64,000 nt of DNA. It comes from a virus. Under the pieces are notes generated by a model. That model saw only the letters and a list, made by a program, of their open reading frames with translations. It did no database searches and was not told where the DNA came from. The position numbers and the translations under genes were made by a program. Positions 1 through 64,000 of the stretch are shown here, in pieces; within the stretch, counting starts at the first letter, position 1; the number at the start of each line of letters is the position of its first letter. The stretch is from the IMG/VR virus record IMGVR_UViG_3300045988_144650. One strand, given 5' to 3'.

Positions 1-666
1 GCAGAGATAACGACACTTCCAGAAATCTAACTTTGGTGACCAATCTTCGTTGTTGGTAATGGTCTCAATACTGTCTGCAGCCCACTGCTTTGCTCGTTCC
101 AATTCTTCTTCCCGAAACGGCTCGGAAATCAACTGACCTGTTCTGTAACAATTGAATTCCAACCGCGCAGGATAGCAGTGAAATGTGTCTTTGATCGGGA
201 TGCTGTATAAGTAAAGCTGGCGAAGATATTCGTCCAACTCAGCATCAGATTTGGTTGGCTTCTTTCGTTTGGAACGCTCTTTTAGTGCTCGTGACTTATT
301 GTCCACCAGAATGATACCGTTTTCATCTTTGGCAACACAGTCAATGATGCCCGTAAACGGCTTGTCTCCGATCTTAAATTCCACCTTATGCTCTACACAC
401 AAGGGGTCTGGATAGGGGAACTTGATATCGCTTAGATAAGAGAGACCCTGTTCAAAATAGGATTTGAAGATGTCTCTGTTTGGTGCGATACCACGAACCT
501 CCCCTTTGAACCGAGCCAGATACTCACCAACAAGTTCGTCTTTCTTAAGCTTGCCGGTGAGATACTGCTCAATCAGTTTATGTATGAATGAACCATAGTC
601 CGAAAAGAACAACGGCTTCTTTGGCGTATGCTTAATATAGTTAAGTAGGAAAGCATACGGACACAT
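1..666 (-). CDS. PD-(D/E)xK exonuclease, Cas4/RecB-like with C-terminal Cys cluster. The start is at 666 and the gene runs off the left edge, so it is partial.
   Basis: Manual minus-strand translation from ATG 664-666 reads MCPYAF...GIIDCVAKDENGIILVDNKS...WKCRYLC with no stop before position 1. It carries a D..(E/L)VDxK nuclease motif and a terminal Cys cluster, and lies just before the SSB/ERF genes, a classic exonuclease plus annealase pair. Confidence 0.5.
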   Translation of the reverse strand, partial: MCPYAFLLNYIKHTPKKPLFFSDYGSFIHKLIEQYLTGKLKKDELVGEYLARFKGEVRGIAPNRDIFKSYFEQGLSYLSDIKFPYPDPLCVEHKVEFKIGDKPFTGIIDCVAKDENGIILVDNKSRALKERSKRKKPTKSDAELDEYLRQLYLYSIPIKDTFHCYPARLEFNCYRTGQLISEPFREEELERAKQWAADSIETITNNEDWSPKLDFWKCRYLC

Positions 667-745
667 CTCAAATTGATTGATACGAGAATAAGACCATGTG
701 AAATCAGAGATGATGTTTGAATATTTCACAAGTCATCACCACCGA

Positions 746-1135
746 TTAGAACGGCAGATCGTCTTCGTCAACTTCGCCCTCTTCAGCAAGAGCAGCCTTT
801 TTCTTGGTTGCGGGAGCAGCAGTGCCTGCAGTGGGAGTGGAACCGTCAGCCATCTCAAAACCAAAGACCTTGTAGTTGACATACTCAACCTTCTTTTCCT
901 TATCGTAGGTTGTGCCAACATCACACTCCAGAATCTTGATGCGATCCTTTTCCTTCAGATGTGCAGCCATCTCATGCGCCTGACCAATAAAGGTACAGAA
1001 ACCAGAGAAATCCTGCTCATACTCGTCTGTCTTCTTGTTCTTGCGGCTGGAAGAAAGACGAACTCGGGTGGTGCTGCCGGACTTGCTCGGCTCAGCAGAC
1101 CATACTGTCATATAACCGCCCTGTCGAAAACCCAT
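746..1135 (-). CDS. ssb: Single-stranded DNA-binding protein (SSB).
   Basis: OB-fold-like body with a Gly/Ala-rich linker and the acidic C-terminal tail ...EEGEVDEDDLPF typical of SSB. Confidence 0.8.
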   Translation of the reverse strand: MGFRQGGYMTVWSAEPSKSGSTTRVRLSSSRKNKKTDEYEQDFSGFCTFIGQAHEMAAHLKEKDRIKILECDVGTTYDKEKKVEYVNYKVFGFEMADGSTPTAGTAAPATKKKAALAEEGEVDEDDLPF

Positions 1136-1138
1136 AAC

Positions 1139-1855
1139 TTATTCCTCCTTGTTGTTTGTAATCTCAGCCTTCAGCGCGTTCAGAAGTTCTGTTGCCACGA
1201 CAGGAGACTCGATTGCGTAGTAGTTTGCGGTTGCCTTACCGTTTTCCTTGACATACTTCTTGGTGAGCGCAACAATCTTCTGTTTATCATCAGGATTTGC
1301 GGCGAGATGATCGGTTACCAGCTTGTGGATCTGGTCTACGATCTTTTCTGCAATCAGACGATCTTCCTGATTCTCGGCCTCGCGCTGACGGCTACGCCAG
1401 TTATCGGGATCATCATCGGATGTTGCAACATTGAAATACTTCAGCAGGAAGTAACGGGAAGCATAGGTGAGTGCAGAGCCAAACGCCTGACTGGCATCTG
1501 ACTGAGAGCCAACGAAAAGCCAGGGAACAACAACGCGATCCTCGGGGTTCTCGTCATTGACCCAAATCCAGTCCATGTCTGCACGAACCATGACCTCATT
1601 GATATGCTCTTCGTAAGTTTTTCCGTCCTTGGTAGCCTTTGTCTTGGTGTAGTGATAGGGTTCTACAACGGCGGAACCGTGAGTGATGTTGGGGATCAGT
1701 GAGACACCGTATTTCCCCATAAGACCTGTGATTTTGGAGAGGATCTCTTCCTCATCCACATATGTATAGCCGTAACCCTTGCGGTTTTTCTTTACGACTT
1801 CGACGGGCTTGCGGATCTTGGCAAGCTTCTGATAGATGTTCAAAACCTCTGACAT
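1139..1855 (-). CDS. ERF-family single-strand annealing protein.
   Basis: The motif GSALTYASRYFLLKYF matches the conserved ERF core (compare P22 Erf GATSSYARKYCLNGLF). It sits in a module with SSB and the exonuclease. Confidence 0.7.
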   Translation of the reverse strand: MSEVLNIYQKLAKIRKPVEVVKKNRKGYGYTYVDEEEILSKITGLMGKYGVSLIPNITHGSAVVEPYHYTKTKATKDGKTYEEHINEVMVRADMDWIWVNDENPEDRVVVPWLFVGSQSDASQAFGSALTYASRYFLLKYFNVATSDDDPDNWRSRQREAENQEDRLIAEKIVDQIHKLVTDHLAANPDDKQKIVALTKKYVKENGKATANYYAIESPVVATELLNALKAEITNNKEE

Positions 1856-1857
1856 AT

Positions 1858-2427
1858 TTACTCCTTCTTCTCGACGATAAAAGTAGCTGCTTCATCAGCA
1901 ACATGGACGAGCCAAGCAAGGGGAAACTGCTCGAAAGCATTTCCAACATCCTTGTTGCCATCCCATGACGCCATGTGGCAGTTGATTGAAACAGCTTCTT
2001 CCGGTGTCAGGTTCATAAAGTTCTGAATGATAAACACCGACTTGCTGCCGTGTCCACCGTAACAAAGCTTTTCTTTGATTGAGTAGGCATCATAGCTTTC
2101 CCACTGACCTGCGCTGTTCTTTCTGTTGCGCTTTTCGGTCGTGTAGAAATTGACCTTACAAAGATCGTGAAACAGTGATACGATACGGATCGTGGACTCG
2201 CTAACACTGACACTGTCACCGTAAATCTCCAGCAGACGCTTCAGCTCGTCGTAGACATTCAAAGAATGCTCCAACAAACCTCCGGCGTAATTGCCGTGGA
2301 ACTTGGTGCTTGCCGGCGCCGAATAGAAATCGCTCTTTTCAAGCCACTCCATCAGCTCGTGCATACCGTCGCGGTCAATGTCATTGCACAGCGAAATAAA
2401 ACGCTCCTTGTTGGTCATGGCGACCAT
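1858..2427 (-). CDS. HD-domain phosphohydrolase.
   Basis: H..H...LLEHSLNV and LFHDLCK motifs typical of HD metal-dependent phosphohydrolases. Confidence 0.65.
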   Translation of the reverse strand: MVAMTNKERFISLCNDIDRDGMHELMEWLEKSDFYSAPASTKFHGNYAGGLLEHSLNVYDELKRLLEIYGDSVSVSESTIRIVSLFHDLCKVNFYTTEKRNRKNSAGQWESYDAYSIKEKLCYGGHGSKSVFIIQNFMNLTPEEAVSINCHMASWDGNKDVGNAFEQFPLAWLVHVADEAATFIVEKKE

Positions 2428-2438
2428 CTCCTTTCATT

Positions 2439-2780
2439 CTAAAATCTGAGTTTCTCGGTATACCGAACTACACAGTTCAAAACTTCATAATCGATACCCG
2501 GCTCATGCAAAACCTTGTGGAAAGCATGACCACGAGCATTCTGACTTGCGCTGAGAACTTTGATATAGCTCCCATTTTTGAACTCTATAAAAGAGCTGTT
2601 GGCATTTCTTACTGCTCGATGTGTTGCTTTCTGTTCTTCTTCATCCATGCTCTCAAGCAATTCCAGACAAACGGACAACCTGTTGGCCTGTGTTCTGGTG
2701 AAGATACCGACACAAAACCTTTCCTTGTTCACACATTCGCGAACTGCGGTAAGCATGGTGAGATAATTGAGTTCCTGCAT
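2439..2780 (-). CDS. Hypothetical protein.
   Basis: 113-aa ORF, co-directional and tightly packed with its neighbours. Confidence 0.4.
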   Translation of the reverse strand: MQELNYLTMLTAVRECVNKERFCVGIFTRTQANRLSVCLELLESMDEEEQKATHRAVRNANSSFIEFKNGSYIKVLSASQNARGHAFHKVLHEPGIDYEVLNCVVRYTEKLRF

Positions 2781-2906
2781 CGTGTTCTCCTTGCCAAATG
2801 CGTGTTTTATATGGATTATAGAAATACTGCACCTATCGGACTTAAAGCCGATTTCAAGCCATTAACAGGTGTCACCAAAACGAAAGACTTTGGAAAACTT
2901 ACTGCT

Positions 2907-3101
2907 TCAAAACTTGATAAACTTCTTTTCAAGAGCCTGCGGATTCTTATCCTTGCCGAGCTTTACAAACTTGCCGTCCTTCAGCTCATAGAGGAAATAG
3001 AAATCTCTTGCCGGCTTTGAAGTTGTGATATAACGAAGATTGTGGTCTTTGTCATAATGACCGACCCAAACAATTTCTCCCTTAGGATACTGATATTCCA
3101 T
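2907..3101 (-). CDS. Hypothetical small protein.
   Basis: 64-aa ORF in the operon context. Confidence 0.3.
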   Translation of the reverse strand: MEYQYPKGEIVWVGHYDKDHNLRYITTSKPARDFYFLYELKDGKFVKLGKDKNPQALEKKFIKF

Positions 3102-3186
3102 CTTGTCGCCTCATATTTAAGTATTGATATGCAAGAAAAAGAAGAGGTCGCGAAACCTCTTCTTAAACCGCTGTTCAGTTTATGCC

Positions 3187-3600
3187 CTACTTTTGAAAGA
3201 TGAGCGTTACCCCCAACGGGATGTCGTACAGAATCCTTTCGCCGTCATAATCCAAAAGCTTCTTTTCATCGTTTTCTGACACAAGTTCAATAAAAGTGTC
3301 TTCGACGATATATGTGCCGGTTACTTCAAATGCTTTTCCGTTTTCACTACGAACCATGTGGACTGATCCGTCTTTTGTAAACCTTAGAGTGGTTTCGCTC
3401 CATTCAAGTAGAGAGTAACCACATTGCTCACAGAGATCCATAACATCTGATGCGTCATACACTGTGCCATCATACTCATATTCGCTTACTTTCCAAGTGC
3501 CTGACACAGACGAATCTGTCTTCGTGCAAGAAGCACATAGTACCAAACAGATGAAGGTTAGGAACACTACAATTATTTTGTTACGCAACATTGTAGTCAC
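3187..3600 (-). CDS. Putative lipoprotein.
   Basis: N-terminal hydrophobic signal followed by a Cys (LVLCASCTK lipobox-like), then a soluble domain. Confidence 0.5.
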   Translation of the reverse strand: MTTMLRNKIIVVFLTFICLVLCASCTKTDSSVSGTWKVSEYEYDGTVYDASDVMDLCEQCGYSLLEWSETTLRFTKDGSVHMVRSENGKAFEVTGTYIVEDTFIELVSENDEKKLLDYDGERILYDIPLGVTLIFQK

Positions 3601-4554
3601 CTACCTTGTAAACGCCGCTTTCCAACACTCGTAGTCGTCTTCAAGATCACGACGAATACCGTTGGCAAGCTTATTCCTGGTGTAGTTACGGTGGTACTGG
3701 TGGTCTGTTTTACCCATGCGCTCAACAATGAATGCGTCGAAATTCACTGGCTCTCCAAACCTTTCCATCTCATAGGTCTTATAGAAGAGGCCAGACAGAC
3801 GGATTTTACCATACGATGTTTCAATACCTTCGGCCTTAAACTTCTTACCAATGACTGCCCTTATGGTAGTGAGCTTGATCTGAGCGGAACGAATTCCTCT
3901 CAAAAGATGCTCGCCCGGATACCTGTTACGATACCCACCCTGCTTACCATCAGTATAGTTTGGGTTAACATAGCGAAACTCTGTAGCGTTGCAGGCCATC
4001 TTAAAGGCAGGAACTGCTTCACGATAGATCTCATAAGACTTTCCGCCATGTTCAATCGTCATGGTGTCAAAGTCTACTTCATCGACTGTTACCTCAATCG
4101 CTTCTGCTTCTTCAATGCCTGCAAAACCCATCCAGAGATAACATCTGTATAGACAGTCTACTGTTTCGCTTGCTACCGGTTCAAAGATCTTATTGAGTAT
4201 GGCTTCGAGATGGATTGGAGAAGCTATCATCATGCGTTTCATCTTCTCGTCCATCTCAGTTTTCAGCTCATACACATCGCTACAGGTAGGATAACCTTGT
4301 TCTTTGCACCAGCCGACATACGATCTCAAAAAGGCTATGGTTGAGTCCGTCGTTCTTGTACGGGAGCCAAACTTCGCATTAGCAATAGGCTGTAGGATGT
4401 CCACAGTAAGTTCGCAGAGATCCTTTTCCTCTTTCTGCTCATAGGGCTCTATGGTGTTGAACACAGACTTGCCAAAGTCTACTGAACTTCTCATTTCGGT
4501 CAAAAACCGCATCTTTCGCTCTTCGTTATACATGGGAACCTCCTTACGCAGCAC
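3601..4554 (-). CDS. Hypothetical protein, possibly a degenerate tyrosine-recombinase-like fold.
   Basis: 317 aa with HLLRGIR (HxLR-like) and a late Y (NYTRNK). The box-I Arg is not evident, so the resemblance is weak. Confidence 0.35.
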   Translation of the reverse strand: MLRKEVPMYNEERKMRFLTEMRSSVDFGKSVFNTIEPYEQKEEKDLCELTVDILQPIANAKFGSRTRTTDSTIAFLRSYVGWCKEQGYPTCSDVYELKTEMDEKMKRMMIASPIHLEAILNKIFEPVASETVDCLYRCYLWMGFAGIEEAEAIEVTVDEVDFDTMTIEHGGKSYEIYREAVPAFKMACNATEFRYVNPNYTDGKQGGYRNRYPGEHLLRGIRSAQIKLTTIRAVIGKKFKAEGIETSYGKIRLSGLFYKTYEMERFGEPVNFDAFIVERMGKTDHQYHRNYTRNKLANGIRRDLEDDYECWKAAFTR

Positions 4555-4978
4555 AACAGTTCAGCCGGACGGCTGCCTGCCATACCTCCAGCAGATCGCT
4601 CTCGTTCAGAAACGAGATAGCTGCTGTGGCAAGCAAGTTCGCTGCTGCGATTTTCTTCATATACTCGTCGGGAAGTCTTGTCAGAAACTTTCCGATCCTC
4701 GCCTTAGACATTTTTTCGGGGTTCTCACACAAAACCATGCTGTCTCTCCGCAGACCGGTGTCTGCAGCGAGCACGACCACATGGGTCGGCTGGTTTGTTT
4801 TCTTGATAGAGCTGGTGAGTGGAAGTGCAATCACATTAGGGCTGTGTGCATTACCGACATTATTCTGAAACACCACGCCAGGTCTCCATCCGCTTTGCTC
4901 GTTCCCGCTACCCTCAAACTTCATCAGGTAGACATCTCCGATCACCGGAGCCATACTACTCTGCCGATTCTCGCTCAT
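4544..4978 (-). CDS. MazF/PemK-family endoribonuclease toxin.
   Basis: GDVYLMKF...GWRPGVVFQNN...VIALPLTSS...THVVVL...GLRRDSMVLCE matches the MazF/PemK fold signature. Confidence 0.7.
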   Translation of the reverse strand: MSENRQSSMAPVIGDVYLMKFEGSGNEQSGWRPGVVFQNNVGNAHSPNVIALPLTSSIKKTNQPTHVVVLAADTGLRRDSMVLCENPEKMSKARIGKFLTRLPDEYMKKIAAANLLATAAISFLNESDLLEVWQAAVRLNCCAA

Positions 4979-5073
4979 TCTTCAGTTCCTCCTATGTCGA
5001 GTCCTCTTTCCTCCTGTTGTGACCCAATTATAGCACGAACTGACGCGTATGTCAATACTTATTTATGAAGTTT

Positions 5074-5382
5074 TTAGTAGCATTTCAAAGAAAATTTTAC
5101 GGGGACAGGCGCATTTGCCAGAGAATGGTCGTTGCACAAGAGGATAAAACCCTTTTCTTTGGCGTTAGAGCCATGTTTTTTGATGGTTTCCACATGGCTA
5201 AGGCATAGTTTCGCATCACTATTTTTCAAGGCGATATAAGGTGATGCAGACAGACTTATGGCAATGTGGTCAAAGTGGATAGAGAAGCTTAACGGCGTAA
5301 GCGGATCTTCGTATGTAAGGAGAAAATGGTTGTACGGCTCTGTTTCGGTTCTAAACCGCCCCAGAGAAATGGTAGAATTCAT
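5074..5382 (-). CDS. Hypothetical protein, first gene of the leftward operon.
   Basis: The likely start is ATG at 5382 (MNSTISL...), preceded by GGAGG. The track ORF extends to a GTG at 5403. Confidence 0.35.
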   Translation of the reverse strand: MNSTISLGRFRTETEPYNHFLLTYEDPLTPLSFSIHFDHIAISLSASPYIALKNSDAKLCLSHVETIKKHGSNAKEKGFILLCNDHSLANAPVPVKFSLKCY

Positions 5383-5559
5383 GCAGCATACCTCCAGAAG
5401 CACTTGATTTTTCGCGGCTATCGTGATACACTACAAGCGTTAAGCTGCATATGTGGTAGTGTGCAACTTAGCTTGCAGTTCCTTGCGAGCTGCAATACCA
5501 GGTTTTGATACAACGACCTGGGCTTTCCTTGAGGGCGGGCATTTCGGTGCTCGTCCTCT

Positions 5560-5650
5560 TCTTATATGTACTACAGCTCTTGACACAAACAGTCTTTTGT
5601 GATAACATAGCCATATCAAACAACTGTTTGTGTTCCCTATATTAGCACAA
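5560..5650 (+). promoter_or_regulatory. Repressor-gene promoter with an inverted-repeat operator.
   Basis: TTGACA-17-TAACAT upstream of the cI-like gene. CACAAACAGT and its complement ACTGTTTGTG bracket it, with a third partial copy (CTTTTGTGA) nearby. Confidence 0.4.
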
Positions 5651-5699
5651 GCAGGAAATCATGTCAAGACCTTGATAGTCTCAAAATTAGGAGGCAGTT

Positions 5700-6494
5700 A
5701 TGAATTTTAGTGAAAACTTAAAGAGCATCCGAAGCGATGCCGGAATGACACAGAAATCCCTTGGCGAGAAGATCGGCGTTACTTCGGTCACTATCGGGAA
5801 CTGGGAGCGTGGCGTCCGGCAGCCTTCGTTTGAGCTGCTTCCCAAACTCGCAGACGCTCTTGATACAAGCGTTGATGCGTTGCTTGGAAAACATAGAACC
5901 GCCAGGAGGAACCTTGCGGAAGAGGAACTATTAGCAAACTACAGACAACTTGACGCACACGGTCAAAAACTTGTTCGTATCATATGCAACACAGAACTTG
6001 AACGGTTAAAGCCGCGCAAACCAGATGTTATTCGGTTCCCAGAGAAGAAACAGGAGAGAAAGGTCGCCAGAAAACACAATCGATACATCCCGTTTTACCT
6101 TACACCACCCGCAGCGGGCATTGCTGTTCCGCTTGAGGGCGATGAATTTGAGATGCTTCTGGCTGACGACTCTGTGCCGACAGATGCAGACTATGCCGTT
6201 TGCATTTCTGGCGACAGTATGGAACCTTATATCCATGACGGAGAAATGGTGTTTGTTAAAGAGACGCAGGAATTATACGATGGTGATGTCGGTATTTTCT
6301 GTGTAGATGGCGCAATGTATTGCAAACAATACTATGTTGACGAAGAGAGAAACCTACACTTGCTGTCTGCAAACCCAAACAGGATAAACGCAAACATCTA
6401 TGTAGATGGCGAAAGCGGGTCTTCTGTTAAATGCTGTGGCAAGGTTTTGCTTGGTAAGACAATACCGTTGCCTGATTATTTTGAAGAAGATTAA
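5700..6494 (+). CDS. CI/LexA-like phage repressor with an N-terminal XRE HTH and a C-terminal S24 peptidase domain.
   Basis: HTH reads QKSLGEKIGVTSVTIGNWERG. The S24 catalytic Ser motif GDSMEP and a downstream Lys are present. It is transcribed divergently from the flanking minus-strand operons. Confidence 0.85.
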   Translation: MNFSENLKSIRSDAGMTQKSLGEKIGVTSVTIGNWERGVRQPSFELLPKLADALDTSVDALLGKHRTARRNLAEEELLANYRQLDAHGQKLVRIICNTELERLKPRKPDVIRFPEKKQERKVARKHNRYIPFYLTPPAAGIAVPLEGDEFEMLLADDSVPTDADYAVCISGDSMEPYIHDGEMVFVKETQELYDGDVGIFCVDGAMYCKQYYVDEERNLHLLSANPNRINANIYVDGESGSSVKCCGKVLLGKTIPLPDYFEED

Positions 6495-6495
6495 A

Positions 6496-6523
6496 GAAGA
6501 GGGGTGCAAACCCCTCTTTTTTA
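6496..6523. terminator. Bidirectional rho-independent terminator.
   Basis: GAGGGGTGCAAACCCCTC hairpin followed by TTTTTT on the plus strand and a T-rich run on the minus strand. Confidence 0.5.
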
Positions 6524-7174
6524 TCATGGTATTGAGCAACTCCCCAACACTTCTTTTCTGTCAAATTCAAACATACGCTCTCCATTTGCAGGATCATTTT
6601 GGTGCTGCGGATGGGTTCCTTCCCAATAATACGCTTCTTTTGCAAGGTGCTGATGATAATAAAGCTTAACCTTGGCACCCTGCAGGCGCATTAACTTCAA
6701 AATTGTTTCAGCATACTCATAGGCACTTTCTCTCAAGTCGCGGGTTCCATTTCTCACATAGGCTTTATACCCAAAGGTAGCGGCCAGCATAGAGACTTTT
6801 CCCCTATTTGCGAGCATAATATCCAAAGCTATCGTTTGATTTTTTCTCAAAATCTCACGAGCCTGTTTATGATTAACAACCCCTACGATCTGACTTTCAT
6901 TCAGTACAAAATCCCCATCTAACAGATACCGCCAATGTTCCATAGTTGAAAGCACTTTGGAGATCTCCTCGCGTACCGCTGTATAGTTGCGCTCATCTGC
7001 AATACAGCGTTCCAACCTCGCTTCAAGATCCTTATCAACATAAAGGTCTTCCCAATCTGAAATTATACTATCTCGTTTGCTCTTTTCGCGATCAAATGCA
7101 GCGGCTTTGGACTTATCGCTACCTACTTTGCATAGTACAATCGCAATCAGAACCAGTGCTAAAATCAAACTCAT
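6524..7174 (-). CDS. Membrane-anchored hypothetical protein.
   Basis: N-terminal transmembrane helix (MSLILALVLIAIVL) followed by a soluble domain. Confidence 0.45.
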   Translation of the reverse strand: MSLILALVLIAIVLCKVGSDKSKAAAFDREKSKRDSIISDWEDLYVDKDLEARLERCIADERNYTAVREEISKVLSTMEHWRYLLDGDFVLNESQIVGVVNHKQAREILRKNQTIALDIMLANRGKVSMLAATFGYKAYVRNGTRDLRESAYEYAETILKLMRLQGAKVKLYYHQHLAKEAYYWEGTHPQHQNDPANGERMFEFDRKEVLGSCSIP

Positions 7175-7189
7175 ATGGTAACTCCTTGG

Positions 7190-7420
7190 TTATGCGATAG
7201 CTCTGTCGATGTGATCTTTTGCTTCATCAATGCTACTGATAGCATCTTCCAAATGATCGATTGCTTCTTCCATTGCTTCGCATCTTTCGCTGCTCTGGAG
7301 GTTTTCCGGCATATTATCCAGTGCATCCTGTTCTTCATCTTTGGCGTCTCGAATCAAGTCAATTGCCATATCGAGATAACTTGCGGCAATCTTAATAGAT
7401 GAACGACGGCGCTTATTCAT
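7190..7420 (-). CDS. Hypothetical small helical protein.
   Basis: 76 aa with repeated acidic heptads (IDxxxDAxxxxE). Confidence 0.35.
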   Translation of the reverse strand: MNKRRRSSIKIAASYLDMAIDLIRDAKDEEQDALDNMPENLQSSERCEAMEEAIDHLEDAISSIDEAKDHIDRAIA

Positions 7421-7423
7421 GCG

Positions 7424-7792
7424 TTACACCGCCTTCCAAAGACCTGCTACACTCACCTCAATAATCAAATCTCCGCTCTTGGAAGCGGAGACATCGATTG
7501 AGTCAACCATCGCCAGTAGTTCTGAGAACAGGTCAAGTCCCTCTCGGAACAGATCTACGGCAGGAACCTCCGCCACAATTTTTACTTTGTCAACACCACA
7601 AACATCGGTGTTCTTGATACCGCCATCATTCTGGAGAGCAAACTTTCTGAACTTTTTATAGGTGTTCAGCACACGCTTATACACCTCGTTGTTCATAGTG
7701 TATTTGCCCTCGTATTCTGCAGCGACAGCTTCAATCTTTGCCGCCACAGGTGCTGCAATGTCGACGGTTACTGTGAAATTCTTTTCAGACAT
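7424..7792 (-). CDS. Hypothetical protein.
   Basis: 122-aa ORF, tightly packed. Confidence 0.4.
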   Translation of the reverse strand: MSEKNFTVTVDIAAPVAAKIEAVAAEYEGKYTMNNEVYKRVLNTYKKFRKFALQNDGGIKNTDVCGVDKVKIVAEVPAVDLFREGLDLFSELLAMVDSIDVSASKSGDLIIEVSVAGLWKAV

Positions 7793-7857
7793 AGCATCTT
7801 CCTCTTTTCTTGCATACTCTTATATTATAGCCGAAATTACGGTATTTTTCAACCGAA

Positions 7858-8517
7858 TCACAGCATTACAAGGCACTTGATATCCAGTTTAACAGGAGCG
7901 CCCTTAGGCAGCATAGAAGCAAGAGAATTACAAATCATCTCTCTGTTAAAGTTGCCGGAGAAACTCAGTGTAAACTCCGTCATGGCCATATCAGGTGACT
8001 GCGTCGCGTTATCCAGATCAATAAACGCTTCGGTCTTAGCCGGCTCCTGTTCTTTCTTTGCCACTACAACTTCTTCCTGAGGAGCAACTACACCGCAAAA
8101 CTCTTCAAAAGCCTTACGCTTTTCCTTGGACATACGCTTACCAGGAGAGAAGCGGATACCAATTTCCTCGTGCCCACAGTGCTTTGTTACCGTCTGAGGA
8201 GTAATACCAAACATCTTTGCCAAATCAGAAGCAGTTGTCTGGTATTCGTCAATCAGATTGAGCAGGTATTCCTTCTGGATATGTATAGGGAGTTCACAAA
8301 AATCTTGCCACATAATGGGCTTTCTAAAATTATAGGTCACTGTTTTACCACACCTTTCTAACCACTGTTTATGCGTCAGACGATCTGAGCTAAGATTGCA
8401 TTTCTTGCTCTTACTGCCGCGCTTGCGATATCTTGCTTGGTTTGCAAGCTTTTTCTTTTCTCTTACATCATCATTGAATATCCAATCAACGCGTTCTACT
8501 TCCTGCATAGGCAACAC
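7858..8517 (-). CDS. HTH DNA-binding protein.
   Basis: Helix-turn-helix-like segment TTASDLAKMFGITPQTVTKH and a basic N-terminus. Confidence 0.45.
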   Translation of the reverse strand: MLPMQEVERVDWIFNDDVREKKKLANQARYRKRGSKSKKCNLSSDRLTHKQWLERCGKTVTYNFRKPIMWQDFCELPIHIQKEYLLNLIDEYQTTASDLAKMFGITPQTVTKHCGHEEIGIRFSPGKRMSKEKRKAFEEFCGVVAPQEEVVVAKKEQEPAKTEAFIDLDNATQSPDMAMTEFTLSFSGNFNREMICNSLASMLPKGAPVKLDIKCLVML

Positions 8518-8520
8518 CTC

Positions 8521-8934
8521 TTAAGAAGATTGATAGCTGTACACCCCTTTGCGTGTATCAGCGCTTTCTCTGCCAGCGCAGAGCTTTGACGGATCAAAAT
8601 CCTCGTAGGTAATAACGGCAGGACAATGCTGACACTTGCCTTCGAAAAAGTAGGCATCCCAAAGATCATCGCCGCTTTCACCCTCACCGTGCAGACAGAA
8701 GAGGAGTTCAGGAAAACGCTTGGAGAGAAGACACATATCTTCTTCCCAATCGTACCACTTGGCATTTGCATAGTATCCATACTCAATATCGCCGCCGCCA
8801 TCGAAGATGTTCATCTTTTCGATTTCATCTTCAAGACTTACAAGTGTAATATGAGGAATAGTTGCAGTTGTGTAAGAGTCGGCGCCAACCGTACAAATTG
8901 ACGCTGTAAGTGTGTAATCGGTGTAGTAACCCAT
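8521..8934 (-). CDS. Hypothetical acidic protein.
   Basis: 137-aa ORF immediately downstream of the NifS gene. Confidence 0.4.
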   Translation of the reverse strand: MGYYTDYTLTASICTVGADSYTTATIPHITLVSLEDEIEKMNIFDGGGDIEYGYYANAKWYDWEEDMCLLSKRFPELLFCLHGEGESGDDLWDAYFFEGKCQHCPAVITYEDFDPSKLCAGRESADTRKGVYSYQSS

Positions 8935-8937
8935 AGT

Positions 8938-10080
8938 TTATCTCCTTTGCAGCTTCTTCACTGAATCTGCGATGACATGAGCTGCCTCGCAAATCTCCTC
9001 GTTCGTTGTAAACACAGAAAATGAAACACGGATTGAACTTCTCGCCTCATCGTCTGACAAACCAATCGCAGTCAACACATGGCTTGGAACTGCAGAATGG
9101 GCAGAACAGGCAGAGCCGGCAGATACAAAAATTCCTTTATTGTTGAGTAGAAGGAGCAAAGTTTCCCCATCCACTCCATCAAAGAAAAGATTGACTGTTT
9201 TTGAACCATCATGGGGGCAACCGTTAATCTGAACCTCACCCAGTTCTTTGGTGAGTTCACTCAAGAAAAGCTTACGCTTGTCTGCATTCTTCTGTTTGCT
9301 TGTAGGATCTTCGAATGCGGCCTCGGCAGCTTCTCCCATGCCGACAATAGACGGAACATTTTCCGTTCCAGACCGAAGCGTCTGCTCCTGACCTCCGCCA
9401 AGAATGATTGGTCGAAGAAGTTCTTTGTGTTTTGCGTATAAAAAACCCACGCCCTTTGGAGCGTGGAACTTATGACCGGAGACTGAAAGAAAATCGATAT
9501 GATCCCTTTCCACATCAATATCCATATTGCCATATGCCTGGACACAATCTGTATGGAAGAAGATGCCATACTTCTTACACTTTGCTCCGATCCTCTGGAT
9601 GTCATAGGAATTTCCCGTTTCATTGTTGACTGCCATCACGGACACAAGACCGGTATTTTTCCTAATCTTCCTGGTGAGTTCGGCAGTATCCAATTCACCG
9701 TCTTTACCCATAGCCAAATACTCGACTTCAAAACCACTATAAAACAGGTATTTCATAGCCTCCAAAACGGAAGGATGCTCTACCGGAGTGGTAATCACAT
9801 GAGTCTTGCCAATGGAAATAAGGTGTTTTGCCAAACCCACGATTGCCAGTGTGTTTGCTTCTGACCCACCAGAAGTGAAGATAATATCTTCTGGGTCAGC
9901 ATTGATTGGCCTTGCACACTGTTCCCTTGCTTTCTGCATTGCTTTTGCCGCATCTGCTCCCATCGTGTGAATACTTCCTGCATTACCATACATTTCTGTG
10001 AAGTACGGAAGCATAGCATTTACCACTCGCTGAGAGACCTGTGTGGTTGCGGCATTATCCAAATAGATCATGGGAACCAC
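8938..10080 (-). CDS. Cysteine desulfurase (NifS/IscS-like class V aminotransferase).
   Basis: N-terminal YLDNAATT, the PLP lysine motif SGHKF and an active-site Cys in SAGSACS. Confidence 0.85.
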   Translation of the reverse strand: MVPMIYLDNAATTQVSQRVVNAMLPYFTEMYGNAGSIHTMGADAAKAMQKAREQCARPINADPEDIIFTSGGSEANTLAIVGLAKHLISIGKTHVITTPVEHPSVLEAMKYLFYSGFEVEYLAMGKDGELDTAELTRKIRKNTGLVSVMAVNNETGNSYDIQRIGAKCKKYGIFFHTDCVQAYGNMDIDVERDHIDFLSVSGHKFHAPKGVGFLYAKHKELLRPIILGGGQEQTLRSGTENVPSIVGMGEAAEAAFEDPTSKQKNADKRKLFLSELTKELGEVQINGCPHDGSKTVNLFFDGVDGETLLLLLNNKGIFVSAGSACSAHSAVPSHVLTAIGLSDDEARSSIRVSFSVFTTNEEICEAAHVIADSVKKLQRR

Positions 10081-10086
10081 CTCCCA

Positions 10087-10575
10087 TCAATGGTTATCGT
10101 TATCGGTGTGCAGCGTTACGCCAGCACCGAAGATAAATTCCTTGATGTCAGTGTCGTACTCACGCAGGAAATCATCCAGAGTGCGATAATCTTCGCGACT
10201 CTGATGGTCAATATAACCATCTGAAGGATCGAGCCAAAGCCCCTTGCAGTTTGCATACTCTGCAACGACCTCATTGATACGGTCAAAATCACGCGTTTCA
10301 ATGAAGTTCTTAATATCCTCTTCGTTGGTTACATCATCATAGCACGACTCGTTACAGCCATTCAGGCAACGAGCCATTGTCAGCAGATAGCTCAATCTGG
10401 TTTCCTGATCGGTGTAGTCCCAGACCTCCCAACCAAACTCGCCAAACTCTGCATGGACATATCCGTCCTCGCTGACATACAAATAATTGGTGGACAACCC
10501 CTTACTATGGTCAACGGTCACAGAATGGGTGCTACTGGAGTTCGTTTCAAAAACTCCTCTGCGAATTTGCTTCAT
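10087..10575 (-). CDS. Member 1 of a three-paralog family with the invariant N-terminus MKQIRRGVFETNSSSTHS. Function unknown.
   Basis: The first 18 aa are near-identical to those of ORFs 25190-25486 and 26868-27380. The remainder diverges. Confidence 0.5.
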   Translation of the reverse strand: MKQIRRGVFETNSSSTHSVTVDHSKGLSTNYLYVSEDGYVHAEFGEFGWEVWDYTDQETRLSYLLTMARCLNGCNESCYDDVTNEEDIKNFIETRDFDRINEVVAEYANCKGLWLDPSDGYIDHQSREDYRTLDDFLREYDTDIKEFIFGAGVTLHTDNDNH

Positions 10576-10829
10576 TACTTTTCAGCCTCCTTTGCATCAA
10601 GCTGTGCGGCAAGATCCAAGGCGCGATACTTCCAGGCATCTGCATCGGTGACTACACAGTCTTCTCCGACTGCCAAGCCAACGATTGCTTCATCCTGGTA
10701 ATGGTTGTCCTTGAAAAACGAAACCCTCAGCTTCATAGGCTCCTGAGTGTCATCGTAGTCTACAACAATGTTGTCGCATCCTGCAGCCTTGTTCGGATCA
10801 ATGGTCAATTCTCCAATTCGTCTGTACAT
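10575..10829 (-). CDS. Hypothetical protein.
   Basis: 84-aa ORF. Confidence 0.35.
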   Translation of the reverse strand: MYRRIGELTIDPNKAAGCDNIVVDYDDTQEPMKLRVSFFKDNHYQDEAIVGLAVGEDCVVTDADAWKYRALDLAAQLDAKEAEK

Positions 10830-11296
10830 TCTTTGTAATACTCCTCTATCGGCATAGATTCATAATATCCGGTGGTCTCACCGTTCTTACCTCTGGGAAC
10901 GCAGTCATCACAGAACGGGCAGATCCAGTCTAAGGTGATACGGGTGGCAGGCTTACCGCAGCGAATACAGGTATAAGCGGAAAGATTTTCGTACTTGGGA
11001 ATAATCTCCCGCAGCATTTTCTCAGTACAGCCGTGGTCATACCATCGTAGAGATCCAAACTTCTCTTTGATCTGAGTAATGCGGTACTTATCAAGATACC
11101 CGATCTTGACCAGTTCCTGCCGGATTTCCTCACACATCTGCTCACCAAAGGCGATACGCCAACCGTCAGGCATAGCGTCGAGTTCTGTGTAGGAATAGTC
11201 GTAATCTTCGGGAACCTTATCCGTCCACCTATTGTGCGGCAGAAGAAACGGATACCTCTCAATGAGTTTCTTGTTCTGTTCCTTTGTCATATCCAT
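10805..11296 (-). CDS. Hypothetical protein with a zinc ribbon.
   Basis: CIRCGKP...CPFCDDC Cys pairs. Confidence 0.4.
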   Translation of the reverse strand: MDMTKEQNKKLIERYPFLLPHNRWTDKVPEDYDYSYTELDAMPDGWRIAFGEQMCEEIRQELVKIGYLDKYRITQIKEKFGSLRWYDHGCTEKMLREIIPKYENLSAYTCIRCGKPATRITLDWICPFCDDCVPRGKNGETTGYYESMPIEEYYKECTDELEN

Positions 11297-11311
11297 CGTT
11301 TATCACCTCCG

Positions 11312-11803
11312 TTAATACAGCGTCCACCAGTAGTCGAAGCATTTTCTATACTGGTTTCCGCGATAGACTTCTTTGCTTCTGCGAACGATCTTGTTGGAGT
11401 AACGCTTCCAATACCTCTGAGCGTTAGAGTTTTTGGGGTATTTGATGTACTTGCCAACAGGCTGCCATTTGCCGTCCACCCAGTCCCAATCTACATACCC
11501 CGCCATAGGGTTGTATCCACAGTGGTTGATGATCCACATCAGATCATCTCTATGTTTGATTGCCATTGCACGGCGGTACTCCATGCCAGTTTTGCGCTTA
11601 CCCTTTTTCCTTTTGCGGGGTTTGCCCACATACGCATCTTCGCAGCAACCGCTGATAAAGAACTCTGTTTGAACCTTATCGCAGCCGCAATATTCAAACT
11701 GGGGATCATAGCCACCTTCTTTAGCGGCACGAAGACGGTGTTCAACACCTTCGCTGATCGGACATTCGTCACAGGCAAAATAACAGTTGCCAACATCGAT
11801 CAT
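11312..11803 (-). CDS. Cys-rich hypothetical protein.
   Basis: Multiple CxxC-like pairs and a basic KRKKGKRK stretch. Confidence 0.4.
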   Translation of the reverse strand: MIDVGNCYFACDECPISEGVEHRLRAAKEGGYDPQFEYCGCDKVQTEFFISGCCEDAYVGKPRKRKKGKRKTGMEYRRAMAIKHRDDLMWIINHCGYNPMAGYVDWDWVDGKWQPVGKYIKYPKNSNAQRYWKRYSNKIVRRSKEVYRGNQYRKCFDYWWTLY

Positions 11804-11824
11804 TGGAGCACCTCCTTTTTGGGT

Positions 11825-12343
11825 TTACACTACGATTCCGGGGTCGTGATCGCAAGCATCTCTGCACGACCATTCTCTTTCGTTGCCAAAACTCATCACA
11901 CACTTGTAATGCTCTGACGCCAGATTATCAATGAGACAGTCGTTGCTCAGAACTGCAGCTTTGCTCGTTCCTCTTTCCTCAAAATATGTATCATCCTGGT
12001 TGGTGAGATAGGAAATAATATCATGTTCCGCTTCATCTCTCGAAAAGCCGAAACCCTTTCCGTAGAACTCACGAAGAGAACTGATGCGCTCCAGAACATA
12101 GGTCGTATTTGCCGTTTCAATGGAAAGAATTTTGCCGCCATCGGATTCACACCAGTCAACAACCGTTGAAGTGTGAAGGCGATGGAATCTTCCCATATCG
12201 TATTCTGGTTCAAACTTGATAAAACCGCGCTGACCCTTTTCAAGGGCAATGATATAACAGCGGCGACCAAGAACATCGTAATGAATTTCTTTCATCACAC
12301 CATCCTTGGGCTTTACCTCTTTGAAAATATAATCGTTACACAT
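11825..12343 (-). CDS. Hypothetical protein.
   Basis: 172-aa ORF. Confidence 0.4.
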   Translation of the reverse strand: MCNDYIFKEVKPKDGVMKEIHYDVLGRRCYIIALEKGQRGFIKFEPEYDMGRFHRLHTSTVVDWCESDGGKILSIETANTTYVLERISSLREFYGKGFGFSRDEAEHDIISYLTNQDDTYFEERGTSKAAVLSNDCLIDNLASEHYKCVMSFGNEREWSCRDACDHDPGIVV

Positions 12344-12355
12344 CTGGGCACCTCC

Positions 12356-12796
12356 TTAGCCGCATCCAACCACATACAGATCATTGTTGATAATCTTCTT
12401 GATCTCCTCTTCGGTCATATCAGTAATCTTCTGCACTGCTTTGATGATACGGTCAATGACCTCCTGCTCACTCTGAGGTTCGTTGCTGGTATGGTGCCAC
12501 GGCATGGAAGGCGGGTAGTAAAAATATGCACCGCCGTCTCCATCGTCACCAAAGGTGAGGGAATCTGTCTCGTCACAATGACACAGGACATCGGCAAGAC
12601 TTTCAAAACCGTTGCCGTAGTAATATTCTTCGATGTCAAAAGAAGAATAGTCATTGGCGGCGATCATATCTGCCAGATCGGACTCCTCAGGGAGCTGTTC
12701 AAGAAAAAACCGAACAGCCTTTTCTTTGTTGATATGCGGCGCCACATCGTCTGCGTTGAGACCAACGCCCTCAATCATCCAATAACTCATGCTCAT
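12356..12796 (-). CDS. Hypothetical acidic protein.
   Basis: 146-aa ORF. Confidence 0.4.
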   Translation of the reverse strand: MSMSYWMIEGVGLNADDVAPHINKEKAVRFFLEQLPEESDLADMIAANDYSSFDIEEYYYGNGFESLADVLCHCDETDSLTFGDDGDGGAYFYYPPSMPWHHTSNEPQSEQEVIDRIIKAVQKITDMTEEEIKKIINNDLYVVGCG

Positions 12797-12811
12797 TTTG
12801 AAAGCCCTCCT

Positions 12812-13414
12812 TTAGTGTTCATTGAAGACTACCTGTTCACCTTTCTTCAAAGTCCAGCAACCGCCGCTGACAGATGCACACTCAGTACAGTTGCCAGCAC
12901 ATTCCACCGCACCATCTCTGGCAGTTGTGGAACCATCGCGATAGCGCACATGAGCTTCGGGTAAAGAAAAAGGGTTGATCATTTCAAGACCAACCCATCC
13001 GCTGAACACGATATGCAGATTTTTAGGAAGCTCGCCGTGAGCCACTATGTATTCGTTTACGATCTCAAACTTCTTGGTAAAGCAGAGAATGTCGCAATGT
13101 TTCTGGCGTATTGCTACCTCAACCATTTTATCGAAGTAGTCCTTATTCGGAATGTCGCCGGATACATGAAAGCGGAAGTATCGTGACAACATGATCGTTG
13201 CCTCAACCTCCCGCCAATAAATATCAGGTGCCTCAATCAGCACCTGAAGATTGTTTTTATATGCTTGTGCTACTGTCCTTCGGATCTTTTCCAGCTTTCT
13301 GGCGTAACATTTCTGCTGACAGTCACAGGCTCTGCAGGTCACTACAGCCGGGAGCGATACGCTCTGAATCGCACCCATCTTAGAGTTGCCCTTACTGATG
13401 CTTACTACTCCCAT
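12812..13414 (-). CDS. Cys-rich hypothetical protein.
   Basis: N-terminal SKGNSKMG...TCRACDCQQKCYA and C-terminal CAGNCTECAS Cys clusters. Confidence 0.4.
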   Translation of the reverse strand: MGVVSISKGNSKMGAIQSVSLPAVVTCRACDCQQKCYARKLEKIRRTVAQAYKNNLQVLIEAPDIYWREVEATIMLSRYFRFHVSGDIPNKDYFDKMVEVAIRQKHCDILCFTKKFEIVNEYIVAHGELPKNLHIVFSGWVGLEMINPFSLPEAHVRYRDGSTTARDGAVECAGNCTECASVSGGCWTLKKGEQVVFNEH

Positions 13415-13668
13415 CTACTTCACCTCGCTTATCGTCAAGATGGAAATGCTTTTTGATAATCTCCATCATCTCGTCGTCTTCAATGTAAAAAGGGTCTTCT
13501 GTCAGTACATTCATAATCAACTGGCCGAATCTCCAATCTGGGCACTGGCCTTCCCAGATGTCGGCGAGCTGATTGCAAAACTTACGAATACGCTTAGGAT
13601 CTCTCACGGGGCTACCTCCTCTCAGGTGTAAAAAGCTTTGATATAAACCTATTAAAAGGTGCAAGTTA

Positions 13669-14529
13669 TCACAGCCACCGCTCAACATAGTCGCGGTCTT
13701 GTGTGAAAATCGGAGGCTCCTTGTCGATAATCCATTTGCGTCTGGAAACCGTGATGGTCTTACCGGGATTTTTCGGGTCAGGCATATTGGTTTCCTCAGC
13801 TTGCCTATAGCAGCAAGAACCTCTCTTGCAATCCACGGGGAAATCGTTCCAGTTGATACCATGTACCTGCCACAGCATCTCCTGAATCATGTTTGTGGTC
13901 TTCTTATGAAGCTGATTAGCGCTGAAATACGCTTGTCCAACAGCCTCAATACTGTTCCTGGTGGCATCCTGCTGTCGCCAAATCAAGCAGTTGCAAACTT
14001 CATCTTTGGGAACTGAGAATGCACGAGAATCAAAAAGAGCACCCTTATTCAGCGCCCTCTTCAAAGTTTCTGCGTATTTGTTCAGTTCCTTTTTGATCTC
14101 AGGATCTTCGCCATACATACCACTCAGTACATCTTCCCGATTAAAATAATCATCAATGTTCTGATAGAGCGCCTTGTTAAAAGCCAGGGTTGCCAGCGAT
14201 GCTGAGATGCTGCACATCTTCTGGAGGTTATATCCAAACCACGCATCGGTTGTGATGGTCGCGTAGTCCGTCAAAACCAAAGTGATTTCGTCAGACTGTG
14301 TGTAGCCAAATACACAACCCTGAATATTGGCGCAGAGACTTTGCATGGTCTGTTGCATGGTTTTCATCAAGATAGAATCAAAAGGCTTTTTCATGCCCTT
14401 TGTAAAGGTGTGAAACGCCTTGCCGTCAATGCGGATCACAACTGGGACTCTGCGTGTCAGATAGCTACGAGAAATATTTTCATAGCTCTCTTTCATACGG
14501 TCACCCAAAGAGTCCTTCTTATTGCTCAT
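13669..14529 (-). CDS. Thg1-like protein (tRNA-His guanylyltransferase / 3'-5' polymerase family).
   Basis: VVIRIDGKAFHTFTKGMKKPFD...YTQSDEITLVL matches the Thg1 catalytic core (RIDGRxFHxF...KPxD...QSDEIS). Confidence 0.7.
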   Translation of the reverse strand: MSNKKDSLGDRMKESYENISRSYLTRRVPVVIRIDGKAFHTFTKGMKKPFDSILMKTMQQTMQSLCANIQGCVFGYTQSDEITLVLTDYATITTDAWFGYNLQKMCSISASLATLAFNKALYQNIDDYFNREDVLSGMYGEDPEIKKELNKYAETLKRALNKGALFDSRAFSVPKDEVCNCLIWRQQDATRNSIEAVGQAYFSANQLHKKTTNMIQEMLWQVHGINWNDFPVDCKRGSCCYRQAEETNMPDPKNPGKTITVSRRKWIIDKEPPIFTQDRDYVERWL

Positions 14530-15871
14530 CGCTGCACCATCCTTTCATAATCAAATGTTTAATGATTGCGGGGCGCTCGTTTTCAAGGTTACCACTGATG
14601 ACAGCATCAAGAACCTCGTTTAGAATTCGCCCAACATCTTTACCCTCTTTTACATCGCAGAGGTTCATAATGTCATACCCGTCAATGACCAGATCCTTCA
14701 GCTTAAAACATTGGTTCTGCTCAATGATTTCGCTTGCCATCATGCCAAGAGCGACACATCTGTCAATGCGAGACTCTTGCGTATCTTTTCTGTGAGCCAG
14801 AATATCTGCCATGCGAATATCAAGTAGCCGCATGAACTGCTTTTCACCGACTTTATTGAGCCATCTACGAACTGTTTTGGGGGTAGGCTCAATAACTGCA
14901 TCGTGATACAGCACCAGTTCAAGAATGTCGTCTCGCGATTTGTTATCAAAACGAAGTCTTGTTAGGACTTTTTCTGCAAGGTCATGGCTGAAAACCCCGT
15001 GACCGTAGAAGTGCCCACCATTGTGATCTTCTGTATAACAGCATGGTTTACCAATGTCGTGAAGCAGAAGTGATACATTTACCACCGGATCTGTGGCGTC
15101 GTAGTTTGCAACCGCATGAGCAATATGATCGTAAATCGTAAACTCATGGAATCTGTTGTTCTGGTCAAACCCAATGCAAGGCTTAAGTTCGGGGATAATC
15201 GTTGCCATCACATCGCTATATTCGAGCAGGATATTAAGAATACCCTTGCCGGCCAGCATCTTGCATAGTTCTGACTGGATGCGCTCTGCAGCAATGTTCA
15301 TCAACCTATCTTTGTTTTGGTGGATGGATCTTGCTGTTTCTTCAGCAATAGAAAAACCATAGACAGATGCAAATCGCATTGCTCTGAGGATACGCAGCGC
15401 ATCCTCTCCAAACCTATCGTCTGGATTTCCAACACAAGAAATCATGCCGCGTTCCAAATCTTCTTTGCCACCAAAAGGATCAATCAGGCCATTGTGGTTG
15501 TATGCCATTGCGTTAATGGTGAAGTCTCTGCGAGCCAGATCTTCGACCACATCCGTTACGAATCTTACGGTATCGGGGTGGCGGTTGTCTGAGTATTCAC
15601 CATCCACTCGGAATGTAGTGACCTCATACTGTCCATCGTCCATTACAATGGTTACAGTGCCGTGCTTCAGCCCTGTTTCGATCACACGCTTGTCACAAAA
15701 ACTGTATAGAATTTGTGACGGAGAAGCAGATGTACACACATCCCAATCCTTAGGCTCGACGCCAAGCAGACTGTCTCTTACACAGCCACCAACCACATAT
15801 GCGTCATATCCTGCCTGCTGTAGAGTATGGATAATAACTTGGGCGCCATGAGGAATATTGATATTACTCAT
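14519..15871 (-). CDS. cca: CCA-adding enzyme (class II tRNA nucleotidyltransferase with HD domain).
   Basis: GGCVRDSLLG...DWD head motif, RDFTINAMA, RILRAMRF and a downstream HD motif LLLHDIGK. Confidence 0.85.
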   Translation of the reverse strand: MSNINIPHGAQVIIHTLQQAGYDAYVVGGCVRDSLLGVEPKDWDVCTSASPSQILYSFCDKRVIETGLKHGTVTIVMDDGQYEVTTFRVDGEYSDNRHPDTVRFVTDVVEDLARRDFTINAMAYNHNGLIDPFGGKEDLERGMISCVGNPDDRFGEDALRILRAMRFASVYGFSIAEETARSIHQNKDRLMNIAAERIQSELCKMLAGKGILNILLEYSDVMATIIPELKPCIGFDQNNRFHEFTIYDHIAHAVANYDATDPVVNVSLLLHDIGKPCCYTEDHNGGHFYGHGVFSHDLAEKVLTRLRFDNKSRDDILELVLYHDAVIEPTPKTVRRWLNKVGEKQFMRLLDIRMADILAHRKDTQESRIDRCVALGMMASEIIEQNQCFKLKDLVIDGYDIMNLCDVKEGKDVGRILNEVLDAVISGNLENERPAIIKHLIMKGWCSDEQ

Positions 15872-16886
15872 TGATCGCCCTCCTGTTCACTTCCACCACG
15901 AACTCTTCAACGCGCTTCATATTAGGTGTTACCGGCAGGTCAGTGTTTTCCTTGGCGTACTTCAAACGCTTCTCGTAGTCGTTCACCAAGTCAAAGAATT
16001 CCTGTCTATATGAACCGTCTTCTCTCTGGAATTTGCCATTACGAATACTCAGTAAAAACTCCCGATCTCCGTAACGGTAGGTGTTGATCTCACCCTTTTC
16101 CAGAATGTCAAGGCACATCATGTACAGACGGATCAGGTGCATGGCGTGCTTGTTGAGATGGTTGTCGTCCTTTTTACGATTTCGATGATTCAGCTTTTCA
16201 TAGTTGCCAATGACATTGGAAAGCGTATTTATCATCACGCTGAAATCTCTTGCGGGGAATTTGTCGATGTGAATGTTGCAAAAGACCTCTCGATCCAAAT
16301 CATCGCGTGGACTTTCATCTGTGAACAGGGTAATGCCGCCACTATCCATCACAGAATAGCGGTCTGCAAAAGCCTTGAAAGAACGCTCCATTGCGCTTCG
16401 AATGTGTTCTTCGGTATCCGCCTGACACATTTTGTCTCTTGCCAGAGCATTCTGCAAACGGCGTAGTTGCTGCGTTGCATACCCGCCAAAAGAATTAACT
16501 GCTTTCTGAGAAAGGAAGAGATCGCGGTTGTCAATCATCATCTGTCCAGCGTCAGAGATGTAAAAATAATGCTCTGGCTTGCAGCCGAGCATCTCAATGG
16601 TGTTAGGGTTGCAGTTAAGCAAAAGACCAATCAGTTTATTAAACCCGTAGATCGTGGTATCAGTCTGCGTGTGTACGACCTGCTCAAAATTCGTGAGGCC
16701 GAGGATATCGCTTTTGCTGTTCATCGCACACCCTCGAATATCAACATCTGAGGTTTCGATGTTCGTGCCGTAGGCGTAACTACCGCCCAGCGTCAGAAAC
16801 ATGATGCGACCTTTGAGATGTGGGTTGGTTCGCAGAAAATCATATTCTTCGCTTGCCATCATCTCTTTGATTTGTTCAATCGTCAT
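15864..16886 (-). CDS. Pol-beta superfamily nucleotidyltransferase, RNA-repair-associated type.
   Basis: GGSYAYGTNIETSDVDIRG is the GS...D.D nucleotidyltransferase signature. The gene is co-operonic with the CCA enzyme and the Thg1-like gene. Confidence 0.55.
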   Translation of the reverse strand: MTIEQIKEMMASEEYDFLRTNPHLKGRIMFLTLGGSYAYGTNIETSDVDIRGCAMNSKSDILGLTNFEQVVHTQTDTTIYGFNKLIGLLLNCNPNTIEMLGCKPEHYFYISDAGQMMIDNRDLFLSQKAVNSFGGYATQQLRRLQNALARDKMCQADTEEHIRSAMERSFKAFADRYSVMDSGGITLFTDESPRDDLDREVFCNIHIDKFPARDFSVMINTLSNVIGNYEKLNHRNRKKDDNHLNKHAMHLIRLYMMCLDILEKGEINTYRYGDREFLLSIRNGKFQREDGSYRQEFFDLVNDYEKRLKYAKENTDLPVTPNMKRVEEFVVEVNRRAINE

Positions 16887-17422
16887 ACGCTCCTCCTTCC
16901 TTGGTATGTTTCGTATAATGCTCTCTGCGGCGCATACTCACCAAAGAGTTCAATCTCTTTTGAGAGCCTTGCCTTGACAGCATCTTCTTTGAATTTGTAT
17001 CTCCCTATGTAAACGCGCTTGCCGTTGTATGAGATATTAGCAAGCCACATTCCGCGTTCCTTATCGTAGAAAACGCCCGTCACGCCGGAAGTGTTGGTGG
17101 AATAAAGACCACGGTTGCGGTCGTTCTCTGTAAACGCACAGCGTCTCAGATTGCGCTTGCGGTTATCTTTTCTATTCTTGTCGATATGGTCAACTATCTC
17201 TCCGGGCTTAGCGTGCATCACAATCCTGTGGAATCTGGAGACCTGATATCGACCGAAATAGTAATAGCCGCATACGAGGTATCCATCCTTATCGGGATAC
17301 CAGTTGCGGCTTTGGATCATATGTAGATCTTCAAGATCAAACAGATATTCAGATGCCCCAATGTGAAGAATGCCATGAGTTGGAAGAAGCTCAATTCGCT
17401 TCTGGGCGGCTTTCATCTCCAC
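16883..17422 (-). CDS. HNH homing endonuclease with an AP2 DNA-binding domain.
   Basis: HNH motif in HRIVMHAKPGEIVDHIDKNRKDNRKRNLR. AP2-like segment SGVTGVFYDKERGMWLANISYNGKRVYIGRYKFKEDA. Confidence 0.7.
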   Translation of the reverse strand: MEMKAAQKRIELLPTHGILHIGASEYLFDLEDLHMIQSRNWYPDKDGYLVCGYYYFGRYQVSRFHRIVMHAKPGEIVDHIDKNRKDNRKRNLRRCAFTENDRNRGLYSTNTSGVTGVFYDKERGMWLANISYNGKRVYIGRYKFKEDAVKARLSKEIELFGEYAPQRALYETYQGRRSV

Positions 17423-17706
17423 TTACCGTCAAAACTCTCTCCGGTTGAGTAGCCATCCGCATCATAGTAGTTGACACGAACCCAGCCGTTTTCCTGCTCA
17501 GTTTTCAAAACCATGCCGGTTTTAGAAACAGACAGATACACGGTTTCGCCGTCGGAGTTTTCTCCTGTAAACATAGTATCGCTGTCAGCGTACTGCTGAA
17601 TAATTTCCTTTCGTCCTTCTACCGTATCAAAACGGCAGGACAACTCATTTGGGATCTTCATACTTATTGCCCTCCCTTGTATCCAGTGTGCCGTGCAACC
17701 ACTCAC
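17413..17706 (-). CDS. Hypothetical protein.
   Basis: 97-aa ORF. Confidence 0.3.
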   Translation of the reverse strand: MSGCTAHWIQGRAISMKIPNELSCRFDTVEGRKEIIQQYADSDTMFTGENSDGETVYLSVSKTGMVLKTEQENGWVRVNYYDADGYSTGESFDGKWR

Positions 17707-17926
17707 TATGCGTCCAGTACACTAAATAGTTTTCGTTTTCGTACTCAAACCTTACGACCTCTTCGTCAAGGCTATAATAATCTCCATCGAGAGAGATTAG
17801 CTTTTCACCGTCCCATTGACAATACCCAAAAAGAATGCCGTCTTCACACTCGTCAAACGGATCGTTGGTTCTTGCCATAATGGTTTCAACCGGTTTGCCT
17901 TTGGTGAGAATATCTCGGAGTTTCAT
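17645..17926 (-). CDS. Hypothetical protein.
   Basis: 93-aa ORF. Confidence 0.3.
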   Translation of the reverse strand: MKLRDILTKGKPVETIMARTNDPFDECEDGILFGYCQWDGEKLISLDGDYYSLDEEVVRFEYENENYLVYWTHSEWLHGTLDTREGNKYEDPK

Positions 17927-17950
17927 GGTTAATCCACCTCAATATTGACA

Positions 17951-18535
17951 TCAGCAGATCCAATGAATAACCATATCTTCGCCATCGTCATTGGTACGAA
18001 CTCCCGACGGATGGCTGTCGATAAAGTCAATCAGATCTTCAATATCCGCAAACGGCACAGCATCCAGGTCGTACTTGCAGACCGCAAGATCTTCGAGCTG
18101 AAGATCTTCTTCGTCGCAATATTCCTCAAAATATTCTTCGGGCATATCAAACCACGCGACATCAAACTTGAAAGTTCCAGACCCAAGGTCGATGGTAACA
18201 CGACCTTCTTCCCACTTTCTGGTCTCCTCTTTTCCGTTTTCGGTTACTGAGATCAAACCATTGTTGCGATTAGTACAGTCCTTGAATTCAAAGCTGCCGA
18301 ATTTTTCCGGCTGTTTCTGAATTTCAGCTCGTTCAGTCTCGTTGACACCACCACCGGTTGCCTCCAGAAGCTCAATCGCCATCTTCAAACCAACGATTGC
18401 CTCAGAATCGTAGTAGGAATCAATGATATGCTTAGTAAGATTAAGAGCGGAACCCGTATAGGCAGACCAGTGATAGTAACAGTTTGCCAACGAGGTTTCG
18501 CCGTTTACGATCTCAATATTCAATCTCTGACCCAT
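17951..18535 (-). CDS. Hypothetical protein.
   Basis: 194-aa ORF. Confidence 0.4.
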   Translation of the reverse strand: MGQRLNIEIVNGETSLANCYYHWSAYTGSALNLTKHIIDSYYDSEAIVGLKMAIELLEATGGGVNETERAEIQKQPEKFGSFEFKDCTNRNNGLISVTENGKEETRKWEEGRVTIDLGSGTFKFDVAWFDMPEEYFEEYCDEEDLQLEDLAVCKYDLDAVPFADIEDLIDFIDSHPSGVRTNDDGEDMVIHWIC

Positions 18536-18553
18536 AGGGCACCCTCCTATCTT

Positions 18554-19090
18554 TTATCCGAAGAAGTATCGCTGCGGGACGCTTTCTTCTCCGTTATTTT
18601 CTTGAGTAGACCAAGCAGAACCGCATTTTCTACAGCTATAAAGCCGCTCCGTAAAACCGGAAAGCGACTCGTCAGATCCAATCACACATTCGCACATGAT
18701 TGGAAAACCACATTCGGGGCACACCTTGTCCCTTGCCCAGTTCACAAGGAACATCATTTCTTCATGGACACCACCGTGGTAACCAAGAACAAAATCTGCA
18801 GTTGGATAAGCATCGGTATATTCGTCGAAGTCTTTTGTTCCGCTGTTGCAGTAGTACCACTCGCCCTGGAAGCAGTTGGGAAGCGCCTCGAAAAATTGAT
18901 CGTGATCTCCATTCACCTCTTCGTAAATCTGGAGAATTCTTTCCTTATCCACGACCTCAATTTCCCATGAACCGTTCCCATCGTTTGCCTGCTCGTTGAG
19001 GTAGATGATGTACGCCTGCCAATCACAGCCATGTATCTTTCCGGGAAGAAATACGGCATCTATACCGTCTTGAATTTCGATTTTTCTCAT
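18554..19090 (-). CDS. Hypothetical protein with a C-terminal zinc ribbon.
   Basis: CPECG...CRKCG Cys pairs. Confidence 0.4.
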   Translation of the reverse strand: MRKIEIQDGIDAVFLPGKIHGCDWQAYIIYLNEQANDGNGSWEIEVVDKERILQIYEEVNGDHDQFFEALPNCFQGEWYYCNSGTKDFDEYTDAYPTADFVLGYHGGVHEEMMFLVNWARDKVCPECGFPIMCECVIGSDESLSGFTERLYSCRKCGSAWSTQENNGEESVPQRYFFG

Positions 19091-19099
19091 ATTTCCTCC

Positions 19100-19321
19100 T
19101 TAGTGGCGGTATATATCCGACCATTCCGTTTTGCTCCAGTCGATTCTCTGACCACACTCTTTGCAGAACTTATCCGTATGAGTTGACCAATCGTCCTCGC
19201 CATTGCCAGTAATAATAAAACCACCAACCTCGGCGCCGCAAACTGGGCATCCAAAGTAATGGTGGTGAACCGCATTGCTTCCTGCATTGCATAAGACAGG
19301 AGACAAACCATTATTCGCCAT
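19100..19321 (-). CDS. Small zinc-ribbon protein.
   Basis: CPVCG...CKECG Cys pairs. Confidence 0.35.
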   Translation of the reverse strand: MANNGLSPVLCNAGSNAVHHHYFGCPVCGAEVGGFIITGNGEDDWSTHTDKFCKECGQRIDWSKTEWSDIYRH

Positions 19322-19334
19322 GTCGCTTTACTCC

Positions 19335-19763
19335 TTATCTCAGGTTTTCAGGCTCCAAAGGCATGGTATCGCCAGAAGCAACGCAATCTACAATAAGATC
19401 TACAAACTCACTGTCCTCACAAAACTGGAGACGCGTAATCAGTTCTCTTGCATGAGCTGCAAGAAACTGCTTTTCCTGGATTGTCATATTGCTTTCACTC
19501 CTTTGATTCGTATTTCTTAAATGATGGTAATAAGCTACATGACCACAGTCAGGACAGACAATCTGATATACCCCAAGTTCCTTAACCTTTGGAAAGTACA
19601 GTGTGTATCCACACGGACAGAAGACTGCATCATACCCATCTTTTACAAGTATGGAATGCTCCATTACAATGTCCTCAACATCTACTCTGTATTCTCTAAT
19701 GGAATCAACACCTCTGAACCATTTCAAAACCGGAATCTCTTCTTGGATTGGTTTAGGGAACAT
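19335..19763 (-). CDS. Hypothetical protein.
   Basis: 142-aa ORF with a CPDCG motif. Confidence 0.4.
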   Translation of the reverse strand: MFPKPIQEEIPVLKWFRGVDSIREYRVDVEDIVMEHSILVKDGYDAVFCPCGYTLYFPKVKELGVYQIVCPDCGHVAYYHHLRNTNQRSESNMTIQEKQFLAAHARELITRLQFCEDSEFVDLIVDCVASGDTMPLEPENLR

Positions 19764-20070
19764 CCGAACACCCCTTTACTGTTACAAGTTCTCTTGTGTT
19801 ATCCAGCCATACCCCGCCATTGAAAAACGATGGACGATAAACTTCCATACCTTCTTCTATTTTCAAGAACACATCTGGGTTTTTCTTGAAGTAGTCAATC
19901 GCAGCCTCTTCGTTTGGAAAGTCCATAGGGAATTCATAGTAAAAGAATCTCTGATTGGTGGCAAACCAACTGTCCGAGTCTGGACAGAAAGCTAAGATGT
20001 ATGTTGGAAACTCTGTGTTAAATGTAATACCATCTATATTTGGGAGGGGCTCATAGACCGCATTCTTCAT
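19753..20070 (-). CDS. Hypothetical protein.
   Basis: 105-aa ORF. Confidence 0.35.
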   Translation of the reverse strand: MKNAVYEPLPNIDGITFNTEFPTYILAFCPDSDSWFATNQRFFYYEFPMDFPNEEAAIDYFKKNPDVFLKIEEGMEVYRPSFFNGGVWLDNTRELVTVKGCSDVP

Positions 20071-20074
20071 AAAA

Positions 20075-20416
20075 TCACACTTTCATATTCGGTACAACCA
20101 TCGGCTCGGGAGGAATCCATGCCCAAACCGTATAGCCGAGGTTGTCGCTATTGTCAATTTCATCAGAGTATGCTTCAGCCATAATGCCGCCCCACATTCT
20201 TTGCGAACATTGAAAAACTTCACCACTATCGAATACGGGGACTCCATAATCGCCGTCCTGATGATAGCTGCCAGTAAACTTATACCCGTTGTTCCTCAGC
20301 TCTTTTGCAATAACTGACCTAACGGCTTTGATTTCCGCTTCTTTGTAAGTCCCACCGAGAGGGAACATTTCTCTATATCTGGGATCATCCCATTCAGTCC
20401 ACCCAACAATCTTCAT
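20075..20416 (-). CDS. Hypothetical protein.
   Basis: 113-aa ORF. Confidence 0.4.
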   Translation of the reverse strand: MKIVGWTEWDDPRYREMFPLGGTYKEAEIKAVRSVIAKELRNNGYKFTGSYHQDGDYGVPVFDSGEVFQCSQRMWGGIMAEAYSDEIDNSDNLGYTVWAWIPPEPMVVPNMKV

Positions 20417-20453
20417 CAGGCACCTCCTTTATGCTATTGATTGCACAAATTTA

Positions 20454-20792
20454 TTAAAACTGGAGCCTTTGTGCATCACAGATGATCTTGTGAAACTCCT
20501 CTTCGGAGATCTCATATTCATCATTTTCAAAGTGTTCTTTGAATGCCCTGTTCAAACCGATGCAAATATCCTCTGCATACTTGGCAAACTCCGCATGAAT
20601 CATTGCCATCACCCTATCACCAAGGGCTCGATAGTCTATAGCCTCATGTACCTCATGCATATTTGGGTGAGCCCACACCGCATCAACATCGGCTCGGATA
20701 TTTGCCTGCTGCTCTTGTATGTCATACACTTTGGCTTCAACATCGTAAATAAGCCCTTGCAGGCGATCAAAATCTTCAGGCATTAGTACCAC
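20454..20792 (-). CDS. Hypothetical protein.
   Basis: 112-aa ORF. Confidence 0.4.
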   Translation of the reverse strand: MVLMPEDFDRLQGLIYDVEAKVYDIQEQQANIRADVDAVWAHPNMHEVHEAIDYRALGDRVMAMIHAEFAKYAEDICIGLNRAFKEHFENDEYEISEEEFHKIICDAQRLQF

Positions 20793-21337
20793 TCCCAGTA
20801 AAAGAGTGCTTCCTCCTCGTCGGGTTCGATTGCTTCAATTCGATCCTCGGGGAAAGCCTTGTTGAACGCCAGGAGCATTGCACCGGAAAGAATGTAGAAA
20901 CCTGTATTTTCTACATCTTCCTCAATGTGTTTGTGGAACCAATCCTGAATGTCGTATGCTTTGCGCCAGTATCGAATTTCTTCGGAGTCGCACACAAAGC
21001 GCTTTTCCACGCGCTCAACAGTGTATTTACGATCAATGTCTTCGCTCCTAATCTCTACCGTTTTGCGTGTCTTGCGATCAGTAATTGAAATACAGGAAGA
21101 GCACATCATACTGATGTAAGAATCATCAGACAGTTTATAATCCTTTCGGATTTTTTCCATGTCGTAATACTGGCTTCTGACTCGGAGCTCCTGAGTATAA
21201 GGTGCAAGCTGCCGATACATCGGTTCTTTCAGCTCGTCCTCATCCAAGATAACGCCGTTGATATCCACACGGTCATAAATTACGGAGTCGTCCATATGAG
21301 GTTTGGAGATCCGACGAATTTCCATATCCAGTCCCAT
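20783..21337 (-). CDS. Hypothetical protein.
   Basis: 184-aa ORF. Confidence 0.4.
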   Translation of the reverse strand: MGLDMEIRRISKPHMDDSVIYDRVDINGVILDEDELKEPMYRQLAPYTQELRVRSQYYDMEKIRKDYKLSDDSYISMMCSSCISITDRKTRKTVEIRSEDIDRKYTVERVEKRFVCDSEEIRYWRKAYDIQDWFHKHIEEDVENTGFYILSGAMLLAFNKAFPEDRIEAIEPDEEEALFYWEWY

Positions 21338-21912
21338 TAGTAATCCTCCCCTTCGTCCTCATCATCACCAATGAAAATCACATAGGCGAAATCGACTTTG
21401 CCATCAATACCGATATGGTAAATGCAGGGATAACCGCCATCACCATAACCGGAACTGGTAACCACTCCGTCAGCAAAGACGCCAGCATTGGCTTTTGACA
21501 GAGTGATATTGCACATCTCATCGTACCAGTCATCATCTTCGCCACCATTCCTTGCAACGAAATTGTTGTCATCATAGAAACCCGCCTGACCACTATCGAC
21601 GCCGGTTTCAAAATCTGCGATTTTCCAATCTGTTGAAAGCAGAGGAGACAGCCCATCTCCAGTATTGTTGATCGTATGTGTCGCCAGAGGAAGGGGACAA
21701 TCCTTGTGTTTTACTGCGAGAACCGCTACGCGGTCGCCCCACCCTCTTGTTGCCTCATTGTCAAGGATCAGAACTGCTGCCTCCCAGATACCAGGCTTGG
21801 TATCAAGAACGCCGCTGCACCAAACATCAGGCTTGTAGCAGGGATCGCTGACTCTCATTTTCCCTGCAATAGAAAAGTTGCCGAGCTGTGTCAATTCAGT
21901 TTTGTATTTCAT
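21337..21912 (-). CDS. Hypothetical protein with a Gly-rich GYGDGGY motif.
   Basis: The true start is probably MKYKTELTQ at 21912, preceded by GGAGGTG. The track start at 21987 would overlap the terminator hairpin. Confidence 0.4.
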   Translation of the reverse strand: MKYKTELTQLGNFSIAGKMRVSDPCYKPDVWCSGVLDTKPGIWEAAVLILDNEATRGWGDRVAVLAVKHKDCPLPLATHTINNTGDGLSPLLSTDWKIADFETGVDSGQAGFYDDNNFVARNGGEDDDWYDEMCNITLSKANAGVFADGVVTSSGYGDGGYPCIYHIGIDGKVDFAYVIFIGDDEDEGEDY

Positions 21913-21943
21913 CCTTACACCTCCGCATATGTAAAAAGTCGAG

Positions 21944-22000
21944 AGATAAAAAAGACCCGAACAGATCATGTAGTGAATGGAACTCATGTTGTTCGGGTCT
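21944..22000 (-). terminator. Rho-independent terminator (minus strand).
   Basis: AGACCCGAACA...TGTTCGGGTCT stem followed by TTTTTTAT on the minus strand. Confidence 0.45.
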
Positions 22001-22479
22001 TGATGTCGAATATTAAATTGTTTGTTCGGTTGCCTTGTTCAGAACGAAAGCTTTCTATGCCTTACAGCCAATTTGAGCTGACACGAGGTCAGGCATTAAG
22101 TTCAGAACTTACTAAGTAAAGTATAGGGAGAATCATTCCCAAATAATTTTCTTCATTTACAAACGACGCATGGCGAAACGCATCTCGTAAGCGGCAATTC
22201 TGGAACGAATTGTTGAACTGTCGGGCTGTGCATAGATCGCTTGGCGAATAACAGAAATTCTTGAATAACGGATGTTGCTCTTCCAGATAGAGCCTTGAAA
22301 AAGCAAGGCGGCTTTTACATCTATTTCAAGTAGATTTTTGTTATATGAAACGACCAAAGTCGGTGAGTATAGGTACTCGGTTCGCAGCGTTACACTTCAT
22401 CTGCGACTGAAGCGACTGATAAGTCAAAGTCCACTTTCGCCCTGAACAAGACAACCGAAGTTGTCTGTTCGATTATGCA

Positions 22480-23111
22480 TTAAGCAGCAGGAGTAAGAAA
22501 CTGCTCAATGGCATCCTCGAAGGAATCGTTGACGCTGTAATTGGGGTTGTAATCCACCGCCAGCTCAACCATTGCCTTATCAATGGCAGTAGACGCTTCG
22601 TCGGCGCACTGGATCAGCTTCTTGCTGATACCCTTGACCTTATTGCGGTCAAAGTCGATGGTAGTCACTTCCTTAACTTCGTAGGCATACTGAACCTGAT
22701 TGCCTTCGGCGTTAAACTTGTAGGCATATGCTCTGGTCATACGCTCGGAAGGCTTCATATTGCCCATACGAGACAGTGTGGCAGCCACACTCTGACGAAT
22801 ACGATTGTTGGCAACCTCAGCATCAATGTCAATGCTGCAGCCCTTCTTGGCTTCGCTGATCGCCTTGGTCAGCTTCTGCTTCTCGTCAATCAGATGCTGC
22901 AGGAAATCAACCATCTGATTTGCAGTGTAAGCCAAAGCTCTTTCTGCAGACAGATCAATGGTTTCGTTTTCCGCATCGGGGTTTGCCTTCTTACGCAGGT
23001 GCTCTTGCACCGTCTTTGTGGTGTACTGACCGCCGTTCAGATAACTGGTAGTGGCGGAGATTAGTTCGTTCAGATAATTCTGATATCGAAAAGCTTCTTT
23101 CAAATACATTC
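22480..23111 (-). CDS. Hypothetical protein.
   Basis: Likely start MYLKEAF at 23111 after GAGGAGG. The track N-terminal extension overlaps the next gene. Confidence 0.4.
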
Positions 23112-23113
23112 CT

Positions 23114-23431
23114 TTATTCCTCCTCTTTATTCTCGATAGGACGATTGAGTCTGATTTCGCTGAGCTTGTAGTATTCAACGAAATCAAATGCTGTGATGTT
23201 GTAAGGATCGCAATCATCGACCGGTTGGAAACCCAACAGGAAATCTCCGTCACCGAGCGGGATACAATCCTTGATAATGCCGACATTGGCGTGTGTGTCT
23301 TCAAAAATGCTCTCGTCCATAAAGCATTCTTTTTGTTCATAGGGTGTAAATACACGCCGGTAAATCCAGTAGCGGAATATCTCACCCTCATGTGCCTTGA
23401 TGAAAGCGCGGAAGTCTGTGTATGTATCCAT
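23114..23431 (-). CDS. Hypothetical protein.
   Basis: 105-aa ORF. Confidence 0.4.
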   Translation of the reverse strand: MDTYTDFRAFIKAHEGEIFRYWIYRRVFTPYEQKECFMDESIFEDTHANVGIIKDCIPLGDGDFLLGFQPVDDCDPYNITAFDFVEYYKLSEIRLNRPIENKEEE

Positions 23432-23445
23432 TCAAAGCCCTCCAA

Positions 23446-23781
23446 TTAGAAATTAACGCAGTCACGAATAATGTGTTCGGCATGAAGCTCGTCTTCATCT
23501 ACCACAGAGATCCATGTCTGCCAGTTATATTTGCCTGTAACATCTCCGGTGATATCATACACACGACCATCAATCTGACAGCCAAAGTGGTTTTCAACCT
23601 GGTCATACATAATTTCTACATCTTCATGCCAAGCGTCAATATCATAGAATCGCTCCTGAAGAATATATGCAAACCAGAAACAACAGCCGCAGGTAAAAGT
23701 ATCAATGGTTCCTTGGTTCTTACCGCCCTGCGTAAAACGGTTAATGAACCCCATTACCTTATCGTGCCTGTTCATCAGCAA
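23446..23781 (-). CDS. Hypothetical protein.
   Basis: 111-aa ORF. Confidence 0.4.
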   Translation of the reverse strand: MLMNRHDKVMGFINRFTQGGKNQGTIDTFTCGCCFWFAYILQERFYDIDAWHEDVEIMYDQVENHFGCQIDGRVYDITGDVTGKYNWQTWISVVDEDELHAEHIIRDCVNF

Positions 23782-24242
23782 TGATAATCAACAACGCCGC
23801 CAATGAAATAGGTCTCTCCATCCTTTACCAGACGCATGAAGTTGTCCAGAGTATCGAGGAAACCATCATCGCAATAGACATAGAAACCATAGCGGTCACT
23901 ATAGGCTTCCCTCAGGTTGAAGAGAACCGAATCAACGGAGTGGCTGGAAACAAAATCTTCAAAGGTGGTTTCCGAAAGTTTTTCTGCCGCTTTGATAAAA
24001 GCTTCATGCTTTTCTTTGAAGTATCTGCGAACATCAGAGGAGAAAGTCAGCTTGTCACCATCGACTGTGGCAATATCGCCAAGCGCAGCAGTCATCAGCC
24101 AATCAATGTCGTCTTCACGACTACAATCATCGCTGGTGTAATCCGCAACCGAATTGGTAAACCACTCAGGGATACAATCGCTGTCAATGCGTTCTTCCTC
24201 GGGAACGACCTCTTTTTCGATCTGAAAAATTCTGCTATGCAA
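23775..24242 (-). CDS. Hypothetical acidic protein.
   Basis: 155-aa ORF. Confidence 0.4.
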   Translation of the reverse strand: MHSRIFQIEKEVVPEEERIDSDCIPEWFTNSVADYTSDDCSREDDIDWLMTAALGDIATVDGDKLTFSSDVRRYFKEKHEAFIKAAEKLSETTFEDFVSSHSVDSVLFNLREAYSDRYGFYVYCDDGFLDTLDNFMRLVKDGETYFIGGVVDYHC

Positions 24243-24244
24243 TC

Positions 24245-25183
24245 TTACTCCTCCTTTGCCTTTAAGAATTGGAACATCTCCGTGATGTTGTTGGTGACGG
24301 GGAAACGCTCTGTGCTACAAGAGTTTCTTGCAAATTGGCCGGAAACTGCATCCACATACATAGAAGCAGAACTCAACTCGCCCTCTCTGCCATCGTCTCC
24401 CATATAGAAAATCTTCCACTCTTCTTCAGACATCAGTCGCTTGACATCAAGCTGAGAAATCGCCAGATTGTCAAAACTTATGGTCTTGAACCAACCGTTT
24501 TTGATAATCTGCGGAAGATATTCATACATATCATGCATTTTGTTGTCGACGATCTGACCAACCTTCATATGGTGGTCAGCGCCGCGTCGGAAATCCTTAT
24601 ATCCAAGGATCAGGATCTTCAGCTCACGGTTGCGTTCCGAAAGCCAAGACACCTGTTCCATACTAACAATGCCGTTGATGATGTGAATAACAGCATTGGG
24701 AAACTTGGAAACTTCATCCGCAAAACGGTAAGTGCTTTCGCGATCTCCGCCGGTATAAGAAATTCCCAAGCCATAAATAAACCCTTGCTCCATCAGTTCG
24801 AGAAGCAAGGGAATGTTTTTCAGAAAATGAACTTCGTTGACCGTCACATTTGCTATCAGCTTGCGCTTCTTCAGCAAATGCAGAAACGGGATAAAATCTG
24901 GGTGCGAGAGCGGGTTGCCGCCGCCAATCGCCAGTTCCGTAAACTCGTGGAGAGAGTCAAGAAACGGCAGGTTGAGGATATCACCGTGCTTGCCATCCGG
25001 CCTGGAATCCTCATGGCACATAGGACAACCCTTATCGCAAGCGTTGGTGATTTTGATATCCATCGACTCAGGGAACTCGGCATCAAAGAAGTCCAGATCG
25101 TTTTCTCGGATCTTGGTGCCGTCGGAGAGTATCGTCACGCTATAGTTTCCATTTTGATATTGACCCAAGATACTCATACACAA
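24245..25183 (-). CDS. Radical SAM enzyme, small, with no SPASM domain.
   Basis: CDKGCPMC is a Cx3Cx2C cluster. GGGNP glycine-rich SAM motif present. Confidence 0.7.
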   Translation of the reverse strand: MCMSILGQYQNGNYSVTILSDGTKIRENDLDFFDAEFPESMDIKITNACDKGCPMCHEDSRPDGKHGDILNLPFLDSLHEFTELAIGGGNPLSHPDFIPFLHLLKKRKLIANVTVNEVHFLKNIPLLLELMEQGFIYGLGISYTGGDRESTYRFADEVSKFPNAVIHIINGIVSMEQVSWLSERNRELKILILGYKDFRRGADHHMKVGQIVDNKMHDMYEYLPQIIKNGWFKTISFDNLAISQLDVKRLMSEEEWKIFYMGDDGREGELSSASMYVDAVSGQFARNSCSTERFPVTNNITEMFQFLKAKEE

Positions 25184-25189
25184 CCTCCC

Positions 25190-25486
25190 TTAACCGTCTC
25201 TTCCGTAGGTGCCAAAGGCAACCATCTTATCACCACTCGGCGTAGTAAAGCGATGGGAATAAACATCAAGTGAGTACCATCTGTTATCGCCGAGATTTTC
25301 GTAGGTGCAATACTGACCGTCTTCACCCTCAGTGAGGATAGAGGATTTCGGAACCAGCTTTTCGCCCCAACTGTCATACATCAGCTCACCGCGCTTAAAC
25401 TTCTCATACTCGTCTTCGGTGCAAATGGTAATGCTATGAGTGGAGCTGCTGTTCGTTTCGAACACGCTGCGTCGAACTTGCTTCAT
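25190..25486 (-). CDS. Member 2 of the conserved-N-terminus paralog family (MKQVRRSVFETNSSSTHS).
   Basis: Shares the 18-aa N-terminus with the other two paralogs. It lies 7 bp upstream of the radical SAM gene and 6 bp downstream of RtcB. Confidence 0.5.
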   Translation of the reverse strand: MKQVRRSVFETNSSSTHSITICTEDEYEKFKRGELMYDSWGEKLVPKSSILTEGEDGQYCTYENLGDNRWYSLDVYSHRFTTPSGDKMVAFGTYGRDG

Positions 25487-25491
25487 TTTCT

Positions 25492-26700
25492 CTACCTCTC
25501 TTCTTCGCCGGCTTTGAAATTATAGATCGGCTTAATAACCGAAATAATCTTTGCCGTCGGCTCAATATTGTCGACAATGTCTTCCATATTCTTGTATGCC
25601 ATAGGGCACTCATCAAGAGTGCTTTGACCTACAGATGTCGTATAAATTCCACTCATCTGCTTTTTGAACTCAGAAACTGTAAATGTCTGCTTTGCCGCAC
25701 TTCTGCTCATCAATCGACCTGCTCCATGAGGTGCAGAATAGTTCCAATCTTCATTACCCTTACCAATACAGATTAGACTTCCATCTCTCATGTTGATCGG
25801 GATCAGAAGTTTTTCTTCGTTCTGTGCAGAAACAGCTCCCTTTCGCAGAATCATATTATCCAAATCAATATAGTTATGAATTGTTGTAAATTGTTCAACA
25901 ACATGGAACCCCATGTTCTTTACAATAATATCCATCATAGCTTGCCTATTTAATTCGGCAAACTGCTGTGCAATTTGCATATCGTGCAAATATTGCTCGA
26001 ACAACTCACCCTCTACATAGGCTAATGCTTTAGGGATGGATGACTGCTTAGTCTTCATCTGTTTCAAAACGGTTTGAATTTCCTTTTGGCGACCGTCTTT
26101 TTTTAATCTCTGGACAACCTCATCAATTTCATCTTTACTGTATGAGGTTAATGATTTATAAGCAGCATCCTGATAATAATTAGCTATTTCCAACCCAAGA
26201 TGTCTGCTTCCAGAATGGACGACAATATAAATATTTCCATCATCGTCTTTATTTGCTTCAATAAAATGATTACCACCACCGAGTGTTCCGATGCTGTTAT
26301 AGGCGCGATCGGTATTAACTTTGTCTGCACAAAACAGTTTTGACAAATCGATACGATCAGAAAACTTATGTGGTCTCTTATGAATTTCAAACCCAGATGG
26401 AATACTTGATCGAATTACCTTGTCCAACTTTTGTGGTTCAATATGTGTCTCTTTCAGCCGGATGGTTTCCATTCCGCATCCAATATCAACCCCTACAAGA
26501 TTGGGGCATATCTTGTCCTTGATAGTCATTGTGGTTCCAATTGTACACCCTGCACCAGCATGAATGTCGGGCATCATTCGAACTCTGCTTCCCTCCATAT
26601 AGGGTTGATTCAGCAAATTTATCACCTGAGAGATAGATTCGTTGTCGACCACATCAGTAAATACTTTTGCAATGCCGTATTTTCCGCTCAACTCAAACAT
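25492..26700 (-). CDS. rtcB: RtcB-family RNA ligase (3'-phosphate/5'-OH).
   Basis: DIHAGAGCTIG, GGGNHF and HGAGR motifs. Confidence 0.85.
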   Translation of the reverse strand: MFELSGKYGIAKVFTDVVDNESISQVINLLNQPYMEGSRVRMMPDIHAGAGCTIGTTMTIKDKICPNLVGVDIGCGMETIRLKETHIEPQKLDKVIRSSIPSGFEIHKRPHKFSDRIDLSKLFCADKVNTDRAYNSIGTLGGGNHFIEANKDDDGNIYIVVHSGSRHLGLEIANYYQDAAYKSLTSYSKDEIDEVVQRLKKDGRQKEIQTVLKQMKTKQSSIPKALAYVEGELFEQYLHDMQIAQQFAELNRQAMMDIIVKNMGFHVVEQFTTIHNYIDLDNMILRKGAVSAQNEEKLLIPINMRDGSLICIGKGNEDWNYSAPHGAGRLMSRSAAKQTFTVSEFKKQMSGIYTTSVGQSTLDECPMAYKNMEDIVDNIEPTAKIISVIKPIYNFKAGEEER

Positions 26701-26852
26701 TATTGTGAATCGCCCCTCTTTCTGTAAGAATCTTTTTGCCTATTGCGATCATATGCCTTTTTATTCGGGACTGACTGTGTTACAGGGCGAGCGCAAGTCC
26801 AGAAGTTCCGAAACTTTTTAGCATACTCTTTCTTCTGATTTTTCTCAGTCAT
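26697..26852 (-). CDS. Small basic protein (about 51 aa), not in the ORF track.
   Basis: ATG after GGAGG reads MTEKNQKKEYAKKFRNFW... and its stop overlaps the RtcB start. Confidence 0.3.
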
Positions 26853-26867
26853 GTGCTCGCCTCCATT

Positions 26868-27380
26868 TTAATTTCCTTTGTAATACTCTTCGTGAGGATA
26901 AAGTGCATGGATATCTACATCCATATCACTATTATCGTTTCCGGTGAGTACAAAACTGTCTTCAGAGAAGAGATATCGCAAAAGGCGCCCCTTGTTACTT
27001 GTGGTCTTGTCCACAAACCTTTGGTGGTCATCTTCGCCGCAGTGGTCTACGCTTGCATTCACCACATAAGAACTGCTTCCGTATTTGTGGTACACCGCTT
27101 CGTCGAACTCGCACTCGACACCAATACTATCAAGCGTTTCCATAATAAACGCCATGACATCTTGTGCTTTTTCTCTGCTGTAAAGACTCAGAAAACTGGC
27201 GTAAAGATATGCTGCCTTTTCTTCAGGGGTGTCAAGTCGATCAAAACCCCAACCAAAATCTTCACAACGGAAGACGAGTTTGTCAGGGTAAGAAAGTTCT
27301 GTGTTGCGATTAGTTGCAATACAGATACTGTGGGTACTGCTGGAGTTTGTTTCAAAAACACCGCGCCGTTCCTGTCTCAT
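26868..27380 (-). CDS. Member 3 of the conserved-N-terminus paralog family (MRQERRGVFETNSSSTHS).
   Basis: The likely start is the internal ATG preceded by AGGAGA, which makes the conserved motif the exact N-terminus. Confidence 0.5.
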   Translation of the reverse strand: MRQERRGVFETNSSSTHSICIATNRNTELSYPDKLVFRCEDFGWGFDRLDTPEEKAAYLYASFLSLYSREKAQDVMAFIMETLDSIGVECEFDEAVYHKYGSSSYVVNASVDHCGEDDHQRFVDKTTSNKGRLLRYLFSEDSFVLTGNDNSDMDVDIHALYPHEEYYKGN

Positions 27381-27453
27381 CGGGTTTCTCCTCTCGTTCG
27401 TATTTGAAAAGAATTCGTAATCCATTATAGATCTCTTTAGTGTTGAAGAGAGA

Positions 27454-27609
27454 TTATAATGCAGAAGAACACACGAAGTGATCTCCGCACGATCCTTTAG
27501 GATCGAAGCAGATCACGAGTGTGAAAAGTAACAAAACCTTACTTCGATTTACAATACGAAGCGACTGCCTCTATGTATGATTGTGTATGGCAGACCATGT
27601 GCATTATAA
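27454..27609 (-). ncRNA. Family-1 structured element, short copy D.
   Basis: Terminal inverted repeats TTATAATGCA and TGCATTATAA flank SL1 (CTGCC/GGCAG) and the conserved SL2 CTTCG-ATTTACAATA-CGAAG. Confidence 0.4.
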
Positions 27610-27707
27610 ATTCTTTTCGGTTGTTTATCGTTCGCAACCTGAATAAAGTGCTTTTGGATCTATAGAGATAAATTCCTGGAAAACCCCGTTTTCCTGGAAT
27701 TTAGCGC

Positions 27708-27815
27708 TATTGATACAAAACATCTTTATTTACAACGGGGTATGGGGTTTACCCCAGATAAGCTTCTCAAACCTTTACTTCGATTTACAATACGAAGCCA
27801 CCCTATGTATCAAAG
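27708..27815 (-). ncRNA. Family-1 structured element, short copy E.
   Basis: a1-like CTTTGATAC and a2-like GTATCAA with the conserved SL2 CTTCG-ATTTACAATA-CGAAG. Confidence 0.35.
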
Positions 27816-27848
27816 AAATGGGTAAATGTTCGTTGCAAACGCAAAATA

Positions 27849-28443
27849 TTACTCGTGGAAGTGGAACATAACCTCTTCCATTTTGCCAGGTCTTAAGGCC
27901 GAAACATAAATCTTATCGAAAGCCCATGTTCCAACCTCGGGATCGTCTCCCCGGTAATCGCCACCGCCCTGACCGTTGCCGATACTGGTGAGCAGAGGCA
28001 GAGGATTGATACACCAACCCTCTTTGTCTTTGTTTTCTGCCACATACTTTTCCATGTCGATGTAGCAATTTCTTGTGATGTTCACAATGAAGCAATCCGC
28101 CTCATCATTGGAAAGCTTGTACTGCGGCAGCTTTCTGTCAATCGGCGTGATAACCTCTTTTCCATCACTCCAGAGAGTATTGTAGAGCCGCATGAAATCC
28201 TTGCGGTCTGTGATAAAAGCATCGCTGAAGCAACACTCATCATCAACTACGCTGTCAGCATAATCGCCGACCCACGCCAGTCGCTGAGGAGTGCCGTCAA
28301 GGTTCTGAAGAACTGCGTTAACAAAATCATTTCCAACCCAAGAATGTTCCATGAGCTTCAGACCGTTGCCGTAATCGTGAGAATAGGCAGTCTGTTTGGT
28401 CCCGTCATCTGCAATCAAGAGTGGCTTGTAATACTGACCCATA
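27849..28443 (-). CDS. Hypothetical protein with a Gly-rich GNGQGGGDY motif.
   Basis: The real start is probably ATG at 28443 after GAGGAAGAAAGG. The track start at 28532 lies inside tRNA-Leu. Confidence 0.45.
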
Positions 28444-28482
28444 GTGAAACCTACCTTTCTTCCTCGCTTTTGAAAATCGTAA

Positions 28483-28569
28483 TGGTACGGATAGTGGGAC
28501 TTGAACCCACACATCATTGCTGACATTAGCACCTGAAGCTAACGCGTCTGCCAATTCCGCCATATCCGC
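28483..28569 (-). tRNA. tRNA-Leu (anticodon CAG), type II, CCA encoded.
   Basis: Manual fold: acceptor GCGGATA, anticodon loop TTCAGGT, long variable arm, T-arm GTGGG-TTCAAGT-CCCAC, 3' ACCA. Confidence 0.7.
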
Positions 28570-28742
28570 ATATTTCTTTGGTCGGCTTCCCGCTTAGATT
28601 GTCACATCGTCTACTTGGGAGTAAAGGTCTCGTTCGCAAACAACCGTGTATACCCGATTGCTCCGCAGTTTTCAGCGGACATTTTCATTCTCTGTGTGGT
28701 AAGCCGATAATCGCACACATCATCTGGGAGCTACCCAGCCAC

Positions 28743-28833
28743 TGGCGGAGCAGATAGGACTTGAACCTACACACCCTTTCGGGCTACTCACGGTTTAGCA
28801 AACCGCTGCCTTACCAATTAGGCTTACTGCTCC
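28743..28833 (-). tRNA. tRNA-Ser (anticodon GCU), type II.
   Basis: Acceptor GGAGCAG, anticodon loop TTGCTAA, long variable arm, T-loop TTCAAGT, 3' GCCA. Confidence 0.7.
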
Positions 28834-28837
28834 ATAT

Positions 28838-28913
28838 TGGAGCTGGTGGACGGATTCGAACCCCCGACCTACTGATTACAAATCAGTTGCTCTACCGACT
28901 GAGCTACACCAGC
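28838..28913 (-). tRNA. tRNA-Thr (anticodon UGU).
   Basis: Canonical D-arm AGCTCAGTCGGTAGAGC, anticodon loop TTTGTAA, T-arm GGGGG-TTCGAAT-CCGTC, 3' TCCA. Confidence 0.8.
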
Positions 28914-29527
28914 ATCTCTTTATAGGGTTTTTCGCGCTTCTGCAGATTTCCACGCCTTGTCCTTACCGTCTATCCCTATTGCCACATGGGATCACAGACC
29001 CTAAACACTTCTGCTCTATGCCGGTTGTGTTCTGATACCGGAAAACATTCTGGGGACTTTATTTCACCTTGTTGCTCCAGCCCTCAAGGGTAACTCGGCA
29101 AGTGGCTTGCCTATTTGGATTTTGGTGCCATCATCTCAGCCATACACTCCGGCCTAAACCTAAGTTTGCCAGAACCTCACCGATTGCTCCTATGTATGCC
29201 GTCCTCGCCTCTGACTGAAATGATGTGCCGACACCTTCCATACCGTCTCACTTGCAAAATAAAACAAACTACGAACGGGGTGTGGTAAGCACATACCACC
29301 CAAACCTCTGCTTAGTCCCGCCGGTTCTGGTTTACGACATGGTTTGGTGCTCATGCCCTTGAGCTATTAGGCTATTTAACTATCTCTCACCGGCTTGATT
29401 TGCTTTTGTTAAGACGGTGCCAGAGCACGCTGCTCATATCCCGTTATCTTCCGCCCATCGTAGTCGATGACCCAGCCACTATATATCATTTCAAGTGGGC
29501 TTTTCCCATACCGTCTAAAGCGTATGG

Positions 29528-29637
29528 CTGGTGGAGAGGGATGGATTCGAACCACCGAAGCTTAATTGACCACACGGCGCCACAAGTCAAAAAGCGGAGA
29601 TTTACAGTCCCCGACTTTGGCCACTTGTCTACCTCTC
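29528..29637 (-). tRNA. tRNA-Tyr-like (anticodon GUA), atypically long at 110 nt with a ~39-nt variable arm.
   Basis: Acceptor GGAGAGG/CCTCTCC, anticodon stem-loop GGGGA-CTGTAAA-TCTCC, T-arm GGTGG-TTCGAAT-CCATC, 3' ACCA. The variable region GCTTTTTGACTTGTGGCGCCGTGTGGTCAATTAAGCTTC forms an extended hairpin. Confidence 0.55.
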
Positions 29638-29655
29638 CATATTGGTAAACTGGTC

Positions 29656-30468
29656 TTATTCCCAGTTTGTCGTAACACGACCATCTGGATGAATAATAAT
29701 ATTGGAATACCCATCCTGATAATCATTATGTTGCTGTTGCCACATATCTCCGAGTGTTACCCTGGCGTGCTTGCCAGCATAATCAAAAGTTGCATACACA
29801 AAGAAGTCGCCAATACGAAATGTGTGAAGATCAACTTCGTGATCGTTTTGTAATTCATTCCAAATATCTACCGAGTAGTCTTTTCGTTCAAGGCCACTAA
29901 GAAACCGAAAAGAAAAGGCATCTGCATCCATCTTCATGTAATCTTTAATGAATGCCAATGTTGGGGTTTCAACCACTGTTTGGACTGTACACCCAGGAAA
30001 CTTACTTGGATTTGGATGAATAAACTCGTTACAGGACAGATTGATATGTGCCAAACCATTTAATTCTGTGCTGAAACCAGAAGTATTTATTGAGCAAAAG
30101 ACACCGTTGCTGTAACTCTGATATGTTTCAACGATTTTTGCAATGTGTTTTGGATATAGACCGGGTTCTCCGCCAGTGATAGTAAGCCTTCCATTCGGAT
30201 GTTCTTTTAACACACGCTTTAGCGCCTCAACCTGGAGCGGAAAATTATTGTTGCCGGACATTGGGTGCTGCCTTTCCAAGCAAAACGGACAGCTAAACGG
30301 ACATTCCTGTGTGGTAATCAGTTGGATATTGATTCGATAGTAAAGAGGCCGACCAAGTGATGTTTTGATTAACCTGTCTCTTAGCCTATATTGCAGATCA
30401 TTATTCATTTCATTCCTTATTTCGTCGTAAGAACCAATGAACGGAATGAAGTTCAACTTGCTACTCAT
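29656..30468 (-). CDS. Radical SAM enzyme, second copy, small.
   Basis: CPFSCPFC is a Cx3Cx2C cluster. ITGGEPGLYP SAM-binding motif present. Confidence 0.7.
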   Translation of the reverse strand: MSSKLNFIPFIGSYDEIRNEMNNDLQYRLRDRLIKTSLGRPLYYRINIQLITTQECPFSCPFCLERQHPMSGNNNFPLQVEALKRVLKEHPNGRLTITGGEPGLYPKHIAKIVETYQSYSNGVFCSINTSGFSTELNGLAHINLSCNEFIHPNPSKFPGCTVQTVVETPTLAFIKDYMKMDADAFSFRFLSGLERKDYSVDIWNELQNDHEVDLHTFRIGDFFVYATFDYAGKHARVTLGDMWQQQHNDYQDGYSNIIIHPDGRVTTNWE

Positions 30469-30493
30469 CTAAATCAACCTCCTTTGCTGTTAG

Positions 30494-30569
30494 TGGTGGA
30501 GATGGTCGGGATCGAACCGGCGACCTCCTGCTTGCAAGGCAGGCGCTCTCCCAACTGAGCTACATCCCC
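30494..30569 (-). tRNA. tRNA-Ala (anticodon UGC).
   Basis: GGGGATGTAGCTCAGTTGGGAGAGC..., G3:U70 pair, anticodon loop CTTGCAA, T-arm with TTCGATC, 3' ACCA. Confidence 0.8.
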
Positions 30570-30683
30570 GTATGAAATGATTGTTTTATACACTGTAGAT
30601 ATATTGCAAACCATGCAGTAAAGCCCTTGATTCTGGGCTTTACTGACATAGTTAAAACGAAAGATTTTTGGTTTTCCTGCAGT

Positions 30684-31193
30684 TCAGCGCTTGGACACCC
30701 GCTTATCCTGCACCAGACGCTTGAACTTTGTGCCACTTGCTTCGATGTATTCGTCGATCAATTTGCTCTGACTTTTGGTTTCAGCATAAGCCGTAATAGT
30801 AAGAGTTTTTCGCTCCCAATCCATTGTGTAGCTATCACTCGCCACATTGGTAATCTTGTTCTCTGCCAAGAAATCTCGGAGCTTCATCATTTCCTCTTTA
30901 TCATCTGACATGATGACATTCACATAGGTTTTCTCTTTGGAAAACTTATTGTTGAACGCAACTGCCAAACAGCACCCTACGCCGCTTGCAATGGAGACCA
31001 CTACAAGAGCGAGGGTGCTGTCGGTAGTTACGATATCTTTCGTGATGCTAAGGTAGATGAAGTTTGACAATCCAAGAGCTAAACCGGCGAGAACACATCG
31101 GTTTCTTTGAACCAAAATGGTCTTTGCTGTCCCCAGTGCATTATCGAAAACTTTTGCGACGAACAGCGCCGCCAGATATAACCATGATGTCAT
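30684..31193 (-). CDS. UPF0316/DUF2179 (YebE-like) membrane protein.
   Basis: Three N-terminal transmembrane segments with TILVQRNRCVLAG (compare B. subtilis YebE TILLVKNQTRSAAG), followed by a C-terminal soluble domain. Confidence 0.5.
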   Translation of the reverse strand: MTSWLYLAALFVAKVFDNALGTAKTILVQRNRCVLAGLALGLSNFIYLSITKDIVTTDSTLALVVVSIASGVGCCLAVAFNNKFSKEKTYVNVIMSDDKEEMMKLRDFLAENKITNVASDSYTMDWERKTLTITAYAETKSQSKLIDEYIEASGTKFKRLVQDKRVSKR

Positions 31194-31226
31194 TCTCTCA
31201 TCTCCTCTTCATCAAACTATGTATGC

Positions 31227-32720
31227 TTAGTGCTTGTCAGCAATCGCGCCGCCCAGCATACCGGACAGCACGGCCATCAGATCCAGGCCGGTTGCATCCT
31301 TGAAACCATCCTGAACCTGCTTCATGCCGGTGGTAACGGCGCCGGTCAGAGTGGAAGTACCACCCTCGTAGATGGTCATGTTGTCGATACCCTCCATAGG
31401 CTTAGCAACGGCAGCGGCAATCTCAGGCATGGTCTTGACATACTCCATTGCCACATCCAGAACCATCTGCTGCTTAGCAGCGTCGCCGTATTCCTTCATA
31501 GCTTCTGCCTTCTTCAGAATGCCTGCAGCCTCAGCCTCTGCCTTAGCCTGAATGGCCTCGGCTTCAGCACGACCCTTGGCAGCGATACCGGCAGCTTCGT
31601 TTTCCATTGCCACACGAGCAGCTTCGGAACGAGCCTTTTCAGCAGCAGCTCTCTGCTCTGCCTCAAACAGCTCTGCAGCAGCCTGCTTCTGACGCTCGAA
31701 CAGCTCAGCCTCAGAAGACTTCTGAACCTCATACAGCTTTGCATCAGCTTCCTGCTGTGCAGCGTACTTATCGGCCTCAGCCTTCTTCTTGATCTCTGCA
31801 TCCAAAGAACGCTCACGGATAGCAACCTCGCGCTCCTTCAGTTCGATTTCCTTTTCCAGACGAGCCAGGTTGGCTTCGGCTGTCTTGGTTTCGATGGATG
31901 CACGCTGCTCCTGCTCCTGAATTGCATAGGCAGCATCTGCTTCTGCTCGCTTGGCGTCCTCAATCTTCTTCAGCTCAGCCATCTGAATGGCAAGCTCGTT
32001 CTGACGCTTAGCAATCTCCTGATCGGACTTAACCTGAGCCTCGTTGGCAGCCATAGCAGCCTGAGCCTGAGCAATAGCAATCTCCTTCTCTGCCTGAGCC
32101 TTGGAAATTGCGGCGTCCTTGGAAATCTGAACAGTGTTCTCCAGACCGAGGTTGTCGATCACGCCGTTGCGATCCTTGAAGTTCTGAATGTTAAAGGTAG
32201 TCAGCTCCAGACCCATATCGTTCAGGTTGGGAGTAACATTCTCAATGATACGCTCGGCAAAAATCTTCTTGTCACCCTGGATCAGTTCCTTCAGAGTGGT
32301 CTGAGAAATAATCTCACGAATATTACCCTCCAGAACAGGAGTAATGATTTCGCGAATCTGATTGGGATTATAGCCAAGGAATTTAGAGGCTGCGACCTTC
32401 AGCATATCAGGATCTTTAGCGATGGACACATTGGCTACTGCGTCAACCATAATGTTGATAGCATCCTTGGTGGGGATCTCATCGCGAGAAGTGAAGTCAG
32501 ACTGAATGTTTTCCAGAGACATATAGTCGACACGCTGGATGATAGGAATAACCAGTGCGCCCTGACCGATAATTGTTCTTGCACCACGGGGGCCGGTGAT
32601 GACCATTGCCACATTGGGAGGTGCTTTCTTATACATAACCTTGCCAATGAAGATCAGAAGAATGATTGCGACAAGGATGCCGACACCGGCGGTTGCGTAA
32701 GGCAAAATCATTTCGAGCAT
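31227..32720 (-). CDS. Flotillin-like SPFH-domain protein (FloT/YuaG-like).
   Basis: N-terminal transmembrane anchor, an SPFH region, then a long Ala/Glu/Gln/Lys-rich coiled coil (EA repeats) and a C-terminal flotillin tail. Confidence 0.75.
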   Translation of the reverse strand: MLEMILPYATAGVGILVAIILLIFIGKVMYKKAPPNVAMVITGPRGARTIIGQGALVIPIIQRVDYMSLENIQSDFTSRDEIPTKDAINIMVDAVANVSIAKDPDMLKVAASKFLGYNPNQIREIITPVLEGNIREIISQTTLKELIQGDKKIFAERIIENVTPNLNDMGLELTTFNIQNFKDRNGVIDNLGLENTVQISKDAAISKAQAEKEIAIAQAQAAMAANEAQVKSDQEIAKRQNELAIQMAELKKIEDAKRAEADAAYAIQEQEQRASIETKTAEANLARLEKEIELKEREVAIRERSLDAEIKKKAEADKYAAQQEADAKLYEVQKSSEAELFERQKQAAAELFEAEQRAAAEKARSEAARVAMENEAAGIAAKGRAEAEAIQAKAEAEAAGILKKAEAMKEYGDAAKQQMVLDVAMEYVKTMPEIAAAVAKPMEGIDNMTIYEGGTSTLTGAVTTGMKQVQDGFKDATGLDLMAVLSGMLGGAIADKH

Positions 32721-32763
32721 TAAGTTTTCTCCTTTATATTCTTGTGATTGGTGACTACGGATT

Positions 32764-33177
32764 TCACTTCTTTACTACCACATCGTTCTCACCCCTTCCA
32801 AGTACGCGAGGGTAATAGACCCTGTTCTCCATCTTCTCTTCGGCTTTTCTCGTTTTGCCGAGAACCTCTTTGAGAAGATTGACTAACTGCCGACCCTTGT
32901 CTGTATTTAGATACTGAACCAATGGTTCAAGAATCATCGTGGTGTCCTTATGTTCGCGCCGCTCCTGCCGGCACTTTGCAAGTTGCGTTGCGATTTTTGC
33001 TCGCTCCTCGTATTTCAATCCGTCAAGTTCCAGGCTGTGCAGATAATCCTGTGTGAGCTTGTCCATCTCAACGATCTTATCGCTATTCCATTGGTAGTCC
33101 TTGATGGCTTCATCAAACATTCTGCAGACGCTGCTGATGTTTTCGGAGAATGATGGGTTTTGCTTCTGCTTTTTCAT
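32764..33177 (-). CDS. Hypothetical protein.
   Basis: 137-aa basic ORF. Confidence 0.4.
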   Translation of the reverse strand: MKKQKQNPSFSENISSVCRMFDEAIKDYQWNSDKIVEMDKLTQDYLHSLELDGLKYEERAKIATQLAKCRQERREHKDTTMILEPLVQYLNTDKGRQLVNLLKEVLGKTRKAEEKMENRVYYPRVLGRGENDVVVKK

Positions 33178-33179
33178 AC

Positions 33180-33863
33180 CTACACACCTCCGAGCGGGAG
33201 AACCCTACGATAAAGAGCTGTGTGTCTATCATCAATGTCTAAGTCGACATGATAGTGACCAAAATACCAATGCTTAAACCTGCAATTTTCCTCTACAAAC
33301 TGCAGAAAACTGGTGACCGCGTCGTTCTCATACCAACTTGCAATTTTGGCCTGTATGCTTTTGGATGCACAATGCGTAACTATGTAATCAACACACCAGT
33401 TGTGCTTTTCGAGCGTTTCAACAGCGTGTTCGAACTCTGCTTTGCTCGGGATTTCTTCTTCCCACCAAGATATATTTGGCTTTCTCAAATGCTTGTCATG
33501 AGATGATGCCCCGCCCATGCAGAACACCTTAGCTCCATCAATTTCAAACACCTCGCCACGCATCAAATGAAACAAGCTTGGCTGAATTTGGTGAACTGAC
33601 CCGCCATACTGATTTACAATGGGGAACTCTGCGAGCATTCGGTGGTTTTCATGGTTGCCATCCACAAAAAGAGTGGTGAATGATTTTTCTTCGTACCACT
33701 TCTGCCAGTATCGGTCACATTTCGATCCGTCCCAAACACAACCAAAATCCCCGCATACAATTAGGGAATCGTTTTTGCTCATGGACTTTTGTTGAGGGAA
33801 GTTTCTCATTGCAAGCTTATGAATGTCGATATCTCCATGAGTATCGCCAGTGATATAAACCAT
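33180..33863 (-). CDS. Calcineurin-like metallophosphoesterase.
   Basis: MVYITGDTHGD...GDF...GNHE...GHYH motifs. Confidence 0.7.
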   Translation of the reverse strand: MVYITGDTHGDIDIHKLAMRNFPQQKSMSKNDSLIVCGDFGCVWDGSKCDRYWQKWYEEKSFTTLFVDGNHENHRMLAEFPIVNQYGGSVHQIQPSLFHLMRGEVFEIDGAKVFCMGGASSHDKHLRKPNISWWEEEIPSKAEFEHAVETLEKHNWCVDYIVTHCASKSIQAKIASWYENDAVTSFLQFVEENCRFKHWYFGHYHVDLDIDDRHTALYRRVLPLGGV

Positions 33864-33889
33864 CCGTTCACCCCTTTCCTTTTCGTTTC

Positions 33890-34218
33890 ATCTGTAATCT
33901 ACAAGTACACCCGTCTTCTTGAGGAAGCTCTGGAGGGACTCCTCGTCGAGAGCTGAGGCTTCGTGAAGCGTGAGTTCGGGATTTCGCATCGGGTCGGTGA
34001 GCGAGAAAACCCTTGTAGTTACAGGGGTTTTCGAGTGTTTCCGAGTGAGGAAAATTTATTTATTTCCTGACCCTGCGAGCAGTGTCATCTCTTGCGCCGG
34101 GCGAATTCGCTGGAGGCGCCTGCCGCAGCGGCGTGCCCCTGGTATTTCCCCCCGGCCATTCGTAACTCCGATTTACAATACGGAGCATTAACTGAAACAG
34201 TTAATAATGCATTACAGA
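33890..34218 (-). ncRNA. Family-1 structured element, long copy B (about 329 nt, retron-ncRNA-like architecture).
   Basis: Minus-strand a1 ATCTGTAAT immediately followed by G, then the conserved CATTA-SL1-TGC-SL2(CTCCG-TATTGTAAAT-CGGAG)-TTACGAATGG module, a variable GC-rich ~230-nt body, and a2 ATTACAGAT 27 nt upstream of the next gene start. Confidence 0.45.
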
Positions 34219-34233
34219 TGATATTTTCTGGAT

Positions 34234-34788
34234 TTATCTCCAGTGAATTAGATACAAACTGTATTCCTCAGACTCAAGATCCTCGGCGAGTCTGAAGCCG
34301 ATTGCTTCATACTGTGCCCAAATCGCAGACCAGTCGATATAGTCCGTGATTTCGTCTTTGCTGATAAAGTCGAGGATTTCCTTGGTGATACCTGTGTCGA
34401 AAGGAACGCCAAGTTCGGTAGCTATGTAACAGGCGGCGAGTTCTTCGTTACCCATTTTCCAAGTGACCTCGGAAAGATCTTCAAACATGAAGTCATTTTC
34501 TTTGATGCGGCGGACAAATTCTTCGTCTTCAAGTTCTCCATCAACGGCATCCATAATCAGCGCAAGAAGTTCAGCCGTCATACCGGGATTCTCGCTGTTG
34601 ATGTCGTCAATAACTTCATTCAACTCCCAAACATCCATCGTTTGGATACCGGGAATAGACGGCGTACTGTCGATGATGACATACTCGTTTTGGCGATTCA
34701 GTTCAGAGCGAATATTAGATGGGATCGTGACAGTCTTATCCGCGCAACCGTCATCCCAGTCCTGCAGTTCAAGTTCCAGTTTAATCAT
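34234..34788 (-). CDS. Hypothetical acidic protein.
   Basis: 184-aa ORF preceded by AGGTGATGG. Confidence 0.45.
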   Translation of the reverse strand: MIKLELELQDWDDGCADKTVTIPSNIRSELNRQNEYVIIDSTPSIPGIQTMDVWELNEVIDDINSENPGMTAELLALIMDAVDGELEDEEFVRRIKENDFMFEDLSEVTWKMGNEELAACYIATELGVPFDTGITKEILDFISKDEITDYIDWSAIWAQYEAIGFRLAEDLESEEYSLYLIHWR

Positions 34789-34820
34789 TTGCCATCACCT
34801 CTTATTGTTTTGTTTGGTTT

Positions 34821-35157
34821 CTTTGTAATCATTACATATATATCCTGATTCCCTTCAGTGCGATCATCGATGGGATGCCAATCCCAGTTCTGTCGTCATC
34901 TGATGTGATTTGGACTTCTTGCAGTTGGGAAACCACCTAATTCCGAGGTCTTAGTTGGTGTTTTGCACGGAATTATTTATTTAGTCTTGGTTCAACCGCC
35001 GGAGACTGGGTGCCTCTTGAGGTGTTAACGCGTTGACGGCCGGCGGAGCTGCGGGCGTCACCAGTGGTGGGCTATGTGTTTCCTCCCGACCATTCGTTAC
35101 TTTGATTGACAATACAAAGTGCTACTTGCCAAAGACAAACAGCTATGCATTACAAAG
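34821..35157 (-). ncRNA. Family-1 structured element, long copy C (about 337 nt).
   Basis: a1 CTTTGTAAT-G and a2 ATTACAAAG carry compensatory changes relative to copies A and B. SL2 is CTTTG-TATTGTCAAT-CAAAG. The conserved TAACGAATGG block is present. Confidence 0.45.
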
Positions 35158-35166
35158 AAATTTGGT

Positions 35167-35361
35167 TTAGAATATTGCTTGTTCGTACTGTGCTTGGGTT
35201 ATTTCGCCGTTCTTGCAAAGAGCGTCAATCCAGCACGACCACTCAAACTGAACCTTACAGTAGTCGTCCTGACGCGCTCTCAGGTAGGCTTTATAGTCAC
35301 CGCCGAACGCTTCGTCGATGAATCTTCTTCTCAGGGTTTTTCGTCTTTGGCGTCTATACAT
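35167..35361 (-). CDS. Small basic protein.
   Basis: 64-aa ORF (MYRRQRRKTLRRR...). Coding status is uncertain. Confidence 0.3.
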   Translation of the reverse strand: MYRRQRRKTLRRRFIDEAFGGDYKAYLRARQDDYCKVQFEWSCWIDALCKNGEITQAQYEQAIF

Positions 35362-36050
35362 TATCCGTTGTCAACCTCCTCGGCAAAGAAAGTTTCGTTC
35401 ATATATGCCAGAACACGGTCGGCATATCCACTCGTGCCCGGGCTACCAGTGTTATAGCAGGTAAGGGCAGACTCGACTGACCCGTACTTTTCTATCAATT
35501 CGGCAAGCAAATCGCATCCGACTCTGAAGTTTGAAAGAGGATCGGAAAGGTCTGTCACACCAAGCCGCTCCATTCTTTCCTGGTGCCAACGAGGCTGAAC
35601 CTGCATATACCCGATGCTGTTTCCATTGTCGCCATTTACATTCCTGTATGTGGACTCACGGAAAATAACCGCCAAAGCAAGCTCATAAGGGCAGCCTGTT
35701 TCTTCACAAGCTGCCCATACAAGTTCCTGCAATTCATATTCAAGGGAAATATTTTCGTAGTATCGAAATGTCTCTTCCGGTTCCGGTTCTGGGGTGGGCT
35801 CTGAAACTAACATGGTTTCGCGTGGAATATACACCGGTGGAACAACCATCGGTTCAAGTTTTAATGGAATAGTTTCGTATGTATCGCTGATAGCAGGAGT
35901 TGGGATTTCCGGCTCAGCATCTGCAGCCGGATTTGAAAGGCCACATAAAACCACGGTTACGAATGCCAGAAAAAGCAGCATTGCGATGATATGCGGAAAC
36001 CGTCTGTGAGAACGGCGCCGTCTTCGTCTTTTCTGATACAAGGGTAACAC
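35361..36050 (-). CDS. Lytic transglycosylase (SLT domain) with an N-terminal membrane anchor.
   Basis: ELALAVIFRESTYR...GYMQV matches the catalytic E-S and GLMQ-like motifs of the SLT domain. A hydrophobic helix lies near the N-terminus. Confidence 0.75.
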   Translation of the reverse strand: MLPLYQKRRRRRRSHRRFPHIIAMLLFLAFVTVVLCGLSNPAADAEPEIPTPAISDTYETIPLKLEPMVVPPVYIPRETMLVSEPTPEPEPEETFRYYENISLEYELQELVWAACEETGCPYELALAVIFRESTYRNVNGDNGNSIGYMQVQPRWHQERMERLGVTDLSDPLSNFRVGCDLLAELIEKYGSVESALTCYNTGSPGTSGYADRVLAYMNETFFAEEVDNG

Positions 36051-36075
36051 TCCTCTCTTGTGACCGATGCTGAAA

Positions 36076-37221
36076 CTACTGGTTGAGATCCTCGCTCATG
36101 CTTTTCATAACATCGGTGTGGAACTTCTCATTGTTGTACTTGATTACGCTATCTACATACTCTTTTTCGACCATGCTGTAATAGTTGACCAAACCACGCA
36201 GAACCTGTACATCGTGCAGATCCCAATGGCGACCATTCTGCCGGTCGAGAATGTAGTTGCAAATCATTGCCCGCAAGCGCTGTTTGTTCTTATAACCAAT
36301 GGTGATCTCATTATCCTTATTGAGCATCACACCGAGGTTCCAATTACTTCCAGCGCGTGAGCCATAGCGCGTCTTTTCGTCTTTGATCTTAAAAGGAGCA
36401 CCAAACTCTGCGAGGGTAGAATTGATAAAGCCGATGATTTCATCCTTATCAAAACCCTTACGGCTTGAAAAGAGAGAGTCATCGGCATATCTGGTATATA
36501 CATAATGATTTCCATTGAAGTCACGCAGGCAATTGTTGATACGATGGTCAATGGGAATCATCATCAGATTTGTGAGCATAGGGGAAATAGGTGTTCCCTG
36601 CGGGAGACCACCGTTCAGGAAACACAGATCCAACGCTTTTTCCAAAGCATCAAATCCGCGCTGAGATTTTACGATCTCGCTAAATGGAAATACTTTGGAA
36701 AGCATAGACATCAGGAACTTCGGAGTTGTGCTGCCAAAGAAGTCAGAGAAGTCGGTCTTGAGGAACCAATGACTCTCATTCTTCTGATGACGCTTTACCG
36801 CGTCGATGGTAGATCTTCCGGGAACATAAGCAAATGCGCTGGTATGATACAGCGCAAACATCTGGGTTTCAAAAATCGTTTTCAGATTTCTGAGCGCATT
36901 CATCAGCGCTGGCTGCGGCGCATTGATCTCACGCAAGCCACCGGACTTCTTAGGGATATAGAACTTATCGTAGAGGTCGCTGCGCTTTGCCTCGTAAAGT
37001 TTAGCGTTCTGCTTGCAAAACTCTTCCAAGGTTACGACCATTGCATCAATATCAAAACGCTCAAGGAACTTGGGGTTCAGAACTTTGGAAAAGTAAGTTC
37101 TTGTGTTGGTCTCATTGGGGTTGACCATGTTGGCGAGATTGACATTCCCCGAAATAATTTCATCAAATGTGATCTGATGGAAAATCGGAGACTGCATCAG
37201 CGTAATGTAAGGCACTTCCAA
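36076..37221 (-). CDS. Reverse transcriptase, retron-type.
   Basis: RT motifs: IPKKSGGLREINAP (1/2), AYVPGRS, FLKTDFSDFFGS (A), GLPQGTPISPMLTNL (B'), YTRYADD (C), and a downstream KT....NLGVML resembling the retron VTG region. Start follows AAAGGAGG. Confidence 0.75.
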   Translation of the reverse strand: MEVPYITLMQSPIFHQITFDEIISGNVNLANMVNPNETNTRTYFSKVLNPKFLERFDIDAMVVTLEEFCKQNAKLYEAKRSDLYDKFYIPKKSGGLREINAPQPALMNALRNLKTIFETQMFALYHTSAFAYVPGRSTIDAVKRHQKNESHWFLKTDFSDFFGSTTPKFLMSMLSKVFPFSEIVKSQRGFDALEKALDLCFLNGGLPQGTPISPMLTNLMMIPIDHRINNCLRDFNGNHYVYTRYADDSLFSSRKGFDKDEIIGFINSTLAEFGAPFKIKDEKTRYGSRAGSNWNLGVMLNKDNEITIGYKNKQRLRAMICNYILDRQNGRHWDLHDVQVLRGLVNYYSMVEKEYVDSVIKYNNEKFHTDVMKSMSEDLNQ

Positions 37222-37242
37222 ACCTCCTTTTTCATTATTCGT

Positions 37243-37569
37243 ATCTGTAATCTACATACTCTGTGATGAGATGACCAGATCAGCTCAGGATACTCGTAGA
37301 TCTTCAGATTCCTGGATTCGGACATCTGATGGCTATGAAGTAACGGTGAACTCCTGGTTGTGCAGGTAATGAGTCTTGGATTTCCTGTGGTTCCTTAAAG
37401 TTTTCTTCAGGAGACACTGATGAAACTCTTGACTTTTGCTGTATAACCTGCGATGCTGCGACCGAGTCGCTGCAGCGTTTCTGGGTAGCCGGGTATTTCC
37501 CGTCCACCATTCGTAACTTTGATTTACAATACAAAGCACTTCCTATTCGGGAAGTAATGCATTACAGAT
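37243..37569 (-). ncRNA. Family-1 structured element, long copy A (about 327 nt), directly 5' of the RT gene. Candidate retron msr-msd ncRNA.
   Basis: a1 ATCTGTAAT-G at the 5' end (minus strand). SL1 is CTTCC-CGAATA-GGAAG and SL2 is CTTTG-TATTGTAAAT-CAAAG, followed by TTACGAATGG. a2 ATTACAGAT lies 22 nt upstream of the RT start. Confidence 0.5.
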
Positions 37570-37574
37570 CTCGT

Positions 37575-38456
37575 TTACATCTTTTTCAGAATCGCAAAGA
37601 ACTCCTCTTCATCAATCTCGATGATCTCCTGTGGAGCACTGAGAACCTCATAGTACCCATCGCCGTCAGGCTCATCTGAGATTAGGATTTCAGGATTGAG
37701 TTTCAAAGCTGGGCGCACCCCCACACAATCGTCGCAAGCACAGGCACTGCCGACATCGCCATCGCGATTAACGCAACGCACATTGTACGAGCGGCCAGAG
37801 TTCGGGGAGCGCAGGTAGTAGTACCACTCCTCGTCTTCATATTCGGGCTTGTCATTATTGGGAGTATTTGCGTACAGTTCGGGAGAGAACAGGCAGGCTC
37901 TGTTTGCACCATCCGCAAACAAATCCCAAACCTCACCCTCCTGAATACGGTTCTCAGTTCCACCGCCCACATTGGTTCTGGAGGGCATGAAAACCTTAGC
38001 ATAAATGGTTTCATACTTTTCGCCACCAGTAGGAATATCCTTGGTAGGCAGCGCCGTTTTGATCTCGGACTCCTCAATGGCTTCGACTTCCCACTCCTCA
38101 AAGTAGTGCAGGAAACCAGGCTTGTGAACATAGCCGTAGCGACCATTGTACATCAGGCGATCCTCGGGAGCCGTGTCGTGTTCGTGTGTCGGGCGGAACC
38201 AGTCTGTCCCCTCAGCATTCAGAAACTGATGACTGTTACTTAAGGAGTAGCGGTTATTACCGTAACTCCTGCGGTATTCGTCGGGGTTATCGGGCTCTTT
38301 GGCATCGAACGCACACTGATCTTCCATAAACTCGGTCAAGATCGTGCCGTCGCGATGAGCCTTTACCCAGCAAATCTTATGCGGCATCTCACCGCTGACG
38401 CTATAAGCGCCGAATTTCAGTTTTGCCCCGATGGGCAGGTCTGCGATAGTAGGCAT
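37575..38456 (-). CDS. Hypothetical protein.
   Basis: 293-aa ORF with a Cys cluster CACDDC near the C-terminus. Confidence 0.45.
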   Translation of the reverse strand: MPTIADLPIGAKLKFGAYSVSGEMPHKICWVKAHRDGTILTEFMEDQCAFDAKEPDNPDEYRRSYGNNRYSLSNSHQFLNAEGTDWFRPTHEHDTAPEDRLMYNGRYGYVHKPGFLHYFEEWEVEAIEESEIKTALPTKDIPTGGEKYETIYAKVFMPSRTNVGGGTENRIQEGEVWDLFADGANRACLFSPELYANTPNNDKPEYEDEEWYYYLRSPNSGRSYNVRCVNRDGDVGSACACDDCVGVRPALKLNPEILISDEPDGDGYYEVLSAPQEIIEIDEEEFFAILKKM

Positions 38457-38480
38457 AACCGCTACTCCTTTCGTATTTAT

Positions 38481-39158
38481 TTAGAACGCATCAACCGTGT
38501 GACCAAAAGCGTCGATCAAGATCAGCTTACGCAGATCGCCGCCCTTGACAAAATTGATGAAGTTGGAGACTCCGCAAGCAACAATCATTCTGACTGTCGG
38601 AACCACGGACAGAGTGACATTGCAGGCAGAAACAGGGGTCTCTTCCTTAGCCTCCTCGTGAGAGAATGCCATGCTCTTGATGAAATCCTCAACCATCTTC
38701 TGGTTGTCCCAAGCCGCAGCATAGTGCTGGGCATCAGTCAGTCTCATACGGAAGTCAAACATTCCCTTGACATACTGATTTTCCTTGCACTTGGTGGCAA
38801 TCTCACGGCGGAGGTCGATATTATCCACGCAGAGGAAAACATAACCGGAAAGCCGCTGACCTGTCCAACCATCGGGAACCAACTTAAGCTCCTCCGCGCA
38901 ATCGGGATTGATCTCACACAGGTAATCAGCAAGCGCCTCGATCTTCAGCTTGCCGATGTCGGTCTGACGGAACATCTGGTTTGCGATGTTGTGCGCCTCA
39001 ACCTTGTCGAAATCGTAAAGAGTGATTTTGGTGATACCGAACCGAACCAGATTTTCTGCGACGGTCGATCCGATTGCACCGCAGCCGATGATATGCACAC
39101 GAGAAGTCAGCATATCAGGCTTGAAAAAGTCATAAGACTTGGACAAATCCATAGCCAT
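38481..39158 (-). CDS. E1-like ThiF/MoeB-family adenylyltransferase.
   Basis: Rossmann loop IIGCGAIGSTVAENL followed by ITLYDFDKVEAHNIANQ (compare GxGxxG ... D.D.V..SNLNRQ). Confidence 0.65.
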   Translation of the reverse strand: MAMDLSKSYDFFKPDMLTSRVHIIGCGAIGSTVAENLVRFGITKITLYDFDKVEAHNIANQMFRQTDIGKLKIEALADYLCEINPDCAEELKLVPDGWTGQRLSGYVFLCVDNIDLRREIATKCKENQYVKGMFDFRMRLTDAQHYAAAWDNQKMVEDFIKSMAFSHEEAKEETPVSACNVTLSVVPTVRMIVACGVSNFINFVKGGDLRKLILIDAFGHTVDAF

Positions 39159-39179
39159 TTGGTCAGTCTCCCTTCTTAT

Positions 39180-40082
39180 TTATTTCTGAAAGCGACCGTA
39201 ATCGTAGATGCCGTACTGATCGTCGTCATCGTCATAGCCGCCGTAGTTATATCCTTTGCCGGAACTTCCGATATCGGGCTTATCCTTCTTGCCGCCCTTG
39301 GGCTTGCTCTTGGTCTTATCGGAACCGGTCTGAGCCTGGAAACCCGTCTGCTGCTTGCCATACTGGTAACCACTCTGACCGTACTGGCCTCCGCCGTACT
39401 GATAGGTCTTGGTCTTGACCAGTTCCTTGGCATCCTTGATAAAGGCGTTCAGGTCACAACCCTCATCGCCGATATACAGGTCAACATCTGCGGTTTCGTA
39501 GAGCGTATTGTTTGCCATATCGAAAATCTTGATGTTGCGCTCGAACTTCTTGTTCCAAATCATAAAGATGTAGAACATATCGTCGTCGATCTGGCTCAGG
39601 ATCTTTTCCTGATGGGTGGTATCCACACCGGAGGGGGTCGTGCTGAAATCTACATGAGAATGACCCTGCATACGGATGTTGTTAAACACCTCATCATCGT
39701 GGGTGTAGAGCCAAGTCTGATACGCATCCTGGTCGGTGTTAACGGTAGAACCGGTAACAACCTGGGGATAAACCAGAATGTCAGTGATGTAGAACTTATT
39801 CTTTTCCTTTTCGTCGCGATATGCGACACCGTGCCAAGCGACCTCGCTGGTAAAGTTCTGAACCAACATGGTCATCTTGGCAAATGCGACGGCGGAGAAC
39901 ACAACAGAAGCCCTGTCCTCACCATCCCATTTGAAGTTCTTGGTGTAATTGAGCTTACCGTCGAACATCTTCATCTTTTTGACATTCTCGATAAACTCCT
40001 GCTGAATCGCAGCAATCAGCTCGTCGGTGAGCTTGATCGGCTTACTCATGTGCTTCCTCCTTTTTCTTTTGCTTTTCCGCAT
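39180..40082 (-). CDS. JAB/MPN (JAMM) metalloprotease-domain protein with a Gly/Tyr/Gln-rich disordered tail.
   Basis: GHSHVDFSTTPSGVD matches HxHx7Sx2D with an upstream Glu. The C-terminal 90 aa are low complexity (YQYGGGQYGQSGYQYG...). Confidence 0.6.
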   Translation of the reverse strand: MRKSKRKRRKHMSKPIKLTDELIAAIQQEFIENVKKMKMFDGKLNYTKNFKWDGEDRASVVFSAVAFAKMTMLVQNFTSEVAWHGVAYRDEKEKNKFYITDILVYPQVVTGSTVNTDQDAYQTWLYTHDDEVFNNIRMQGHSHVDFSTTPSGVDTTHQEKILSQIDDDMFYIFMIWNKKFERNIKIFDMANNTLYETADVDLYIGDEGCDLNAFIKDAKELVKTKTYQYGGGQYGQSGYQYGKQQTGFQAQTGSDKTKSKPKGGKKDKPDIGSSGKGYNYGGYDDDDDQYGIYDYGRFQK

Positions 40083-41559
40083 CCTGTGCCTCCAACCACT
40101 TCACTGCATCCAGAGGCGTTGCGGTAGAGCCGTCAGGCATCTGGATAATCTTACCCACATCGTTTGCACAAATCTTCTGCATAAAGAAAGTGCCAGTGTT
40201 GGCTTCGGTCAAATTGATATTGGTTGCGGAACCACAGCAGTTGCTCACTGCCGCGACATAGTCGCGGTTCATCATTGCTTTTCGGATATAGGTCTGATTA
40301 TTACCCAAGCAAGCATAATACTGGATATGCTGGTTGGGGGTATGATCCACAAGAATTTCAGGCGGGAACGAGTAGTTCTTCAGACCGTAATAACCGCCAT
40401 CAGAGAAGTTCAGTTTGTATGCCGCGCAGACACGAAGCTTCATAATTTCATCTCTGAAAATCGCAATCATCAAGCGCTTGATACGCTCGTCGGTCATTTC
40501 CTTGTTCTGGTAACGCTGACCGGTCTGATAGTGACGATAGAAGAAGCTACGGCCAAACTGCTCAATAGCGGACTCGAACAGCTCAGGGTCGAAACTGGAA
40601 ATCGTAGTGGTTACGATAAACTCAATCGTACCACCACTGACACGAACAAGATTGATGGACTTATTGCAGAGCATATACTCCATAAACTCGGTATCTTCGC
40701 CATCATCACCGTCGCCGCGCATTTTCGCAATCAAACCCAGTTCCTGTGTGGTCAGATCAGCAATCCGCACATACAGGTCGCGGAACTGCTGTTCCAACTG
40801 TTCAATGCGATTACGGTCGTTGGCAATCTGCTGCTGAACATTCCGAAGTTTGTCCTTCTCAAAGGCATTCTCAAAACCACGGAGCATATTGCGAACCGCC
40901 TGCGTTCTGAAATCAAACTTCTTAGCGAATTGTTCAATCAGCTCGGTATAATCAGGAGCATAACGCTTGGTGAGGGATCGGATCAGTGCAACCTCTTCGT
41001 CATTGAAGGGGTTTTCACGCACATACCAAGGCATATAGCGGGGAATCAGAGACTGCAACAGATGCCATCTCTTGATATCCAGCTTTTCAACGAAAATCAG
41101 AACGGACTTACGCTCCTCGCTGATAAACACACGGGCATGAACCTTGCCGTTCTGTTCCAGAAACTTAGATACATCGGGCAGAGCGATAAAAGCATTGCCC
41201 AGTGCGGCATTTACACCGCCATTGTCGATAGCAGCGAAGCTTGCGGTGTTGCCCTCTTCGTCACCATCAAAAGTGTGAATATGCAGAGCACCGGGAACTG
41301 CAGACATAATATCGGTATTTCTCAGGAATGCACGGACGCAATCCTTAGCAGTTGCTCCGTCAATTTCATACTTACCATAACGAGAGGCAGTAACGCGAAG
41401 CAAAATGGACTCTTCTTTCGGAACCCTTTTGTACATAAGGGCTCGCAAGGTCGCCAGAAAAGAGGTATCGCCTCTAAAGTCCTGCCCATTGATGTTTTGG
41501 AACAGACCATCGGCGACCTGTTTGGTGAGAGTCAGACCAGAAAGAGTTTTGTTAAACAT
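40042..41559 (-). CDS. Hypothetical protein, 505 aa.
   Basis: Large ORF with a central coiled-coil-like region, co-directional with and upstream of the JAB and E1-like genes. Confidence 0.45.
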   Translation of the reverse strand: MFNKTLSGLTLTKQVADGLFQNINGQDFRGDTSFLATLRALMYKRVPKEESILLRVTASRYGKYEIDGATAKDCVRAFLRNTDIMSAVPGALHIHTFDGDEEGNTASFAAIDNGGVNAALGNAFIALPDVSKFLEQNGKVHARVFISEERKSVLIFVEKLDIKRWHLLQSLIPRYMPWYVRENPFNDEEVALIRSLTKRYAPDYTELIEQFAKKFDFRTQAVRNMLRGFENAFEKDKLRNVQQQIANDRNRIEQLEQQFRDLYVRIADLTTQELGLIAKMRGDGDDGEDTEFMEYMLCNKSINLVRVSGGTIEFIVTTTISSFDPELFESAIEQFGRSFFYRHYQTGQRYQNKEMTDERIKRLMIAIFRDEIMKLRVCAAYKLNFSDGGYYGLKNYSFPPEILVDHTPNQHIQYYACLGNNQTYIRKAMMNRDYVAAVSNCCGSATNINLTEANTGTFFMQKICANDVGKIIQMPDGSTATPLDAVKWLEAQDAEKQKKKEEAHE

Positions 41560-41629
41560 AGCCTGCTCCTTTACTCAATGATTAAGGGCACCCACCGTAT
41601 TTCAGATGGGTGCCCCAGCCGATATGTAA

Positions 41630-41872
41630 TTAGGCGTTGTCAGCCTTAACGACATTGAGCAGGAAGCACTTGTCGTGACCCTCAGTGCCGTCGTAGCCGA
41701 AGTCGGCAAAAGTCTTGTTCAGGTCGCCGGGGCCGAGAGTGGAACCATCCAGAGTGGTCATGCCGGAGGTGTAGTCGATGCCGGCCTGCTCCATAGCAGC
41801 ACGCAGGGTGGTATCAGGGGTATAGTTCTCAGAGGAACGCTTCAGGTTGTTACCAATAGTGACACGGATCAT
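41630..41872 (-). CDS. Small protein, 80 aa.
   Basis: ORF MIRVTIGNN... Its size and position make it a ubiquitin-like (beta-grasp) candidate. Confidence 0.35.
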   Translation of the reverse strand: MIRVTIGNNLKRSSENYTPDTTLRAAMEQAGIDYTSGMTTLDGSTLGPGDLNKTFADFGYDGTEGHDKCFLLNVVKADNA

Positions 41873-41968
41873 AATGATTTCTCCTTTTTATTCATCAGAT
41901 TTTGTTTGTGAAACTTGAATTTGGTTAGGAGCTGGGCGGTTTGCCCGCCCAACCCCAAGCTGCTTTAC

Positions 41969-42370
41969 TTAGCAGGCAACGGTGATGCACTCGCGAACCG
42001 CAGCCTTCTCAGCAGCGACAGCGTTGACGGCATCCTCGAACTGAGCCTCGACCTGGTTCAGCATGGTGATAGCCTTACCGATCTTCTCGGCAGCGTAGTC
42101 GACCGCATTGGCGGTGCCGGCAGGGATGGGCATGGTGATGGAAGCCAGCTTCTGATCGTCGTGAGTGACGGAAGCGAACACCGCACCATTACCGTTGATG
42201 ACACCAGTGCTGCCGGAAGCGACACGGAAAACCTCGGACTTGTTGCCGTCCTCGTCGCGCTCGTACAGACGCAGTGCCTTGGGGCGATACTTCTCCAGAT
42301 CCTTGATTGCCTCCAGAGTCTTGCTGGAAGTGATGACGATGGAGTCGCCAGCGATAGTGATTTTTGCCAT
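41969..42370 (-). CDS. Hypothetical protein, 133 aa.
   Basis: ORF MAKITIAGDSIVITS..., strong RBS context. Confidence 0.4.
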   Translation of the reverse strand: MAKITIAGDSIVITSSKTLEAIKDLEKYRPKALRLYERDEDGNKSEVFRVASGSTGVINGNGAVFASVTHDDQKLASITMPIPAGTANAVDYAAEKIGKAITMLNQVEAQFEDAVNAVAAEKAAVRECITVAC

Positions 42371-42539
42371 AGTGAAATCTTCCTTTCTGTTCTGGGCTTT
42401 GCCCGATTTGAATTATGTATTCCGTTTGCTTGAACCTTGCGGTTCTCCCCGCCCTGAACTTGCAGAGAATGGTTATCTGCGGAAGTGGAACCATTCAGGA
42501 CATGAAAACCCCGCAACCTGTTGGCTACGGGGTGTGCTA

Positions 42540-42764
42540 TCAGTCATACATCTCGATATCTTTCGTATTTTCGTTGGCAATAGTTACGATGCCATTGTCT
42601 TCCGTCACATAGACCTCAATGCCACTATTCGGAAAACTCCAGATATCACGATGAGCATGGTTGTAATTGTGTCGGTCATACCACGAAACATCTATGTCGA
42701 GCTCACTATTTTCATCAAACTCTTTGAGTTTCTCTATAAGTTGACCTACGGTTTTTATGCTCAT
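42540..42764 (-). CDS. Hypothetical protein.
   Basis: 74-aa ORF. Confidence 0.35.
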   Translation of the reverse strand: MSIKTVGQLIEKLKEFDENSELDIDVSWYDRHNYNHAHRDIWSFPNSGIEVYVTEDNGIVTIANENTKDIEMYD

Positions 42765-43009
42765 ACCGACACCCCTCTCCGTATCAACTCCTGCTTGAAC
42801 TCATCACGACGCTTTGCAGTCGTAATGTAAATCCCGTAAGCGTAGCTTGTACCGGTGCCAATGTGCCTTGCATCAGAACTATACTTGGTATAGGCAATGT
42901 ACAGCAGGTCTGTTGGAAAATCCGAAGCGGGGATATCGTGATGGCGAGCCATTCTTGTTGCTTCTTCAAACTGAGAAGCAGAGCACTCAAGATAGTTAAG
43001 CATCAGCAC
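42761..43009 (-). CDS. Hypothetical protein.
   Basis: 82-aa ORF. Confidence 0.35.
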   Translation of the reverse strand: MLMLNYLECSASQFEEATRMARHHDIPASDFPTDLLYIAYTKYSSDARHIGTGTSYAYGIYITTAKRRDEFKQELIRRGVSV

Positions 43010-43379
43010 ACCTCACTTTCATGTATTGAGGATAGTCGCATGGAAGATTTCTCAGAAACAACCAAAGGAATGTGTCAATGGTCATGGTGTACTCTCTTGG
43101 ATACACTTCAATAACAGAAATTCCTCTTGTTGCTCGAACTACCTTAACCATTCCGGCTACAAGATACGCATTGTAGATTTGTGGATCATCTTTTCGTCTG
43201 AAGTTTTTAATAGAGCCGTAACGCTCCAGTCTTTCCCATGCGGTCATACCGTAATTACTTGGATAATTCGGATACCTAAGCAACTCAGCCATGTCAAACA
43301 CCTCACGAATGAGACGGGACACCGAAGAGTAACCCCGTTTTCTTTTGCTCTGGATATGAGCTATAATCAAATCCCTCAA
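42996..43379 (-). CDS. Hypothetical protein.
   Basis: 127-aa ORF. Confidence 0.4.
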   Translation of the reverse strand: MRDLIIAHIQSKRKRGYSSVSRLIREVFDMAELLRYPNYPSNYGMTAWERLERYGSIKNFRRKDDPQIYNAYLVAGMVKVVRATRGISVIEVYPREYTMTIDTFLWLFLRNLPCDYPQYMKVRCADA

Positions 43380-43550
43380 GTTGGCACGAGGGGATAAGGC
43401 GCTCTATACCATCGCTACATACACAGATTGCGATACCAGGGTCTTCAGTCCACTCTTTGAACTCTGCCGTGTATTTTGCATATCCTTTAAGGCTACGGCA
43501 GTAAAAACCATTGTACTCAAATTTTTTGACACGCATATTATCACCATCCC

Positions 43551-44051
43551 TTATCCAGCCGCCAGAATGGCATCGAAATCATTTTGGTTTATTTCTGGGG
43601 AGTACACATCGGAAAATGTGCTTCCTGTCCCGGGGAGAGAAAACAGCCATTCCAAAACATCAAGCGGAACTTCTTCTTTGAGCCATGCAGTTCCGTATCT
43701 GTATCCGCCATCGATCAAAAGATTGATGCTTTCGAGCATCTTGCAGGCGCCCTGATAACTCGGATCGTCGGCGGTCGGGCGCCACTTGCGAACCGCTTCT
43801 TCTTGCTTTGGCGTGCCGGCTCTCATATCGTTGAGGTGCCAACGCTGCCAAGCTTGCTTCAAGCGGAAGCAATCCTTTCTCGTGAACCCATAAGCAGGAT
43901 TGTCTTTGGTTAGGTATTCGTAAACCTGACCAGAACCATGTCTGCCAGAACCGACAAGAGAAAGCCGTCCGTCAGCTCTATAGGTTATTGTGACCTTCAT
44001 AGAGGTTGTGGGCTGAATAACTCGTCTAAATACTTCCGTCAAGTTCTTCAT
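43551..44051 (-). CDS. Hypothetical protein.
   Basis: 166-aa ORF. Confidence 0.4.
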   Translation of the reverse strand: MKNLTEVFRRVIQPTTSMKVTITYRADGRLSLVGSGRHGSGQVYEYLTKDNPAYGFTRKDCFRLKQAWQRWHLNDMRAGTPKQEEAVRKWRPTADDPSYQGACKMLESINLLIDGGYRYGTAWLKEEVPLDVLEWLFSLPGTGSTFSDVYSPEINQNDFDAILAAG

Positions 44052-44293
44052 ACACCTCCCTCATGTTGTCAGCGCTGAACTGAAACACACCGTTGAGGAA
44101 AACCTCAATGTGCTCACGAACCCATCTGATTTCGTACATAAGATTTCCTCCTTTTCCTCTTTGGTGAGATGGCTCTTTTTCTGCGTTGAAAATACAGAGA
44201 TTCTTTTTAAGGGTGACACCCCGAAAACCCGCATGAACACGGGCTTTTCTTTTTATTTTGCGACCGGAGTCGTCGCAAAACCGTTTCGGTCTG

Positions 44294-44345
44294 CTCTGCA
44301 TTTACACGGGCTTGCAACCGTTTTGGAAACCCAAAGCTGCATTAG
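44294..44345. repeat. Family-2 two-hairpin element, copy 1.
   Basis: CTCTGCATTTACACGG-GCTTGCAA-CCGT-TTTGG-AAAC-CCAAA-GCTGCATTAG. It is followed on the minus strand by TTGCGA-17-TAAAAA and a hairpin. Confidence 0.45.
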
Positions 44346-44426
44346 ACCAGGCGGGAAACCGCCTGACCGTAGAAAGGAAAGGAAGCCGAAAGCCAAAGCA
44401 TTCAGCAAAAGTCGCCATGTGGCGAT

Positions 44427-44514
44427 GGCGGAGAGGGTGGGATTCGAACCCACGGAGGTTTTACCCTCGCCGGTTTTCAAGACCGGTTCCTTAAACCAGC
44501 TCGAACACCTCTCC
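44427..44514 (-). tRNA. tRNA-Ser (anticodon UGA), type II.
   Basis: Acceptor GGAGAGG, anticodon stem-loop CCGGT-CTTGAAA-ACCGG, long variable arm, T-arm GTGGG-TTCGAAT-CCCAC, 3' GCCA. Confidence 0.7.
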
Positions 44515-44518
44515 TTAT

Positions 44519-44746
44519 TCAATAGATGGCGACCGTTTTGGTGAACAGAAGATACAGACCCATGGGAGCAGTCAGCAGAACTGCGGTTGCATCTTTATCT
44601 TCAACCGTGGTTCCCTGAGAAGCTATGTAAATGAGCAGGATGCTCATGGCGATCAGCGCCAAACCATAAAGCTTCTGGATAAACAGCTTCTTGCGACGGA
44701 TCTGATTGCGGGTTCTCTTACTAACAGCTTGCGTGCTCATTTTCAA
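44519..44746 (-). CDS. Small membrane protein.
   Basis: 75 aa with a basic N-terminus and two hydrophobic helices. Confidence 0.4.
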   Translation of the reverse strand: MKMSTQAVSKRTRNQIRRKKLFIQKLYGLALIAMSILLIYIASQGTTVEDKDATAVLLTAPMGLYLLFTKTVAIY

Positions 44747-45237
44747 ACCTCCTCAGAATACGGATACTGAATAACTTTGTCCCCATCAACGATGGGGTGA
44801 CGAATGGAAAACCCATATGCGTCGTAGAGATATTCCTCAAACGCAGATGCGATTTCCTCAATGCAGTCATCATCGAAGCACTCGTCCGGTTCGCACTCCA
44901 ACAGAACGGAGAGGTAATCAATGGTTGCGCTGTGGATTTCTCCAAGTCGGTCAAGGTCTTCTGCATCCAAAACCTCATCGCTATCGGTTTCGCAGATGTA
45001 GAGATTGAGAAGCTGCGAGTAAACCTTTTCGATTTCAGCTTCAGAACTTGCTTTGGCTTCGTATTCAACGACTCCGTCCACTTCAACCGTGAAGTAAGGC
45101 AAACCCTCTTCCTCGGTGATGTAAACCTCGGCGCCAACCTCTGCTTCATCAGCGACCAAGCGATATTCGCTCTGCAGGGCAAACCGATTTTCGTTGTAGA
45201 ACTTTCGGATCTCGCCAACAGATACAATCGCTGCCAT
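44743..45237 (-). CDS. Hypothetical acidic protein.
   Basis: Likely start MAAIVSVGEI at 45237 after AAAGGAGG. The track extension to 45291 would run through the family-2 element. Confidence 0.45.
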   Translation of the reverse strand: MAAIVSVGEIRKFYNENRFALQSEYRLVADEAEVGAEVYITEEEGLPYFTVEVDGVVEYEAKASSEAEIEKVYSQLLNLYICETDSDEVLDAEDLDRLGEIHSATIDYLSVLLECEPDECFDDDCIEEIASAFEEYLYDAYGFSIRHPIVDGDKVIQYPYSEEV

Positions 45238-45275
45238 CTGAACACCTCCTTTTCCTGTTAAATTCAAAACTTTCC

Positions 45276-45321
45276 ACTCTGCATTTCTCATGCGGGCTTG
45301 TGACCGCCATTGGCTGCATTA
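45276..45321. repeat. Family-2 element, copy 4 (short form).
   Basis: CTCTGCATTTCTCATGCGG-GCTTGTGA-CCGC-CATTGGCTGCATTAG. The hairpin-1 stem changed ACGG/CCGT to GCGG/CCGC (compensatory). TTGAAT follows 9 nt downstream on the minus strand. Confidence 0.4.
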
Positions 45322-45549
45322 GAAAACCCCTCTTGAGAACAGGTAAGCAGCCGATTCACAAGAGGGGAATTTCCCCCGCGTTCAGGTGTTAATGCGGGAT
45401 TGTTTAATCAATCATAAACTTTAATCATTTGGATAACACCTGCCCAAAGCAAGAGGTCAGCGCTAACCCCTCACTCTCCGCATTTCGGGAATCTTTTCGC
45501 ATACGGTACGCCGCGTCAAGGCTCGTCGCGGAAAACCCTGCCAGGGATG

Positions 45550-45621
45550 TGACATGAGCAAGACTCGAACTTGCGACACGCCGGTCATATCCGGTTGCTC
45601 TACCGACTGAGCTATCATGCC
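45550..45621 (-). tRNA. tRNA-like element or pseudo-tRNA, with no encoded CCA and a noncanonical anticodon arm.
   Basis: Canonical D-arm TAGCTCAGTCGGTAGAGC and T-arm GCAAG-TTCGAGT-CTTGC with acceptor GGCATGA/TCATGTC. The anticodon region CCGG-ATATGA-CCGG gives only a 4-bp stem and a 6-nt loop. Confidence 0.4.
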
Positions 45622-45838
45622 ATAGCAGGAGAAGCGTGGACTTTTGCCAAAGCCTCCAGAGCCTCAAAACTCTCTACGACGGTTTTGTGAGCGCAGGCAA
45701 TCGCACAACGATCACAGTCAATGTGCATACCGCGATTACAGCACACATTGCAGGAGTAACGGAAACTTCCTTGTGCTTTTCGCTTACTGGTCGCGCCGTA
45801 CTGAATTTCGACACCGATTTCTTCAAATCTGGTCATCG
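45615..45838 (-). CDS. Small Cys-rich protein.
   Basis: Likely start MTRFEE... after AAAGGAG. The body reads CNVCCNRGMHIDCDRCAIACAH. Confidence 0.4.
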
Positions 45839-46124
45839 TAACAACTCCTTTCGTATTGAATTTTGAAACCTGGGAGACGCGCTCCACCGACCGCCATTGT
45901 GGCGGTTATCGTCTTAATTTTCAAAGACTCATCAGGGTGGCTCTACCCACGGCAACAAAAGGAGCAAGGCAAATTGTTTTCTGTTTGAGAACTTGTCTGC
46001 CTCTGCACACTTGCGAGGAGATCACAAGTCGGTTTAATTCATAAGACCTTGCAGCTTTCGTTTTCCGTTTTTTGGCATAAAAAAGACCCTCCAGAGAAAC
46101 CGGAAGGTCTTGATAGGGAAAAGC

Positions 46125-46455
46125 TTATTCAGTTGTTTTGAAAACGCCCTTAACCGTTACGGACGCTCTAACGGTGCCGTCATTCAACGGCAAAATCTCG
46201 AATGTGTTGCATCTGCTCAAAACCTCTTTGAGCCTCAAAGCTCCATCCTTGTCCAGGTGGATCGCAGGAACTTCAACGGTAACGCTTCCAGAGGTAAAGT
46301 TCGGGAACAGCTTCAGCTCCGGCAGAGTTCCAATCAGGCTGGAAACCTCAGTGAAAACCTGGCTCAAAACCTCATACCGTTCCGGGACAATTTCCTTGTT
46401 CTCATTGCCCTCGGTCACAGCGGAATACAACAAGGCTTCAAAAACCTCGCCAAAC
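46125..46455 (-). CDS. Hypothetical protein.
   Basis: No ATG in frame. The likely start is a GTG next to GAGAGGAG, and the exact start is uncertain. Confidence 0.35.
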
Positions 46456-46477
46456 TCGTACAGATTTCTCACACTCC

Positions 46478-46510
46478 TCTCGTTTTTCAAATCGTGCTTA
46501 TTATAGCACA
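46478..46510 (-). promoter_or_regulatory. Sigma-70-like promoter, TTGAAA-17-TGcTATAAT (minus strand).
   Basis: Minus strand reads TTGAAAAACGATCCGATTTGTGCTATAAT: the -35 TTGAAA, 17 nt, then the -10 TATAAT with a TG extension. It lies 11 nt downstream of family-2 copy 2. Confidence 0.5.
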
Positions 46511-46544
46511 AATCGGATCGTTTTTCAATTCAAGACCCTGCCCA

Positions 46545-46599
46545 CTCTGCGTTTACACGGACTTGTGACCGTTTGCAAAACCTTTGCAAGTCGCATTAG
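46545..46599. repeat. Family-2 two-hairpin element, copy 2.
   Basis: CTCTGCGTTTACACGG-ACTTGTGA-CCGT-TTGCAAA-ACC-TTTGCAA-GTCGCATTAG. Confidence 0.45.
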
Positions 46600-46633
46600 G
46601 CGCGGAGAGCCGAAACCCTCCGCGTTTGGGGAT

Positions 46634-47473
46634 TTATGCGGCAGCTTCAGCCTTCTTGACAACAACGGTCTCGGCTTCAGCAACCTTCTTGGAAGCCTTG
46701 GGCTTGGTCTGCTTAGCGGTTTCGGTCTTAGGTTCGGAACCTTCAGCCACATTGGAAGTGCGCTTGTGGTCGACACCGTAAGTGCCATTGGTAACTACGC
46801 GATGGAACACATCCATCAGCAAGCTCTGGAGGATGGTGTGCTTGGAACAGATAACCCTCAGAGCGGTCTTGTTGTTCTTCTTGGCGTAACAGAGCCAGAT
46901 GTAAGCCAGGTCATGGCTGTTCACGCGACCTTCGCCTTCGGAAAGAGAGTCCAAAACCTTCTGCATATGCTTAACGCACTGGGTATCGGAAGTCGGGGTC
47001 TTGCCAAGGTCGATTTCGGCAGCCAGCTTATCCATGCTGTAACTGTCGTCGATGGATTTCATTTCCTTTGCGGAAACCCCAAGCTCGGTGGCAGCCTTGA
47101 GGGTCAGGCGCTTGTTAAGAGCCTGCATCTCATAGAACCAACCCATGTCCAGGCTCTTGTACTCGCAGAACTTGCGGAGGTCAATCTGAACCATACGCTC
47201 AGACTTTTCGACGCCGGTCATAACGCCGTCCTCGGAGATCTTCTTGTGGGAAATGGTGGTGAAGTGGTGCTGCACGAGTGCTTCGTGAACATCAGCACAA
47301 GAAGCGAAAACCTCCTTCTCACGAAGGGCGCGGTAATCGTTCTCGATGTTCTTCAGCTCGGTAAGCTTGCCCTCAACCTCTGCGGCGGTGCCTTTGGCAC
47401 AAATCTTGTTGACCTCGGCGATTTTCGCCTCATAATCGGCAAGAAGTCGGGCTTTAATGTCTTTTGTTGCCAT
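46634..47473 (-). CDS. Hypothetical protein, 279 aa, with a Lys/Ala-rich C-terminal tail.
   Basis: Strong RBS AAAGGAG. The C-terminus reads KQTKPKASKKVAEAETVVVKKAEAAA. Confidence 0.45.
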   Translation of the reverse strand: MATKDIKARLLADYEAKIAEVNKICAKGTAAEVEGKLTELKNIENDYRALREKEVFASCADVHEALVQHHFTTISHKKISEDGVMTGVEKSERMVQIDLRKFCEYKSLDMGWFYEMQALNKRLTLKAATELGVSAKEMKSIDDSYSMDKLAAEIDLGKTPTSDTQCVKHMQKVLDSLSEGEGRVNSHDLAYIWLCYAKKNNKTALRVICSKHTILQSLLMDVFHRVVTNGTYGVDHKRTSNVAEGSEPKTETAKQTKPKASKKVAEAETVVVKKAEAAA

Positions 47474-48041
47474 AGTTCTTACTCCTTTATGGTTTATTTA
47501 TGGGCAAGCCCATAATGAAGCGCAGTAACCCTTGTGGAGCTACTGCGCTCGATATAGACTTGCGTAGCAAGGGCAAGCCCCTGCGCGCATAAACTTTTTG
47601 ATTGACAAATCATGCTCGCTCAAGTAATTCCCCTGGTCGCCTTACATCTGCGCTATACACCTCCTTGAAGCTTTCACGCATAACACCCAACTCTACCACG
47701 ATAGAGGCATCCTTGATACCTAAACCGCTTAACGGCTTTATCAAATGCTGCTCAGAAACCAGGCTGCATAAGTGAGCCAACACTTATTCACTTGCGCTTA
47801 TTCATATCGCTCAAAGGTCATAGTGACTATAACCTATTGCCGAGAACTCAATACTACCCGCGTTCAGTATCCGCGCACTCTGAACCTAACTTTCAGAATT
47901 TTTGGCTGACCTTCTCTTATGGCGGTTGAAGCCGCGCTCGTGGTAAGAGTACCCTTCTTTTGGTGGCAAAAGTACCCCTTGTGTATGCCCATCAAGGTGG
48001 CGCGTTGGATCGCTCAACCAAGTAAAAACCTGGTCGAACCA

Positions 48042-48099
48042 CTCTGCATTTATACGGGCTTGTGACCGTTCGCCGGAAACCTCCGGCAAGCTGCATTAG
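48042..48099. repeat. Family-2 two-hairpin element, copy 3.
   Basis: CTCTGCATTTATACGG-GCTTGTGA-CCGT-TCGCCGGA-AACC-TCCGGC-AAGCTGCATTAG. Confidence 0.45.
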
Positions 48100-48132
48100 T
48101 TCTTTGGGTCTTTCCGTGTGCGCTTTTGCGCT

Positions 48133-48376
48133 CGTTTCGGTTGCCCCATATACACGCACACGGCTGTATGTCACCCTGTGCGGTGTGGCTGTCCGTTTCG
48201 GTTGCCCCATATACACGCACACGGCTGTATGTCACCCTGTGCGGTGTGGCTGTCCGTTTCGGTTGCCCCATATACACGCACACGGCTGTATGTCACCCTG
48301 TGCGGTGTGGCTGTCCGTTTCGGTTGCCCCATATACACGCACACGGCTGTATGTCACCCTGTGCGGTGTGGTCGCG
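48133..48376. repeat. Tandem direct repeats, 61-bp unit x 4 (3.9 copies), GC-rich.
   Basis: The unit CGTTTCGGTTGCCCCATATACACGCACACGGCTGTATGTCACCCTGTGCGGTGTGGCTGTC repeats exactly at 48133, 48194, 48255 and 48316, with a divergent last unit. A partial fifth copy (TACGCACACGGCTGTATGTCACCC) sits at 49368-49392. Confidence 0.8.
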
Positions 48377-48457
48377 GTGTGCGCGGTATATGGTAGTCAC
48401 CAGAGCGCAAAAAAAGGAGGGGCGCGGTTGCCCCTCCTGCGGTGTGTGTATGCGGTT

Positions 48458-49231
48458 TTACCATCTTGCACGCTTGCGGAGAATGGTTTGCATTTCGTCA
48501 ATGTCCTCCGCCGTGTATCCTGCCTCCGTAAAGGCGCGAAGGTCGCGGTCAAGCTCTACCATGCGCGCAAGCACTTTGAAATATGCGCGGTATAAGGTCT
48601 GATATACTGTCGCGCGTTTGATGTTGAGCGCGTCCGCGATGTCCTGCGCGCTCTGTCCGTCCTGATATGCCATGTTGAGCACACGCGCTTGATTTTCGGT
48701 CATGTCGGCGGTTTCAACTGCCTTGCGCGTCAAGCGGTCAAGCGCGGGGAAGGTTGCCTTTGCGGTGCGCGGTGTGATGTTGCACGCGCTCCATCCCGGC
48801 AGATATTCGCGCTCGCTGTTGCGGTCGCGTTTCGCTTGTTCTGCGCGGATTGCGGAAAATGCCGCCGTTTTCAATGTGTGCATATCGGCGGAGGGGTTCT
48901 CTGCGAAAATGACAGCGAACGCAACGCAAGCGGTCATAATGTAGTCCTCCCTGTCCTCCGCTGTGCGCTTGAAGGGTTCTAATACTGCGTTATCGTTTCG
49001 CCGTTCCCAATTCTCCACACTGCGGAGGGTATGCTGTGCAAGTGCAAGCTGTCCTTCGCCATCCTGCGCGGTGCAGTACGGATATACACGGAAGGAGGCG
49101 CGGTCATGCTTGCCTTCCGCCTGCGCGGTTGCCTGCATGATGTTGTCAGCCTCCACAAGTGCGGTTTGCTTGACTGTTGCCTTCGTGGTTTCGGTTGCCT
49201 TGTTCAATACACAGATTTGATACAACATAGG
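48458..49231 (-). CDS. Sigma-70 region-4-like transcriptional regulator (late activator or ECF-like sigma candidate).
   Basis: C-terminal TENQARVLNMAYQDGQSAQDIADALNIKRATVYQTLYRAYFKV matches the sigma region 4 HTH. Likely start MLYQICV at 49231 after GGAAGGAAAG. Confidence 0.55.
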   Translation of the reverse strand, partial: PMLYQICVLNKATETTKATVKQTALVEADNIMQATAQAEGKHDRASFRVYPYCTAQDGEGQLALAQHTLRSVENWERRNDNAVLEPFKRTAEDREDYIMTACVAFAVIFAENPSADMHTLKTAAFSAIRAEQAKRDRNSEREYLPGWSACNITPRTAKATFPALDRLTRKAVETADMTENQARVLNMAYQDGQSAQDIADALNIKRATVYQTLYRAYFKVLARMVELDRDLRAFTEAGYTAEDIDEMQTILRKRARW

Positions 49232-49316
49232 TCTTTCCTTCCTGTCCATGGGATATAGTATAGTTTTCGGGATTGCTTGTGGTAGATTGCAAGCCCTGCC
49301 CCATGTGACATTATGG

Positions 49317-49345
49317 ATTATACCTCCGATTTTCCATGTTGTCAA
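49317..49345 (-). promoter_or_regulatory. Perfect-consensus sigma-70 promoter TTGACA-17-TATAAT (minus strand).
   Basis: Minus strand reads TTGACAacatggaaaatcggaggTATAAT, upstream of the sigma-like gene. Confidence 0.6.
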
Positions 49346-49731
49346 CAGTTTTTTTCACGGCGTTATTACGCACACGGCTGTATGTCACCCAATAGGAACG
49401 GAGGCGCGTGTGCGGTCATATATCTATGTTGCAAAATGGCACTATGCAACATGGGGGCGTGTTTTCCATATTTACGGCAGAACGGCGACCAGGCTATCCG
49501 GGTAGTTGCTCCACCACATTCACAGCCCTTTTCTCTCAACTTGACCCATCACCCCAAACGCCTGTAAACACAAGGAAAATAGGGCTTTTTATTGTCGGAG
49601 AGAGTGCCGTGATCATGCTGTTTAACCACGATGATCTCTTTGAGAATAAAAAGCCCGCCTTGCTGTAATGGCTTAAAAACGCACTTTAGCATTGGTGCAA
49701 AAAATATCAACAATTTTTTATGAAGAACCCC

Positions 49732-49759
49732 TTGACAAATGCTCCAAAATGAGTATAAT
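49732..49759 (+). promoter_or_regulatory. Near-consensus sigma-70 promoter TTGACA-16-TATAAT (plus strand).
   Basis: TTGACAaatgctccaaaatgagTATAAT, 55 nt upstream of the first plus-strand gene. Confidence 0.55.
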
Positions 49760-49814
49760 GGTATTGTAGTCAGTAGTTATTTACACGGCGAACAAGCAGA
49801 GAGGAGCAAAGCTC

Positions 49815-50633
49815 ATGGGTAACATCATTATGGTAGATTTCAACGCTATGCGTGAGAGTAGGGTGATCGACACTGCAGCAGTCAAGCAGTCACGGAGAGT
49901 TCTCCGAGAAGGTCTGATTGCACCGGCTATCGAGGATACTTCCTACCAGATTGCTGGCGAGCATACCAGTGATCCCATCAAGAGCATTGATGACATCTAC
50001 TCTATCTCCAACTGGTTTATCAGCCAGGGTAGATACAGAGACAATATGCTCTTTATCGTTGGCATCAACTTTGGTCTTCGTGTCAGCGATCTCCTCACGC
50101 TTCGTTTCTCCCATCTGATCGATGAACAGTTCAGGTTCAAGACCACCTTCCCCATTCTGGAGAAGAAGACCAAGAACACCAGAAAGGTTCAGAAGAACAG
50201 ATACATCACCATCAACGATGCGGTGGTCGATGCGGTCATGCTCTACCTTGAGCATACCCACGGTGTGAAGCTGAGTGACTATATGTTTCGTGGTGAGAGC
50301 AACCGGTGTGGTAGCGACAACAAGCCTATGCACCGCAACTCCGTCGAGAGAATTCTGAAAGAGGTTGGTACAGTCCTTGGTATCGAAGCTCATATGGCAA
50401 CCCATACACTTCGCAAGACTTTTGCCTATCATCAGATGCTGATTAGCAACAACGATCCTCGTAAGCTGCTGCTTCTGCAGAAGATGTTTGGACACAGCAC
50501 CTCGGCTCAGACATTGGACTATATCGGCATTACTGGCGAGGAGATCGAAGCTGCCTATATGGAGCTGAACCTCGGTGCCAGACATAAGCCTTACTTGGTG
50601 GACAGCACCATCGGAGAGATGGCTGCCTGCTAA
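49815..50633 (+). CDS. Small tyrosine recombinase (phage integrase family).
   Basis: Box I LRVSDLLTLRF, then HTLRKTF (HxLR) and the catalytic Tyr in SAQTLDYIG. Confidence 0.6.
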   Translation: MGNIIMVDFNAMRESRVIDTAAVKQSRRVLREGLIAPAIEDTSYQIAGEHTSDPIKSIDDIYSISNWFISQGRYRDNMLFIVGINFGLRVSDLLTLRFSHLIDEQFRFKTTFPILEKKTKNTRKVQKNRYITINDAVVDAVMLYLEHTHGVKLSDYMFRGESNRCGSDNKPMHRNSVERILKEVGTVLGIEAHMATHTLRKTFAYHQMLISNNDPRKLLLLQKMFGHSTSAQTLDYIGITGEEIEAAYMELNLGARHKPYLVDSTIGEMAAC

Positions 50634-50847
50634 CCCACCAACCCTGTACCTTGACAAACAGGCGCCTGTCGCCTCATATGACCATCACGATTCCTTATTT
50701 ACAATGTCCTTGGGAAGCTCTTTCTTTCACTGTTGTCTGACAGAGATTCTCTTTAAGGGCATCCCCAACTTAGGCCGGATTTCACAGGCCGAAAAATTCA
50801 TTTTGCGACCGCCTTGGTCGCAGAATTAGAAAAGAGGTAGCAAAACT

Positions 50848-51234
50848 ATGAGAAACAACTGGATCTTGCAGGCCGACGAGGACAATATCGCCGCCGCAAG
50901 AGGAGATTACGATGACTACGGATACGGCGGTACGCACCCAGTGTCCATCGGCGACGAGATCGCTGTGGACGACGAGGAGTGCTTCCAGAGCGGTATCGTA
51001 GTCGGCATTATTCGCAATATCTATGGCGTCCCCGTGTGCTATAAGGTGGTGAGCCGCGCGGACGCAAACGACACCGTGGGCGTGTTCGATTATATCTCTC
51101 CAGACAAGGTAACTGTCTGCGACCCTTGTGGGTCAGCATCATGGTCAGTCAGTCGCATTGGTTATGAGTGGACTGAGGATGATGCCGGTGGGCGCTTCTT
51201 CAATAAGCTGACGGGAGATGTGATCTTTTGGTAA
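50848..51234 (+). CDS. Hypothetical protein.
   Basis: 128-aa ORF. Confidence 0.4.
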   Translation: MRNNWILQADEDNIAAARGDYDDYGYGGTHPVSIGDEIAVDDEECFQSGIVVGIIRNIYGVPVCYKVVSRADANDTVGVFDYISPDKVTVCDPCGSASWSVSRIGYEWTEDDAGGRFFNKLTGDVIFW

Positions 51235-52457
51235 AGGTGTGCGATGCCATCATGGGCACCGGCAAGAGTTCCGCTGCTATCACCTACATGAATGAGCATC
51301 CCGAGAAACGCTTCATTTATATTACCCCCTACCTTGAAGAAGCCAACCGCATCGCCACCTCCTGCGACAAGACACAGTTCTTCGAGCCGCAGAAGATCAC
51401 ACAGTTTTCGGGCTCCAAGACACTGCACACCATCGATCTGGTGAGTCGCGGAGAGAACATTGCAACCACACACCAAGCATTCCGTTTCTATCCGCAGGAA
51501 CTGCTCGACCTTGTCAAAGAGAAGCAGTACACACTGATTATCGATGAGAATGTGGATGTGCTGGAAACACTCGACGAAGATCCTGCCGACATCCAGATGG
51601 CAATTGACGCAGGGTACATTGAGGAGACACGGAGCGGTGTATATCACCTCGTTAAAGATGTGTATACTGGCAAGCTCCACCGTGATCTGTTCCGTGTTCT
51701 GCGGACGAGGGATCTTATTAAGGTTACCGGCGAGAAAAAAGAGTCGTTCTTCTACTGGCAGCTTCCGCCGGAGCTGATTACTTCCTTTGAGGAAGTGTTC
51801 ATTCTGACATATCTGTTCAACGGTCAGAGCCTGCACCATTTTCTGGAGATGTACAACATTCCCTATGAGTTTATCGGGATCGACAAGGCTGACGGTGTAT
51901 TCCGTTTCAGTGACACCTCCAGATATGTGCCGGACTATGTACACACGCTGAAAGATATGATACATATTATCGACAACAAGAAGCTGAACCAAATTGGCGA
52001 GGACAATTTCGCTCTGTCGCTGAGCTGGTTTGGCAAAGAGCAGTCAGATATCAAGAAGCTGAAGAACAATGTCTACAACTTCTTTAATCATATCTGTGCT
52101 GCTACCTCCGCTGAGAGAATGTGGAGCACTTACGCCGATGCAGAATACAAACTGCGCGGCAAGGGATATTCCAACGGGTTTATTCCTTTTAACAAAAAAG
52201 CAACTAATAACTTTAAGGATCGGACGGCTGCAGCCTATTGCGTCAACATCTTTATGAATGTGGGGCAGAAGCTCTTTTATCAGAACAATGGTGTTGATGT
52301 GTACGAAGATGACTATGCACTGTCCATCATGGTGCAATGGATCTGGCGAAGCGCCATTCGTGACGGCAAGAAGATATGGCTGTATGTGCCCAGCAAGCGT
52401 ATGCGCGATTTGCTTACAAACTGGATTGAGGAGGTGAGCAATGGTGGCAGCGTGTGA
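51228..52457 (+). CDS. P-loop NTPase (Zot-like/replication-type ATPase).
   Basis: Walker A GTGKSS at the N-terminus and Walker B LIIDEN. Confidence 0.5.
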   Translation: MVKVCDAIMGTGKSSAAITYMNEHPEKRFIYITPYLEEANRIATSCDKTQFFEPQKITQFSGSKTLHTIDLVSRGENIATTHQAFRFYPQELLDLVKEKQYTLIIDENVDVLETLDEDPADIQMAIDAGYIEETRSGVYHLVKDVYTGKLHRDLFRVLRTRDLIKVTGEKKESFFYWQLPPELITSFEEVFILTYLFNGQSLHHFLEMYNIPYEFIGIDKADGVFRFSDTSRYVPDYVHTLKDMIHIIDNKKLNQIGEDNFALSLSWFGKEQSDIKKLKNNVYNFFNHICAATSAERMWSTYADAEYKLRGKGYSNGFIPFNKKATNNFKDRTAAAYCVNIFMNVGQKLFYQNNGVDVYEDDYALSIMVQWIWRSAIRDGKKIWLYVPSKRMRDLLTNWIEEVSNGGSV

Positions 52458-52577
52458 TAAGTGTCTGTGGCGCGAACAGTGCCTGTCGGATGAAGTGTGC
52501 GAACACTACACCCCAGTTGATGAAGACGAATACATCGACGAAATGATCGAGAAAGGCCGCTACGAGTTCCGTAAAGA

Positions 52578-55412
52578 GTGGTTTGCTTACATCAGCCAGG
52601 ACGATTAACTTATTTTTTTGACAATTCAATACTTATTTATGAGGCGGTGAGCAACATTTCTAAACAACAGTCTTGCCAGAAGTTTATTTACAAGATACAT
52701 AGCGCACGCTTACGCAAGGCGAGGTGGAATTTGACTTTACCGATCTCCGAAGCTCGAAGAAACGACGAGGTCATTTCCTTAAGCGATAGCCAGATGCTGC
52801 GCTTCATAGATAAGCTGAACGGTATTGAAAACGGAGATGCGATTGCAAAAGGTATCAAAAATGAGATAAAAATGCTCAGAAAAGAGCCAAATTCCTTGCA
52901 AAATCGCAGAAAAATCAAGAAATTATACGAAAAACTGGACGAAATCCAGTATAAACCAGACTATATGTGTCTGATTATTGATAAGGAAAAGGATTACTGG
53001 CGTGCTTGCCGTGGCTTCAAGATCAACGGTTTGAAGTATGTGCGGCTGCTCGGAACCAACGGTGGCATCAAGAACTCCACCATCGTGTTCGTCAGCGAGC
53101 GGCTTGCGCCGGAGCTGAGGCGTCGAATCGACAACGGGCGCAATAAGGATATGGAGCTTGTCCCTGCCAAGTTGGAAGCATATCAGGCATTGGTGTGCAG
53201 CGGCTCTACTCCTGTGTCGATGCCAAAGGGTATCGCGGTCGTCAATGACTGTATTACCCACTTCAAGTCTGATGTGGTCAACCTGAATGACGAGACCGCC
53301 GGCGAGCCTGTGATGCAGTTTACCCCTGATGTCGATATTGAACTCAACGCTTCCGACGGATACGGACTGATGCTCCCGTCTTTGGCGAGAAAGTGGTCTG
53401 AAGAACTGAAGCTCGACTATATGGTTAGCGGTGTGAACACCCGCTTCTCGTGGGAGAAAGGTATGGTCTTTACATTCGACTTCCTTGCTTTTGCGGATGA
53501 GGTGGCAGGCACCCGCATCATCAAAGATGCTTGGGGTAACGATGTAGACCTGACCGATGTAGAGTTGATTCTTACGACTTCTATGCTTAAGCTTTGGGAC
53601 TCCTACGACAGTTGCGAGGATTATCTGAGAAACTGCGCGGAGAATGAGTACACATTTGGCATTGCCAAGACTTGTCCTAAACGGTTGGAGCGCGAGCGAA
53701 ATCTGAACTATCAGTTTATTCAGAGCTATGAGCTGACAAATGAACAGATTGAGGAACTGATTGCTCCTACCATCAATGAGATCCATGACATCTTGAGCCT
53801 TGACTGGCGTAAATCGGTTCTGTTCTTAAAGGGCGTTGGGCTTTCCGATGAAAACATCGACTATGTGGACGCCGACTTCGCCAAGGCAATCATGGTAGAC
53901 CGCAGGATGATGGAAGATCCGTTCGTCAGAAAAAAGATTTTCGCTCTAATCAAGAAGCGTATCACCGACGCCAAGATCGGTGTCATCAAGGTGCATGGCA
54001 ACTACTCCATCATTTCTGGCGACCCGTATGCTTTGTGTCAGAGTATATTTGGGCTTGAGATTACAGGTTTGCTGAAGACCGGCGAGATCTACAACAAGTA
54101 TTGGCTTGACAGTGGTTCCGAGAGACTTGCCTGTTTCCGGGCGCCTATGACTTGTCACAACAACATCCGCTTGATGCGAGTGGCGTCTGGCGAGGATGTT
54201 CAGAAGTGGTATCAGTATATGACTACTTGCACCATCCTTAACGCTTGGGACACATCATCGCAGGCATTGAACGGCTGCGACTTCGACGGTGATTTGGTGA
54301 TGTTGACTGACAATAAGATCCTCGTTGAGAATCTCGTTGAGTTGCCGGCTATCATGTGTGTGCAGCGCAAGGCTAAAAAGCGTGTGCCTACTGAGCAGGA
54401 TATGATCCAGTCCAACATCGACAGTTTTGGTGACGATATTGGCAAGATCACCAATCGTATTACTTCCATGTTCGATGTGATCGCCCAGTTTGAAAAAGGG
54501 TCTGAGGAATACGAAGTGCTGGACTACCGCATTAAGTGTGGTCAGCTTTTCCAGCAGAACGCCATTGATAAGGCTAAGGGCATTATTGCAAAGCCTATGC
54601 CGAAAGAATGGTATGACAGAAATTCCAATCGTAGCTGTGATATTGAGGATGAAGCACAGCGACAGTTTAATCTGCGAGTTATCGCTGATAAGAAACCGTA
54701 CTTTATGCGGTACATCTATCCTACGATGATGAAGCAGTACAATACATATATCTCCAACACTAACAAAAAGGCTATTCGCGAGTTCCGCCTGACAATTGAT
54801 GAACTGTTGGAGAAACCTACGGACGAACTCACTGATGACGAGCGCAACTTCATTCGTTACTACCACGCAAAGATGCCTGTTGGTGTACACGACTGCGTAA
54901 TGAACCGAATTTGCAGACGCTTCGAACAGGAGTTCGACGGATACATAGCCCGTCATAGCGGTGACTTTGAGTTTGACTACCGCATTATGAAGAGTGGGCA
55001 AGATTATACAACCACGCAGTACAATGCTGTGCTGCAGCTTTACAACGCTTATAATCGTCGCGCACAGGACTATATGCAGTATGCAAAGAAAGAGCGTGTT
55101 GACGACGATGAAAACGCTAACCAGAAGAGCGTAATGATCCAGGAATTTAAGAGCGAGTGTCAGAGCGTATGCTCCAACAATCTGCAACTGTGCGATATCC
55201 TGCTCGACATCTGTTACCAGAAAGAGGGCTCCAAACAGTTTGTTTGGGATATTGCAAGCGAGGAGATCATTGAGAATCTGCTGAACCGAAATGACAGGTA
55301 TATTTCCTACCCGGTGCTCAATGCCGAGGGCGATGTGGAGTTCGGCGGAGAACGGTTCTCTTTCTCAATAAAGCAGATTGGAGGAGATGCAGATGAGCAT
55401 TGTGTTGAATGA
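52578..55412 (+). CDS. Large protein with the DFDGD motif; YonO-like single-subunit RNA polymerase candidate.
   Basis: 944 aa containing NGCDFDGDLVML, which resembles the universal NADFDGD Mg-binding motif of double-psi beta-barrel RNA polymerases. The phage context and size match B. subtilis SPbeta YonO. Confidence 0.5.
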   Translation: MVCLHQPGRLTYFFDNSILIYEAVSNISKQQSCQKFIYKIHSARLRKARWNLTLPISEARRNDEVISLSDSQMLRFIDKLNGIENGDAIAKGIKNEIKMLRKEPNSLQNRRKIKKLYEKLDEIQYKPDYMCLIIDKEKDYWRACRGFKINGLKYVRLLGTNGGIKNSTIVFVSERLAPELRRRIDNGRNKDMELVPAKLEAYQALVCSGSTPVSMPKGIAVVNDCITHFKSDVVNLNDETAGEPVMQFTPDVDIELNASDGYGLMLPSLARKWSEELKLDYMVSGVNTRFSWEKGMVFTFDFLAFADEVAGTRIIKDAWGNDVDLTDVELILTTSMLKLWDSYDSCEDYLRNCAENEYTFGIAKTCPKRLERERNLNYQFIQSYELTNEQIEELIAPTINEIHDILSLDWRKSVLFLKGVGLSDENIDYVDADFAKAIMVDRRMMEDPFVRKKIFALIKKRITDAKIGVIKVHGNYSIISGDPYALCQSIFGLEITGLLKTGEIYNKYWLDSGSERLACFRAPMTCHNNIRLMRVASGEDVQKWYQYMTTCTILNAWDTSSQALNGCDFDGDLVMLTDNKILVENLVELPAIMCVQRKAKKRVPTEQDMIQSNIDSFGDDIGKITNRITSMFDVIAQFEKGSEEYEVLDYRIKCGQLFQQNAIDKAKGIIAKPMPKEWYDRNSNRSCDIEDEAQRQFNLRVIADKKPYFMRYIYPTMMKQYNTYISNTNKKAIREFRLTIDELLEKPTDELTDDERNFIRYYHAKMPVGVHDCVMNRICRRFEQEFDGYIARHSGDFEFDYRIMKSGQDYTTTQYNAVLQLYNAYNRRAQDYMQYAKKERVDDDENANQKSVMIQEFKSECQSVCSNNLQLCDILLDICYQKEGSKQFVWDIASEEIIENLLNRNDRYISYPVLNAEGDVEFGGERFSFSIKQIGGDADEHCVE

Positions 55413-56148
55413 GAGAGAATGCGCCATAGAAGCGCTGCAGAGATGCGTGCTCGACACGAAGCCTTTGGAAACGCTTGGTCGGGTTGCGAAATATTATCGA
55501 GCAGAGGGCTACAAGAAGTCTGAGATCCACAGTATGTTGGAGTCGTTCATGTTGAAGTGTGATCCTACAATCAACATTGTGAAGTGGCAGGATGCCATCG
55601 ATAGGCAGATCAAGGATGCTGAGAAGTTTCCTCTGATTGAACTCGACGGTATTCCTATCACACAAAGCGAATTGGATGTTTGCGATGGCCTGTCAGGAAA
55701 ACAGATGAAGCGATTGATGTTTACACTCATCTGTCTTGCCAAGTTCTGTAACGCGGTCAGCGATAAGAACAACAACTGGGTCAATCGTCCAGACAAGGAA
55801 ATCTTTAAGATGGCAAATGTGGTTACCCCCATTAAGCGCCAGTCTCTGATGCTTAATGATTTACGCGAAGCAGGATTGATCCGCTTTAGCAGAAAAGTGG
55901 ATAACATCAACATCAATGTTTCCTGTATTGATAATACTGGCGATCCCGTGCTTGTTATCACTGACTATCGTAATCTTGGATATCAGTATATGCGGTACTG
56001 CGGTGAACCGTATTTTGAGTGTGCGTCGTGCGGTGTCGTGATTAAGCGCACCGGAAAGAACCATAAGTATTGTAGCGACTGTGCTGCGGACATCCATCGC
56101 CAGAAAGCGCGTGATAACTTCAAGAACAGGACTCAATATACTAAGTAG
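55378..56148 (+). CDS. Hypothetical protein with a C-terminal zinc finger.
   Basis: CASCG...CSDC Cys pairs. Confidence 0.4.
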   Translation: MEEMQMSIVLNERECAIEALQRCVLDTKPLETLGRVAKYYRAEGYKKSEIHSMLESFMLKCDPTINIVKWQDAIDRQIKDAEKFPLIELDGIPITQSELDVCDGLSGKQMKRLMFTLICLAKFCNAVSDKNNNWVNRPDKEIFKMANVVTPIKRQSLMLNDLREAGLIRFSRKVDNININVSCIDNTGDPVLVITDYRNLGYQYMRYCGEPYFECASCGVVIKRTGKNHKYCSDCAADIHRQKARDNFKNRTQYTK

Positions 56149-56295
56149 CCATTTCAAAAAACTTTCGTTTTAACCATGTCCGTAAAGCCTGATAACAAGG
56201 GCTTTACGGCATGGGGTGCAGTATATCTAAAATGTATATAAAATATGTCAACGCTTTTTTATGAAGCGAAATTCAGACCGAAAGGGAGTTTATTG

Positions 56296-56469
56296 TGATT
56301 ACTATCACCAGTCAGGAAAAAGAGATTATTGCGGAGCGTATGCCGAATGTTCACATTCGCAGAACGGTCAGACAGAAGTCCAAGCGCCATAAGTATTATA
56401 TGGAAGAGAACAAAAACGCCATGCGCCTTCTGAAGGAACTTCGCACTGACAAAACAGAAGTTAAGTAAG
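56296..56469 (+). CDS. Small basic protein (about 57 aa), GTG start.
   Basis: GAAAGGGAG RBS then GTG reads VITITSQEKEIIAERMPNVHIRRTVRQKSKRHKYY... It is not in the ORF track. Confidence 0.3.
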
Positions 56470-56480
56470 GAGGTTAACAC

Positions 56481-57677
56481 ATGGACAAGCTTTCAAAGCA
56501 GCCAAACGAAACAGAGTTGGCGTATCACAAGCGTCTGATCTTTGGTAAGTTGGTTGATGGGACGCTTGCCGATGAGGACTATTCCGAACTTGCACCTTAT
56601 GTATATGGTAAAGAGTATAGTTCTGATGTCGCCCGAAGAATGATGTATGGCAGCAGACGAACTCTGGAGTTGTTGGATGAACAAGCTGTAAAGCAAATCA
56701 CATCCGACGATATTTTGAGCGAGCTGGACGCAAAGATGATTGAGTCCAAAAAGGAGCGTCAAAAGTTTTATGACCAGCGTAATGCGCTGACCAAAGTGAT
56801 CAGAGATCGCTCTCGTCAGGAAGAGTTGAATGAGATCCTGTACGAAGCTATCCAGTCCGGCAATCTTCCTCAGCTTAACTATCAGAGGACAGAAATCGAA
56901 CCCTCGGACAATGATCTACTGGTGAGTCTGAACGATATCCATTATGGAGCAAATGTTCAGAATTACTGGAATACATATAATTCCGACATCTGCCGTGATA
57001 TGATGTGCAGATACCTTGATAAGATTATTTCTATCGGCGAGACACACGGCAGTGAGAACTGTATCGTGTGGGCAAATGGAGATGAGATTAGTGGTAACAT
57101 CCATCAGTCTATTGCTGTCACCAATAAGGAAACTGTGATTGAACAGATTAAGGGTGTGTCGGAGCTGATTGCTGAGTTTCTTGCTGAACTGAGCAAACAT
57201 TTCAGACAGGTAACCTATGTGAGCGTTGCCGGCAATCATAGTCGTATTGACCCCAACAAAGATAAGGCGCTGATTTCTGAGCGACTTGACGATCTTGTTG
57301 AGTGGTATCTTGCCGCAAGACTGCAGAATTTCGATAATGTAGTTGTAGGCGGCGGTGAAAAGGTTGACTGCACTATGTACCTTATTGATGTCCGTGGTAA
57401 GACCTACTGCGGTGTACATGGTGACTTTGATGGCAGCGCAACCAAGATTCAGGCATTGCAGACAATGGCACAAAAGCCTCTGTACGCAGTATTGTCTGGT
57501 CATCTGCACCACAATAAGATTGATGATGTGCAGGGTATTAAAACAATCATGGCAGGATCTTTCCTCGGTATGGACGACTACTGTGTCCAGAAGAGAATTT
57601 ATGGTCGTGCTGAGCAGATGGTATGTGTCTGTGATGGTGATGGCGTCCGGTGTTCATATCCGGTGCCTTTGAATTAA
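56481..57677 (+). CDS. Metallophosphoesterase (calcineurin-like, SbcD/Mre11-type fold).
   Basis: LNDIHYG, GDE, GNH and GHLHHN motifs. Confidence 0.65.
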   Translation: MDKLSKQPNETELAYHKRLIFGKLVDGTLADEDYSELAPYVYGKEYSSDVARRMMYGSRRTLELLDEQAVKQITSDDILSELDAKMIESKKERQKFYDQRNALTKVIRDRSRQEELNEILYEAIQSGNLPQLNYQRTEIEPSDNDLLVSLNDIHYGANVQNYWNTYNSDICRDMMCRYLDKIISIGETHGSENCIVWANGDEISGNIHQSIAVTNKETVIEQIKGVSELIAEFLAELSKHFRQVTYVSVAGNHSRIDPNKDKALISERLDDLVEWYLAARLQNFDNVVVGGGEKVDCTMYLIDVRGKTYCGVHGDFDGSATKIQALQTMAQKPLYAVLSGHLHHNKIDDVQGIKTIMAGSFLGMDDYCVQKRIYGRAEQMVCVCDGDGVRCSYPVPLN

Positions 57678-57757
57678 ATTGATTAGATGTGCTATAGCGA
57701 GCGGGAGGGGTTGACAGCCCCATCCCGCTTTCTTTTTCTCAAAATTATGACAAGGAG

Positions 57758-58798
57758 GTGGCTTGTTTGCCGAGAAGCACACAGATGAATGATCTGACAA
57801 GCCCCGAGCTTGTCGCGCAGGTCAACCCCGAGAATCTGCGGCTAAAAAAGGATTTTCTGGATTATCTAAAATCCGTTCAGAGAAGCCCTGGTACAATTCG
57901 CGGTTACGAGAATGACCTTGATATCTTCTTCGTGTATTGCATGAAGAATCTTGGCAACAAGAACTTTGCAAATGTAAGTAAGCGAGATCTTGTTTCCTTC
58001 CAAAATTGGCTTATCAACGACAATGGAAATTCGCCGTCGCGAGTGCGGCGAATCAAGTCTGCAATCTCTTCTCTATCCAATTTTATCGAAGCAATTCTGG
58101 ATGACGAGGAAGAGTTTAAGAACTTCCGCTCTATTGTTCGTAAAATTGAGTCCCCCGTAAATCAGCCGGTTCGTGATAAGACGATCCTGTCAGAAGATCA
58201 GCTCAACAGTTTGCTGAAAATGCTGACGGATAGTGGCAAGCACGAAAAGGCTTGTATGCTGGCCTTGGCTATGCATTCAGGCCGAAGAAAGTCTGAGCTT
58301 GTGCGCTTTAGGGTCGATGACTTTAAGGACGAGAACTTGGTTTGCGGCGGTGCGCTGTATAAGACAAGCGAAACAATTAAGACCAAGGGCTTTGGACTTG
58401 GCAAATATATTTATTGCTACACACTGGCAAAAGATTTCAAACCCTACTTTGACCGCTGGATGGAACAGCGTGAGAAAGATGGTATTGTCAGTGAATGGCT
58501 GTTCCCGCTCAAGGATGATCCGACACAGCAGATGAAGCCCGAAACACTAAACAGTTGGGCAATATCTTTCGGAAAGCTGTTGGGCGTAGATTTCTATTGG
58601 CACTGTCTCAGACATTACTTTACAACCGACCTTGCCCGCTCCGGTTTGCCGGACGGTGTAATTCAGGAAATCATTGGTTGGACTTCAAGCGATATGGTTC
58701 GCCTGTATAAAGACCTGACTACCGAAGAGCAGTTGGATCAGTATTTTGATGAGACCGGTATCAAGGTTGTTCAGCCTACAAAGCTGAGCGATTTGTGA
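57758..58798 (+). CDS. Tyrosine integrase/recombinase.
   Basis: MHSGRRKSELVRFRVDDF (box I Arg), HCLRHYF (HxLR), catalytic Tyr in DMVRLY, and an N-terminal SAM-like core-binding domain. Confidence 0.8.
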   Translation: MACLPRSTQMNDLTSPELVAQVNPENLRLKKDFLDYLKSVQRSPGTIRGYENDLDIFFVYCMKNLGNKNFANVSKRDLVSFQNWLINDNGNSPSRVRRIKSAISSLSNFIEAILDDEEEFKNFRSIVRKIESPVNQPVRDKTILSEDQLNSLLKMLTDSGKHEKACMLALAMHSGRRKSELVRFRVDDFKDENLVCGGALYKTSETIKTKGFGLGKYIYCYTLAKDFKPYFDRWMEQREKDGIVSEWLFPLKDDPTQQMKPETLNSWAISFGKLLGVDFYWHCLRHYFTTDLARSGLPDGVIQEIIGWTSSDMVRLYKDLTTEEQLDQYFDETGIKVVQPTKLSDL

Positions 58799-58824
58799 TA
58801 ACAGGAATATGAAAGGGTGTTTAT

Positions 58825-59115
58825 ATGTTACAAAGAGATGATTTTATTACACGGCTTGCTCAAAAGGGATATACGAAGCACGAAGCCGGAATTATCATGG
58901 ATGATTTCATCCGTACACTGGAAGAGATCCTTGTTGAGGGTGAATCCGTGATGTTCCGTGGTTTTGGCACCTTTGATGTGCGCGAGCGCTCCGAAAGAGA
59001 GAGCGTTGATCCTCAGAGCAAGGAACGCATTGTGATTCCCTCATACCGCGCTCCCAAGTTTACTCCCGGTAAGCTGTTGAAGCGAGAGGTTAAAGAGGGC
59101 ATCATCCGAGACTGA
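58825..59115 (+). CDS. HU/IHF-family DNA-binding protein.
   Basis: FGTFDVRERSERESVDPQSKERIVIPSYRAPKFTPGKLL matches the HU beta-arm signature. Confidence 0.8.
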   Translation: MLQRDDFITRLAQKGYTKHEAGIIMDDFIRTLEEILVEGESVMFRGFGTFDVRERSERESVDPQSKERIVIPSYRAPKFTPGKLLKREVKEGIIRD

Positions 59116-59126
59116 GGTGATCTTAT

Positions 59127-60194
59127 ATGCCGAAGCAGAGTAAGATAACCAAATCGAGTCCGGGTGTGGCGGCGCCAATTAAGGATGCTCCCGATAAGTT
59201 CTATTGCACGCGGTGTCCGCGTGATTACACAAGGCAGAAAGGAAACTTCCCTGCCTCCCAAAGCCCGATCTACCGTGAGAACGGTGGCTATCTGCCTGTT
59301 TGCCGGCATTGTGTAGACGAAATGTACCAGCACTATAAGACTGTGCTTGGTGATGAAAAGTCTGCAATCCGCAGAATCTGTATGAAGTTCGATATTTATT
59401 GGAACGACAAGATTTACGGTATGCTTAATAAGAGCAGTACCACAAACTCTCGCGTTCTGAGTTATATCAGCAAGTCCAATTTGTATCAGTTTGTTGGTAA
59501 AACATTTGACGATACACTGGACGAAGAGAATGAGCTGATGCAGAGATCGTCCGATGTGGCTTTGGATGAAATTATTGCAGACAGCAATGAAGAGATTACA
59601 ATTTCGAGCGAAATCGTCGAATTCTGGGGCGCCGGTTTCGCTCCTTCATTTTACATTGATCTGGAGAGGCGCCTGAAATATTGGTGTGGTGACGCTGATC
59701 GCTACTCAATGGATGTCAGTGAATGCGCTATTATCAGACAGATTTGTATGTTGGAAGTTACGATTACTCGTGATACAGCCGCAGGTAAGTCAACTGATAA
59801 GTCAGTTAACGCATTGAACACATTGCTTGGTAGTGCAAACCTGAAGCCTGTCCAGAAAAAGAAAGAAGAGAATCTCGATGCAGCAGCAGAGTCAACTCCC
59901 TTTGGTGTGTGGATTCGCAAGATTGAAAACACTCGGCCTATTGCAGAGCCCGATCCGCAACTTAAGGATGTTGACGGTATCGCAAAATATGTTTCCGTTT
60001 GGTTCCTTGGTCATCTTTGCAAAATGATGAAGATCGAAAATACATACAGCCGTCTGTATGAAGAGGAAATGGCACGGCTTCGTGTTGAACGCCCTGAATA
60101 TGAGGGTGAAGACGAAGAAGCTGTGTTTGAAGATATTTTCGCCAGAGCCGATGAGAACGGAACCGATTTTGACGGTGAGATAGATGGCGAGTGA
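59127..60194 (+). CDS. Hypothetical protein with an N-terminal zinc finger, possibly a terminase small subunit or DNA-binding protein.
   Basis: CTRCPRD...CRHC Cys pairs. Its position immediately upstream of the terminase large subunit is suggestive. Confidence 0.35.
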   Translation: MPKQSKITKSSPGVAAPIKDAPDKFYCTRCPRDYTRQKGNFPASQSPIYRENGGYLPVCRHCVDEMYQHYKTVLGDEKSAIRRICMKFDIYWNDKIYGMLNKSSTTNSRVLSYISKSNLYQFVGKTFDDTLDEENELMQRSSDVALDEIIADSNEEITISSEIVEFWGAGFAPSFYIDLERRLKYWCGDADRYSMDVSECAIIRQICMLEVTITRDTAAGKSTDKSVNALNTLLGSANLKPVQKKKEENLDAAAESTPFGVWIRKIENTRPIAEPDPQLKDVDGIAKYVSVWFLGHLCKMMKIENTYSRLYEEEMARLRVERPEYEGEDEEAVFEDIFARADENGTDFDGEIDGE

Positions 60195-61926
60195 AACAAG
60201 AGAAGGTAGAATTTTGGCCGGCGTGGATGCGTGGGCTTCTTTTTATAGAGCCAACCCACACCGTTTTGCTGAAGACTACCTGAATGTCCACCTGCGATTG
60301 TTCCAGAAGATCCTGCTTTATATGATGAATATTTGCTATTTCTTCTGTTACATCGCTGCTCGTGGTCAGGGTAAATCCTGGCTTCTGGCTGTTTTCTGCT
60401 GTATTCGATGTATCCTATACCCCGGTACAAAAATATGTATTGCATCCGGCACACGAGGTCAGAGTATCAACATTCTTGAAAAGATCAAAATTGAGCTTTT
60501 GCCCAACTCTCCTCTTTTGAAAAATGAGATTGAGAACTTGGTCATTTCAAGTACAAATGCGTATGTTGATTTTAAGAATGGCTCCTCTATTAAGGTTGTT
60601 ACTGCGTCTGACTCCGCACGAAGCAACCGTGCCAACATTCTGTTGGTGGACGAGTTCCGTATGGTTAACAAAGACACTATTGAAACCGTCCTGCGCCGTT
60701 TCTTGACCGCCCCTCGTATGCCCGGGTATTTGCATAATCCAAAGTACGCTCACCTCAAAGAGCGTAACAAGGAAGTATATCTTTCCAGTGCTTATTTCAA
60801 GAGTCATTGGTCATATGAAAAGGTCAAAGACTACAAGGATAAAATGCTGGATGATACAACAAAGTATTTCGTGTGTGGCTTGCCGTATCAGCTTTCCATT
60901 AAAGAGGGGCTACTTGACAACAATGCGGTTGCAGACGAAATGTCAGAGGCCGGCTTTAATGAGACCAAATGGTCTATGGAGATGGAGTGTCTCTGGTTTG
61001 GCGACTTGGATGGTACATTCTTTGATTTTGACACTGTTTCTAAGAACAGAAAGATTGCTTACCCCATGTTGCCTGACGATGTGTCAATTAAGCTGACGGA
61101 CTCCAAAAAGGTAAAGATACTTCCGAAACAGAACGGCGAAAAGCGTATTCTATCGGTTGACCTTGCTTTGATGGCAAGTACGAAAAACAAAAACGACGCA
61201 TCCGCTATTTTCATCAATCAGTTGCTGCCAACAAAGGCAGGACGATATACGAATAATCTTGTGTACACAGAATCTTCTGAGGGCGCACATACTGCCGATC
61301 AGGCGCTACGCGTTCGAAAGTTGTATGAGATGTATATGTGCGACTACATCGTAATCGATGTTAAGGGTGTCGGCTTTGGTGTTGCAGATAGCTTGGTTAG
61401 AGACATTAACGACCCAGATACTGGTGAAGTTTATCCTGCTCTTTCCTGCTGCAACAATGCAGAGTGGGCTGCCCGTGCTCCTCATGGCGCTGAGAAAGCG
61501 TTGTGGGTTATTAACGCAACAGACAAATTCAATTCTGAGTGTGCAATTTTGCTTCGTGATGGATTTAGAGCCGGCAGAGTAAGATTGCTTGTATCTGAGT
61601 ATGACGGTGAGACAAGCCTTGCGGGTATCCGTGGCTATGGCTCTCTTGATGCTTCTGATAAACTGCAGCTTCAAATGCCGTATATCAATACTACGCTTCT
61701 GATCAATGAGCTGATCAATCTGCAGCATGATGAGACGAGCGGCTTTGTTAAAATCACCCGTAAAAAGGGTGTGCGAAAAGACCGTTATTCCAGTTTGAGC
61801 TATAGCTATTGGGTTGCTTGTCAGCTTGAAAGCAAGCTTAAGAAAAGAAATAGTTCTGCTTCTGAGAGTGATCAGGTGTTCATGTTCAGAGCACCAAAAG
61901 TTAAACAAGGAAGGCGGGTGAAATAA
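60184..61926 (+). CDS. Terminase large subunit.
   Basis: Walker A AARGQGKSW, Walker B ILLVDEF and a C-terminal RNaseH-like nuclease region. It lies just upstream of the portal-sized gene. Confidence 0.7.
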   Translation: MASETREGRILAGVDAWASFYRANPHRFAEDYLNVHLRLFQKILLYMMNICYFFCYIAARGQGKSWLLAVFCCIRCILYPGTKICIASGTRGQSINILEKIKIELLPNSPLLKNEIENLVISSTNAYVDFKNGSSIKVVTASDSARSNRANILLVDEFRMVNKDTIETVLRRFLTAPRMPGYLHNPKYAHLKERNKEVYLSSAYFKSHWSYEKVKDYKDKMLDDTTKYFVCGLPYQLSIKEGLLDNNAVADEMSEAGFNETKWSMEMECLWFGDLDGTFFDFDTVSKNRKIAYPMLPDDVSIKLTDSKKVKILPKQNGEKRILSVDLALMASTKNKNDASAIFINQLLPTKAGRYTNNLVYTESSEGAHTADQALRVRKLYEMYMCDYIVIDVKGVGFGVADSLVRDINDPDTGEVYPALSCCNNAEWAARAPHGAEKALWVINATDKFNSECAILLRDGFRAGRVRLLVSEYDGETSLAGIRGYGSLDASDKLQLQMPYINTTLLINELINLQHDETSGFVKITRKKGVRKDRYSSLSYSYWVACQLESKLKKRNSSASESDQVFMFRAPKVKQGRRVK

Positions 61927-63438
61927 GTGGAGAAAAAGATTGTTGAAGTGACTGAGAACACTTCTGGGTCGGCGGCGACAAGTTCCAATTTCAATATTGA
62001 TGGTATGATCCATTTGCCACAGAGATTTGCGGCACTTAATCGACTGATTACCAGAGATCTGAACGGCACTTCGAGGAACCCGACTTTCTACCTATACACA
62101 AAAGATCAAATCACAACATTTTTGCAGAATCCTTATAGTAACCAAAAGAATCTGCGAAATGCTGCTATTTACATTTATGGTGCAAGCTCACACTTCCGTC
62201 GGTTGATCCAGTATTTTACTGGGTTGACCGATTTGTCATATGTGCTGTCTCCGCACAAGATTGACACAAGCACCGTAAAACCGGCAACCATCGGTAAGCA
62301 ATACAGAAAAACGCTGAATATGCTTTCTGCGATGGATATCAAGAACCAGTTCCCCAAGATTATTACGGTTTGTCTCCGCGAAGATACATTCTATGGAACC
62401 ATGTGGGTCACCAACGACAACATTACCATTCAGCAGTTGCCGTCCGATTACTGTGATATTGCAGTTGTTGAGGGAAATGTTCTTAATGTTTCGTTCGATT
62501 TCTCATATTTTGACTCAAACAGTGAGTATTTGGCGCTGTATCCGCCCGAATTTGAGAAAAAGTACAAGCTGTATCAGAATGACCGCACAAAGATGAAGTG
62601 GCAGGAGTTGGATTCTCCTACTTCGTTTGCTGTGAAATGTAACACAGATATTCTGAATTATTCTATTCCCCCGTTTGCAGGTATGTTCCGCGAAGTTTAT
62701 GACCTTGAGGACTACAAGCAACTCAAGATGACAAAGACTGAGTTGGAGAATTATGCCATGTTGGTAATGAAGCTTGGCATCAATTCTGATGGCGAATGGG
62801 AAATGGATCTTGATAAGGCAAAAGAATTCTACCGCAACCTGGACAATGTTCTGCCGGAAGAGGTTGGCGCAGTTCTGTCTCCTATGGAAATCAATAAGAT
62901 CAGCTTTGATCGTTCCACCGCTGGTGATAGCGATACGATTGCGGAAGCTGAGCAGAACCTGTTTACCGCAGCGGGTGTTTCCACTCTGCTATTCAACAAC
63001 GATAAGGCTTCGAGCAATGCTTTGCTCCTGTCTATTAAGGCAGACCAAGCGATTACTTATGGCATCGTTAAGAGTCTTGAGGGTGTTGTGAACCGCTTTA
63101 TTCAGAGCTACTCACACGGTAAGAATTTCAAGGTGACATTCCTTGATTGTAGTCCTTATAACCGCAAGGAAATCGGCGAGCAGTATTTGAAAGCTGCTCA
63201 GTATGGTTTACCTACCATTTCTTACTACTGTGCTTCACAGGGTGTATCTCAGGCAGAGATGGATTGCATGAATTTCCTGGAGGATAGCGTGCTTGATCTG
63301 AAGTCAAGGTTCAAGCCGTTGATGAGTTCTGCAACGATGAGTTCCGCTGACGCCGGCGCTCCTCAAAAGGATATTGGAGAGCTGAGTGACTCTGGTGAGC
63401 AGTCCAGAGAGACTGAAGATGGAGACAACAACGAATAA
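61927..63438 (+). CDS. Portal protein (putative).
   Basis: 503 aa with an acidic C-terminus, located immediately after the terminase large subunit. Confidence 0.5.
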   Translation: MEKKIVEVTENTSGSAATSSNFNIDGMIHLPQRFAALNRLITRDLNGTSRNPTFYLYTKDQITTFLQNPYSNQKNLRNAAIYIYGASSHFRRLIQYFTGLTDLSYVLSPHKIDTSTVKPATIGKQYRKTLNMLSAMDIKNQFPKIITVCLREDTFYGTMWVTNDNITIQQLPSDYCDIAVVEGNVLNVSFDFSYFDSNSEYLALYPPEFEKKYKLYQNDRTKMKWQELDSPTSFAVKCNTDILNYSIPPFAGMFREVYDLEDYKQLKMTKTELENYAMLVMKLGINSDGEWEMDLDKAKEFYRNLDNVLPEEVGAVLSPMEINKISFDRSTAGDSDTIAEAEQNLFTAAGVSTLLFNNDKASSNALLLSIKADQAITYGIVKSLEGVVNRFIQSYSHGKNFKVTFLDCSPYNRKEIGEQYLKAAQYGLPTISYYCASQGVSQAEMDCMNFLEDSVLDLKSRFKPLMSSATMSSADAGAPQKDIGELSDSGEQSRETEDGDNNE

Positions 63439-63453
63439 AAGGAGGAAACGATT

Positions 63454-63645
63454 ATGCGTTTCGTTTATGTAATGAAGAAGGAAGACAAGGACAAGATGGT
63501 CGCGATGGGTTATTCGCTGATCAAAGAGGACAAGCGAAATCATATTTGGGTGTTTGAGAACAAGGATGTAGCTACATTTGCATCCGAGGACGAAATCACC
63601 AATGCAGGTGTCTCATTTGTTCTGTCAGATATGCTTACATTCTGA
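63454..63645 (+). CDS. Hypothetical small protein.
   Basis: 63-aa ORF after AAGGAGG. Confidence 0.35.
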   Translation: MRFVYVMKKEDKDKMVAMGYSLIKEDKRNHIWVFENKDVATFASEDEITNAGVSFVLSDMLTF

Positions 63646-63697
63646 GGTGGGAGTCGCATCCCACCTCTCACTATATTTTGGAGAGGCGGTGATGTAA

Positions 63698-64000
63698 TTG
63701 GACGAACACATGAAGATTACATACAGCTCTTCTGTCGAGAAACTGTGCGAGGTTAATAGCTCGTTTGATGCAGGCGTGCTCAAGGTGGCCTATGTTGGCA
63801 AAAACCGTAATGGATCAAGCATTTCTAAGGAAGCGTTTGAACGCAGTATGAGCACAATTTACAACTGCCCCATTGTTTGCAATTACAACCGGGAGCGTGA
63901 CGAGATCGGTAGTCACGATGTAGAGATCGTGATGAAAGACGGTTCTGCGAGAATTGTCAACATTACTCAGCCGGTCGGCGTAATTCCCGAAAGTGCTAAA
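63698..64000 (+). CDS. Phage morphogenesis or structural protein, partial (runs off the right edge).
   Basis: Open frame from a TTG or ATG after GGAGAGG to the window end, downstream of the portal gene. Confidence 0.35.
   Translation, partial: MDEHMKITYSSSVEKLCEVNSSFDAGVLKVAYVGKNRNGSSISKEAFERSMSTIYNCPIVCNYNRERDEIGSHDVEIVMKDGSARIVNITQPVGVIPESAK

Follow-up and report, generated by a model that had tools for sequence, protein, structure and literature searches.

Two short elements, here called D and E, lie in tandem within positions 27,381–27,848 of a stretch of phage DNA, and they raise the question of what such structures are and whether they belong with the reverse transcriptase (RT) encoded several kilobases away. 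The DNA analysed (hereafter the window) is a stretch of 64,000 nucleotides and forms part of the genome of an uncultured gut phage. The reading preferred here, with a probability of roughly 0.6, is that D and E are compact paralogues in a multi-copy retron-type ncRNA family that an uncultured gut phage of ~100–135 kb encodes on its minus strand, and that they most likely provide the phage RT with additional templates or ligands.

In addition to the genes in Table 1, the window encodes an exonuclease and, on the leftward arm, a ThiF/E1-like protein and a flotillin-like protein. The phage is large and apparently of the virulent type; an integrase-like gene is also carried. The minus strand is the coding strand for all genes from 22 to 46 kb, and six to seven tRNAs are located on the same leftward arm as RtcB. 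D and E are intergenic, between the ORF at 27849–28532 and the ORF at 26868–27380, upstream of RtcB. No close relative of the window was found among GenBank phages. The ORF downstream of D had been described as a paralog of an RtcB-flanking gene; its first 23 residues do match the small ORF that follows RtcB (25190–25486; 78% identity), but nothing beyond them is alike. It is unrelated to the 184-aa ORF behind copy B, and paralogy of the genes following B and D was rejected, the 23-aa N-terminal match being the sole paralogy found.

Table 1. Coordinates of the elements, their parts and the phage genes discussed in the text.
Feature	Position	Strand	Description
Element E	27629-27841	-	full length 213 nt; a1, G, SL1, SL2, small hairpin, long hairpin, CAG, a2
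E a1	27832-27841	-	CGUUUGCAAC; then G27831, the aligned invariant family G and candidate branching G
E SL1	27800-27823	-	ACCC-N16-GGGU; UACAUA on 3' side of loop
E SL2	27778-27797	-	CUUCG / bulged U / AUU-GUA-AAU / CGAAG; from motif and model
E long hairpin	27642-27730	-	msd-like; inverted repeat of 89 nt, 79%; from fold
E a2	27629-27638	-	GUUGCGAACG; CAG just before; 10 bp with a1
Element D	27454-27609	-	full length 156 nt; a1, SL1, SL2, small hairpin, long hairpin, a2
D a1	27600-27609	-	UUAUAAUGCA; pairs with a2, 10 bp exact
D SL1	27565-27593	-	CUGCC-N19-GGCAG; UACAUA on 3' side of loop
D SL2	27542-27561	-	same sequence as SL2 of E
D long hairpin	27470-27523	-	msd-like; CACACUCGUGAUCU...AGAUCACUUCGUGUG, inner GAUCC-UAAA-GGAUC; from fold
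D a2	27454-27463	-	UGCAUUAUAA; from fold and a1/a2 search
Element C	37243-37569	-	327 nt, adjoins RT; a1 AUCUGUAAU, G37560, a2 AUUACAGAU; R1 69.4 bits
Element B	34818-35160	-	343 nt, long form; a1 UUUCUUUGUAAU, a2 AUUACAAAGAAA; R1 58.8 bits
Element A	33888-34221	-	334 nt, long form; a1 UCAUCUGUAAU, a2 AUUACAGAUGA; R1 68.8 bits
Reverse transcriptase	36076-37215	-	retron-clade; likely start GVG... at 37215 after AAGGAGG; listed ORF starts 37221
Metallophosphoesterase	33180-33863		leftward arm
RtcB	25492-26700		leftward arm
CCA-adding enzyme	14519-15871		leftward arm
Terminase large subunit	60184-61926		
Portal	61927-63438		

The anatomy of the two elements differs in part from that given in the preliminary description. 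The limits of D with their exact inverted repeats (TTATAATGCA at 27454–27463 and TGCATTATAA at 27600–27609) were confirmed, as were its SL1 equivalent (CTGCC-N19-GGCAG on the plus strand) and the 20-nt plus-strand hairpin CTTCG-ATTTACAATA-CGAAG that D and E share as SL2. The 10-nt loop assigned to that hairpin turned out, once distant relatives were aligned, to be a triloop on a 3-bp upper stem, set off from the lower stem by a 1-nt bulge. The limits proposed for E (27708–27815, 108 nt) were wrong, its own end-to-end helix giving an element of 213 nt. Two hairpins placed between the copies were reassigned to E: GGAAAAC..GUUUUCC is the tip of its long hairpin, and GGTTG..CAACC overlaps its a2. 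D and E had been regarded as lacking a body, that is, as a 5' module existing without the msd-like part; each in fact has a short body that folds as a single long hairpin beside a2.

Folded as minus-sense RNA, E reached −61.7 kcal/mol (z −3.82) and D −48.7 kcal/mol (z −4.45), and the ends of both were closed in the MFE and centroid folds. The apex of the long hairpin of E is AAAUUCCAGGAAAAC-GGG-GUUUUCCAGGAAUUU (27670–27702), and the long hairpin of D stops 6 nt short of a2. One G.U pair is present in the a1/a2 helix of E, where the other strand would have an A.C mismatch. In D, G27602 aligns with the invariant G of the family but sits inside the a1/a2 helix, which runs 3 bp beyond it, and D is without the YAG found ahead of a2 in most copies. 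When D was folded in a longer context, together with its downstream leader, to look for RBS sequestration, only competing alternative folds resulted and nothing interpretable.

D and E belong to a set of five copies in the window, as the preliminary description had proposed. The core motif occurs five times on the same strand, the related copies A, B and C having it at 34165, 35099 and 37516; a 12-mer search with one mismatch returned 6 matches against 0.33 expected, one of them an unrelated minus-strand match; and repeat analysis of the window recovered the same five copies as repeat family D2. The three reported stem variants also held: D and E have CTTCG/CGAAG, A has CTCCG/CGGAG, and B and C have CTTTG/CAAAG. 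The loop, said to be identical throughout, is so in four of the five copies; B, with ATTGACAATA, deviates at one triloop base of the SL2 apex. The a1/a2 ends and lower stems vary from copy to copy within this genome. The 245-nt bodies of A–C are rich in C, poor in T and weakly structured, and the single long hairpin that D and E have beside a2 is not clearly present in them. C occupies the gap directly upstream of the RT gene and is preceded by a gene for a DUF6273/Hoc-like surface-type protein.

To place the five copies in a family, 70 IMG/VR contigs encoding relatives of the RT (47–83% identity) were searched with a covariance model, R1, which was built from RT-upstream copies only and left out D, E, A and B. 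In the window, R1 recognised E at 27.9 bits (E=8e-4; match 27756–27840) and D at 18.3 bits (E=0.06; match 27530–27595, SL1–SL2 only), and the best match outside the five copies reached 10.7 bits. The alignment set GUUUGCAACG-aa-CAUU of E (27840–27827) against a1-G-CAUU of the family. Across the 70 loci, R1 found 193 copies, each on the RT strand, and about 60 loci had one upstream of the RT, linking the family to this enzyme. Three copies were present in 33 loci, two in 17, four in 9 and five in 1. A typical locus holds 2–4 copies within 21 kb, with one before the RT, one or two (often tandem) after it and others further away. In ~50 of 69 IMG/VR loci, an exact inverted repeat of 8–12 nt, its left arm always followed by G, brackets an element of 285–360 nt right upstream of the RT, and the repeat sequence differs by clade (ATCTGTAAT, AACTGTAAC, ATCTGCAAT, GAATTGTAAC, CATAGCGAC and others). 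Rfam gave no match even at E≤1, retron msr RF00170 included, for 27300–27950 or 33800–37650, and only tRNAs reached the gathering score in the window. A pattern scan of viral contigs with GTATTGTAAATCNNAGT returned mostly single chance matches, the informative ones being L178, L126, L141 and L168.

Selection on the folded stems had been argued from the five copies, which alone are far weaker evidence than the family now provides, and the differences between stems held up as covariation when more homologs were aligned. RNAalifold analysis of 20 diverse RT-upstream 5' modules gave two stem-loops with compensatory changes in 13 of 15 pairs. Among 86 distinct sequences, 97.5% of cells were paired, compared with 31–44% after partners were slid; double changes were seen in 419 cells against 110 in shuffles, and the observed covariation score was reached by none of 500 shuffles. 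Family-wide, SL2 consists of a 5–6-bp lower stem and, above a single bulged base, a 3-bp upper stem capped by a triloop. The G that comes straight after a1 is invariant, being present in 86 of 86 distinct sequences, with N-A-U next to it; in 112 of 122 distinct elements the end helix has 9 bp or more and stops exactly at this G, compared with 4 of 122 in the upstream control. YAUGUAG stands immediately before a2 in most long copies. The functional strand of the elements is the minus strand: the RNA sense is favoured by the G.U pair in the a1/a2 helix of E, by the G.U with which 74 of 86 sequences close SL2, and by end helices that are longer with G.U allowed than with A.C allowed.

The short, repeated and intergenic character of the copies and their flanking inverted repeats of 9–13 bp would suit a MITE-like miniature mobile DNA with terminal inverted repeats. 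Such an origin is hardly credible given the rest of the family. The repeats differ among the copies of one genome yet remain complementary within each, which is unexpected for one transposase; all 193 copies are oriented like the RT; positions stay syntenic down to ~50% RT identity; G.U pairs interrupt the repeats; and no target-site duplications were seen.

In each genome examined the copies share the SL2 apex and differ in their lower stems and a1/a2, and the apex is different between clades, that of the L010 type being CGCCAAAGGC. Such an apex, common to all copies of a phage and clade-specific, suggests that a single reader acts on them all in trans, the simplest candidate being the RT. 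Gene conversion, with no common reader, could also produce shared apices within a genome.

The low R1 scores of E and D, against 59–69 bits for A–C, and the atypical a1-G arrangement of D would be expected if the two were decaying, non-functional pseudo-copies of the RT-adjacent ncRNA, but comparison with related phages makes such decay quite improbable. An E-type followed by a D-type element is also found in L002, L003, L004 and L178, whose RTs are 73–76% identical to that of the window, at the same position upstream of a homologue of the ORF at 26868–27380; L001 has one D-type element. In the short copies of these five relatives, a1/a2, G, SL1 and SL2 are intact, and long near-perfect hairpins are kept, one in L002 with ~29 bp of perfect pairing, despite hairpin sequences that are unrelated between phages. 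The more distant L010 clade, whose RT is 55% identical, has directly upstream of RtcB a D-like element whose long hairpin is A/U-rich. The D- and E-type copies inspected from the window clade retain the class-specific motif UACAU(A) in the SL1 loop, and so does L010. Because position, stems, hairpins and UACAU(A) are all kept in relatives, maintenance rather than decay is indicated.

The family comprises two classes, a long RT-proximal one and a short RtcB-proximal one whose body is essentially one hairpin, and the short class is the better fit to a textbook msd. The UACAUA of the short class is the complement of a conserved UAUGUA located where the long-class template would begin, so the classes may interact through these motifs.

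The preliminary suggestion of a retron or msd relationship gained support from the end pairing, the invariant G after a1 and the RT itself. This protein matched Pfam RVT_1 (1e-19), and its top 25 matches in PADLOC were all retron RT models, with retron RT_II-A as the best (1e-48). In NCBIfam, retron_St85_RT gave 184.7 bits (2e-54), which does not reach the curated cutoff of 235, and the group II and Drt2 models gave 3.5e-24 and 7e-12. The best PDB matches were retron RTs, the top one being retron Ec83 RT (2e-22). Judged from its sequence matches, the RT groups with retron RTs over other prokaryotic RT classes. YADD is present, the N-terminus has about 70 extra residues, and the VTG signature of motif 7 is absent, HVTGVTL of Ec83 being aligned to NLGVML; the NAKIH (NAxxH) of Ec83 RT corresponds to AVKRH. 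Thousands of metagenomic proteins are related to this RT, and apart from 95–135-kb contigs mis-binned into MAGs of many taxa, the family was seen only in contigs of uncultured gut phages; the only real homologue among GenBank phages is an unannotated human-faecal contig. PADLOC identified no retron effector among 10 neighbouring proteins. The only leads were a weak PDC-S10 match for the phosphoesterase and an E1-like ThiF.

Retrons are known as bacterial anti-phage systems in which a single RT is combined with a single ncRNA and, in most cases, a toxic effector, and known retron ncRNAs immediately adjoin their RT gene. The hallmarks of the ncRNA are complementary ends, a branching G in the msr, short msr stem-loops and a single long msd hairpin; most retron RTs have VTG in motif 7, and an effector is absent in ~25% of retrons (PMC8632793). 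When set beside the bacterial retrons Eco1/Ec86, Eco4/Ec83 and Sen2/St85, the phage family shares the a1/a2 ends (10 bp exact in D, 10 bp with one G.U in E), two short msr-like stem-loops, which are SL1 and SL2 in D and E, and, at sequence level, a conserved G at the 3' end of a1 as the candidate branching G (inside the helix in D). The short pair adds one long hairpin beside a2, and copy C lies immediately upstream of an RT that matches retron RTs best. Other features differ. The system is carried by a large gut phage, and one RT accompanies 2–5 ncRNA copies, some tandem and some up to ~9–10 kb off. D and E are 8.5–9.7 kb from the RT, with more than 10 genes plus tRNAs in between, and C is the only copy in the window that adjoins it. 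The RT-proximal bodies, of 200–270 nt, are C-rich, T-poor and weakly structured rather than one hairpin, and the RT has NLG for VTG and an extended N-terminus, with no recognisable effector. The system is retron-like but departs from retrons in the adjacency of D and E, in VTG and in the effector. A full-text literature search turned up no account of a phage retron that has several ncRNAs.

Two other kinds of RT system were compared. Like diversity-generating retroelements (TR RNA plus spacer, RT and Avd), the phage has an RT with a structured ncRNA between an upstream gene and the RT, and the RT stands beside a DUF6273 gene. This reading was rejected: word-size-7 blastn of each element against the 64-kb window gave no template/variable repeat pair, the substitution spectrum had no adenine bias, and the RT fits retron models rather than DGR ones. 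DRT2 and class 2 defence RTs also combine a dedicated ncRNA template with a stand-alone RT and no classical effector, but the RT matches Drt2 weakly (7e-12 against 2e-54 for the retron model), the a1-G-a2 geometry is retron-like, and the bodies show no conservation as coding templates, their frames being broken by indels.

On the preferred reading of D and E as retron-type RNAs, a biosynthetic route can be proposed. D and E would be transcribed together with the leftward genes, and each RNA would close on itself through the 10-bp a1/a2 helix and display the two msr-like stem-loops. The shared SL2 might then serve as a handle by which the single phage RT recognises all copies in trans. Priming by the RT would start at the 2'-OH of the G next to a1 (G27831 in E, the aligned G27602 in D), and the adjoining long hairpin would be copied into short hairpin msDNA-like RNA–DNA hybrids. 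Counting against this explanation are the distance of D and E from the RT; the low score, paired G and competing folds of D; the RT without VTG and below the NCBIfam cutoff; and the missing recognisable effector.

Alternatively, the elements could be cis-acting leader or intergenic structures that control processing, stability or translation of the next gene, with the RT perhaps binding them as a regulator and with D and E never reverse-transcribed. All copies are intergenic, lie on the coding strand and start just past the upstream stop codon, and their positions are syntenic across clades (before the RT, metallophosphoesterase and RtcB). The intergenic fit and the spacing of the long copies, which end ~25 nt ahead of the next start codon, suit cis-regulation as well. 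Coupling of retron RNA to translation of a downstream ORF has a precedent in the type VI retron hybrid RNA (Retron-Vpa2 hyRNA), where an effector ORF, translationally repressed and situated inside the structured RNA, is fused to the template (bioRxiv 10.1101/2025.10.22.683967). As in that hyRNA, where retron template RNA is continuous with a downstream coding sequence, the elements here abut the next gene. They differ in that the a1/a2 helix closes ahead of the ribosome-binding site, the downstream genes are varied (RT, phosphoesterase, unknown ORFs, RtcB operon) and no HTH or small toxin was found. No pairing between an element and the RBS was seen, the SD being outside the a1/a2 helix; in the E–D tandem, no gene lies directly downstream of E; and the invariant G and the YAUGUAG before a2 have no obvious role in pure regulation and look like a priming site and a template start. 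This cis-acting reading is considered unlikely.

A further proposal, that D and E are ordinary promoter and terminator cassettes between genes, draws on hairpins followed by U-rich runs, one of them called as a terminator-like site (27491–27470), and on TATAAT-like strings within the repeats of D. A consensus scan gave no excess over shuffles, and the promoter-like matches were all on the non-coding strand; TTGAC-type motifs were present in just 4.5% of bodies; and co-varying end-to-end pairing over 150–370 nt with an invariant G is not needed for such cassettes, which makes this proposal very doubtful.

If the two elements are indeed RT templates, their role during infection is slightly more suggestive of counter-defence or regulation than of abortive infection as in bacterial retrons, because they lie in an island of tRNA-repair and tRNA genes (RtcB, CCA-adding enzyme, phosphoesterase and six to seven tRNAs) with no recognisable toxic effector. 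A bolder and tentative extension is that a widespread gut-phage family possesses a "multi-template retron", in which an effector-less and VTG-less RT might serve 2–5 templates of two classes, the long RT-proximal one, whose central 100–170 nt diverge several-fold faster than neighbouring synonymous sites, and the short RtcB-proximal one encoding long hairpin DNAs. The products might be counter-defence decoys or regulators of the tRNA-repair island rather than abortive-infection sensors.

A retron-like RT is a conserved part of a large gut-phage family; several template-like RNAs, some dispersed and others in tandem, go with it, and no effector could be recognised. Should these RNAs really be used by the RT, retron chemistry would have been co-opted by phages for their own ends, and one retron RT would naturally serve several templates in trans, which bears on multiplexed retron genome editing. 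The D/E-type elements (156–213 nt, with free hairpin cargo) would in that case be natural minimal scaffolds. The system can be tested directly: it has one RT and five defined RNAs, each with a single candidate priming G.

The long-class bodies (~160–280 nt) have a distinctive composition, with C at 0.30 and T at 0.19 compared with 0.215 and 0.249 in the background. Sense ORFs of 63–78 aa within bodies were rejected as small proteins: stops are rare through the T-poor composition, and the frames are broken by 1–2-nt indels between near-identical phages. TTGACA promoter motifs and three-frame stop TAAATAAATAA motifs were likewise discarded as body features, occurring in 4.5% and 5% of 154 distinct elements. 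Body cassettes common to copies or phages were found only in L003/L004.

The short elements D and E of the window carry the sequence UACAU(A) on the 3' side of the loop of SL1, a stem-loop of the 5' module, as do D- and E-type copies in related phages of the same clade, and the D-like element of L010, a contig encoding a relative of the window's reverse transcriptase (RT), likewise holds it on the 3' side of this loop. UACAU(A) was found in the SL1 loop of none of 143 long-class elements. The motif is the complement of the conserved (U)AUGUA-G of the long class, which stands directly before a2, one of the two ends that pair as the closing helix, in about half of these elements, and it is identical in sequence to the 5' end predicted for the long-class cDNA. 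Judged from this sequence complementarity, an interaction of the two classes through UACAU(A) and (U)AUGUA-G is possible.

Location of the features described (window positions unless a contig is named)
Feature	Position
SL1 loops with UACAU(A)	27570-27588 (D), 27804-27819 (E); L010 14260-14275 (D-like); also L001-L004, L178
Fast-diverging long-element centres	L010 9737-9903, 11223-11400, 11520-11753; likewise L013-L018, L060
Fast-diverging long-element centres, compared with L075	33962-34061, 34909-35008
Outer pairing of D	27405-27414, 27610-27619
ORF downstream of D	26868-27380
23-aa N-terminal match in the small ORF after RtcB	25418-25486
Weaker N-terminal recurrence	10384-10575
tRNA maintenance set	14519-16886, 25492-26700, 33180-33863, 28483-30569
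107-nt tRNA	29532-29638 (-)
tRNA with two-base anticodon	45549-45621 (-)
35-nt motif	44291-44325, 46542-46576, 48039-48073
61-nt tandem array	48133-48432
Tyrosine-integrase-like gene	57758-58798

Besides its own closing helix, D has a second, outer 10-bp complementarity, GAAAAGAAUU with AAUUCUUUUC, enclosing the element together with roughly 50 nt of the leader downstream of it. The counterpart of this outer pairing in the related contig L001 appears to serve as the closing helix, and D may be able to close in either of two ways. The small ORF that follows RtcB starts with a repeat of the N-terminus of the ORF downstream of D (78% identity, 23 aa), and a weaker recurrence of this N-terminus (37% over 68 aa) lies elsewhere in the window.

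The centres of the long elements diverge much faster than the adjoining genes. Among the L010-clade phages, body centres are 63-92% identical, compared with 90-98% at RT third-codon positions, whereas the 5' module is 97-100% and the final ~55 nt 86-98% identical. Substitutions in the bodies are split about 1:1 between transitions and transversions, compared with about 5:1 in flanking genes, and they display no adenine bias. Hypermutation, recombination and diversifying selection are possible causes.

The retron-like elements are interspersed among a dense tRNA maintenance set, in which a tRNA cluster is accompanied by RtcB, a CCA-adding enzyme, a second nucleotidyltransferase and a metallophosphoesterase. 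The presence of this set suggests pressure from host tRNA-cleaving defences. A 107-nt tRNA matched by Rfam (38.1 bits) and uncalled by ARAGORN may carry an insertion or intron; the same phage encodes RtcB, a splicing/repair ligase. Another tRNA (Rfam, 50.6 bits) was given an undetermined two-base anticodon ('at') by ARAGORN.

Two further repeats were observed. The 35-nt motif CCACTCTGCRTTTAYACGGRCTTGYRACCGTT occurs three times (77-89% identical) and may be another intergenic regulatory repeat. A tandem array with a 61-nt unit, consisting of three perfect overlapping 117-nt copies and one degenerate copy, is located where the GC skew changes sign (~48-52 kb). Finally, a tyrosine-integrase-like gene (PHROG 1, 3e-37) adjoins the packaging genes, and the phage may therefore be temperate, although its relatives were all observed as free contigs.

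Follow-up and report, generated by a model that had tools for sequence, protein, structure and literature searches.

The tRNA cluster studied here raises two questions: what occupies the long stretches between its tRNA genes, and whether an atypical tRNA-Tyr-like gene among them is a real tRNA. The cluster lies in the window, i.e., the whole 64,000-nt stretch of viral DNA that was analysed (IMG/VR record IMGVR_UViG_3300045988_144650). The genome has TerL, an integrase and SPbeta-like relatives, and the source of the cluster is a temperate SPbeta-like phage of human-gut Bacillota.

We scanned the cluster with ARAGORN and with the Rfam tRNA model. An earlier note, made by eye from the letters, had described five tRNAs on the minus strand, and the results agreed with this: ARAGORN called four co-oriented tRNAs (Leu, Ser, Thr, and Ala), and the Rfam model added the Tyr-like gene, which ARAGORN missed. 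The ordinary tRNAs of this minus-strand island and the two gaps of interest are as follows.

30494–30569, minus strand: tRNA-Ala(UGC), which opens the cluster (ARAGORN; Rfam tRNA model, 67.3 bits)
28914–29528: Thr/Tyr gap, between tRNA-Thr and tRNA-Tyr
28838–28913, minus strand: tRNA-Thr(UGU) (ARAGORN; Rfam, 70.3 bits)
28743–28833, minus strand: tRNA-Ser(GCU) (ARAGORN; Rfam, 55.7 bits)
28570–28742: Leu/Ser gap, 173 nt, between tRNA-Leu and tRNA-Ser
28483–28569, minus strand: tRNA-Leu(CAG), which closes the cluster (ARAGORN; Rfam, 54.5 bits)

The list of open reading frames contained none of at least 60 aa inside either gap, as had been claimed for the Thr/Tyr gap. An 82-aa ORF with a TTG start on the opposite strand (29400–29648) overlaps the edge of the Thr/Tyr gap and runs antisense through tRNA-Tyr. 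A scan of the cluster found promoter- and terminator-like sites no more often than in shuffled sequence. By eye, a sigma-70 promoter (TTGCAA..TATAAA) could be read upstream of tRNA-Ala; since its spacer is 13 nt, it was not credible, and it was dropped, the scan not having reported it either.

The Tyr-like gene and its surroundings contain three features.

29529–29638, minus strand: tRNA-Tyr(GUA), 110 nt including CCA (Rfam tRNA model; missed by ARAGORN)
29560–29595, minus strand: variable-arm hairpin of tRNA-Tyr, 36 nt, with a 4-bp GCUU/AAGC stem, an internal loop, a 4-bp UGAC/GUCA stem, and a 15-nt loop
29506–29527, minus strand: small hairpin CCAUAC-N10-GUAUGG, between the 3' end of tRNA-Tyr and the module A described below (sequence reading and folding)

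The Rfam tRNA model (RF00005) matched 29532–29638 on the minus strand with 38.1 bits (gathering score 29) over model positions 1–71 of 71; the match carried 37 inserted nucleotides in its variable region. Thus, the gene did not fold as a standard type II tRNA with an arm of normal length. Its variable region is 39 nt, and ARAGORN, which cannot model this arm, made no call. The acceptor, D, anticodon, and T arms are normal, the long arm is paired, the 7-nt anticodon loop reads CUGUAAA with U33 and G34-U35-A36, and A73 is followed by an encoded CCA. A D stem of 3 bp, a paired variable arm, GUA with U33, A73, and CCA are identity features of bacterial tRNA-Tyr. The gene shares its cloverleaf, 3-bp D stem, and paired variable arm with the bacterial type II tRNAs (Tyr, Leu, Ser), whereas the other long-arm tRNAs of the window measured 87–91 nt (ARAGORN) as against 110 nt for tRNA-Tyr.

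When homologues from four lineages were aligned, 97.6% of the cells were paired and 11 of the 31 pairs showed compensatory changes, compared with 4.1 ± 1.5 in shuffles (0 of 500 as high). Two covarying pairs were found in the acceptor stem and two in the D stem. Each 4-bp stem of the variable arm was 100% paired, again with two covarying pairs, the variants being ACUU/AAGU in L041 and GCUC/GAGC together with CAAC/GUUG in L110. The extended hairpin GCTT..TGAC..GGCGCC..GTCA..AAGC described in the earlier note is therefore present, and the pair count and the Rfam alignment indicate that the arm is no artefact: it is a structural extension of a real cloverleaf, conserved and with covarying pairs. 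The length of 110 nt given for the gene also stood, and its start, off by one, was corrected to 29529. Judged from these features, the gene is a genuine tRNA-Tyr(GUA) cloverleaf, with tyrosine charging and translation as putative functions.

The apical loop of the arm contains the palindrome GGCGCC (29576–29581). The same six nucleotides were found in L017, L041, and L112, while the loop palindrome is CUGCAG in L110 and GCCGGC in L072. To our knowledge, no counterpart exists of this two-tier arm hairpin with its palindrome in the apical loop. The homologue in L072 has G33 and C73, and that in L110 has a bulged acceptor stem. The small hairpin CCAUAC-N10-GUAUGG also occurs in L041, L112, and L124 and is absent from L110. 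The gene shows that a variable arm can be extended far past the usual range with the cloverleaf kept. From the lineage-specific palindromic loop it may be hypothesized, in a form open to direct testing, that the tRNA associates with itself or binds a partner.

Several local hairpins had been noticed by eye in the Thr/Tyr gap. The single-sequence folding energy of this gap, folded as 618 nt, gave z-scores of 0.0 for the tRNA strand and −0.75 for its complement. Since the z-score is 0, the by-eye hairpins are no evidence. The proposal that the gaps hold additional non-coding RNAs found its support elsewhere, in homologues from independent contigs, compensatory base changes, and sharp boundaries, which together point to three conserved, covarying RNA modules.

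29121–29504, minus strand: module A, 384-nt predicted structured RNA (comparative alignment, covariation)
28919–29115, minus strand: module B, ~197-nt predicted structured RNA (conservation across copies)
28579–28742, minus strand: module C, ~164-nt predicted pseudoknotted RNA (covariation in alignment A8)

Modules A, B, and C recur in other human-gut phage contigs in varied combinations, abutting tRNA ends, and their boundaries coincide with the tRNA CCA. Module A occurs without B, after tRNA-Ala, in the L006 clade; module B occurs without A, also after tRNA-Ala, in the L001 clade, where it starts exactly at the tRNA-Ala CCA. Since each is found without the other in many phages, A and B are not one molecule. 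Hence, the Thr/Tyr gap, given as 614 nt in the earlier note, appears to hold non-coding RNA as suggested, and not as a single element. The Leu/Ser gap, given there as 170 nt, is occupied by the pseudoknotted module C. The comparison showed that each module is a separate unit, sharply delimited where a tRNA ends, and that the modules assort independently among related phages.

The predicted architecture of module A includes a 5' hairpin and a terminal helix that brings its 5' and 3' regions together. The loops of several hairpins are invariant, and a long covarying helix closes the 3' domain; in all there are ~17 helices, with long invariant loops. Fourteen copies were found. In an alignment of 12 sequences (A13), 98.4% of the cells of 94 predicted pairs were paired, and 18 pairs showed compensatory changes as compared with 6.5 ± 1.7 in shuffles (0 of 500) and 2–4 when the partners were slid, where the shuffle control, for this as for the other alignments, ignores relatedness and each alignment that was scored had also served for the structure prediction. 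The long-range helices varied from alignment to alignment. An early RNAalifold helix (columns 10–15 with 259–264) was refuted, as its 3' partner is missing in L112. A tRNA-like CCA end was likewise dropped, because it is missing in L110 and L112 and the CACC of module A fits better into the terminal helix. The many invariant G-U pairs, e.g., columns 53/100, 124/141, 176/202, and 321/383, fix the strand of module A, since they would be C.A mismatches on the opposite strand.

Module B varied too little for a reliable fold, and RNAalifold missed its single covarying helix. Its nucleotide identity is 93–95% over 26 copies. The informative changes are few and preserve pairing: CUGGAG/CNCCAG occurs as A.C, A-U, and U-A, and columns 133/151 change from U-A to C-G.

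For module C, the predicted fold has a 5' hairpin, a second helix whose loop pairs with the 3' end, and a variable middle domain; the 3' end would form a 13-bp composite helix followed by ACCA. The alignment (A8) has 42 pairs, of which 95.2% of cells were paired, and eight pairs, pseudoknot included, were compensatory, as compared with 4.3 ± 1.3 in shuffles (4 of 500). The module was found in six lineages (window/L017, L112, L110, L009, L090, and L115), as against four for A and essentially three for B, so that the lineage counts are small. Three collinear identical 11-mers are common to A and C in the window; they are not family-wide motifs.

Radical SAM gene identity was 73% and tRNA-Ala identity 84–87%, compared with 82–85% for module A and 93–94% for module B (all at the nucleotide level), and purifying selection thus constrains the modules no less than the tRNAs. 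Taken together, the alignments showed that the predicted base pairs of the modules are preserved by compensatory changes on the tRNA strand, and that no ORF is conserved.

The modules did not correspond to described families. For none of the three modules did the Rfam 15 scans of 27800–31300 and of the whole window give a family at E ≤ 1. When A+B and C were compared with GenBank phages by BLAST, there were 0 matches in 50,697 records, and a search with the whole cluster returned tRNA matches only. Exact-pattern scans of IMG/VR added only L014–L017 and L019; L013, L025, L026, L028, L029, and L111 were rejected as homologues, being chance matches of 17–21 nt. With nhmmer profiles, rebuilt whenever a lineage was added, ~1.5 Mb of related loci yielded no distant members. 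The modules are thus, in the IMG/VR and GenBank searches, restricted to a narrow set of gut phages. No second copy of A, B, or C and no similarity to tRNA or to other parts of the window was found within the window. Complementarity of 9 nt between modules and tRNAs gave three matches, about the chance expectation, and none of them covaried. A published set holds 8,495 unnamed RNA candidates (PMC10690425), among which A, B, and C could at best be present as fragments, since each candidate is at most 151 nt.

The earlier note had thought of tRNA-like or intron-like RNAs; none of the three modules is a tRNA or a group I intron. No Intron_gpI or other Rfam match was found, and the modules lie between intact tRNAs and not inside them. 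Bacterial Y RNA (YrlA) was rejected, with no Rfam match and a TROVE domain in 0 of the 26 window proteins scanned with Pfam; RtcB is present. We also rejected a DGR template or retron RNA: there is no second copy in the window, and the reverse transcriptase (36076–37221) is several genes away, 6.5 kb from the cluster.

We consider it probable that A, B, and C are new structured non-coding RNAs of a tRNA island, hidden in apparent spacers beside a long-arm tRNA-Tyr, which are processed with the tRNAs and act in trans. To judge from their position, the modules would be co-transcribed with the tRNAs and released by tRNA processing, the tRNAs serving as punctuation. RNase P would cut at the 5' end of the following tRNA, and RNase Z or exonucleases would act at the 3' end of the preceding one. 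The L124/L125 loci are of interest in this respect: the tRNA upstream of A is reduced to an acceptor/T-arm minihelix with ACCA, and module A and the small hairpin are retained. RNase P, RNase Z, and the CCA-adding enzyme need no more than such a minihelix as substrate. The released RNAs would be stable. More speculatively, the modules would work together with a programme of tRNA supply and repair against host tRNA-targeting defences, where they might serve as scaffolds or decoys that bind protein or RNA; equally speculatively, tRNA-Tyr may through its long arm be recognized differently by host nucleases or attract a partner. The phage genome encodes RtcB (E = 6.8e-66), a CCA-adding enzyme, and RlaP, and its relatives additionally carry RNA ligase and Thg1; the link of A, B, and C to these genes, likewise more speculative, is that of a shared genome only.

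The possibility exists that the modules serve the tRNA operon in cis, as a processing platform, an RNase E/III entry site, or an attenuator or leader, and are degraded after tRNA maturation. Consistent with this, they were seen solely inside tRNA arrays, directly against tRNA ends, module B of the L001 clade is immediately followed by a ribosome-binding site and an ORF, and related phages contain many other conserved ORF-free spacers of 126–172 nt between tRNAs. However, module A in its size and complexity is beyond any known tRNA spacer signal, and B is more conserved than the tRNAs that it would serve. Furthermore, module C has different neighbours elsewhere (Trp/Gly in L009, Ser/Ser in L090, and Thr/Pro in L115), and since the same module stands beside different tRNAs or an ORF, it is not tied to one neighbour. 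We therefore regard a role in cis as unlikely.

It is also unlikely, in our estimation, that the cluster is a set of tRNA mimics and modified tRNAs for the conflict between phage and host over tRNA. Plant viral RNAs, e.g., that of TYMV, have pseudoknotted tRNA-like 3' ends. By sequence reading, module C may resemble them in its pseudoknot-built composite helix and ACCA, and differs in lying within a DNA-phage transcript with a 9-nt trailer past the CCA; no anticodon-like arm was identified in it. Module C could then be a tRNA-like RNA whose composite helix and ACCA are recognized by tRNA enzymes, such as the CCA-adding enzyme and RtcB of the phage, or it could act as a decoy for host nucleases that target the acceptor or the anticodon. 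The tRNA-Tyr could form a kissing dimer through its palindromic arm loop and thereby be shielded from defence nucleases specific for tRNA-Tyr, and module A could assemble in the manner of ROOL or GOLLD, as a new large ornate RNA.

One or more of the modules being an undescribed ribozyme, self-cleaving or otherwise catalytic, appears very improbable. The phage belongs to the lineage in which the RAGATH (twister/hammerhead-associated) RNAs were defined, the window contains four Rfam matches to twister-P1, relatives have RAGATH-4, -16, and -36 as well as FuFi-1 a few kb from the cluster, and catalytic or ligand-binding cores typically have invariant loops next to covarying stems. On the other hand, no Rfam ribozyme family matched and no cleavage-site logic was evident, and release would already be accounted for by tRNA processing. 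The modules share phage lineage and style of conservation with the RAGATH and FuFi-1 RNAs, which are Weinberg/Breaker candidates. They differ in matching none of these models, which did detect members in relatives and the twisters in the window, and in being defined by a position between tRNAs instead of linkage to ribozyme-associated genes.

GOLLD (RF01998) and ROOL (RF03087) are large, elaborately folded phage or prophage RNAs often found beside or within tRNA islands, with which they are probably co-transcribed (PMC12286853; PMC5737381). The modules have the same location, beside tRNA genes in a phage genome. One could argue that A+B (586 nt) is a very diverged RNA of this type, a multimeric cage beside tRNAs: the niche of phage tRNA islands is shared (PMC12286853), ROOL is 581 nt (PMC5737381), and the linker of GOLLD can carry tRNAs, its two regions being unequally conserved. 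However, no GOLLD or ROOL match in sequence or structure was found at E ≤ 1 with permissive filters, and A, B, and C are three separable units of 164–384 nt, in contrast with a single RNA of 580–800 nt; no single unit above 500 nt exists, as A and B occur apart. We thus think that there is little chance of such a direct relationship. Module A is about three times larger than RNA C and RNA D of phage T4 (species 1 and 2 RNAs). These small stable RNAs derive from the T4 tRNA region and have no known role (PMC3014915). Similarly, our modules lie between tRNA genes of the same strand and are non-coding, and their stable accumulation is putative; the host and phage are unrelated. The best reading is that A, B, and C are new tRNA-island structured RNAs, to be viewed as analogues of GOLLD/ROOL and T4 RNA C/D.

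Decayed tRNA genes or remnants of mobile elements, conserved through recent kinship only, would leave the gaps non-functional. Remnants of tRNAs are known in the lineage (the L124 minihelix, and tRNA-like fragments in the L009 spacers), and the modules are confined to their narrow set of phages, but we find this reading scarcely credible: conservation is higher in the modules than in the coding genes beside them, substitutions in the modules are concentrated in stems and are compensatory, the modules lack similarity to tRNA or to the rest of the window, and the diverged L115 copy of C keeps the four core helices with almost wholly different helix sequences, together with GCCGACCA. That the modules encode small proteins, for which the longest sense ORF in A (54 aa) and an antisense ORF in B (35 aa) could be put forward, is hardly to be believed, as the former shrinks to 39 aa in the second clade, is absent from L110 and L112, and is broken in frame among relatives by 2- and 14-nt indels and a whole-linker deletion, and the latter is shortened in the L001/L002 clade.

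The tRNA islands of phages have come to be regarded as weapons against host tRNA-cleaving defences. Phage tRNAs counter tRNA-targeting systems, one case of tRNA-Tyr included (PMC10264068; PMC11555353). The function of the companion RNAs GOLLD, ROOL, and T4 RNA C/D has stayed unexplained for up to fifty years. With three more unrelated families in this niche, such RNAs look less like a curiosity than like a general and diverse class. At 164–384 nt, A, B, and C are compact test objects with natural variants, including deletions of whole sub-domains, in a genome that has a full RNA-repair kit and self-cleaving ribozymes.

The cluster also contains one protein-coding gene, the radical SAM gene that the earlier note had placed among the tRNAs.

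29656–30468, minus strand: radical SAM ORF, 270 aa, with a CPFSCPFC motif, between tRNA-Ala and tRNA-Tyr (PF04055, E = 2.5e-8)

The PF04055 match agreed with this assignment, and the protein fell into no specific NCBIfam or PHROG family. The ORF, which behaves as a movable cassette, is missing from this position in the close relatives L017 and L110.

The flagged stretch contains the five minus-strand tRNAs proposed in an earlier note, four of them called by ARAGORN. The Tyr-like gene was not called by ARAGORN in this stretch and was matched by the Rfam tRNA model, one base away from the coordinates first proposed. Three segments with no conserved ORF, designated modules A, B, and C, lie between the tRNA genes.

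28483-28569, minus strand, tRNA-Leu-CAG (ARAGORN)
28570-28742, gap between minus-strand tRNA-Leu and tRNA-Ser
28579-28742, module C (Leu/Ser spacer)
28743-28833, minus strand, tRNA-Ser-GCU (ARAGORN)
28838-28913, minus strand, tRNA-Thr-UGU (ARAGORN)
28914-29528, gap between minus-strand tRNA-Thr and tRNA-Tyr
28919-29115, module B
29121-29504, module A, 384 nt
29529-29638, minus strand, tRNA-Tyr including the encoded CCA (Rfam tRNA model)
29656-30468, radical SAM ORF, 270 aa, between tRNA-Ala and tRNA-Tyr (Pfam PF04055, E = 2.5e-8)
30494-30569, minus strand, tRNA-Ala-UGC (ARAGORN)

An ORF scan of both gaps found none reaching 60 aa, as had been stated for the larger one; the opposite strand has an 82-aa ORF with a TTG start that overlaps the margin of the larger gap and extends antisense across tRNA-Tyr. 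Local hairpins had been taken as a sign of structure in the larger gap. Single-sequence folding of 618 nt gave an energy no lower than that of shuffled sequence (z = 0.0), and hairpins picked by eye are therefore no evidence. When the region was compared with Rfam at E ≤ 1, no family except tRNA was matched; thus, group I introns, which the note had suggested, were excluded at this sensitivity, as were ROOL and GOLLD (large phage RNAs found near tRNAs), Y RNAs, and ribozymes.

Related loci, designated by L numbers, were collected by radical SAM protein searches of IMG/VR and metagenomes, by exact DNA patterns, by one scan of species-representative genomes, and from contigs in which the upstream ORF 30684-31193 has a homologue. 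BLAST and nhmmer comparisons with these loci showed that the gaps do hold conserved modules, in line with the proposal of non-coding RNAs, but that the larger gap is not a single unit and splits into A and B. Module A is 82-85% identical to copies in the L006 clade, L110, L112, and L124, and module B 93-95% identical to those in the L001 clade, L110, L112, and L124; module C occurs also in L009, L090, L110, and L112, and as a strongly diverged copy in L115. In the L006 clade, module A begins immediately after the tRNA-Ala CCA and module B is missing, whereas in the L001 clade module B and a 110-aa ORF fill exactly the same slot and module A is missing. Module C lies between Trp/Gly, Ser/Ser, or Thr/Pro tRNAs in other phages, and all three modules occur together only in the window lineage, L110, and L112. 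The modules thus assort independently among related phages. The radical SAM ORF, which matched no specific family in NCBIfam or PHROGs, lies on the opposite side of module A in L041. Since it is missing in L017, which is otherwise 98-99% identical here, and a small ORF occupies its position in L110, it behaves as a movable cassette within the tRNA island.

The module A fold was predicted with RNAalifold from 12 distinct sequences and comprises 94 pairs, with standard pairs in 98.4% of the sequence-by-pair cells. The covariation tests cover few lineages, with a shuffle control that ignores relatedness and structures scored on the same alignments that yielded them; so measured, 18 pairs of module A changed on both sides as compared with 6.5 ± 1.7 in shuffles (0/500 as high), and only 2-4 covaried when partners were slid by 1-3 columns. 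The best-supported elements are a long helix closing the 3' domain (eight covarying pairs), hairpins 40-43/48-52 and 214-219/226-231, and a terminal helix, 35-39/401-406, joining both ends. Long loops and junctions are invariant, e.g. AUGUCGUAAACCAGAACCGGCGGGACUAAG. A linker of ~50-65 nt (alignment columns 232-295) is dispensable, because L110 has other sequence in its place and L112 has lost it; this loss refuted a long-range helix proposed on the basis of early alignments. Many G-U pairs are invariant and would be C.A mismatches on the opposite strand, which places transcription on the tRNA strand.

Module C (five sequences) has 42 predicted pairs, 95.2% paired, with eight compensatory pairs versus 4.3 ± 1.3 in shuffles (4/500). 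In a predicted pseudoknot, the loop of the GUGUG/CACAC helix contributes UCGGCUU and the 3' end contributes AAGCCGA; the helix formed by these two segments would stack on UCCGCU/AGCGGG, making a composite helix of 13 bp with ACCA after it. All core helices are preserved, with changed sequences (GUCUGG/CCAGAC, CUCAG/CUGAG, UCGGC/GCCGA, and UUCGCU/AGCGGA), in the diverged L115 copy, which also retains GCCGACCA; in L110 and L115 a different middle domain takes the place of that in the window. Variation in module B is too low for its fold to be reliable, and pairing is preserved in the few informative changes (CUGGAG/CNCCAG as A.C, A-U, and U-A; columns 133/151 from U-A to C-G).

Three collinear 11-mers, AGUGGCUGGGU, GCUUACCACAC, and GGAGCAAUCGG, are identical between modules A and C of the window, each with a chance expectation of ~0.015 (C/A sites 28654-28664/29180-29190, 28694-28709/29280-29295, and 28733-28743/29470-29480). 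As two of the three lie at positions variable inside each family, they may reflect patchy gene conversion inside one genome.

The full-length Rfam tRNA model aligned to 29532-29638(-) with a score of 38.1 bits (gathering score 29), the variable region taking up a 37-base insertion. Homologues were found in L017, L041, L112, L110, and L072, and IMG/VR scans added none. Across four lineages with equal-length arms, the cloverleaf and variable arm are 97.6% paired, and 11 of 31 pairs covary versus 4.1 ± 1.5 in shuffles (0/500). The extended variable-arm hairpin described earlier was borne out as a two-tier hairpin, both tiers covarying (outer GCUU/AAGC, ACUU/AAGU, and GCUC/GAGC; inner UGAC/GUCA and CAAC/GUUG). 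The anticodon loop CUGUAAA, A73, and CCA are consistent with bacterial tRNA-Tyr identity. We regard this as a type II tRNA with an arm length without known precedent; the arm of L072 measures 29 nt. The apical loop holds a 6-nt palindrome that varies by lineage: GGCGCC, CUGCAG (L110), and GCCGGC (L072). A hexamer palindrome cannot pair within a single loop, and the chance of palindromes in three independent loops is roughly 0.16 x 0.16 x 0.06 = ~0.002. This is suggestive only; self-pairing between loops or binding by a dimeric partner could account for it. In L124 (4938-4982) and L125, a tRNA shortened to an acceptor/T-arm minihelix with ACCA (in L124, GAAGAGG..GGUGGUUCAAAUCCACC CCUCUUC ACCA) replaces the long-arm tRNA upstream of module A; the small hairpin and module A still follow. 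The portion kept is the one recognized by tRNA-processing enzymes.

The reading with the best support makes A, B, and C independent structured non-coding RNAs that phage tRNA islands carry as cassettes. Their position, sharp boundaries, and the retained minihelix suggest that they would be co-transcribed with the tRNAs and freed by RNase P and 3'-end processing enzymes. That they are instead cis-acting processing or leader elements is unlikely, though the best of the alternatives. The modules had no match in Rfam 15 or GenBank phages. A new ribozyme is distinctly improbable, and diverged ROOL or GOLLD marginally more so. Identity between window and relatives was 73% for the radical SAM gene, 84-87% for tRNA-Ala, and 82-85%, 93-94%, and 73-84% for modules A, B, and C, respectively; on this comparison the modules are constrained as strongly as the tRNAs or more strongly, and there is very little to commend non-functional remnants. 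Small proteins are the least credible product, no conserved ORF being present in any module.

GOLLD and ROOL, RNAs of unknown function located near tRNA islands, are the nearest analogues (PMC12286853, PMC5737381); also close are RNA C and RNA D of T4, which derive from its tRNA region and likewise have no known role (PMC3014915). The modules belong to none of these families. Fragments of them might be present in an IMG/VR catalogue of 2023 that lists 8,495 unnamed candidate RNAs, none longer than 151 nt (PMC10690425). The finding adds to known kinds, namely structured RNAs of tRNA islands and a type II tRNA with an exceptionally long arm. Phage tRNAs have been described that escape anticodon nucleases and a retron effector directed at tRNA-Tyr (PMC10264068, PMC11555353); on the basis of these publications and the genome's repair genes, it is plausible, though speculative, that the modules take part in a tRNA-centred arms race.

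The TerL is 47% identical to those of SPbeta/phi3T-like Bacillus phages, and the window encodes an integrase. Related contigs (57-233 kb) are of human gut origin; one short contig binned in a Bacteroides MAG weakly suggests that host, and a Bacillota host is more likely. Other features are:

8938-10080, minus strand, class-V cysteine desulfurase
14519-15871, minus strand, CCA-adding enzyme with HD domain
15864-16886, minus strand, RlaP nucleotidyltransferase
25492-26700, minus strand, RtcB ligase
36076-37221, minus strand, reverse transcriptase, 381 aa (RVT_1, E = 1.3e-19)
44288-44348, minus strand, twister-P1 match, 55.8 bits
45271-45325, minus strand, twister-P1 match, 48.3 bits
46539-46602, minus strand, twister-P1 match, 58.1 bits
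48036-48102, minus strand, twister-P1 match, 65.3 bits

The first four of these genes serve RNA repair and tRNA maintenance; the relatives L121-L123 additionally encode an Rnl-type RNA ligase and Thg1. The reverse transcriptase position is conserved in L115, L124, L126, and L130. All four twister-P1 matches (E 1e-7 to 1e-12) fall slightly under the gathering score of 67.2 bits; small ORFs and two further tRNAs lie among them. Upstream of the tRNA island, at a distance of a few kb, relatives (L030 4122-6419, L044 6883-9697, L090 172-3978, L069 967-1127, and L098 354-514) carry the candidate motifs RAGATH-16, RAGATH-4, RAGATH-36, and FuFi-1, which had no match in the window. Because of these motifs and the twister-P1 matches, the phages represent the ribozyme- and motif-rich lineage of the Breaker and Weinberg surveys.

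Further ORF-free stretches of ~220-480 nt (27426-27848, 40838-41321, and 45330-45548) gave no Rfam match; one adjoins an odd tRNA and a twister. Related phages have many more inter-tRNA spacers (126-172 nt) that are conserved and ORF-free, in families of 12-30 loci each (e.g. L041 5068-5194, 7785-7912, and 7997-8136; L044 12441-12566 and 13313-13483), which may be additional small structured RNAs. A spacer upstream of tRNA-Ala (GGGAACGAUGUUC...GGGGAACAUCA...) is common to two clusters. The tRNA-like gene at 45549-45621(-) has an abnormal 6-nt anticodon loop, AUAUGA, and one in L110 (4050-4125), inserted between module B and tRNA-Thr, an 8-nt loop, CUGUAUGA; the loops share UAUGA, and each gene ends in CACA. 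A 90-nt tRNA scaffold with a long variable arm (L001 4919-5008, L006 5057-5146, and L014 1602-1691) carries the anticodon GTT, GTA, or GCT among otherwise near-identical phages. Its loop starts G32 A33, lacking U33, which is near-universal in tRNAs. The scaffold is reminiscent of serine-type 'allo-tRNAs' with swapped anticodons, or of decoys.

Follow-up and report, generated by a model that had tools for sequence, protein, structure and literature searches.

What are the repeated intergenic elements that surround a single reverse transcriptase (RT) gene in a large phage genome? Retrons are known as bacterial anti-phage systems made up of one RT, one ncRNA and a toxin. In the stretch of viral DNA analysed here (64,000 nucleotides, hereafter the window), a first-pass annotation made from the sequence alone had pointed to three elements with a retron-ncRNA layout, A, B and C, only one of which adjoins the RT, and had spoken of five copies in total. 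We asked whether the elements behave as conserved RNAs, whether they are tied to the RT, and which of the conceivable functions suits them best.

Five elements with a common RNA architecture

The observation was confirmed and proved stronger than first described. The three copies are located where the annotation had placed them, on the minus strand, and a 25-nt degenerate pattern gives three matches in the window vs. none in 100 shuffles. The stems, the G after a1 and the distance from a2 to the following start codon (26–32 nt) had all been read correctly; the 9-nt length of a1/a2 holds for A only, the helix comprising 12 bp in C and 11 bp in B. The count of five was confirmed as well. A covariance model applied to the whole window with filters off found exactly five elements, all on the minus strand (B 73.8, A 68.2, C 66.3, D 28.7 and E 23.7 bits), the next best match reaching 10 bits (Table 1). 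Three of them (A, C and B) are long, 327–343 nt, and two are shorter tandem copies, D and E (E-values 2e-4 and 3e-3, respectively), lying 6 kb from the RT. In Rfam, the elements match no curated family: only tRNAs exceed the gathering score in the window, and between 33800 and 37700 nothing appears at E ≤ 5 except one chance snoRNA match.

Table 1. Positions of the five elements, their parts and two neighbouring genes in the window
Feature	Position	Strand	Length	a1	Invariant G	SL1	SL2	SL2 tip	Between SL2 and a2	a2	Remarks
Element A	37243..37569	−	327 nt	37569–37561	37560	37555–37538	37537–37516	37531–37522	single-stranded UACGAAUGG 37515–37507; body ~37506–37260, then AUGUAG	37251–37243	copy 1, immediately 5′ of the RT
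Element C	34818..35160	−	343 nt	35160–35149 (12 nt)	35148			35114–35105 (TATTGTCAAT)		34829–34818	
Element B	33888..34221	−	334 nt	34221–34211 (11 nt)	34210			34180–34171		33898–33888	
Element D	27630..27840	−	211 nt	27840–27832 (GTTTGCAAC)	present			27792–27783		27638–27630 (GTTGCGAAC)	short class
Element E	27454..27609	−	156 nt	27609–27600 (TTATAATGCA, G included)				27556–27547		27463–27454	short class, tandem after D
Reverse transcriptase	36076..37215	−	379 aa								retron-type, divergent
Metallophosphoesterase (MPE)	33180..33863	−	227 aa								phrog_1649, 5.8e-37

The layout common to the five elements is a1, an invariant G, the hairpins SL1 and SL2, a single-stranded motif, a body, AUGUAG and a2, except that D and E are devoid of the post-SL2 motif. 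The a1/a2 helix spans 10 bp in E and 9–12 bp in the other four copies. Element D also lacks the A/C-rich body and contains one G-U pair in a1/a2, its SL2 tip being the same as in the other copies, while E deviates in that its G is able to pair. In the window, a2 is followed after 24–32 nt by the next start codon, with a ribosome-binding site between: 29 nt separate element C from the start of an acidic 184-aa gene and 24 nt separate element B from the MPE start codon. Element E sits upstream of a 185-aa gene and RtcB.

Covariation of the stems, proposed earlier from three copies, is clearly seen across the family. A perfect a1/a2 helix of at least 7 nt abutting the G is present in 112 of 145 family elements when compared to 2 and 4.4 in scrambled controls, and the helix sequences are many and varied. 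The G stands immediately 3′ of a1 in 103/103 distinct modules, and the base adjoining a2 is G in 109/110. The SL1/SL2 cells are paired in 95.7% (SL1 91.6%, SL2 98.5%) vs. 68% in shuffles and 30–45% in slid controls; compensatory double changes were found in 15 of the 17 SL1/SL2 pairs, and none of 500 shuffles reached the observed score. Taken together, over 100 distinct elements show conservation and covariation of a1/a2, the abutting G and the msr-like hairpins. The minimum free energy fold of element A has a1/a2 closed and both SL1 and SL2 formed (z = −4.0). Furthermore, SL2 begins with a G-U pair in 90/104 cases, which makes the fold specific for the RT-sense strand.

The SL2 loop TATTGTAAAT, initially described as invariant, has a structure of its own, comprising a 1-nt bulge, a 3-bp helix and a triloop, and this inner helix covaries across the family. 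Tentatively, the GGGRGGAAAYAC motif may belong to a third hairpin, as its 5′ arm and loop. The identity of the SL2 tip amounts to 0.95 within a genome vs. 0.59 between genomes; a1 is copy-specific, with an identity of 0.56 within a genome. A tip that is uniform within a genome and different between genomes suggests that all copies in a genome are served by one shared reader. Adjacency and the within-genome uniformity of SL2 are also compatible with another phage-encoded RNA-binding protein.

The body between SL2 and a2 had been regarded as unrelated sequence, but it is not featureless, since a GC-balanced zone is followed by an A/C-rich one. As a whole it is C-rich and G-poor (A+C = 0.60). The largest unbranched hairpin in the bodies measures 13.5 bp vs. 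12.7 bp in shuffles, the Ec86 msd serving as a control for this measure with 22 bp in 75 nt, and the bodies folded alone show a median z of −0.8. Drift of the body proceeds roughly at the synonymous rate and no faster, and its length is kept. Between element A and the same-position copy of a relative (L008), the module agrees at 66/67 positions and the 3′ end throughout, whereas no alignment of the bodies is possible; between element C and its counterpart in L195, the module is ~97% identical, and conservation extends to the 3′ end and to the initial, GC-rich portion of the body, the middle being scrambled.

The reverse transcriptase and the conserved block in related phages

The RT most likely starts at GTG 37215, as judged from comparison with homologs, instead of TTG 37221 in the ORF list. 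It matches Pfam RVT_1 (1.3e-19) and, in PADLOC, best the RT_II-A model (1.2e-48), the best 25 matches listed being all retron RT models. The NCBIfam model retron_St85_RT is matched with 2.2e-54 and 184.7 bits, below its curated cut-off of 235; the group II model gives 3.5e-24. The best PDB matches are the retron RTs Ec83, Ec78, Ec67, Kva2 and Ec86, over residues 72–375, and the similarity spans fingers, palm and thumb. The YADD motif is intact and is present in 120/120 RT homologs. In region Y, which reportedly steers the RT to its msr, NLG takes the place of VTG (Ec83 ‘VTGV’ is aligned with ‘NLGV’), as it does in 118/119 close homologs, and in region X the Ec83 ‘NAKIH’ is aligned with ‘AVKRH’, where H is kept and N and A are not. 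The most conserved residues of the two motifs are the G of VTG and the H of NAxxH (PMC7736814), and only these are retained. By these matches, the enzyme belongs to the retron or retron-like clade. A DRT2-type RT (UG2 clade) was rejected: the Drt2 model matches with 7.1e-12 over 80 residues only, vs. 1e-48 to 1e-54 for the retron models.

The carriers, uncultured phages from gut and rumen, make up one family, with genomes of roughly 100 kb. The elements occur in 68/68 related phage loci retrieved via the RT, with two to five per RT, all 233 of 233 model matches lie on the RT strand, and the exact module pattern is confined to contigs carrying the RT. RT-less relatives were looked for, and none was found. 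Relative to the RT, the elements are positioned at about −370, +25 and +300, and these positions are kept across phages whose RTs are only ~50% identical; same-position copies of element D are present in three relatives (L009, L010 and L011). All copies fall within a stretch that begins 0.4 kb upstream of the RT and ends ~10 kb downstream of it, rather than being distributed over the 40-kb unit. In the relatives, the position equivalents of B and C come directly after the RT, often in tandem, and most relatives have two copies head to tail with no gene between. In this genome, SLT and a 64-aa gene intervene between the RT and the B/C copies, so that the adjacency of only one copy to the RT is peculiar to this genome.

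By its position, element B corresponds to the last array copy of the relatives, after which the MPE gene follows. The MPE gene is a frequent, though not universal, gene directly after the last array element, being downstream of the elements in 38/70 RT loci and in 9/45 p225-anchored loci. The protein has a weak Pfam Metallophos_2 match (0.018) and no PDB sequence match, and to assign it a role in the system, e.g., in debranching, would be pure conjecture. No recognisable toxin or PADLOC-type effector is present at the block. The RT lies downstream of a DUF6273 surface-type protein, and the transcription unit is long and one-directional, with intrinsic terminators not in excess.

A probable multi-template retron-like system and its alternatives

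These data make it fairly probable that the five elements are cognate ncRNAs of the single retron-type RT of the phage, forming a natural multi-template, retron-like system, which is best read as a core feature of these phages. A natural multi-template retron of this kind is previously undescribed. The layout fits the published criteria for annotation of retron ncRNAs (PMC10849725; PMC8632793): the a1/a2 helix, the conserved G next to a1 and the msr with short stem-loops are all there, and according to a retron census paper G is the commonest first templated base. The VTG triplet and an msd folded as a single long hairpin, considered in a review to be indispensable for msDNA production, are missing; nor do we see the tripartite layout with an effector and one ncRNA per RT, as there are two to five elements per RT. 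The multi-template retron of the first-pass annotation is thus strengthened by the best RT matches, a1/a2, the G, the hairpins, the homogenised SL2 tip and the second phage group described below, and weakened by the lack of VTG and of the long msd hairpin. The NCBIfam score under the cut-off, the ability of the G in E to pair and the missing post-SL2 motif of D and E also speak against the elements being cognate ncRNAs of the RT.

We propose that the elements would be transcribed within a long minus-strand transcript and that each would fold independently, a1 pairing with a2 across 150–340 nt, thereby setting the unpaired G 3′ of a1 beside the invariant AUGUAG 5′ of a2. The RT would read the module common to the copies of the genome, i.e., the SL2 tip and the UAAC(G/A)AnUGG strand, acting in cis on copy A and in trans on the others. 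It would then prime at the 2′-OH of the G and copy the RNA 5′ of a2 into DNA. As the template is A+C-rich and has no long hairpin, each copy would yield its own long single-stranded DNA, G+T-rich and probably well above 100 nt. Because the block is present in every sampled member of the lineage and no toxin effector accompanies it, a phage-offensive or life-cycle function is more likely than an abortive-infection defence. Possible functions are ssDNA decoys against host defences that sense ssDNA or recombination, and regulation of the genes that lie downstream and have their ribosome-binding sites after a2.

That every a2 in the window lies 24–32 nt before a start codon, with a ribosome-binding site between, would also suit cis-acting 5′-leader RNAs that recruit a phage protein distinct from the RT and control translation, stability or processing of the next gene (RT, acidic protein, MPE or p185). 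The distance of D and E from the RT speaks for such leaders too, and a uniform SL2 tip needs only some shared trans factor. However, a one-leader-per-gene model fails with the tandem copies that have no intervening gene in most relatives, and it leaves unexplained why invariant Gs stand directly after a1 and before a2, and why two unrelated groups of phages both link the elements universally to a retron-clade RT; we therefore consider leaders of this kind unlikely. Leader control and RT action are nevertheless compatible, since for a type VI retron the reverse transcription of its leader is reported to derepress translation (10.1101/2025.10.22.683967).

Put- or nut-like processive antitermination or Rho-related signals, the alternative raised by the first-pass annotation, would be in keeping with the long one-directional unit and its want of excess intrinsic terminators; a C-rich, G-poor body without a long hairpin resembles a Rho loading site, and an antiterminator could bind a conserved hairpin with a fixed tip. 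But known put RNAs are short two-hairpin elements, and this function has no need for a covarying helix closing 150–340 nt, for copy-specific a1/a2 and SL1, or for tandem duplication without genes, nor does it account for the RT link. Given, in addition, that the elements have no Rfam match, that they cluster around the RT rather than along the 40-kb unit, and that in the Staphylococcus jumbo phages, too, such an array stands directly beside the RT, the proposal gained no support and is improbable. Short inverted repeats bound each unit and several units occur per genome, as in miniature mobile elements or recombination sites with terminal inverted repeats; the same annotation had named a mobile insertion as the reading if such repeats recurred elsewhere. 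DNA-level repeats of this sort are very improbable, as the copies share the RT orientation without exception, hold syntenic positions across divergent phages, have end repeats that differ among the copies of one genome yet stay complementary, form a strand-specific fold through G-U pairs, and are found nowhere else in the window. A diversity-generating retroelement with the bodies as template repeats might be thought of where a phage RT adjoins a variable non-coding segment downstream of a surface-type protein. It is effectively refuted: VR-like partial copies of the bodies were sought in the window and none was found, substitutions of every type, with no adenine specificity, separate close relatives, the rate of change of the body is about synonymous, and retron models match the RT far better than others.

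Relation to known systems and significance

Like the phage block, bacterial retrons (Retron-Eco1/Ec86, Retron-Sen2/St85; types I-A and II-A, Mestre et al. 2020) have a retron-clade RT immediately preceded by an ncRNA, paired a1/a2 ends, short msr-type hairpins and a variable template region, and the sequence of Ec86, a validated retron, has the same a1-G...G-a2 arrangement. The phage system differs in having several ncRNAs per RT instead of one, a template region of ~150–230 nt that is A+C-rich and lacks a long hairpin, an RT with NLG for VTG, AVKRH for NAxxH and ~55–70 extra N-terminal residues, and no recognisable toxin effector; it is a core syntenic block of roughly 100-kb phages, in contrast to a defence island found sporadically in bacteria. 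Engineered ‘multitrons’ demonstrate that a single retron RT copes with msr-msd units arrayed in tandem and with very long templates (10.1101/2023.07.17.549397). There, as predicted for the phage, tandem units on a single transcript yield a different DNA each with one RT. These are laboratory constructs from Retron-Eco1, whereas the phage array is natural and ancient, with individual a1/a2 and SL1 in each copy; natural arrays are unmentioned in that paper.

The unrelated Staphylococcus jumbo phages possess four to five tandem a1-G-hairpin-body-G-a2 units beside a retron-like RT, and this array is an independent replicate of the system. Here too, a phage-borne RT (MarsHill gp206) is preceded by non-coding DNA, for which the original paper only hypothesised an ncRNA (10.1101/2020.12.14.422802). 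The RT is only ~30% identical to that of the window and has a 200-aa N-terminal domain; the units are shorter, 160–205 nt, and all upstream of the RT, and their hairpin loop differs (TGAATACG). Type VI retrons (10.1101/2025.10.22.683967) resemble the phage elements in layout only, their ncRNA forming part of the leader of the gene downstream; reverse transcription there reportedly controls the translation of that gene instead of giving abundant msDNA, and, unlike the phage system, they are a bacterial defence in which an HTH protein is combined with a small toxin.

A bolder proposal, which we put forward as a tentative possibility, is that a natural ‘multitron’ exists here and, independently, in the Staphylococcus jumbo phages, one retron-derived RT making several different long hairpin-free G+T-rich ssDNAs from its ncRNA array, with a core anti-host function rather than a role in abortive infection. 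If so, the DNAs might be decoys or sponges for ssDNA-, SSB-, RecA- or RecBCD-linked host defences, or RT-controlled switches of the genes downstream.

An apparent retron derivative is fixed in a large phage lineage, with several templates per enzyme and a hairpin-free template region, and its more than 100 distinct covarying elements constitute a comparative data set for how a retron RT picks its RNA. If the RT truly copies these RNAs, this would be the first natural retron array and a case of retron machinery employed by a virus itself, with an enzyme that naturally makes long hairpin-free DNA from several templates, which genome editing must now engineer.

Five copies of the element in the window and their recurrence in related loci

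Elements A, B and C, the long copies that the first-pass annotation had likened to retron non-coding RNAs, were located by direct reading of the minus strand (33600-37900) where that annotation had placed them, and a 25-nt degenerate pattern matched at these three sites only, with no match in 100 shuffles. In each of them, the terminal repeat a1 is followed by a G, CATTA/CATAG, the variable hairpin SL1 and a second hairpin, SL2, with the tip TATTGT(A/C)AAT; then come T(T/A)ACGAATGG, a G-rich motif, about 230 nt unrelated between the copies (the body), (A)TGTAG and the repeat a2. Two shorter tandem copies, D and E, bear the same SL2 tip on a third stem variant, GCTTCG/CGAAGT. The covariance search that had been suggested, performed with the correct SL2 register and the filters off, returned exactly five matches in the window, none of them on the plus strand: 73.8 bits for B, 68.2 for A, 66.3 for C, 28.7 for D and 23.7 for E, the next best match reaching 10 bits. 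It also gave matches throughout related loci. In the minimum-free-energy folds of A, B and C, a1/a2 was closed and both SL1 and SL2 were formed (z = −4.0, −3.2 and −2.2, respectively). The Rfam scan of the window matched tRNAs alone and gave no family for the elements.

The relatives come mainly from metagenomes. A DNA search of GenBank phages gave no matches, and the protein of the retron-type reverse transcriptase (RT) found there a single full-length match, on an unannotated human faecal contig (43% identity). IMG/VR provided 70 RT-homolog loci (47-83% identity, contigs mostly 50-150 kb). Among the species-representative genomes, RT matches lay on gut and rumen MAG contigs only, with inconsistent, mostly clostridial bin taxonomy, and we read these as mis-binned phage contigs. 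The identical RT protein is encoded on 16 contigs, one of 107 kb; the phage-bearing samples include ERZ27229424 and SRR23253298. It also occurs, with the same neighbourhood, on a 384,766-nt scaffold (ENA ERZ28656527, locus L264), much longer than the family contigs of roughly 100 kb; a prophage, a concatemer and a chimeric assembly are possible explanations.

Two covariance models, R1, whose SL2 3′ arm was off by 4 columns (giving a spurious 38% pairing), and R2, yielded 150 and 182 matches in 68 loci, with 46 further matches in loci fetched through p225, the ThiF/E1-like gene upstream of the RT. Every one of the 68 loci had at least one element, and all 233 of 233 matches, the window's five included, were on the RT strand; a loose 17-nt hairpin pattern gave mostly chance matches. 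The sites recur at set distances, namely about 370 nt ahead of the RT start, about 25 nt past its stop, about 300 nt further and sometimes 7-9 kb beyond. The five-copy layout is repeated in the close relatives L008-L013. More distant loci lack the TATTGTAAAT tip (SL2 tips of different clades include TATTGTAAAT and CGCCAAAGGC) and still have the conserved 5′ module upstream of the RT, with one to three further copies close behind the RT that often lie head to tail at about 290-340 nt without an intervening gene; in locus L017, for instance, the order is copy 1, RT, copies 2 and 3, and a metallophosphoesterase (MPE) gene. Thus, the original observation was confirmed and extended to five copies and to the relatives.

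Features of the window and of the Staphylococcus jumbo phages
Feature	Coordinates	Strand	Remarks
RT	36076-37215	minus	379 aa, GTG start
Elements D and E	27,380-27,850	minus	intergenic
(A/T)GTCAAG island of element A	~37405-37398		
ThiF/E1-like protein (Pfam 1.4e-26) and two unknown proteins (300, 505 aa)	38481-41559	minus	block adjoining the RT region on its upstream side in 60-65 of 70 RT loci
Acidic protein	34234-34788	minus	184 aa, very acidic; between elements C and B
MPE	33180-33863	minus	after the last array element in 38 of 70 loci
SPFH/flotillin-like gene	31227-32723	minus	497 aa; mirror-image plus-strand ORF of equal length, 497 aa
RtcB RNA ligase	25492-26700	minus	phrog_1075, 8e-144; just downstream of D/E and a 185-aa gene
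tRNA clusters	28483-30569; 44426-45621		
107-nt tRNA	29532-29638		called by Rfam alone; may contain an intron
Odd "tRNA-???"	45549-45621		ARAGORN
MarsHill array (MW248466)	L268:1163-2403		
PALS_2 array	L269:1115-2391		
vB_StaM_SA1 array	L270:1208-2406		

Covarying stems and the body between them

Pairing was assessed in 104 distinct modules with SL2 in the correct register. The proportion of paired cells was 95.7%; in shuffles it fell to 68.0%, and sliding the 3′ partners by 1-3 columns lowered it to 30-45%. The covariation score of 0.682 (0.219 in shuffles) was reached by none of 500 shuffles. SL1 had 91.6% of its cells paired, with 4-6 pair types per position. For SL2 the value was 98.5%, and 7 of the 9 pairs had double changes; this result is not circular, because the alignment had been fitted to a model in which SL2 was mis-registered. 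The SL2 loop had been described as invariant; it is not a plain loop, being composed of a bulge, a 3-bp helix and a triloop, and the inner helix itself covaries (ATT/AAT, GCC/GGC, ACT/AGT, GGT/ACC). The first SL2 pair is G-U in 90 of the 104 modules, and therefore the fold belongs to the RT-sense strand. As to the ends, a perfect a1/a2 helix of at least 7 nt, its inner end abutting the G, was present in 112 of 145 distinct elements, in comparison with 2 in reversed and 4.4 in shuffled controls, and the helix sequences are many and varied. The covariation of stems claimed at first reading is thus statistically supported for SL1/SL2 and a1/a2 alike. A G follows a1 in all 103 of 103 modules, then N-A-U-W, and the base directly 5′ of a2 is G in 109 of 110 cases (consensus AUGUAG). 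In one subfamily, RNAalifold tentatively adds a third hairpin as well as a long-range helix further in, with some compensatory changes.

The body had been called hypervariable. Between the window and L008, whose RT is 83% identical, the module is identical at 66 of 67 positions and the 3′ end completely, and the body is unalignable. Five strains sharing an identical RT protein allowed a finer comparison. Their RT genes differ at 34 sites (3.0% of columns), all synonymous, which makes an estimated 12% or so of roughly 280 synonymous sites; variable columns amount to 17.3%, 10.8% and 8.5% in the bodies of A, C and B, 2-4% in the modules and 0% in the 3′ ends. The changes are point substitutions of every type, with few indels and sharp boundaries. 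Since its variation matches the estimated synonymous rate of the RT, the body evolves about neutrally, and hypermutation and cassette swapping are ruled out.

At the same time, the length and the base composition of the body are under constraint (A 0.30, C 0.305, G 0.217, T 0.18; A+C above 0.5 in 109 of 110). This skew is not a mutational equilibrium, as on the same strand T is frequent at fourfold-degenerate sites (0.27-0.35) and scarce in the bodies. Across the family, a GC-balanced zone at about +55 to +110 is followed from about +115 by an A/C-rich, G- and T-poor one. The bodies alone are weakly structured (median z = −0.8), with no hairpins beyond chance (largest 13.5 bp vs. 12.7 bp in shuffles), and the msd of retron Ec86, taken as a control, gave a 22-bp hairpin in 75 nt. 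Their coding potential is weak (open in some frame in 46 of 110 vs. 28.7 in shuffles); in copy A, the conserved UAG before a2 closes no long frame, and the listed ORFs stop well upstream of a2. An AT-rich patch was rejected as a termination-site marker owing to its loose placement (median +165, IQR 136-219). Within the otherwise unalignable copy-1 bodies, an (A/T)GTCAAG island lies about 150 nt from the 5′ end of element A and at equivalent sites in L191, L017, L034 and L015; GTACTAACA and ATGTCAAGCA are likewise fixed in one subfamily.

The reverse transcriptase as candidate partner

The RT matched RVT_1 in Pfam (1.3e-19). Its best PADLOC models were all retron RTs (top RT_II-A, 1.2e-48), and in NCBIfam it scored 2.2e-54 with retron_St85_RT, under the curated cut-off, with group II (3.5e-24) and Drt2 (7e-12) far behind. 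The solved structures nearest by sequence are the retron RTs Ec83, Ec78, Ec67, Kva2 and Ec86, aligned over residues 72-375. YADD is kept in 120 of 120 homologs. At both positions where Mestre et al. (PMC7736814) set the retron signatures, the RT is degenerate: VTG is replaced by NLG in 118 of 119 homologs and NAxxH by AVKRH in the RT, with the most conserved residue alone kept in each (G and H, respectively).

Within a genome, the SL2 tips are alike (identity 0.95, 77% of pairs identical; 0.59 between genomes). The a1 and SL1 sequences, in contrast, are particular to each copy (identity 0.56 within a genome, 1% identical), and across genomes they are conserved according to position. The paralogous copies predate the divergence of these phages, and their SL2 tips changed together. 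Such concerted change in old paralogues points to one trans-acting partner per genome, for which the adjacent RT is the obvious candidate. In the loci fetched independently through p225, the RT lies 300-1,100 nt downstream in 44 of 45, the remaining locus being truncated, so no RT-less relative was found among them and the RT block is syntenic and part of the core in this phage lineage.

Among the neighbours, the MPE had no match among PDB sequences. The debranching enzyme Dbr1 is a member of the same superfamily, so that a role in 2′-5′ debranching is conceivable for the MPE, as a conjecture. Searches of Pfam, PHROGs and NCBIfam brought up nothing for the acidic protein, whose C-terminus bears, on visual inspection, a possible resemblance to DNA-mimic anti-restriction proteins.

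Comparison with retrons and alternative readings

Validated retrons commonly have complementary ends, a branching G, short msr hairpins, a long-hairpin msd and VTG (PMC8632793; PMC7736814); a census required, in the vicinity of a retron RT, an a1/a2 repeat above 8 bp together with several hairpins and, close to the start, a priming G, and found G to be the most frequent first templated base (PMC10849725). The retron-like layout proposed at first reading holds for a1/a2, the G and the msr hairpins; all features of a retron ncRNA are present save the long msd hairpin, and VTG is absent from the RT. The sequence that we take to be the Ec86 ncRNA (100% match over 170 nt in E. coli genomes) has the same a1-G...G-a2 arrangement as the elements.

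Could the elements serve something other than the RT? The position of a2 ahead of start codons would suit leader or operator RNAs for another protein, a reading that fits in part but accounts poorly for tandem copies without an intervening gene and for the invariant G at either end. The put-like antitermination offered at first reading as an alternative, or Rho-related signals, would likewise explain a part of the data, namely the C-rich body without a long hairpin, but not the long covarying closing helix and the clustering around the RT. Mobile DNA repeats of the MITE kind, which that reading had also considered, are excluded, since the elements share one orientation and syntenic positions and their ends differ from copy to copy. 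A DGR was rejected in view of no VR and no adenine bias, and promoter/terminator cassettes because their counts were at shuffled expectation (18 vs. 16.6 and 10 vs. 10.5).

The Staphylococcus jumbo phages bear a retron-like RT about 30% identical to that of the window, and the 1.2-kb non-coding region upstream of it was "hypothesized to contain" an ncRNA by its authors (10.1101/2020.12.14.422802). This region consists of 4-5 tandem units, 160-205 nt long; in each, a1 (7-14 nt) and a G are followed about 27 nt on by a hairpin, which has the loop TGAATACG and a stem that covaries, and then by a body, a G and a2. The unit closest to the RT is without a clear helix. The end helices vary among the units and the three phages with complementarity kept (control anchors: mean 4.4 bp, 95th percentile 7). 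The occurrence of such arrays in two unrelated phage RT lineages speaks most strongly for assigning the arrays to the RTs.

Engineered "multitrons", in which one retron RT serves tandem msr-msd units and very long templates, have been described (10.1101/2023.07.17.549397); full-text searches of the literature brought up neither a phage retron with several ncRNAs nor a natural retron array. Taken together, a retron-like, multi-template system is the best supported reading and, in our judgement, a moderately probable one, its product and function being predicted. What sets it apart from canonical retrons is the signature of its RT, the way the template is built, the number of copies, the absence of an effector and its place as a core feature of the phage. 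We describe it as a retron-like system of these phages, one that would work like a retron, rather than classing it with the ordinary members of the retron family.
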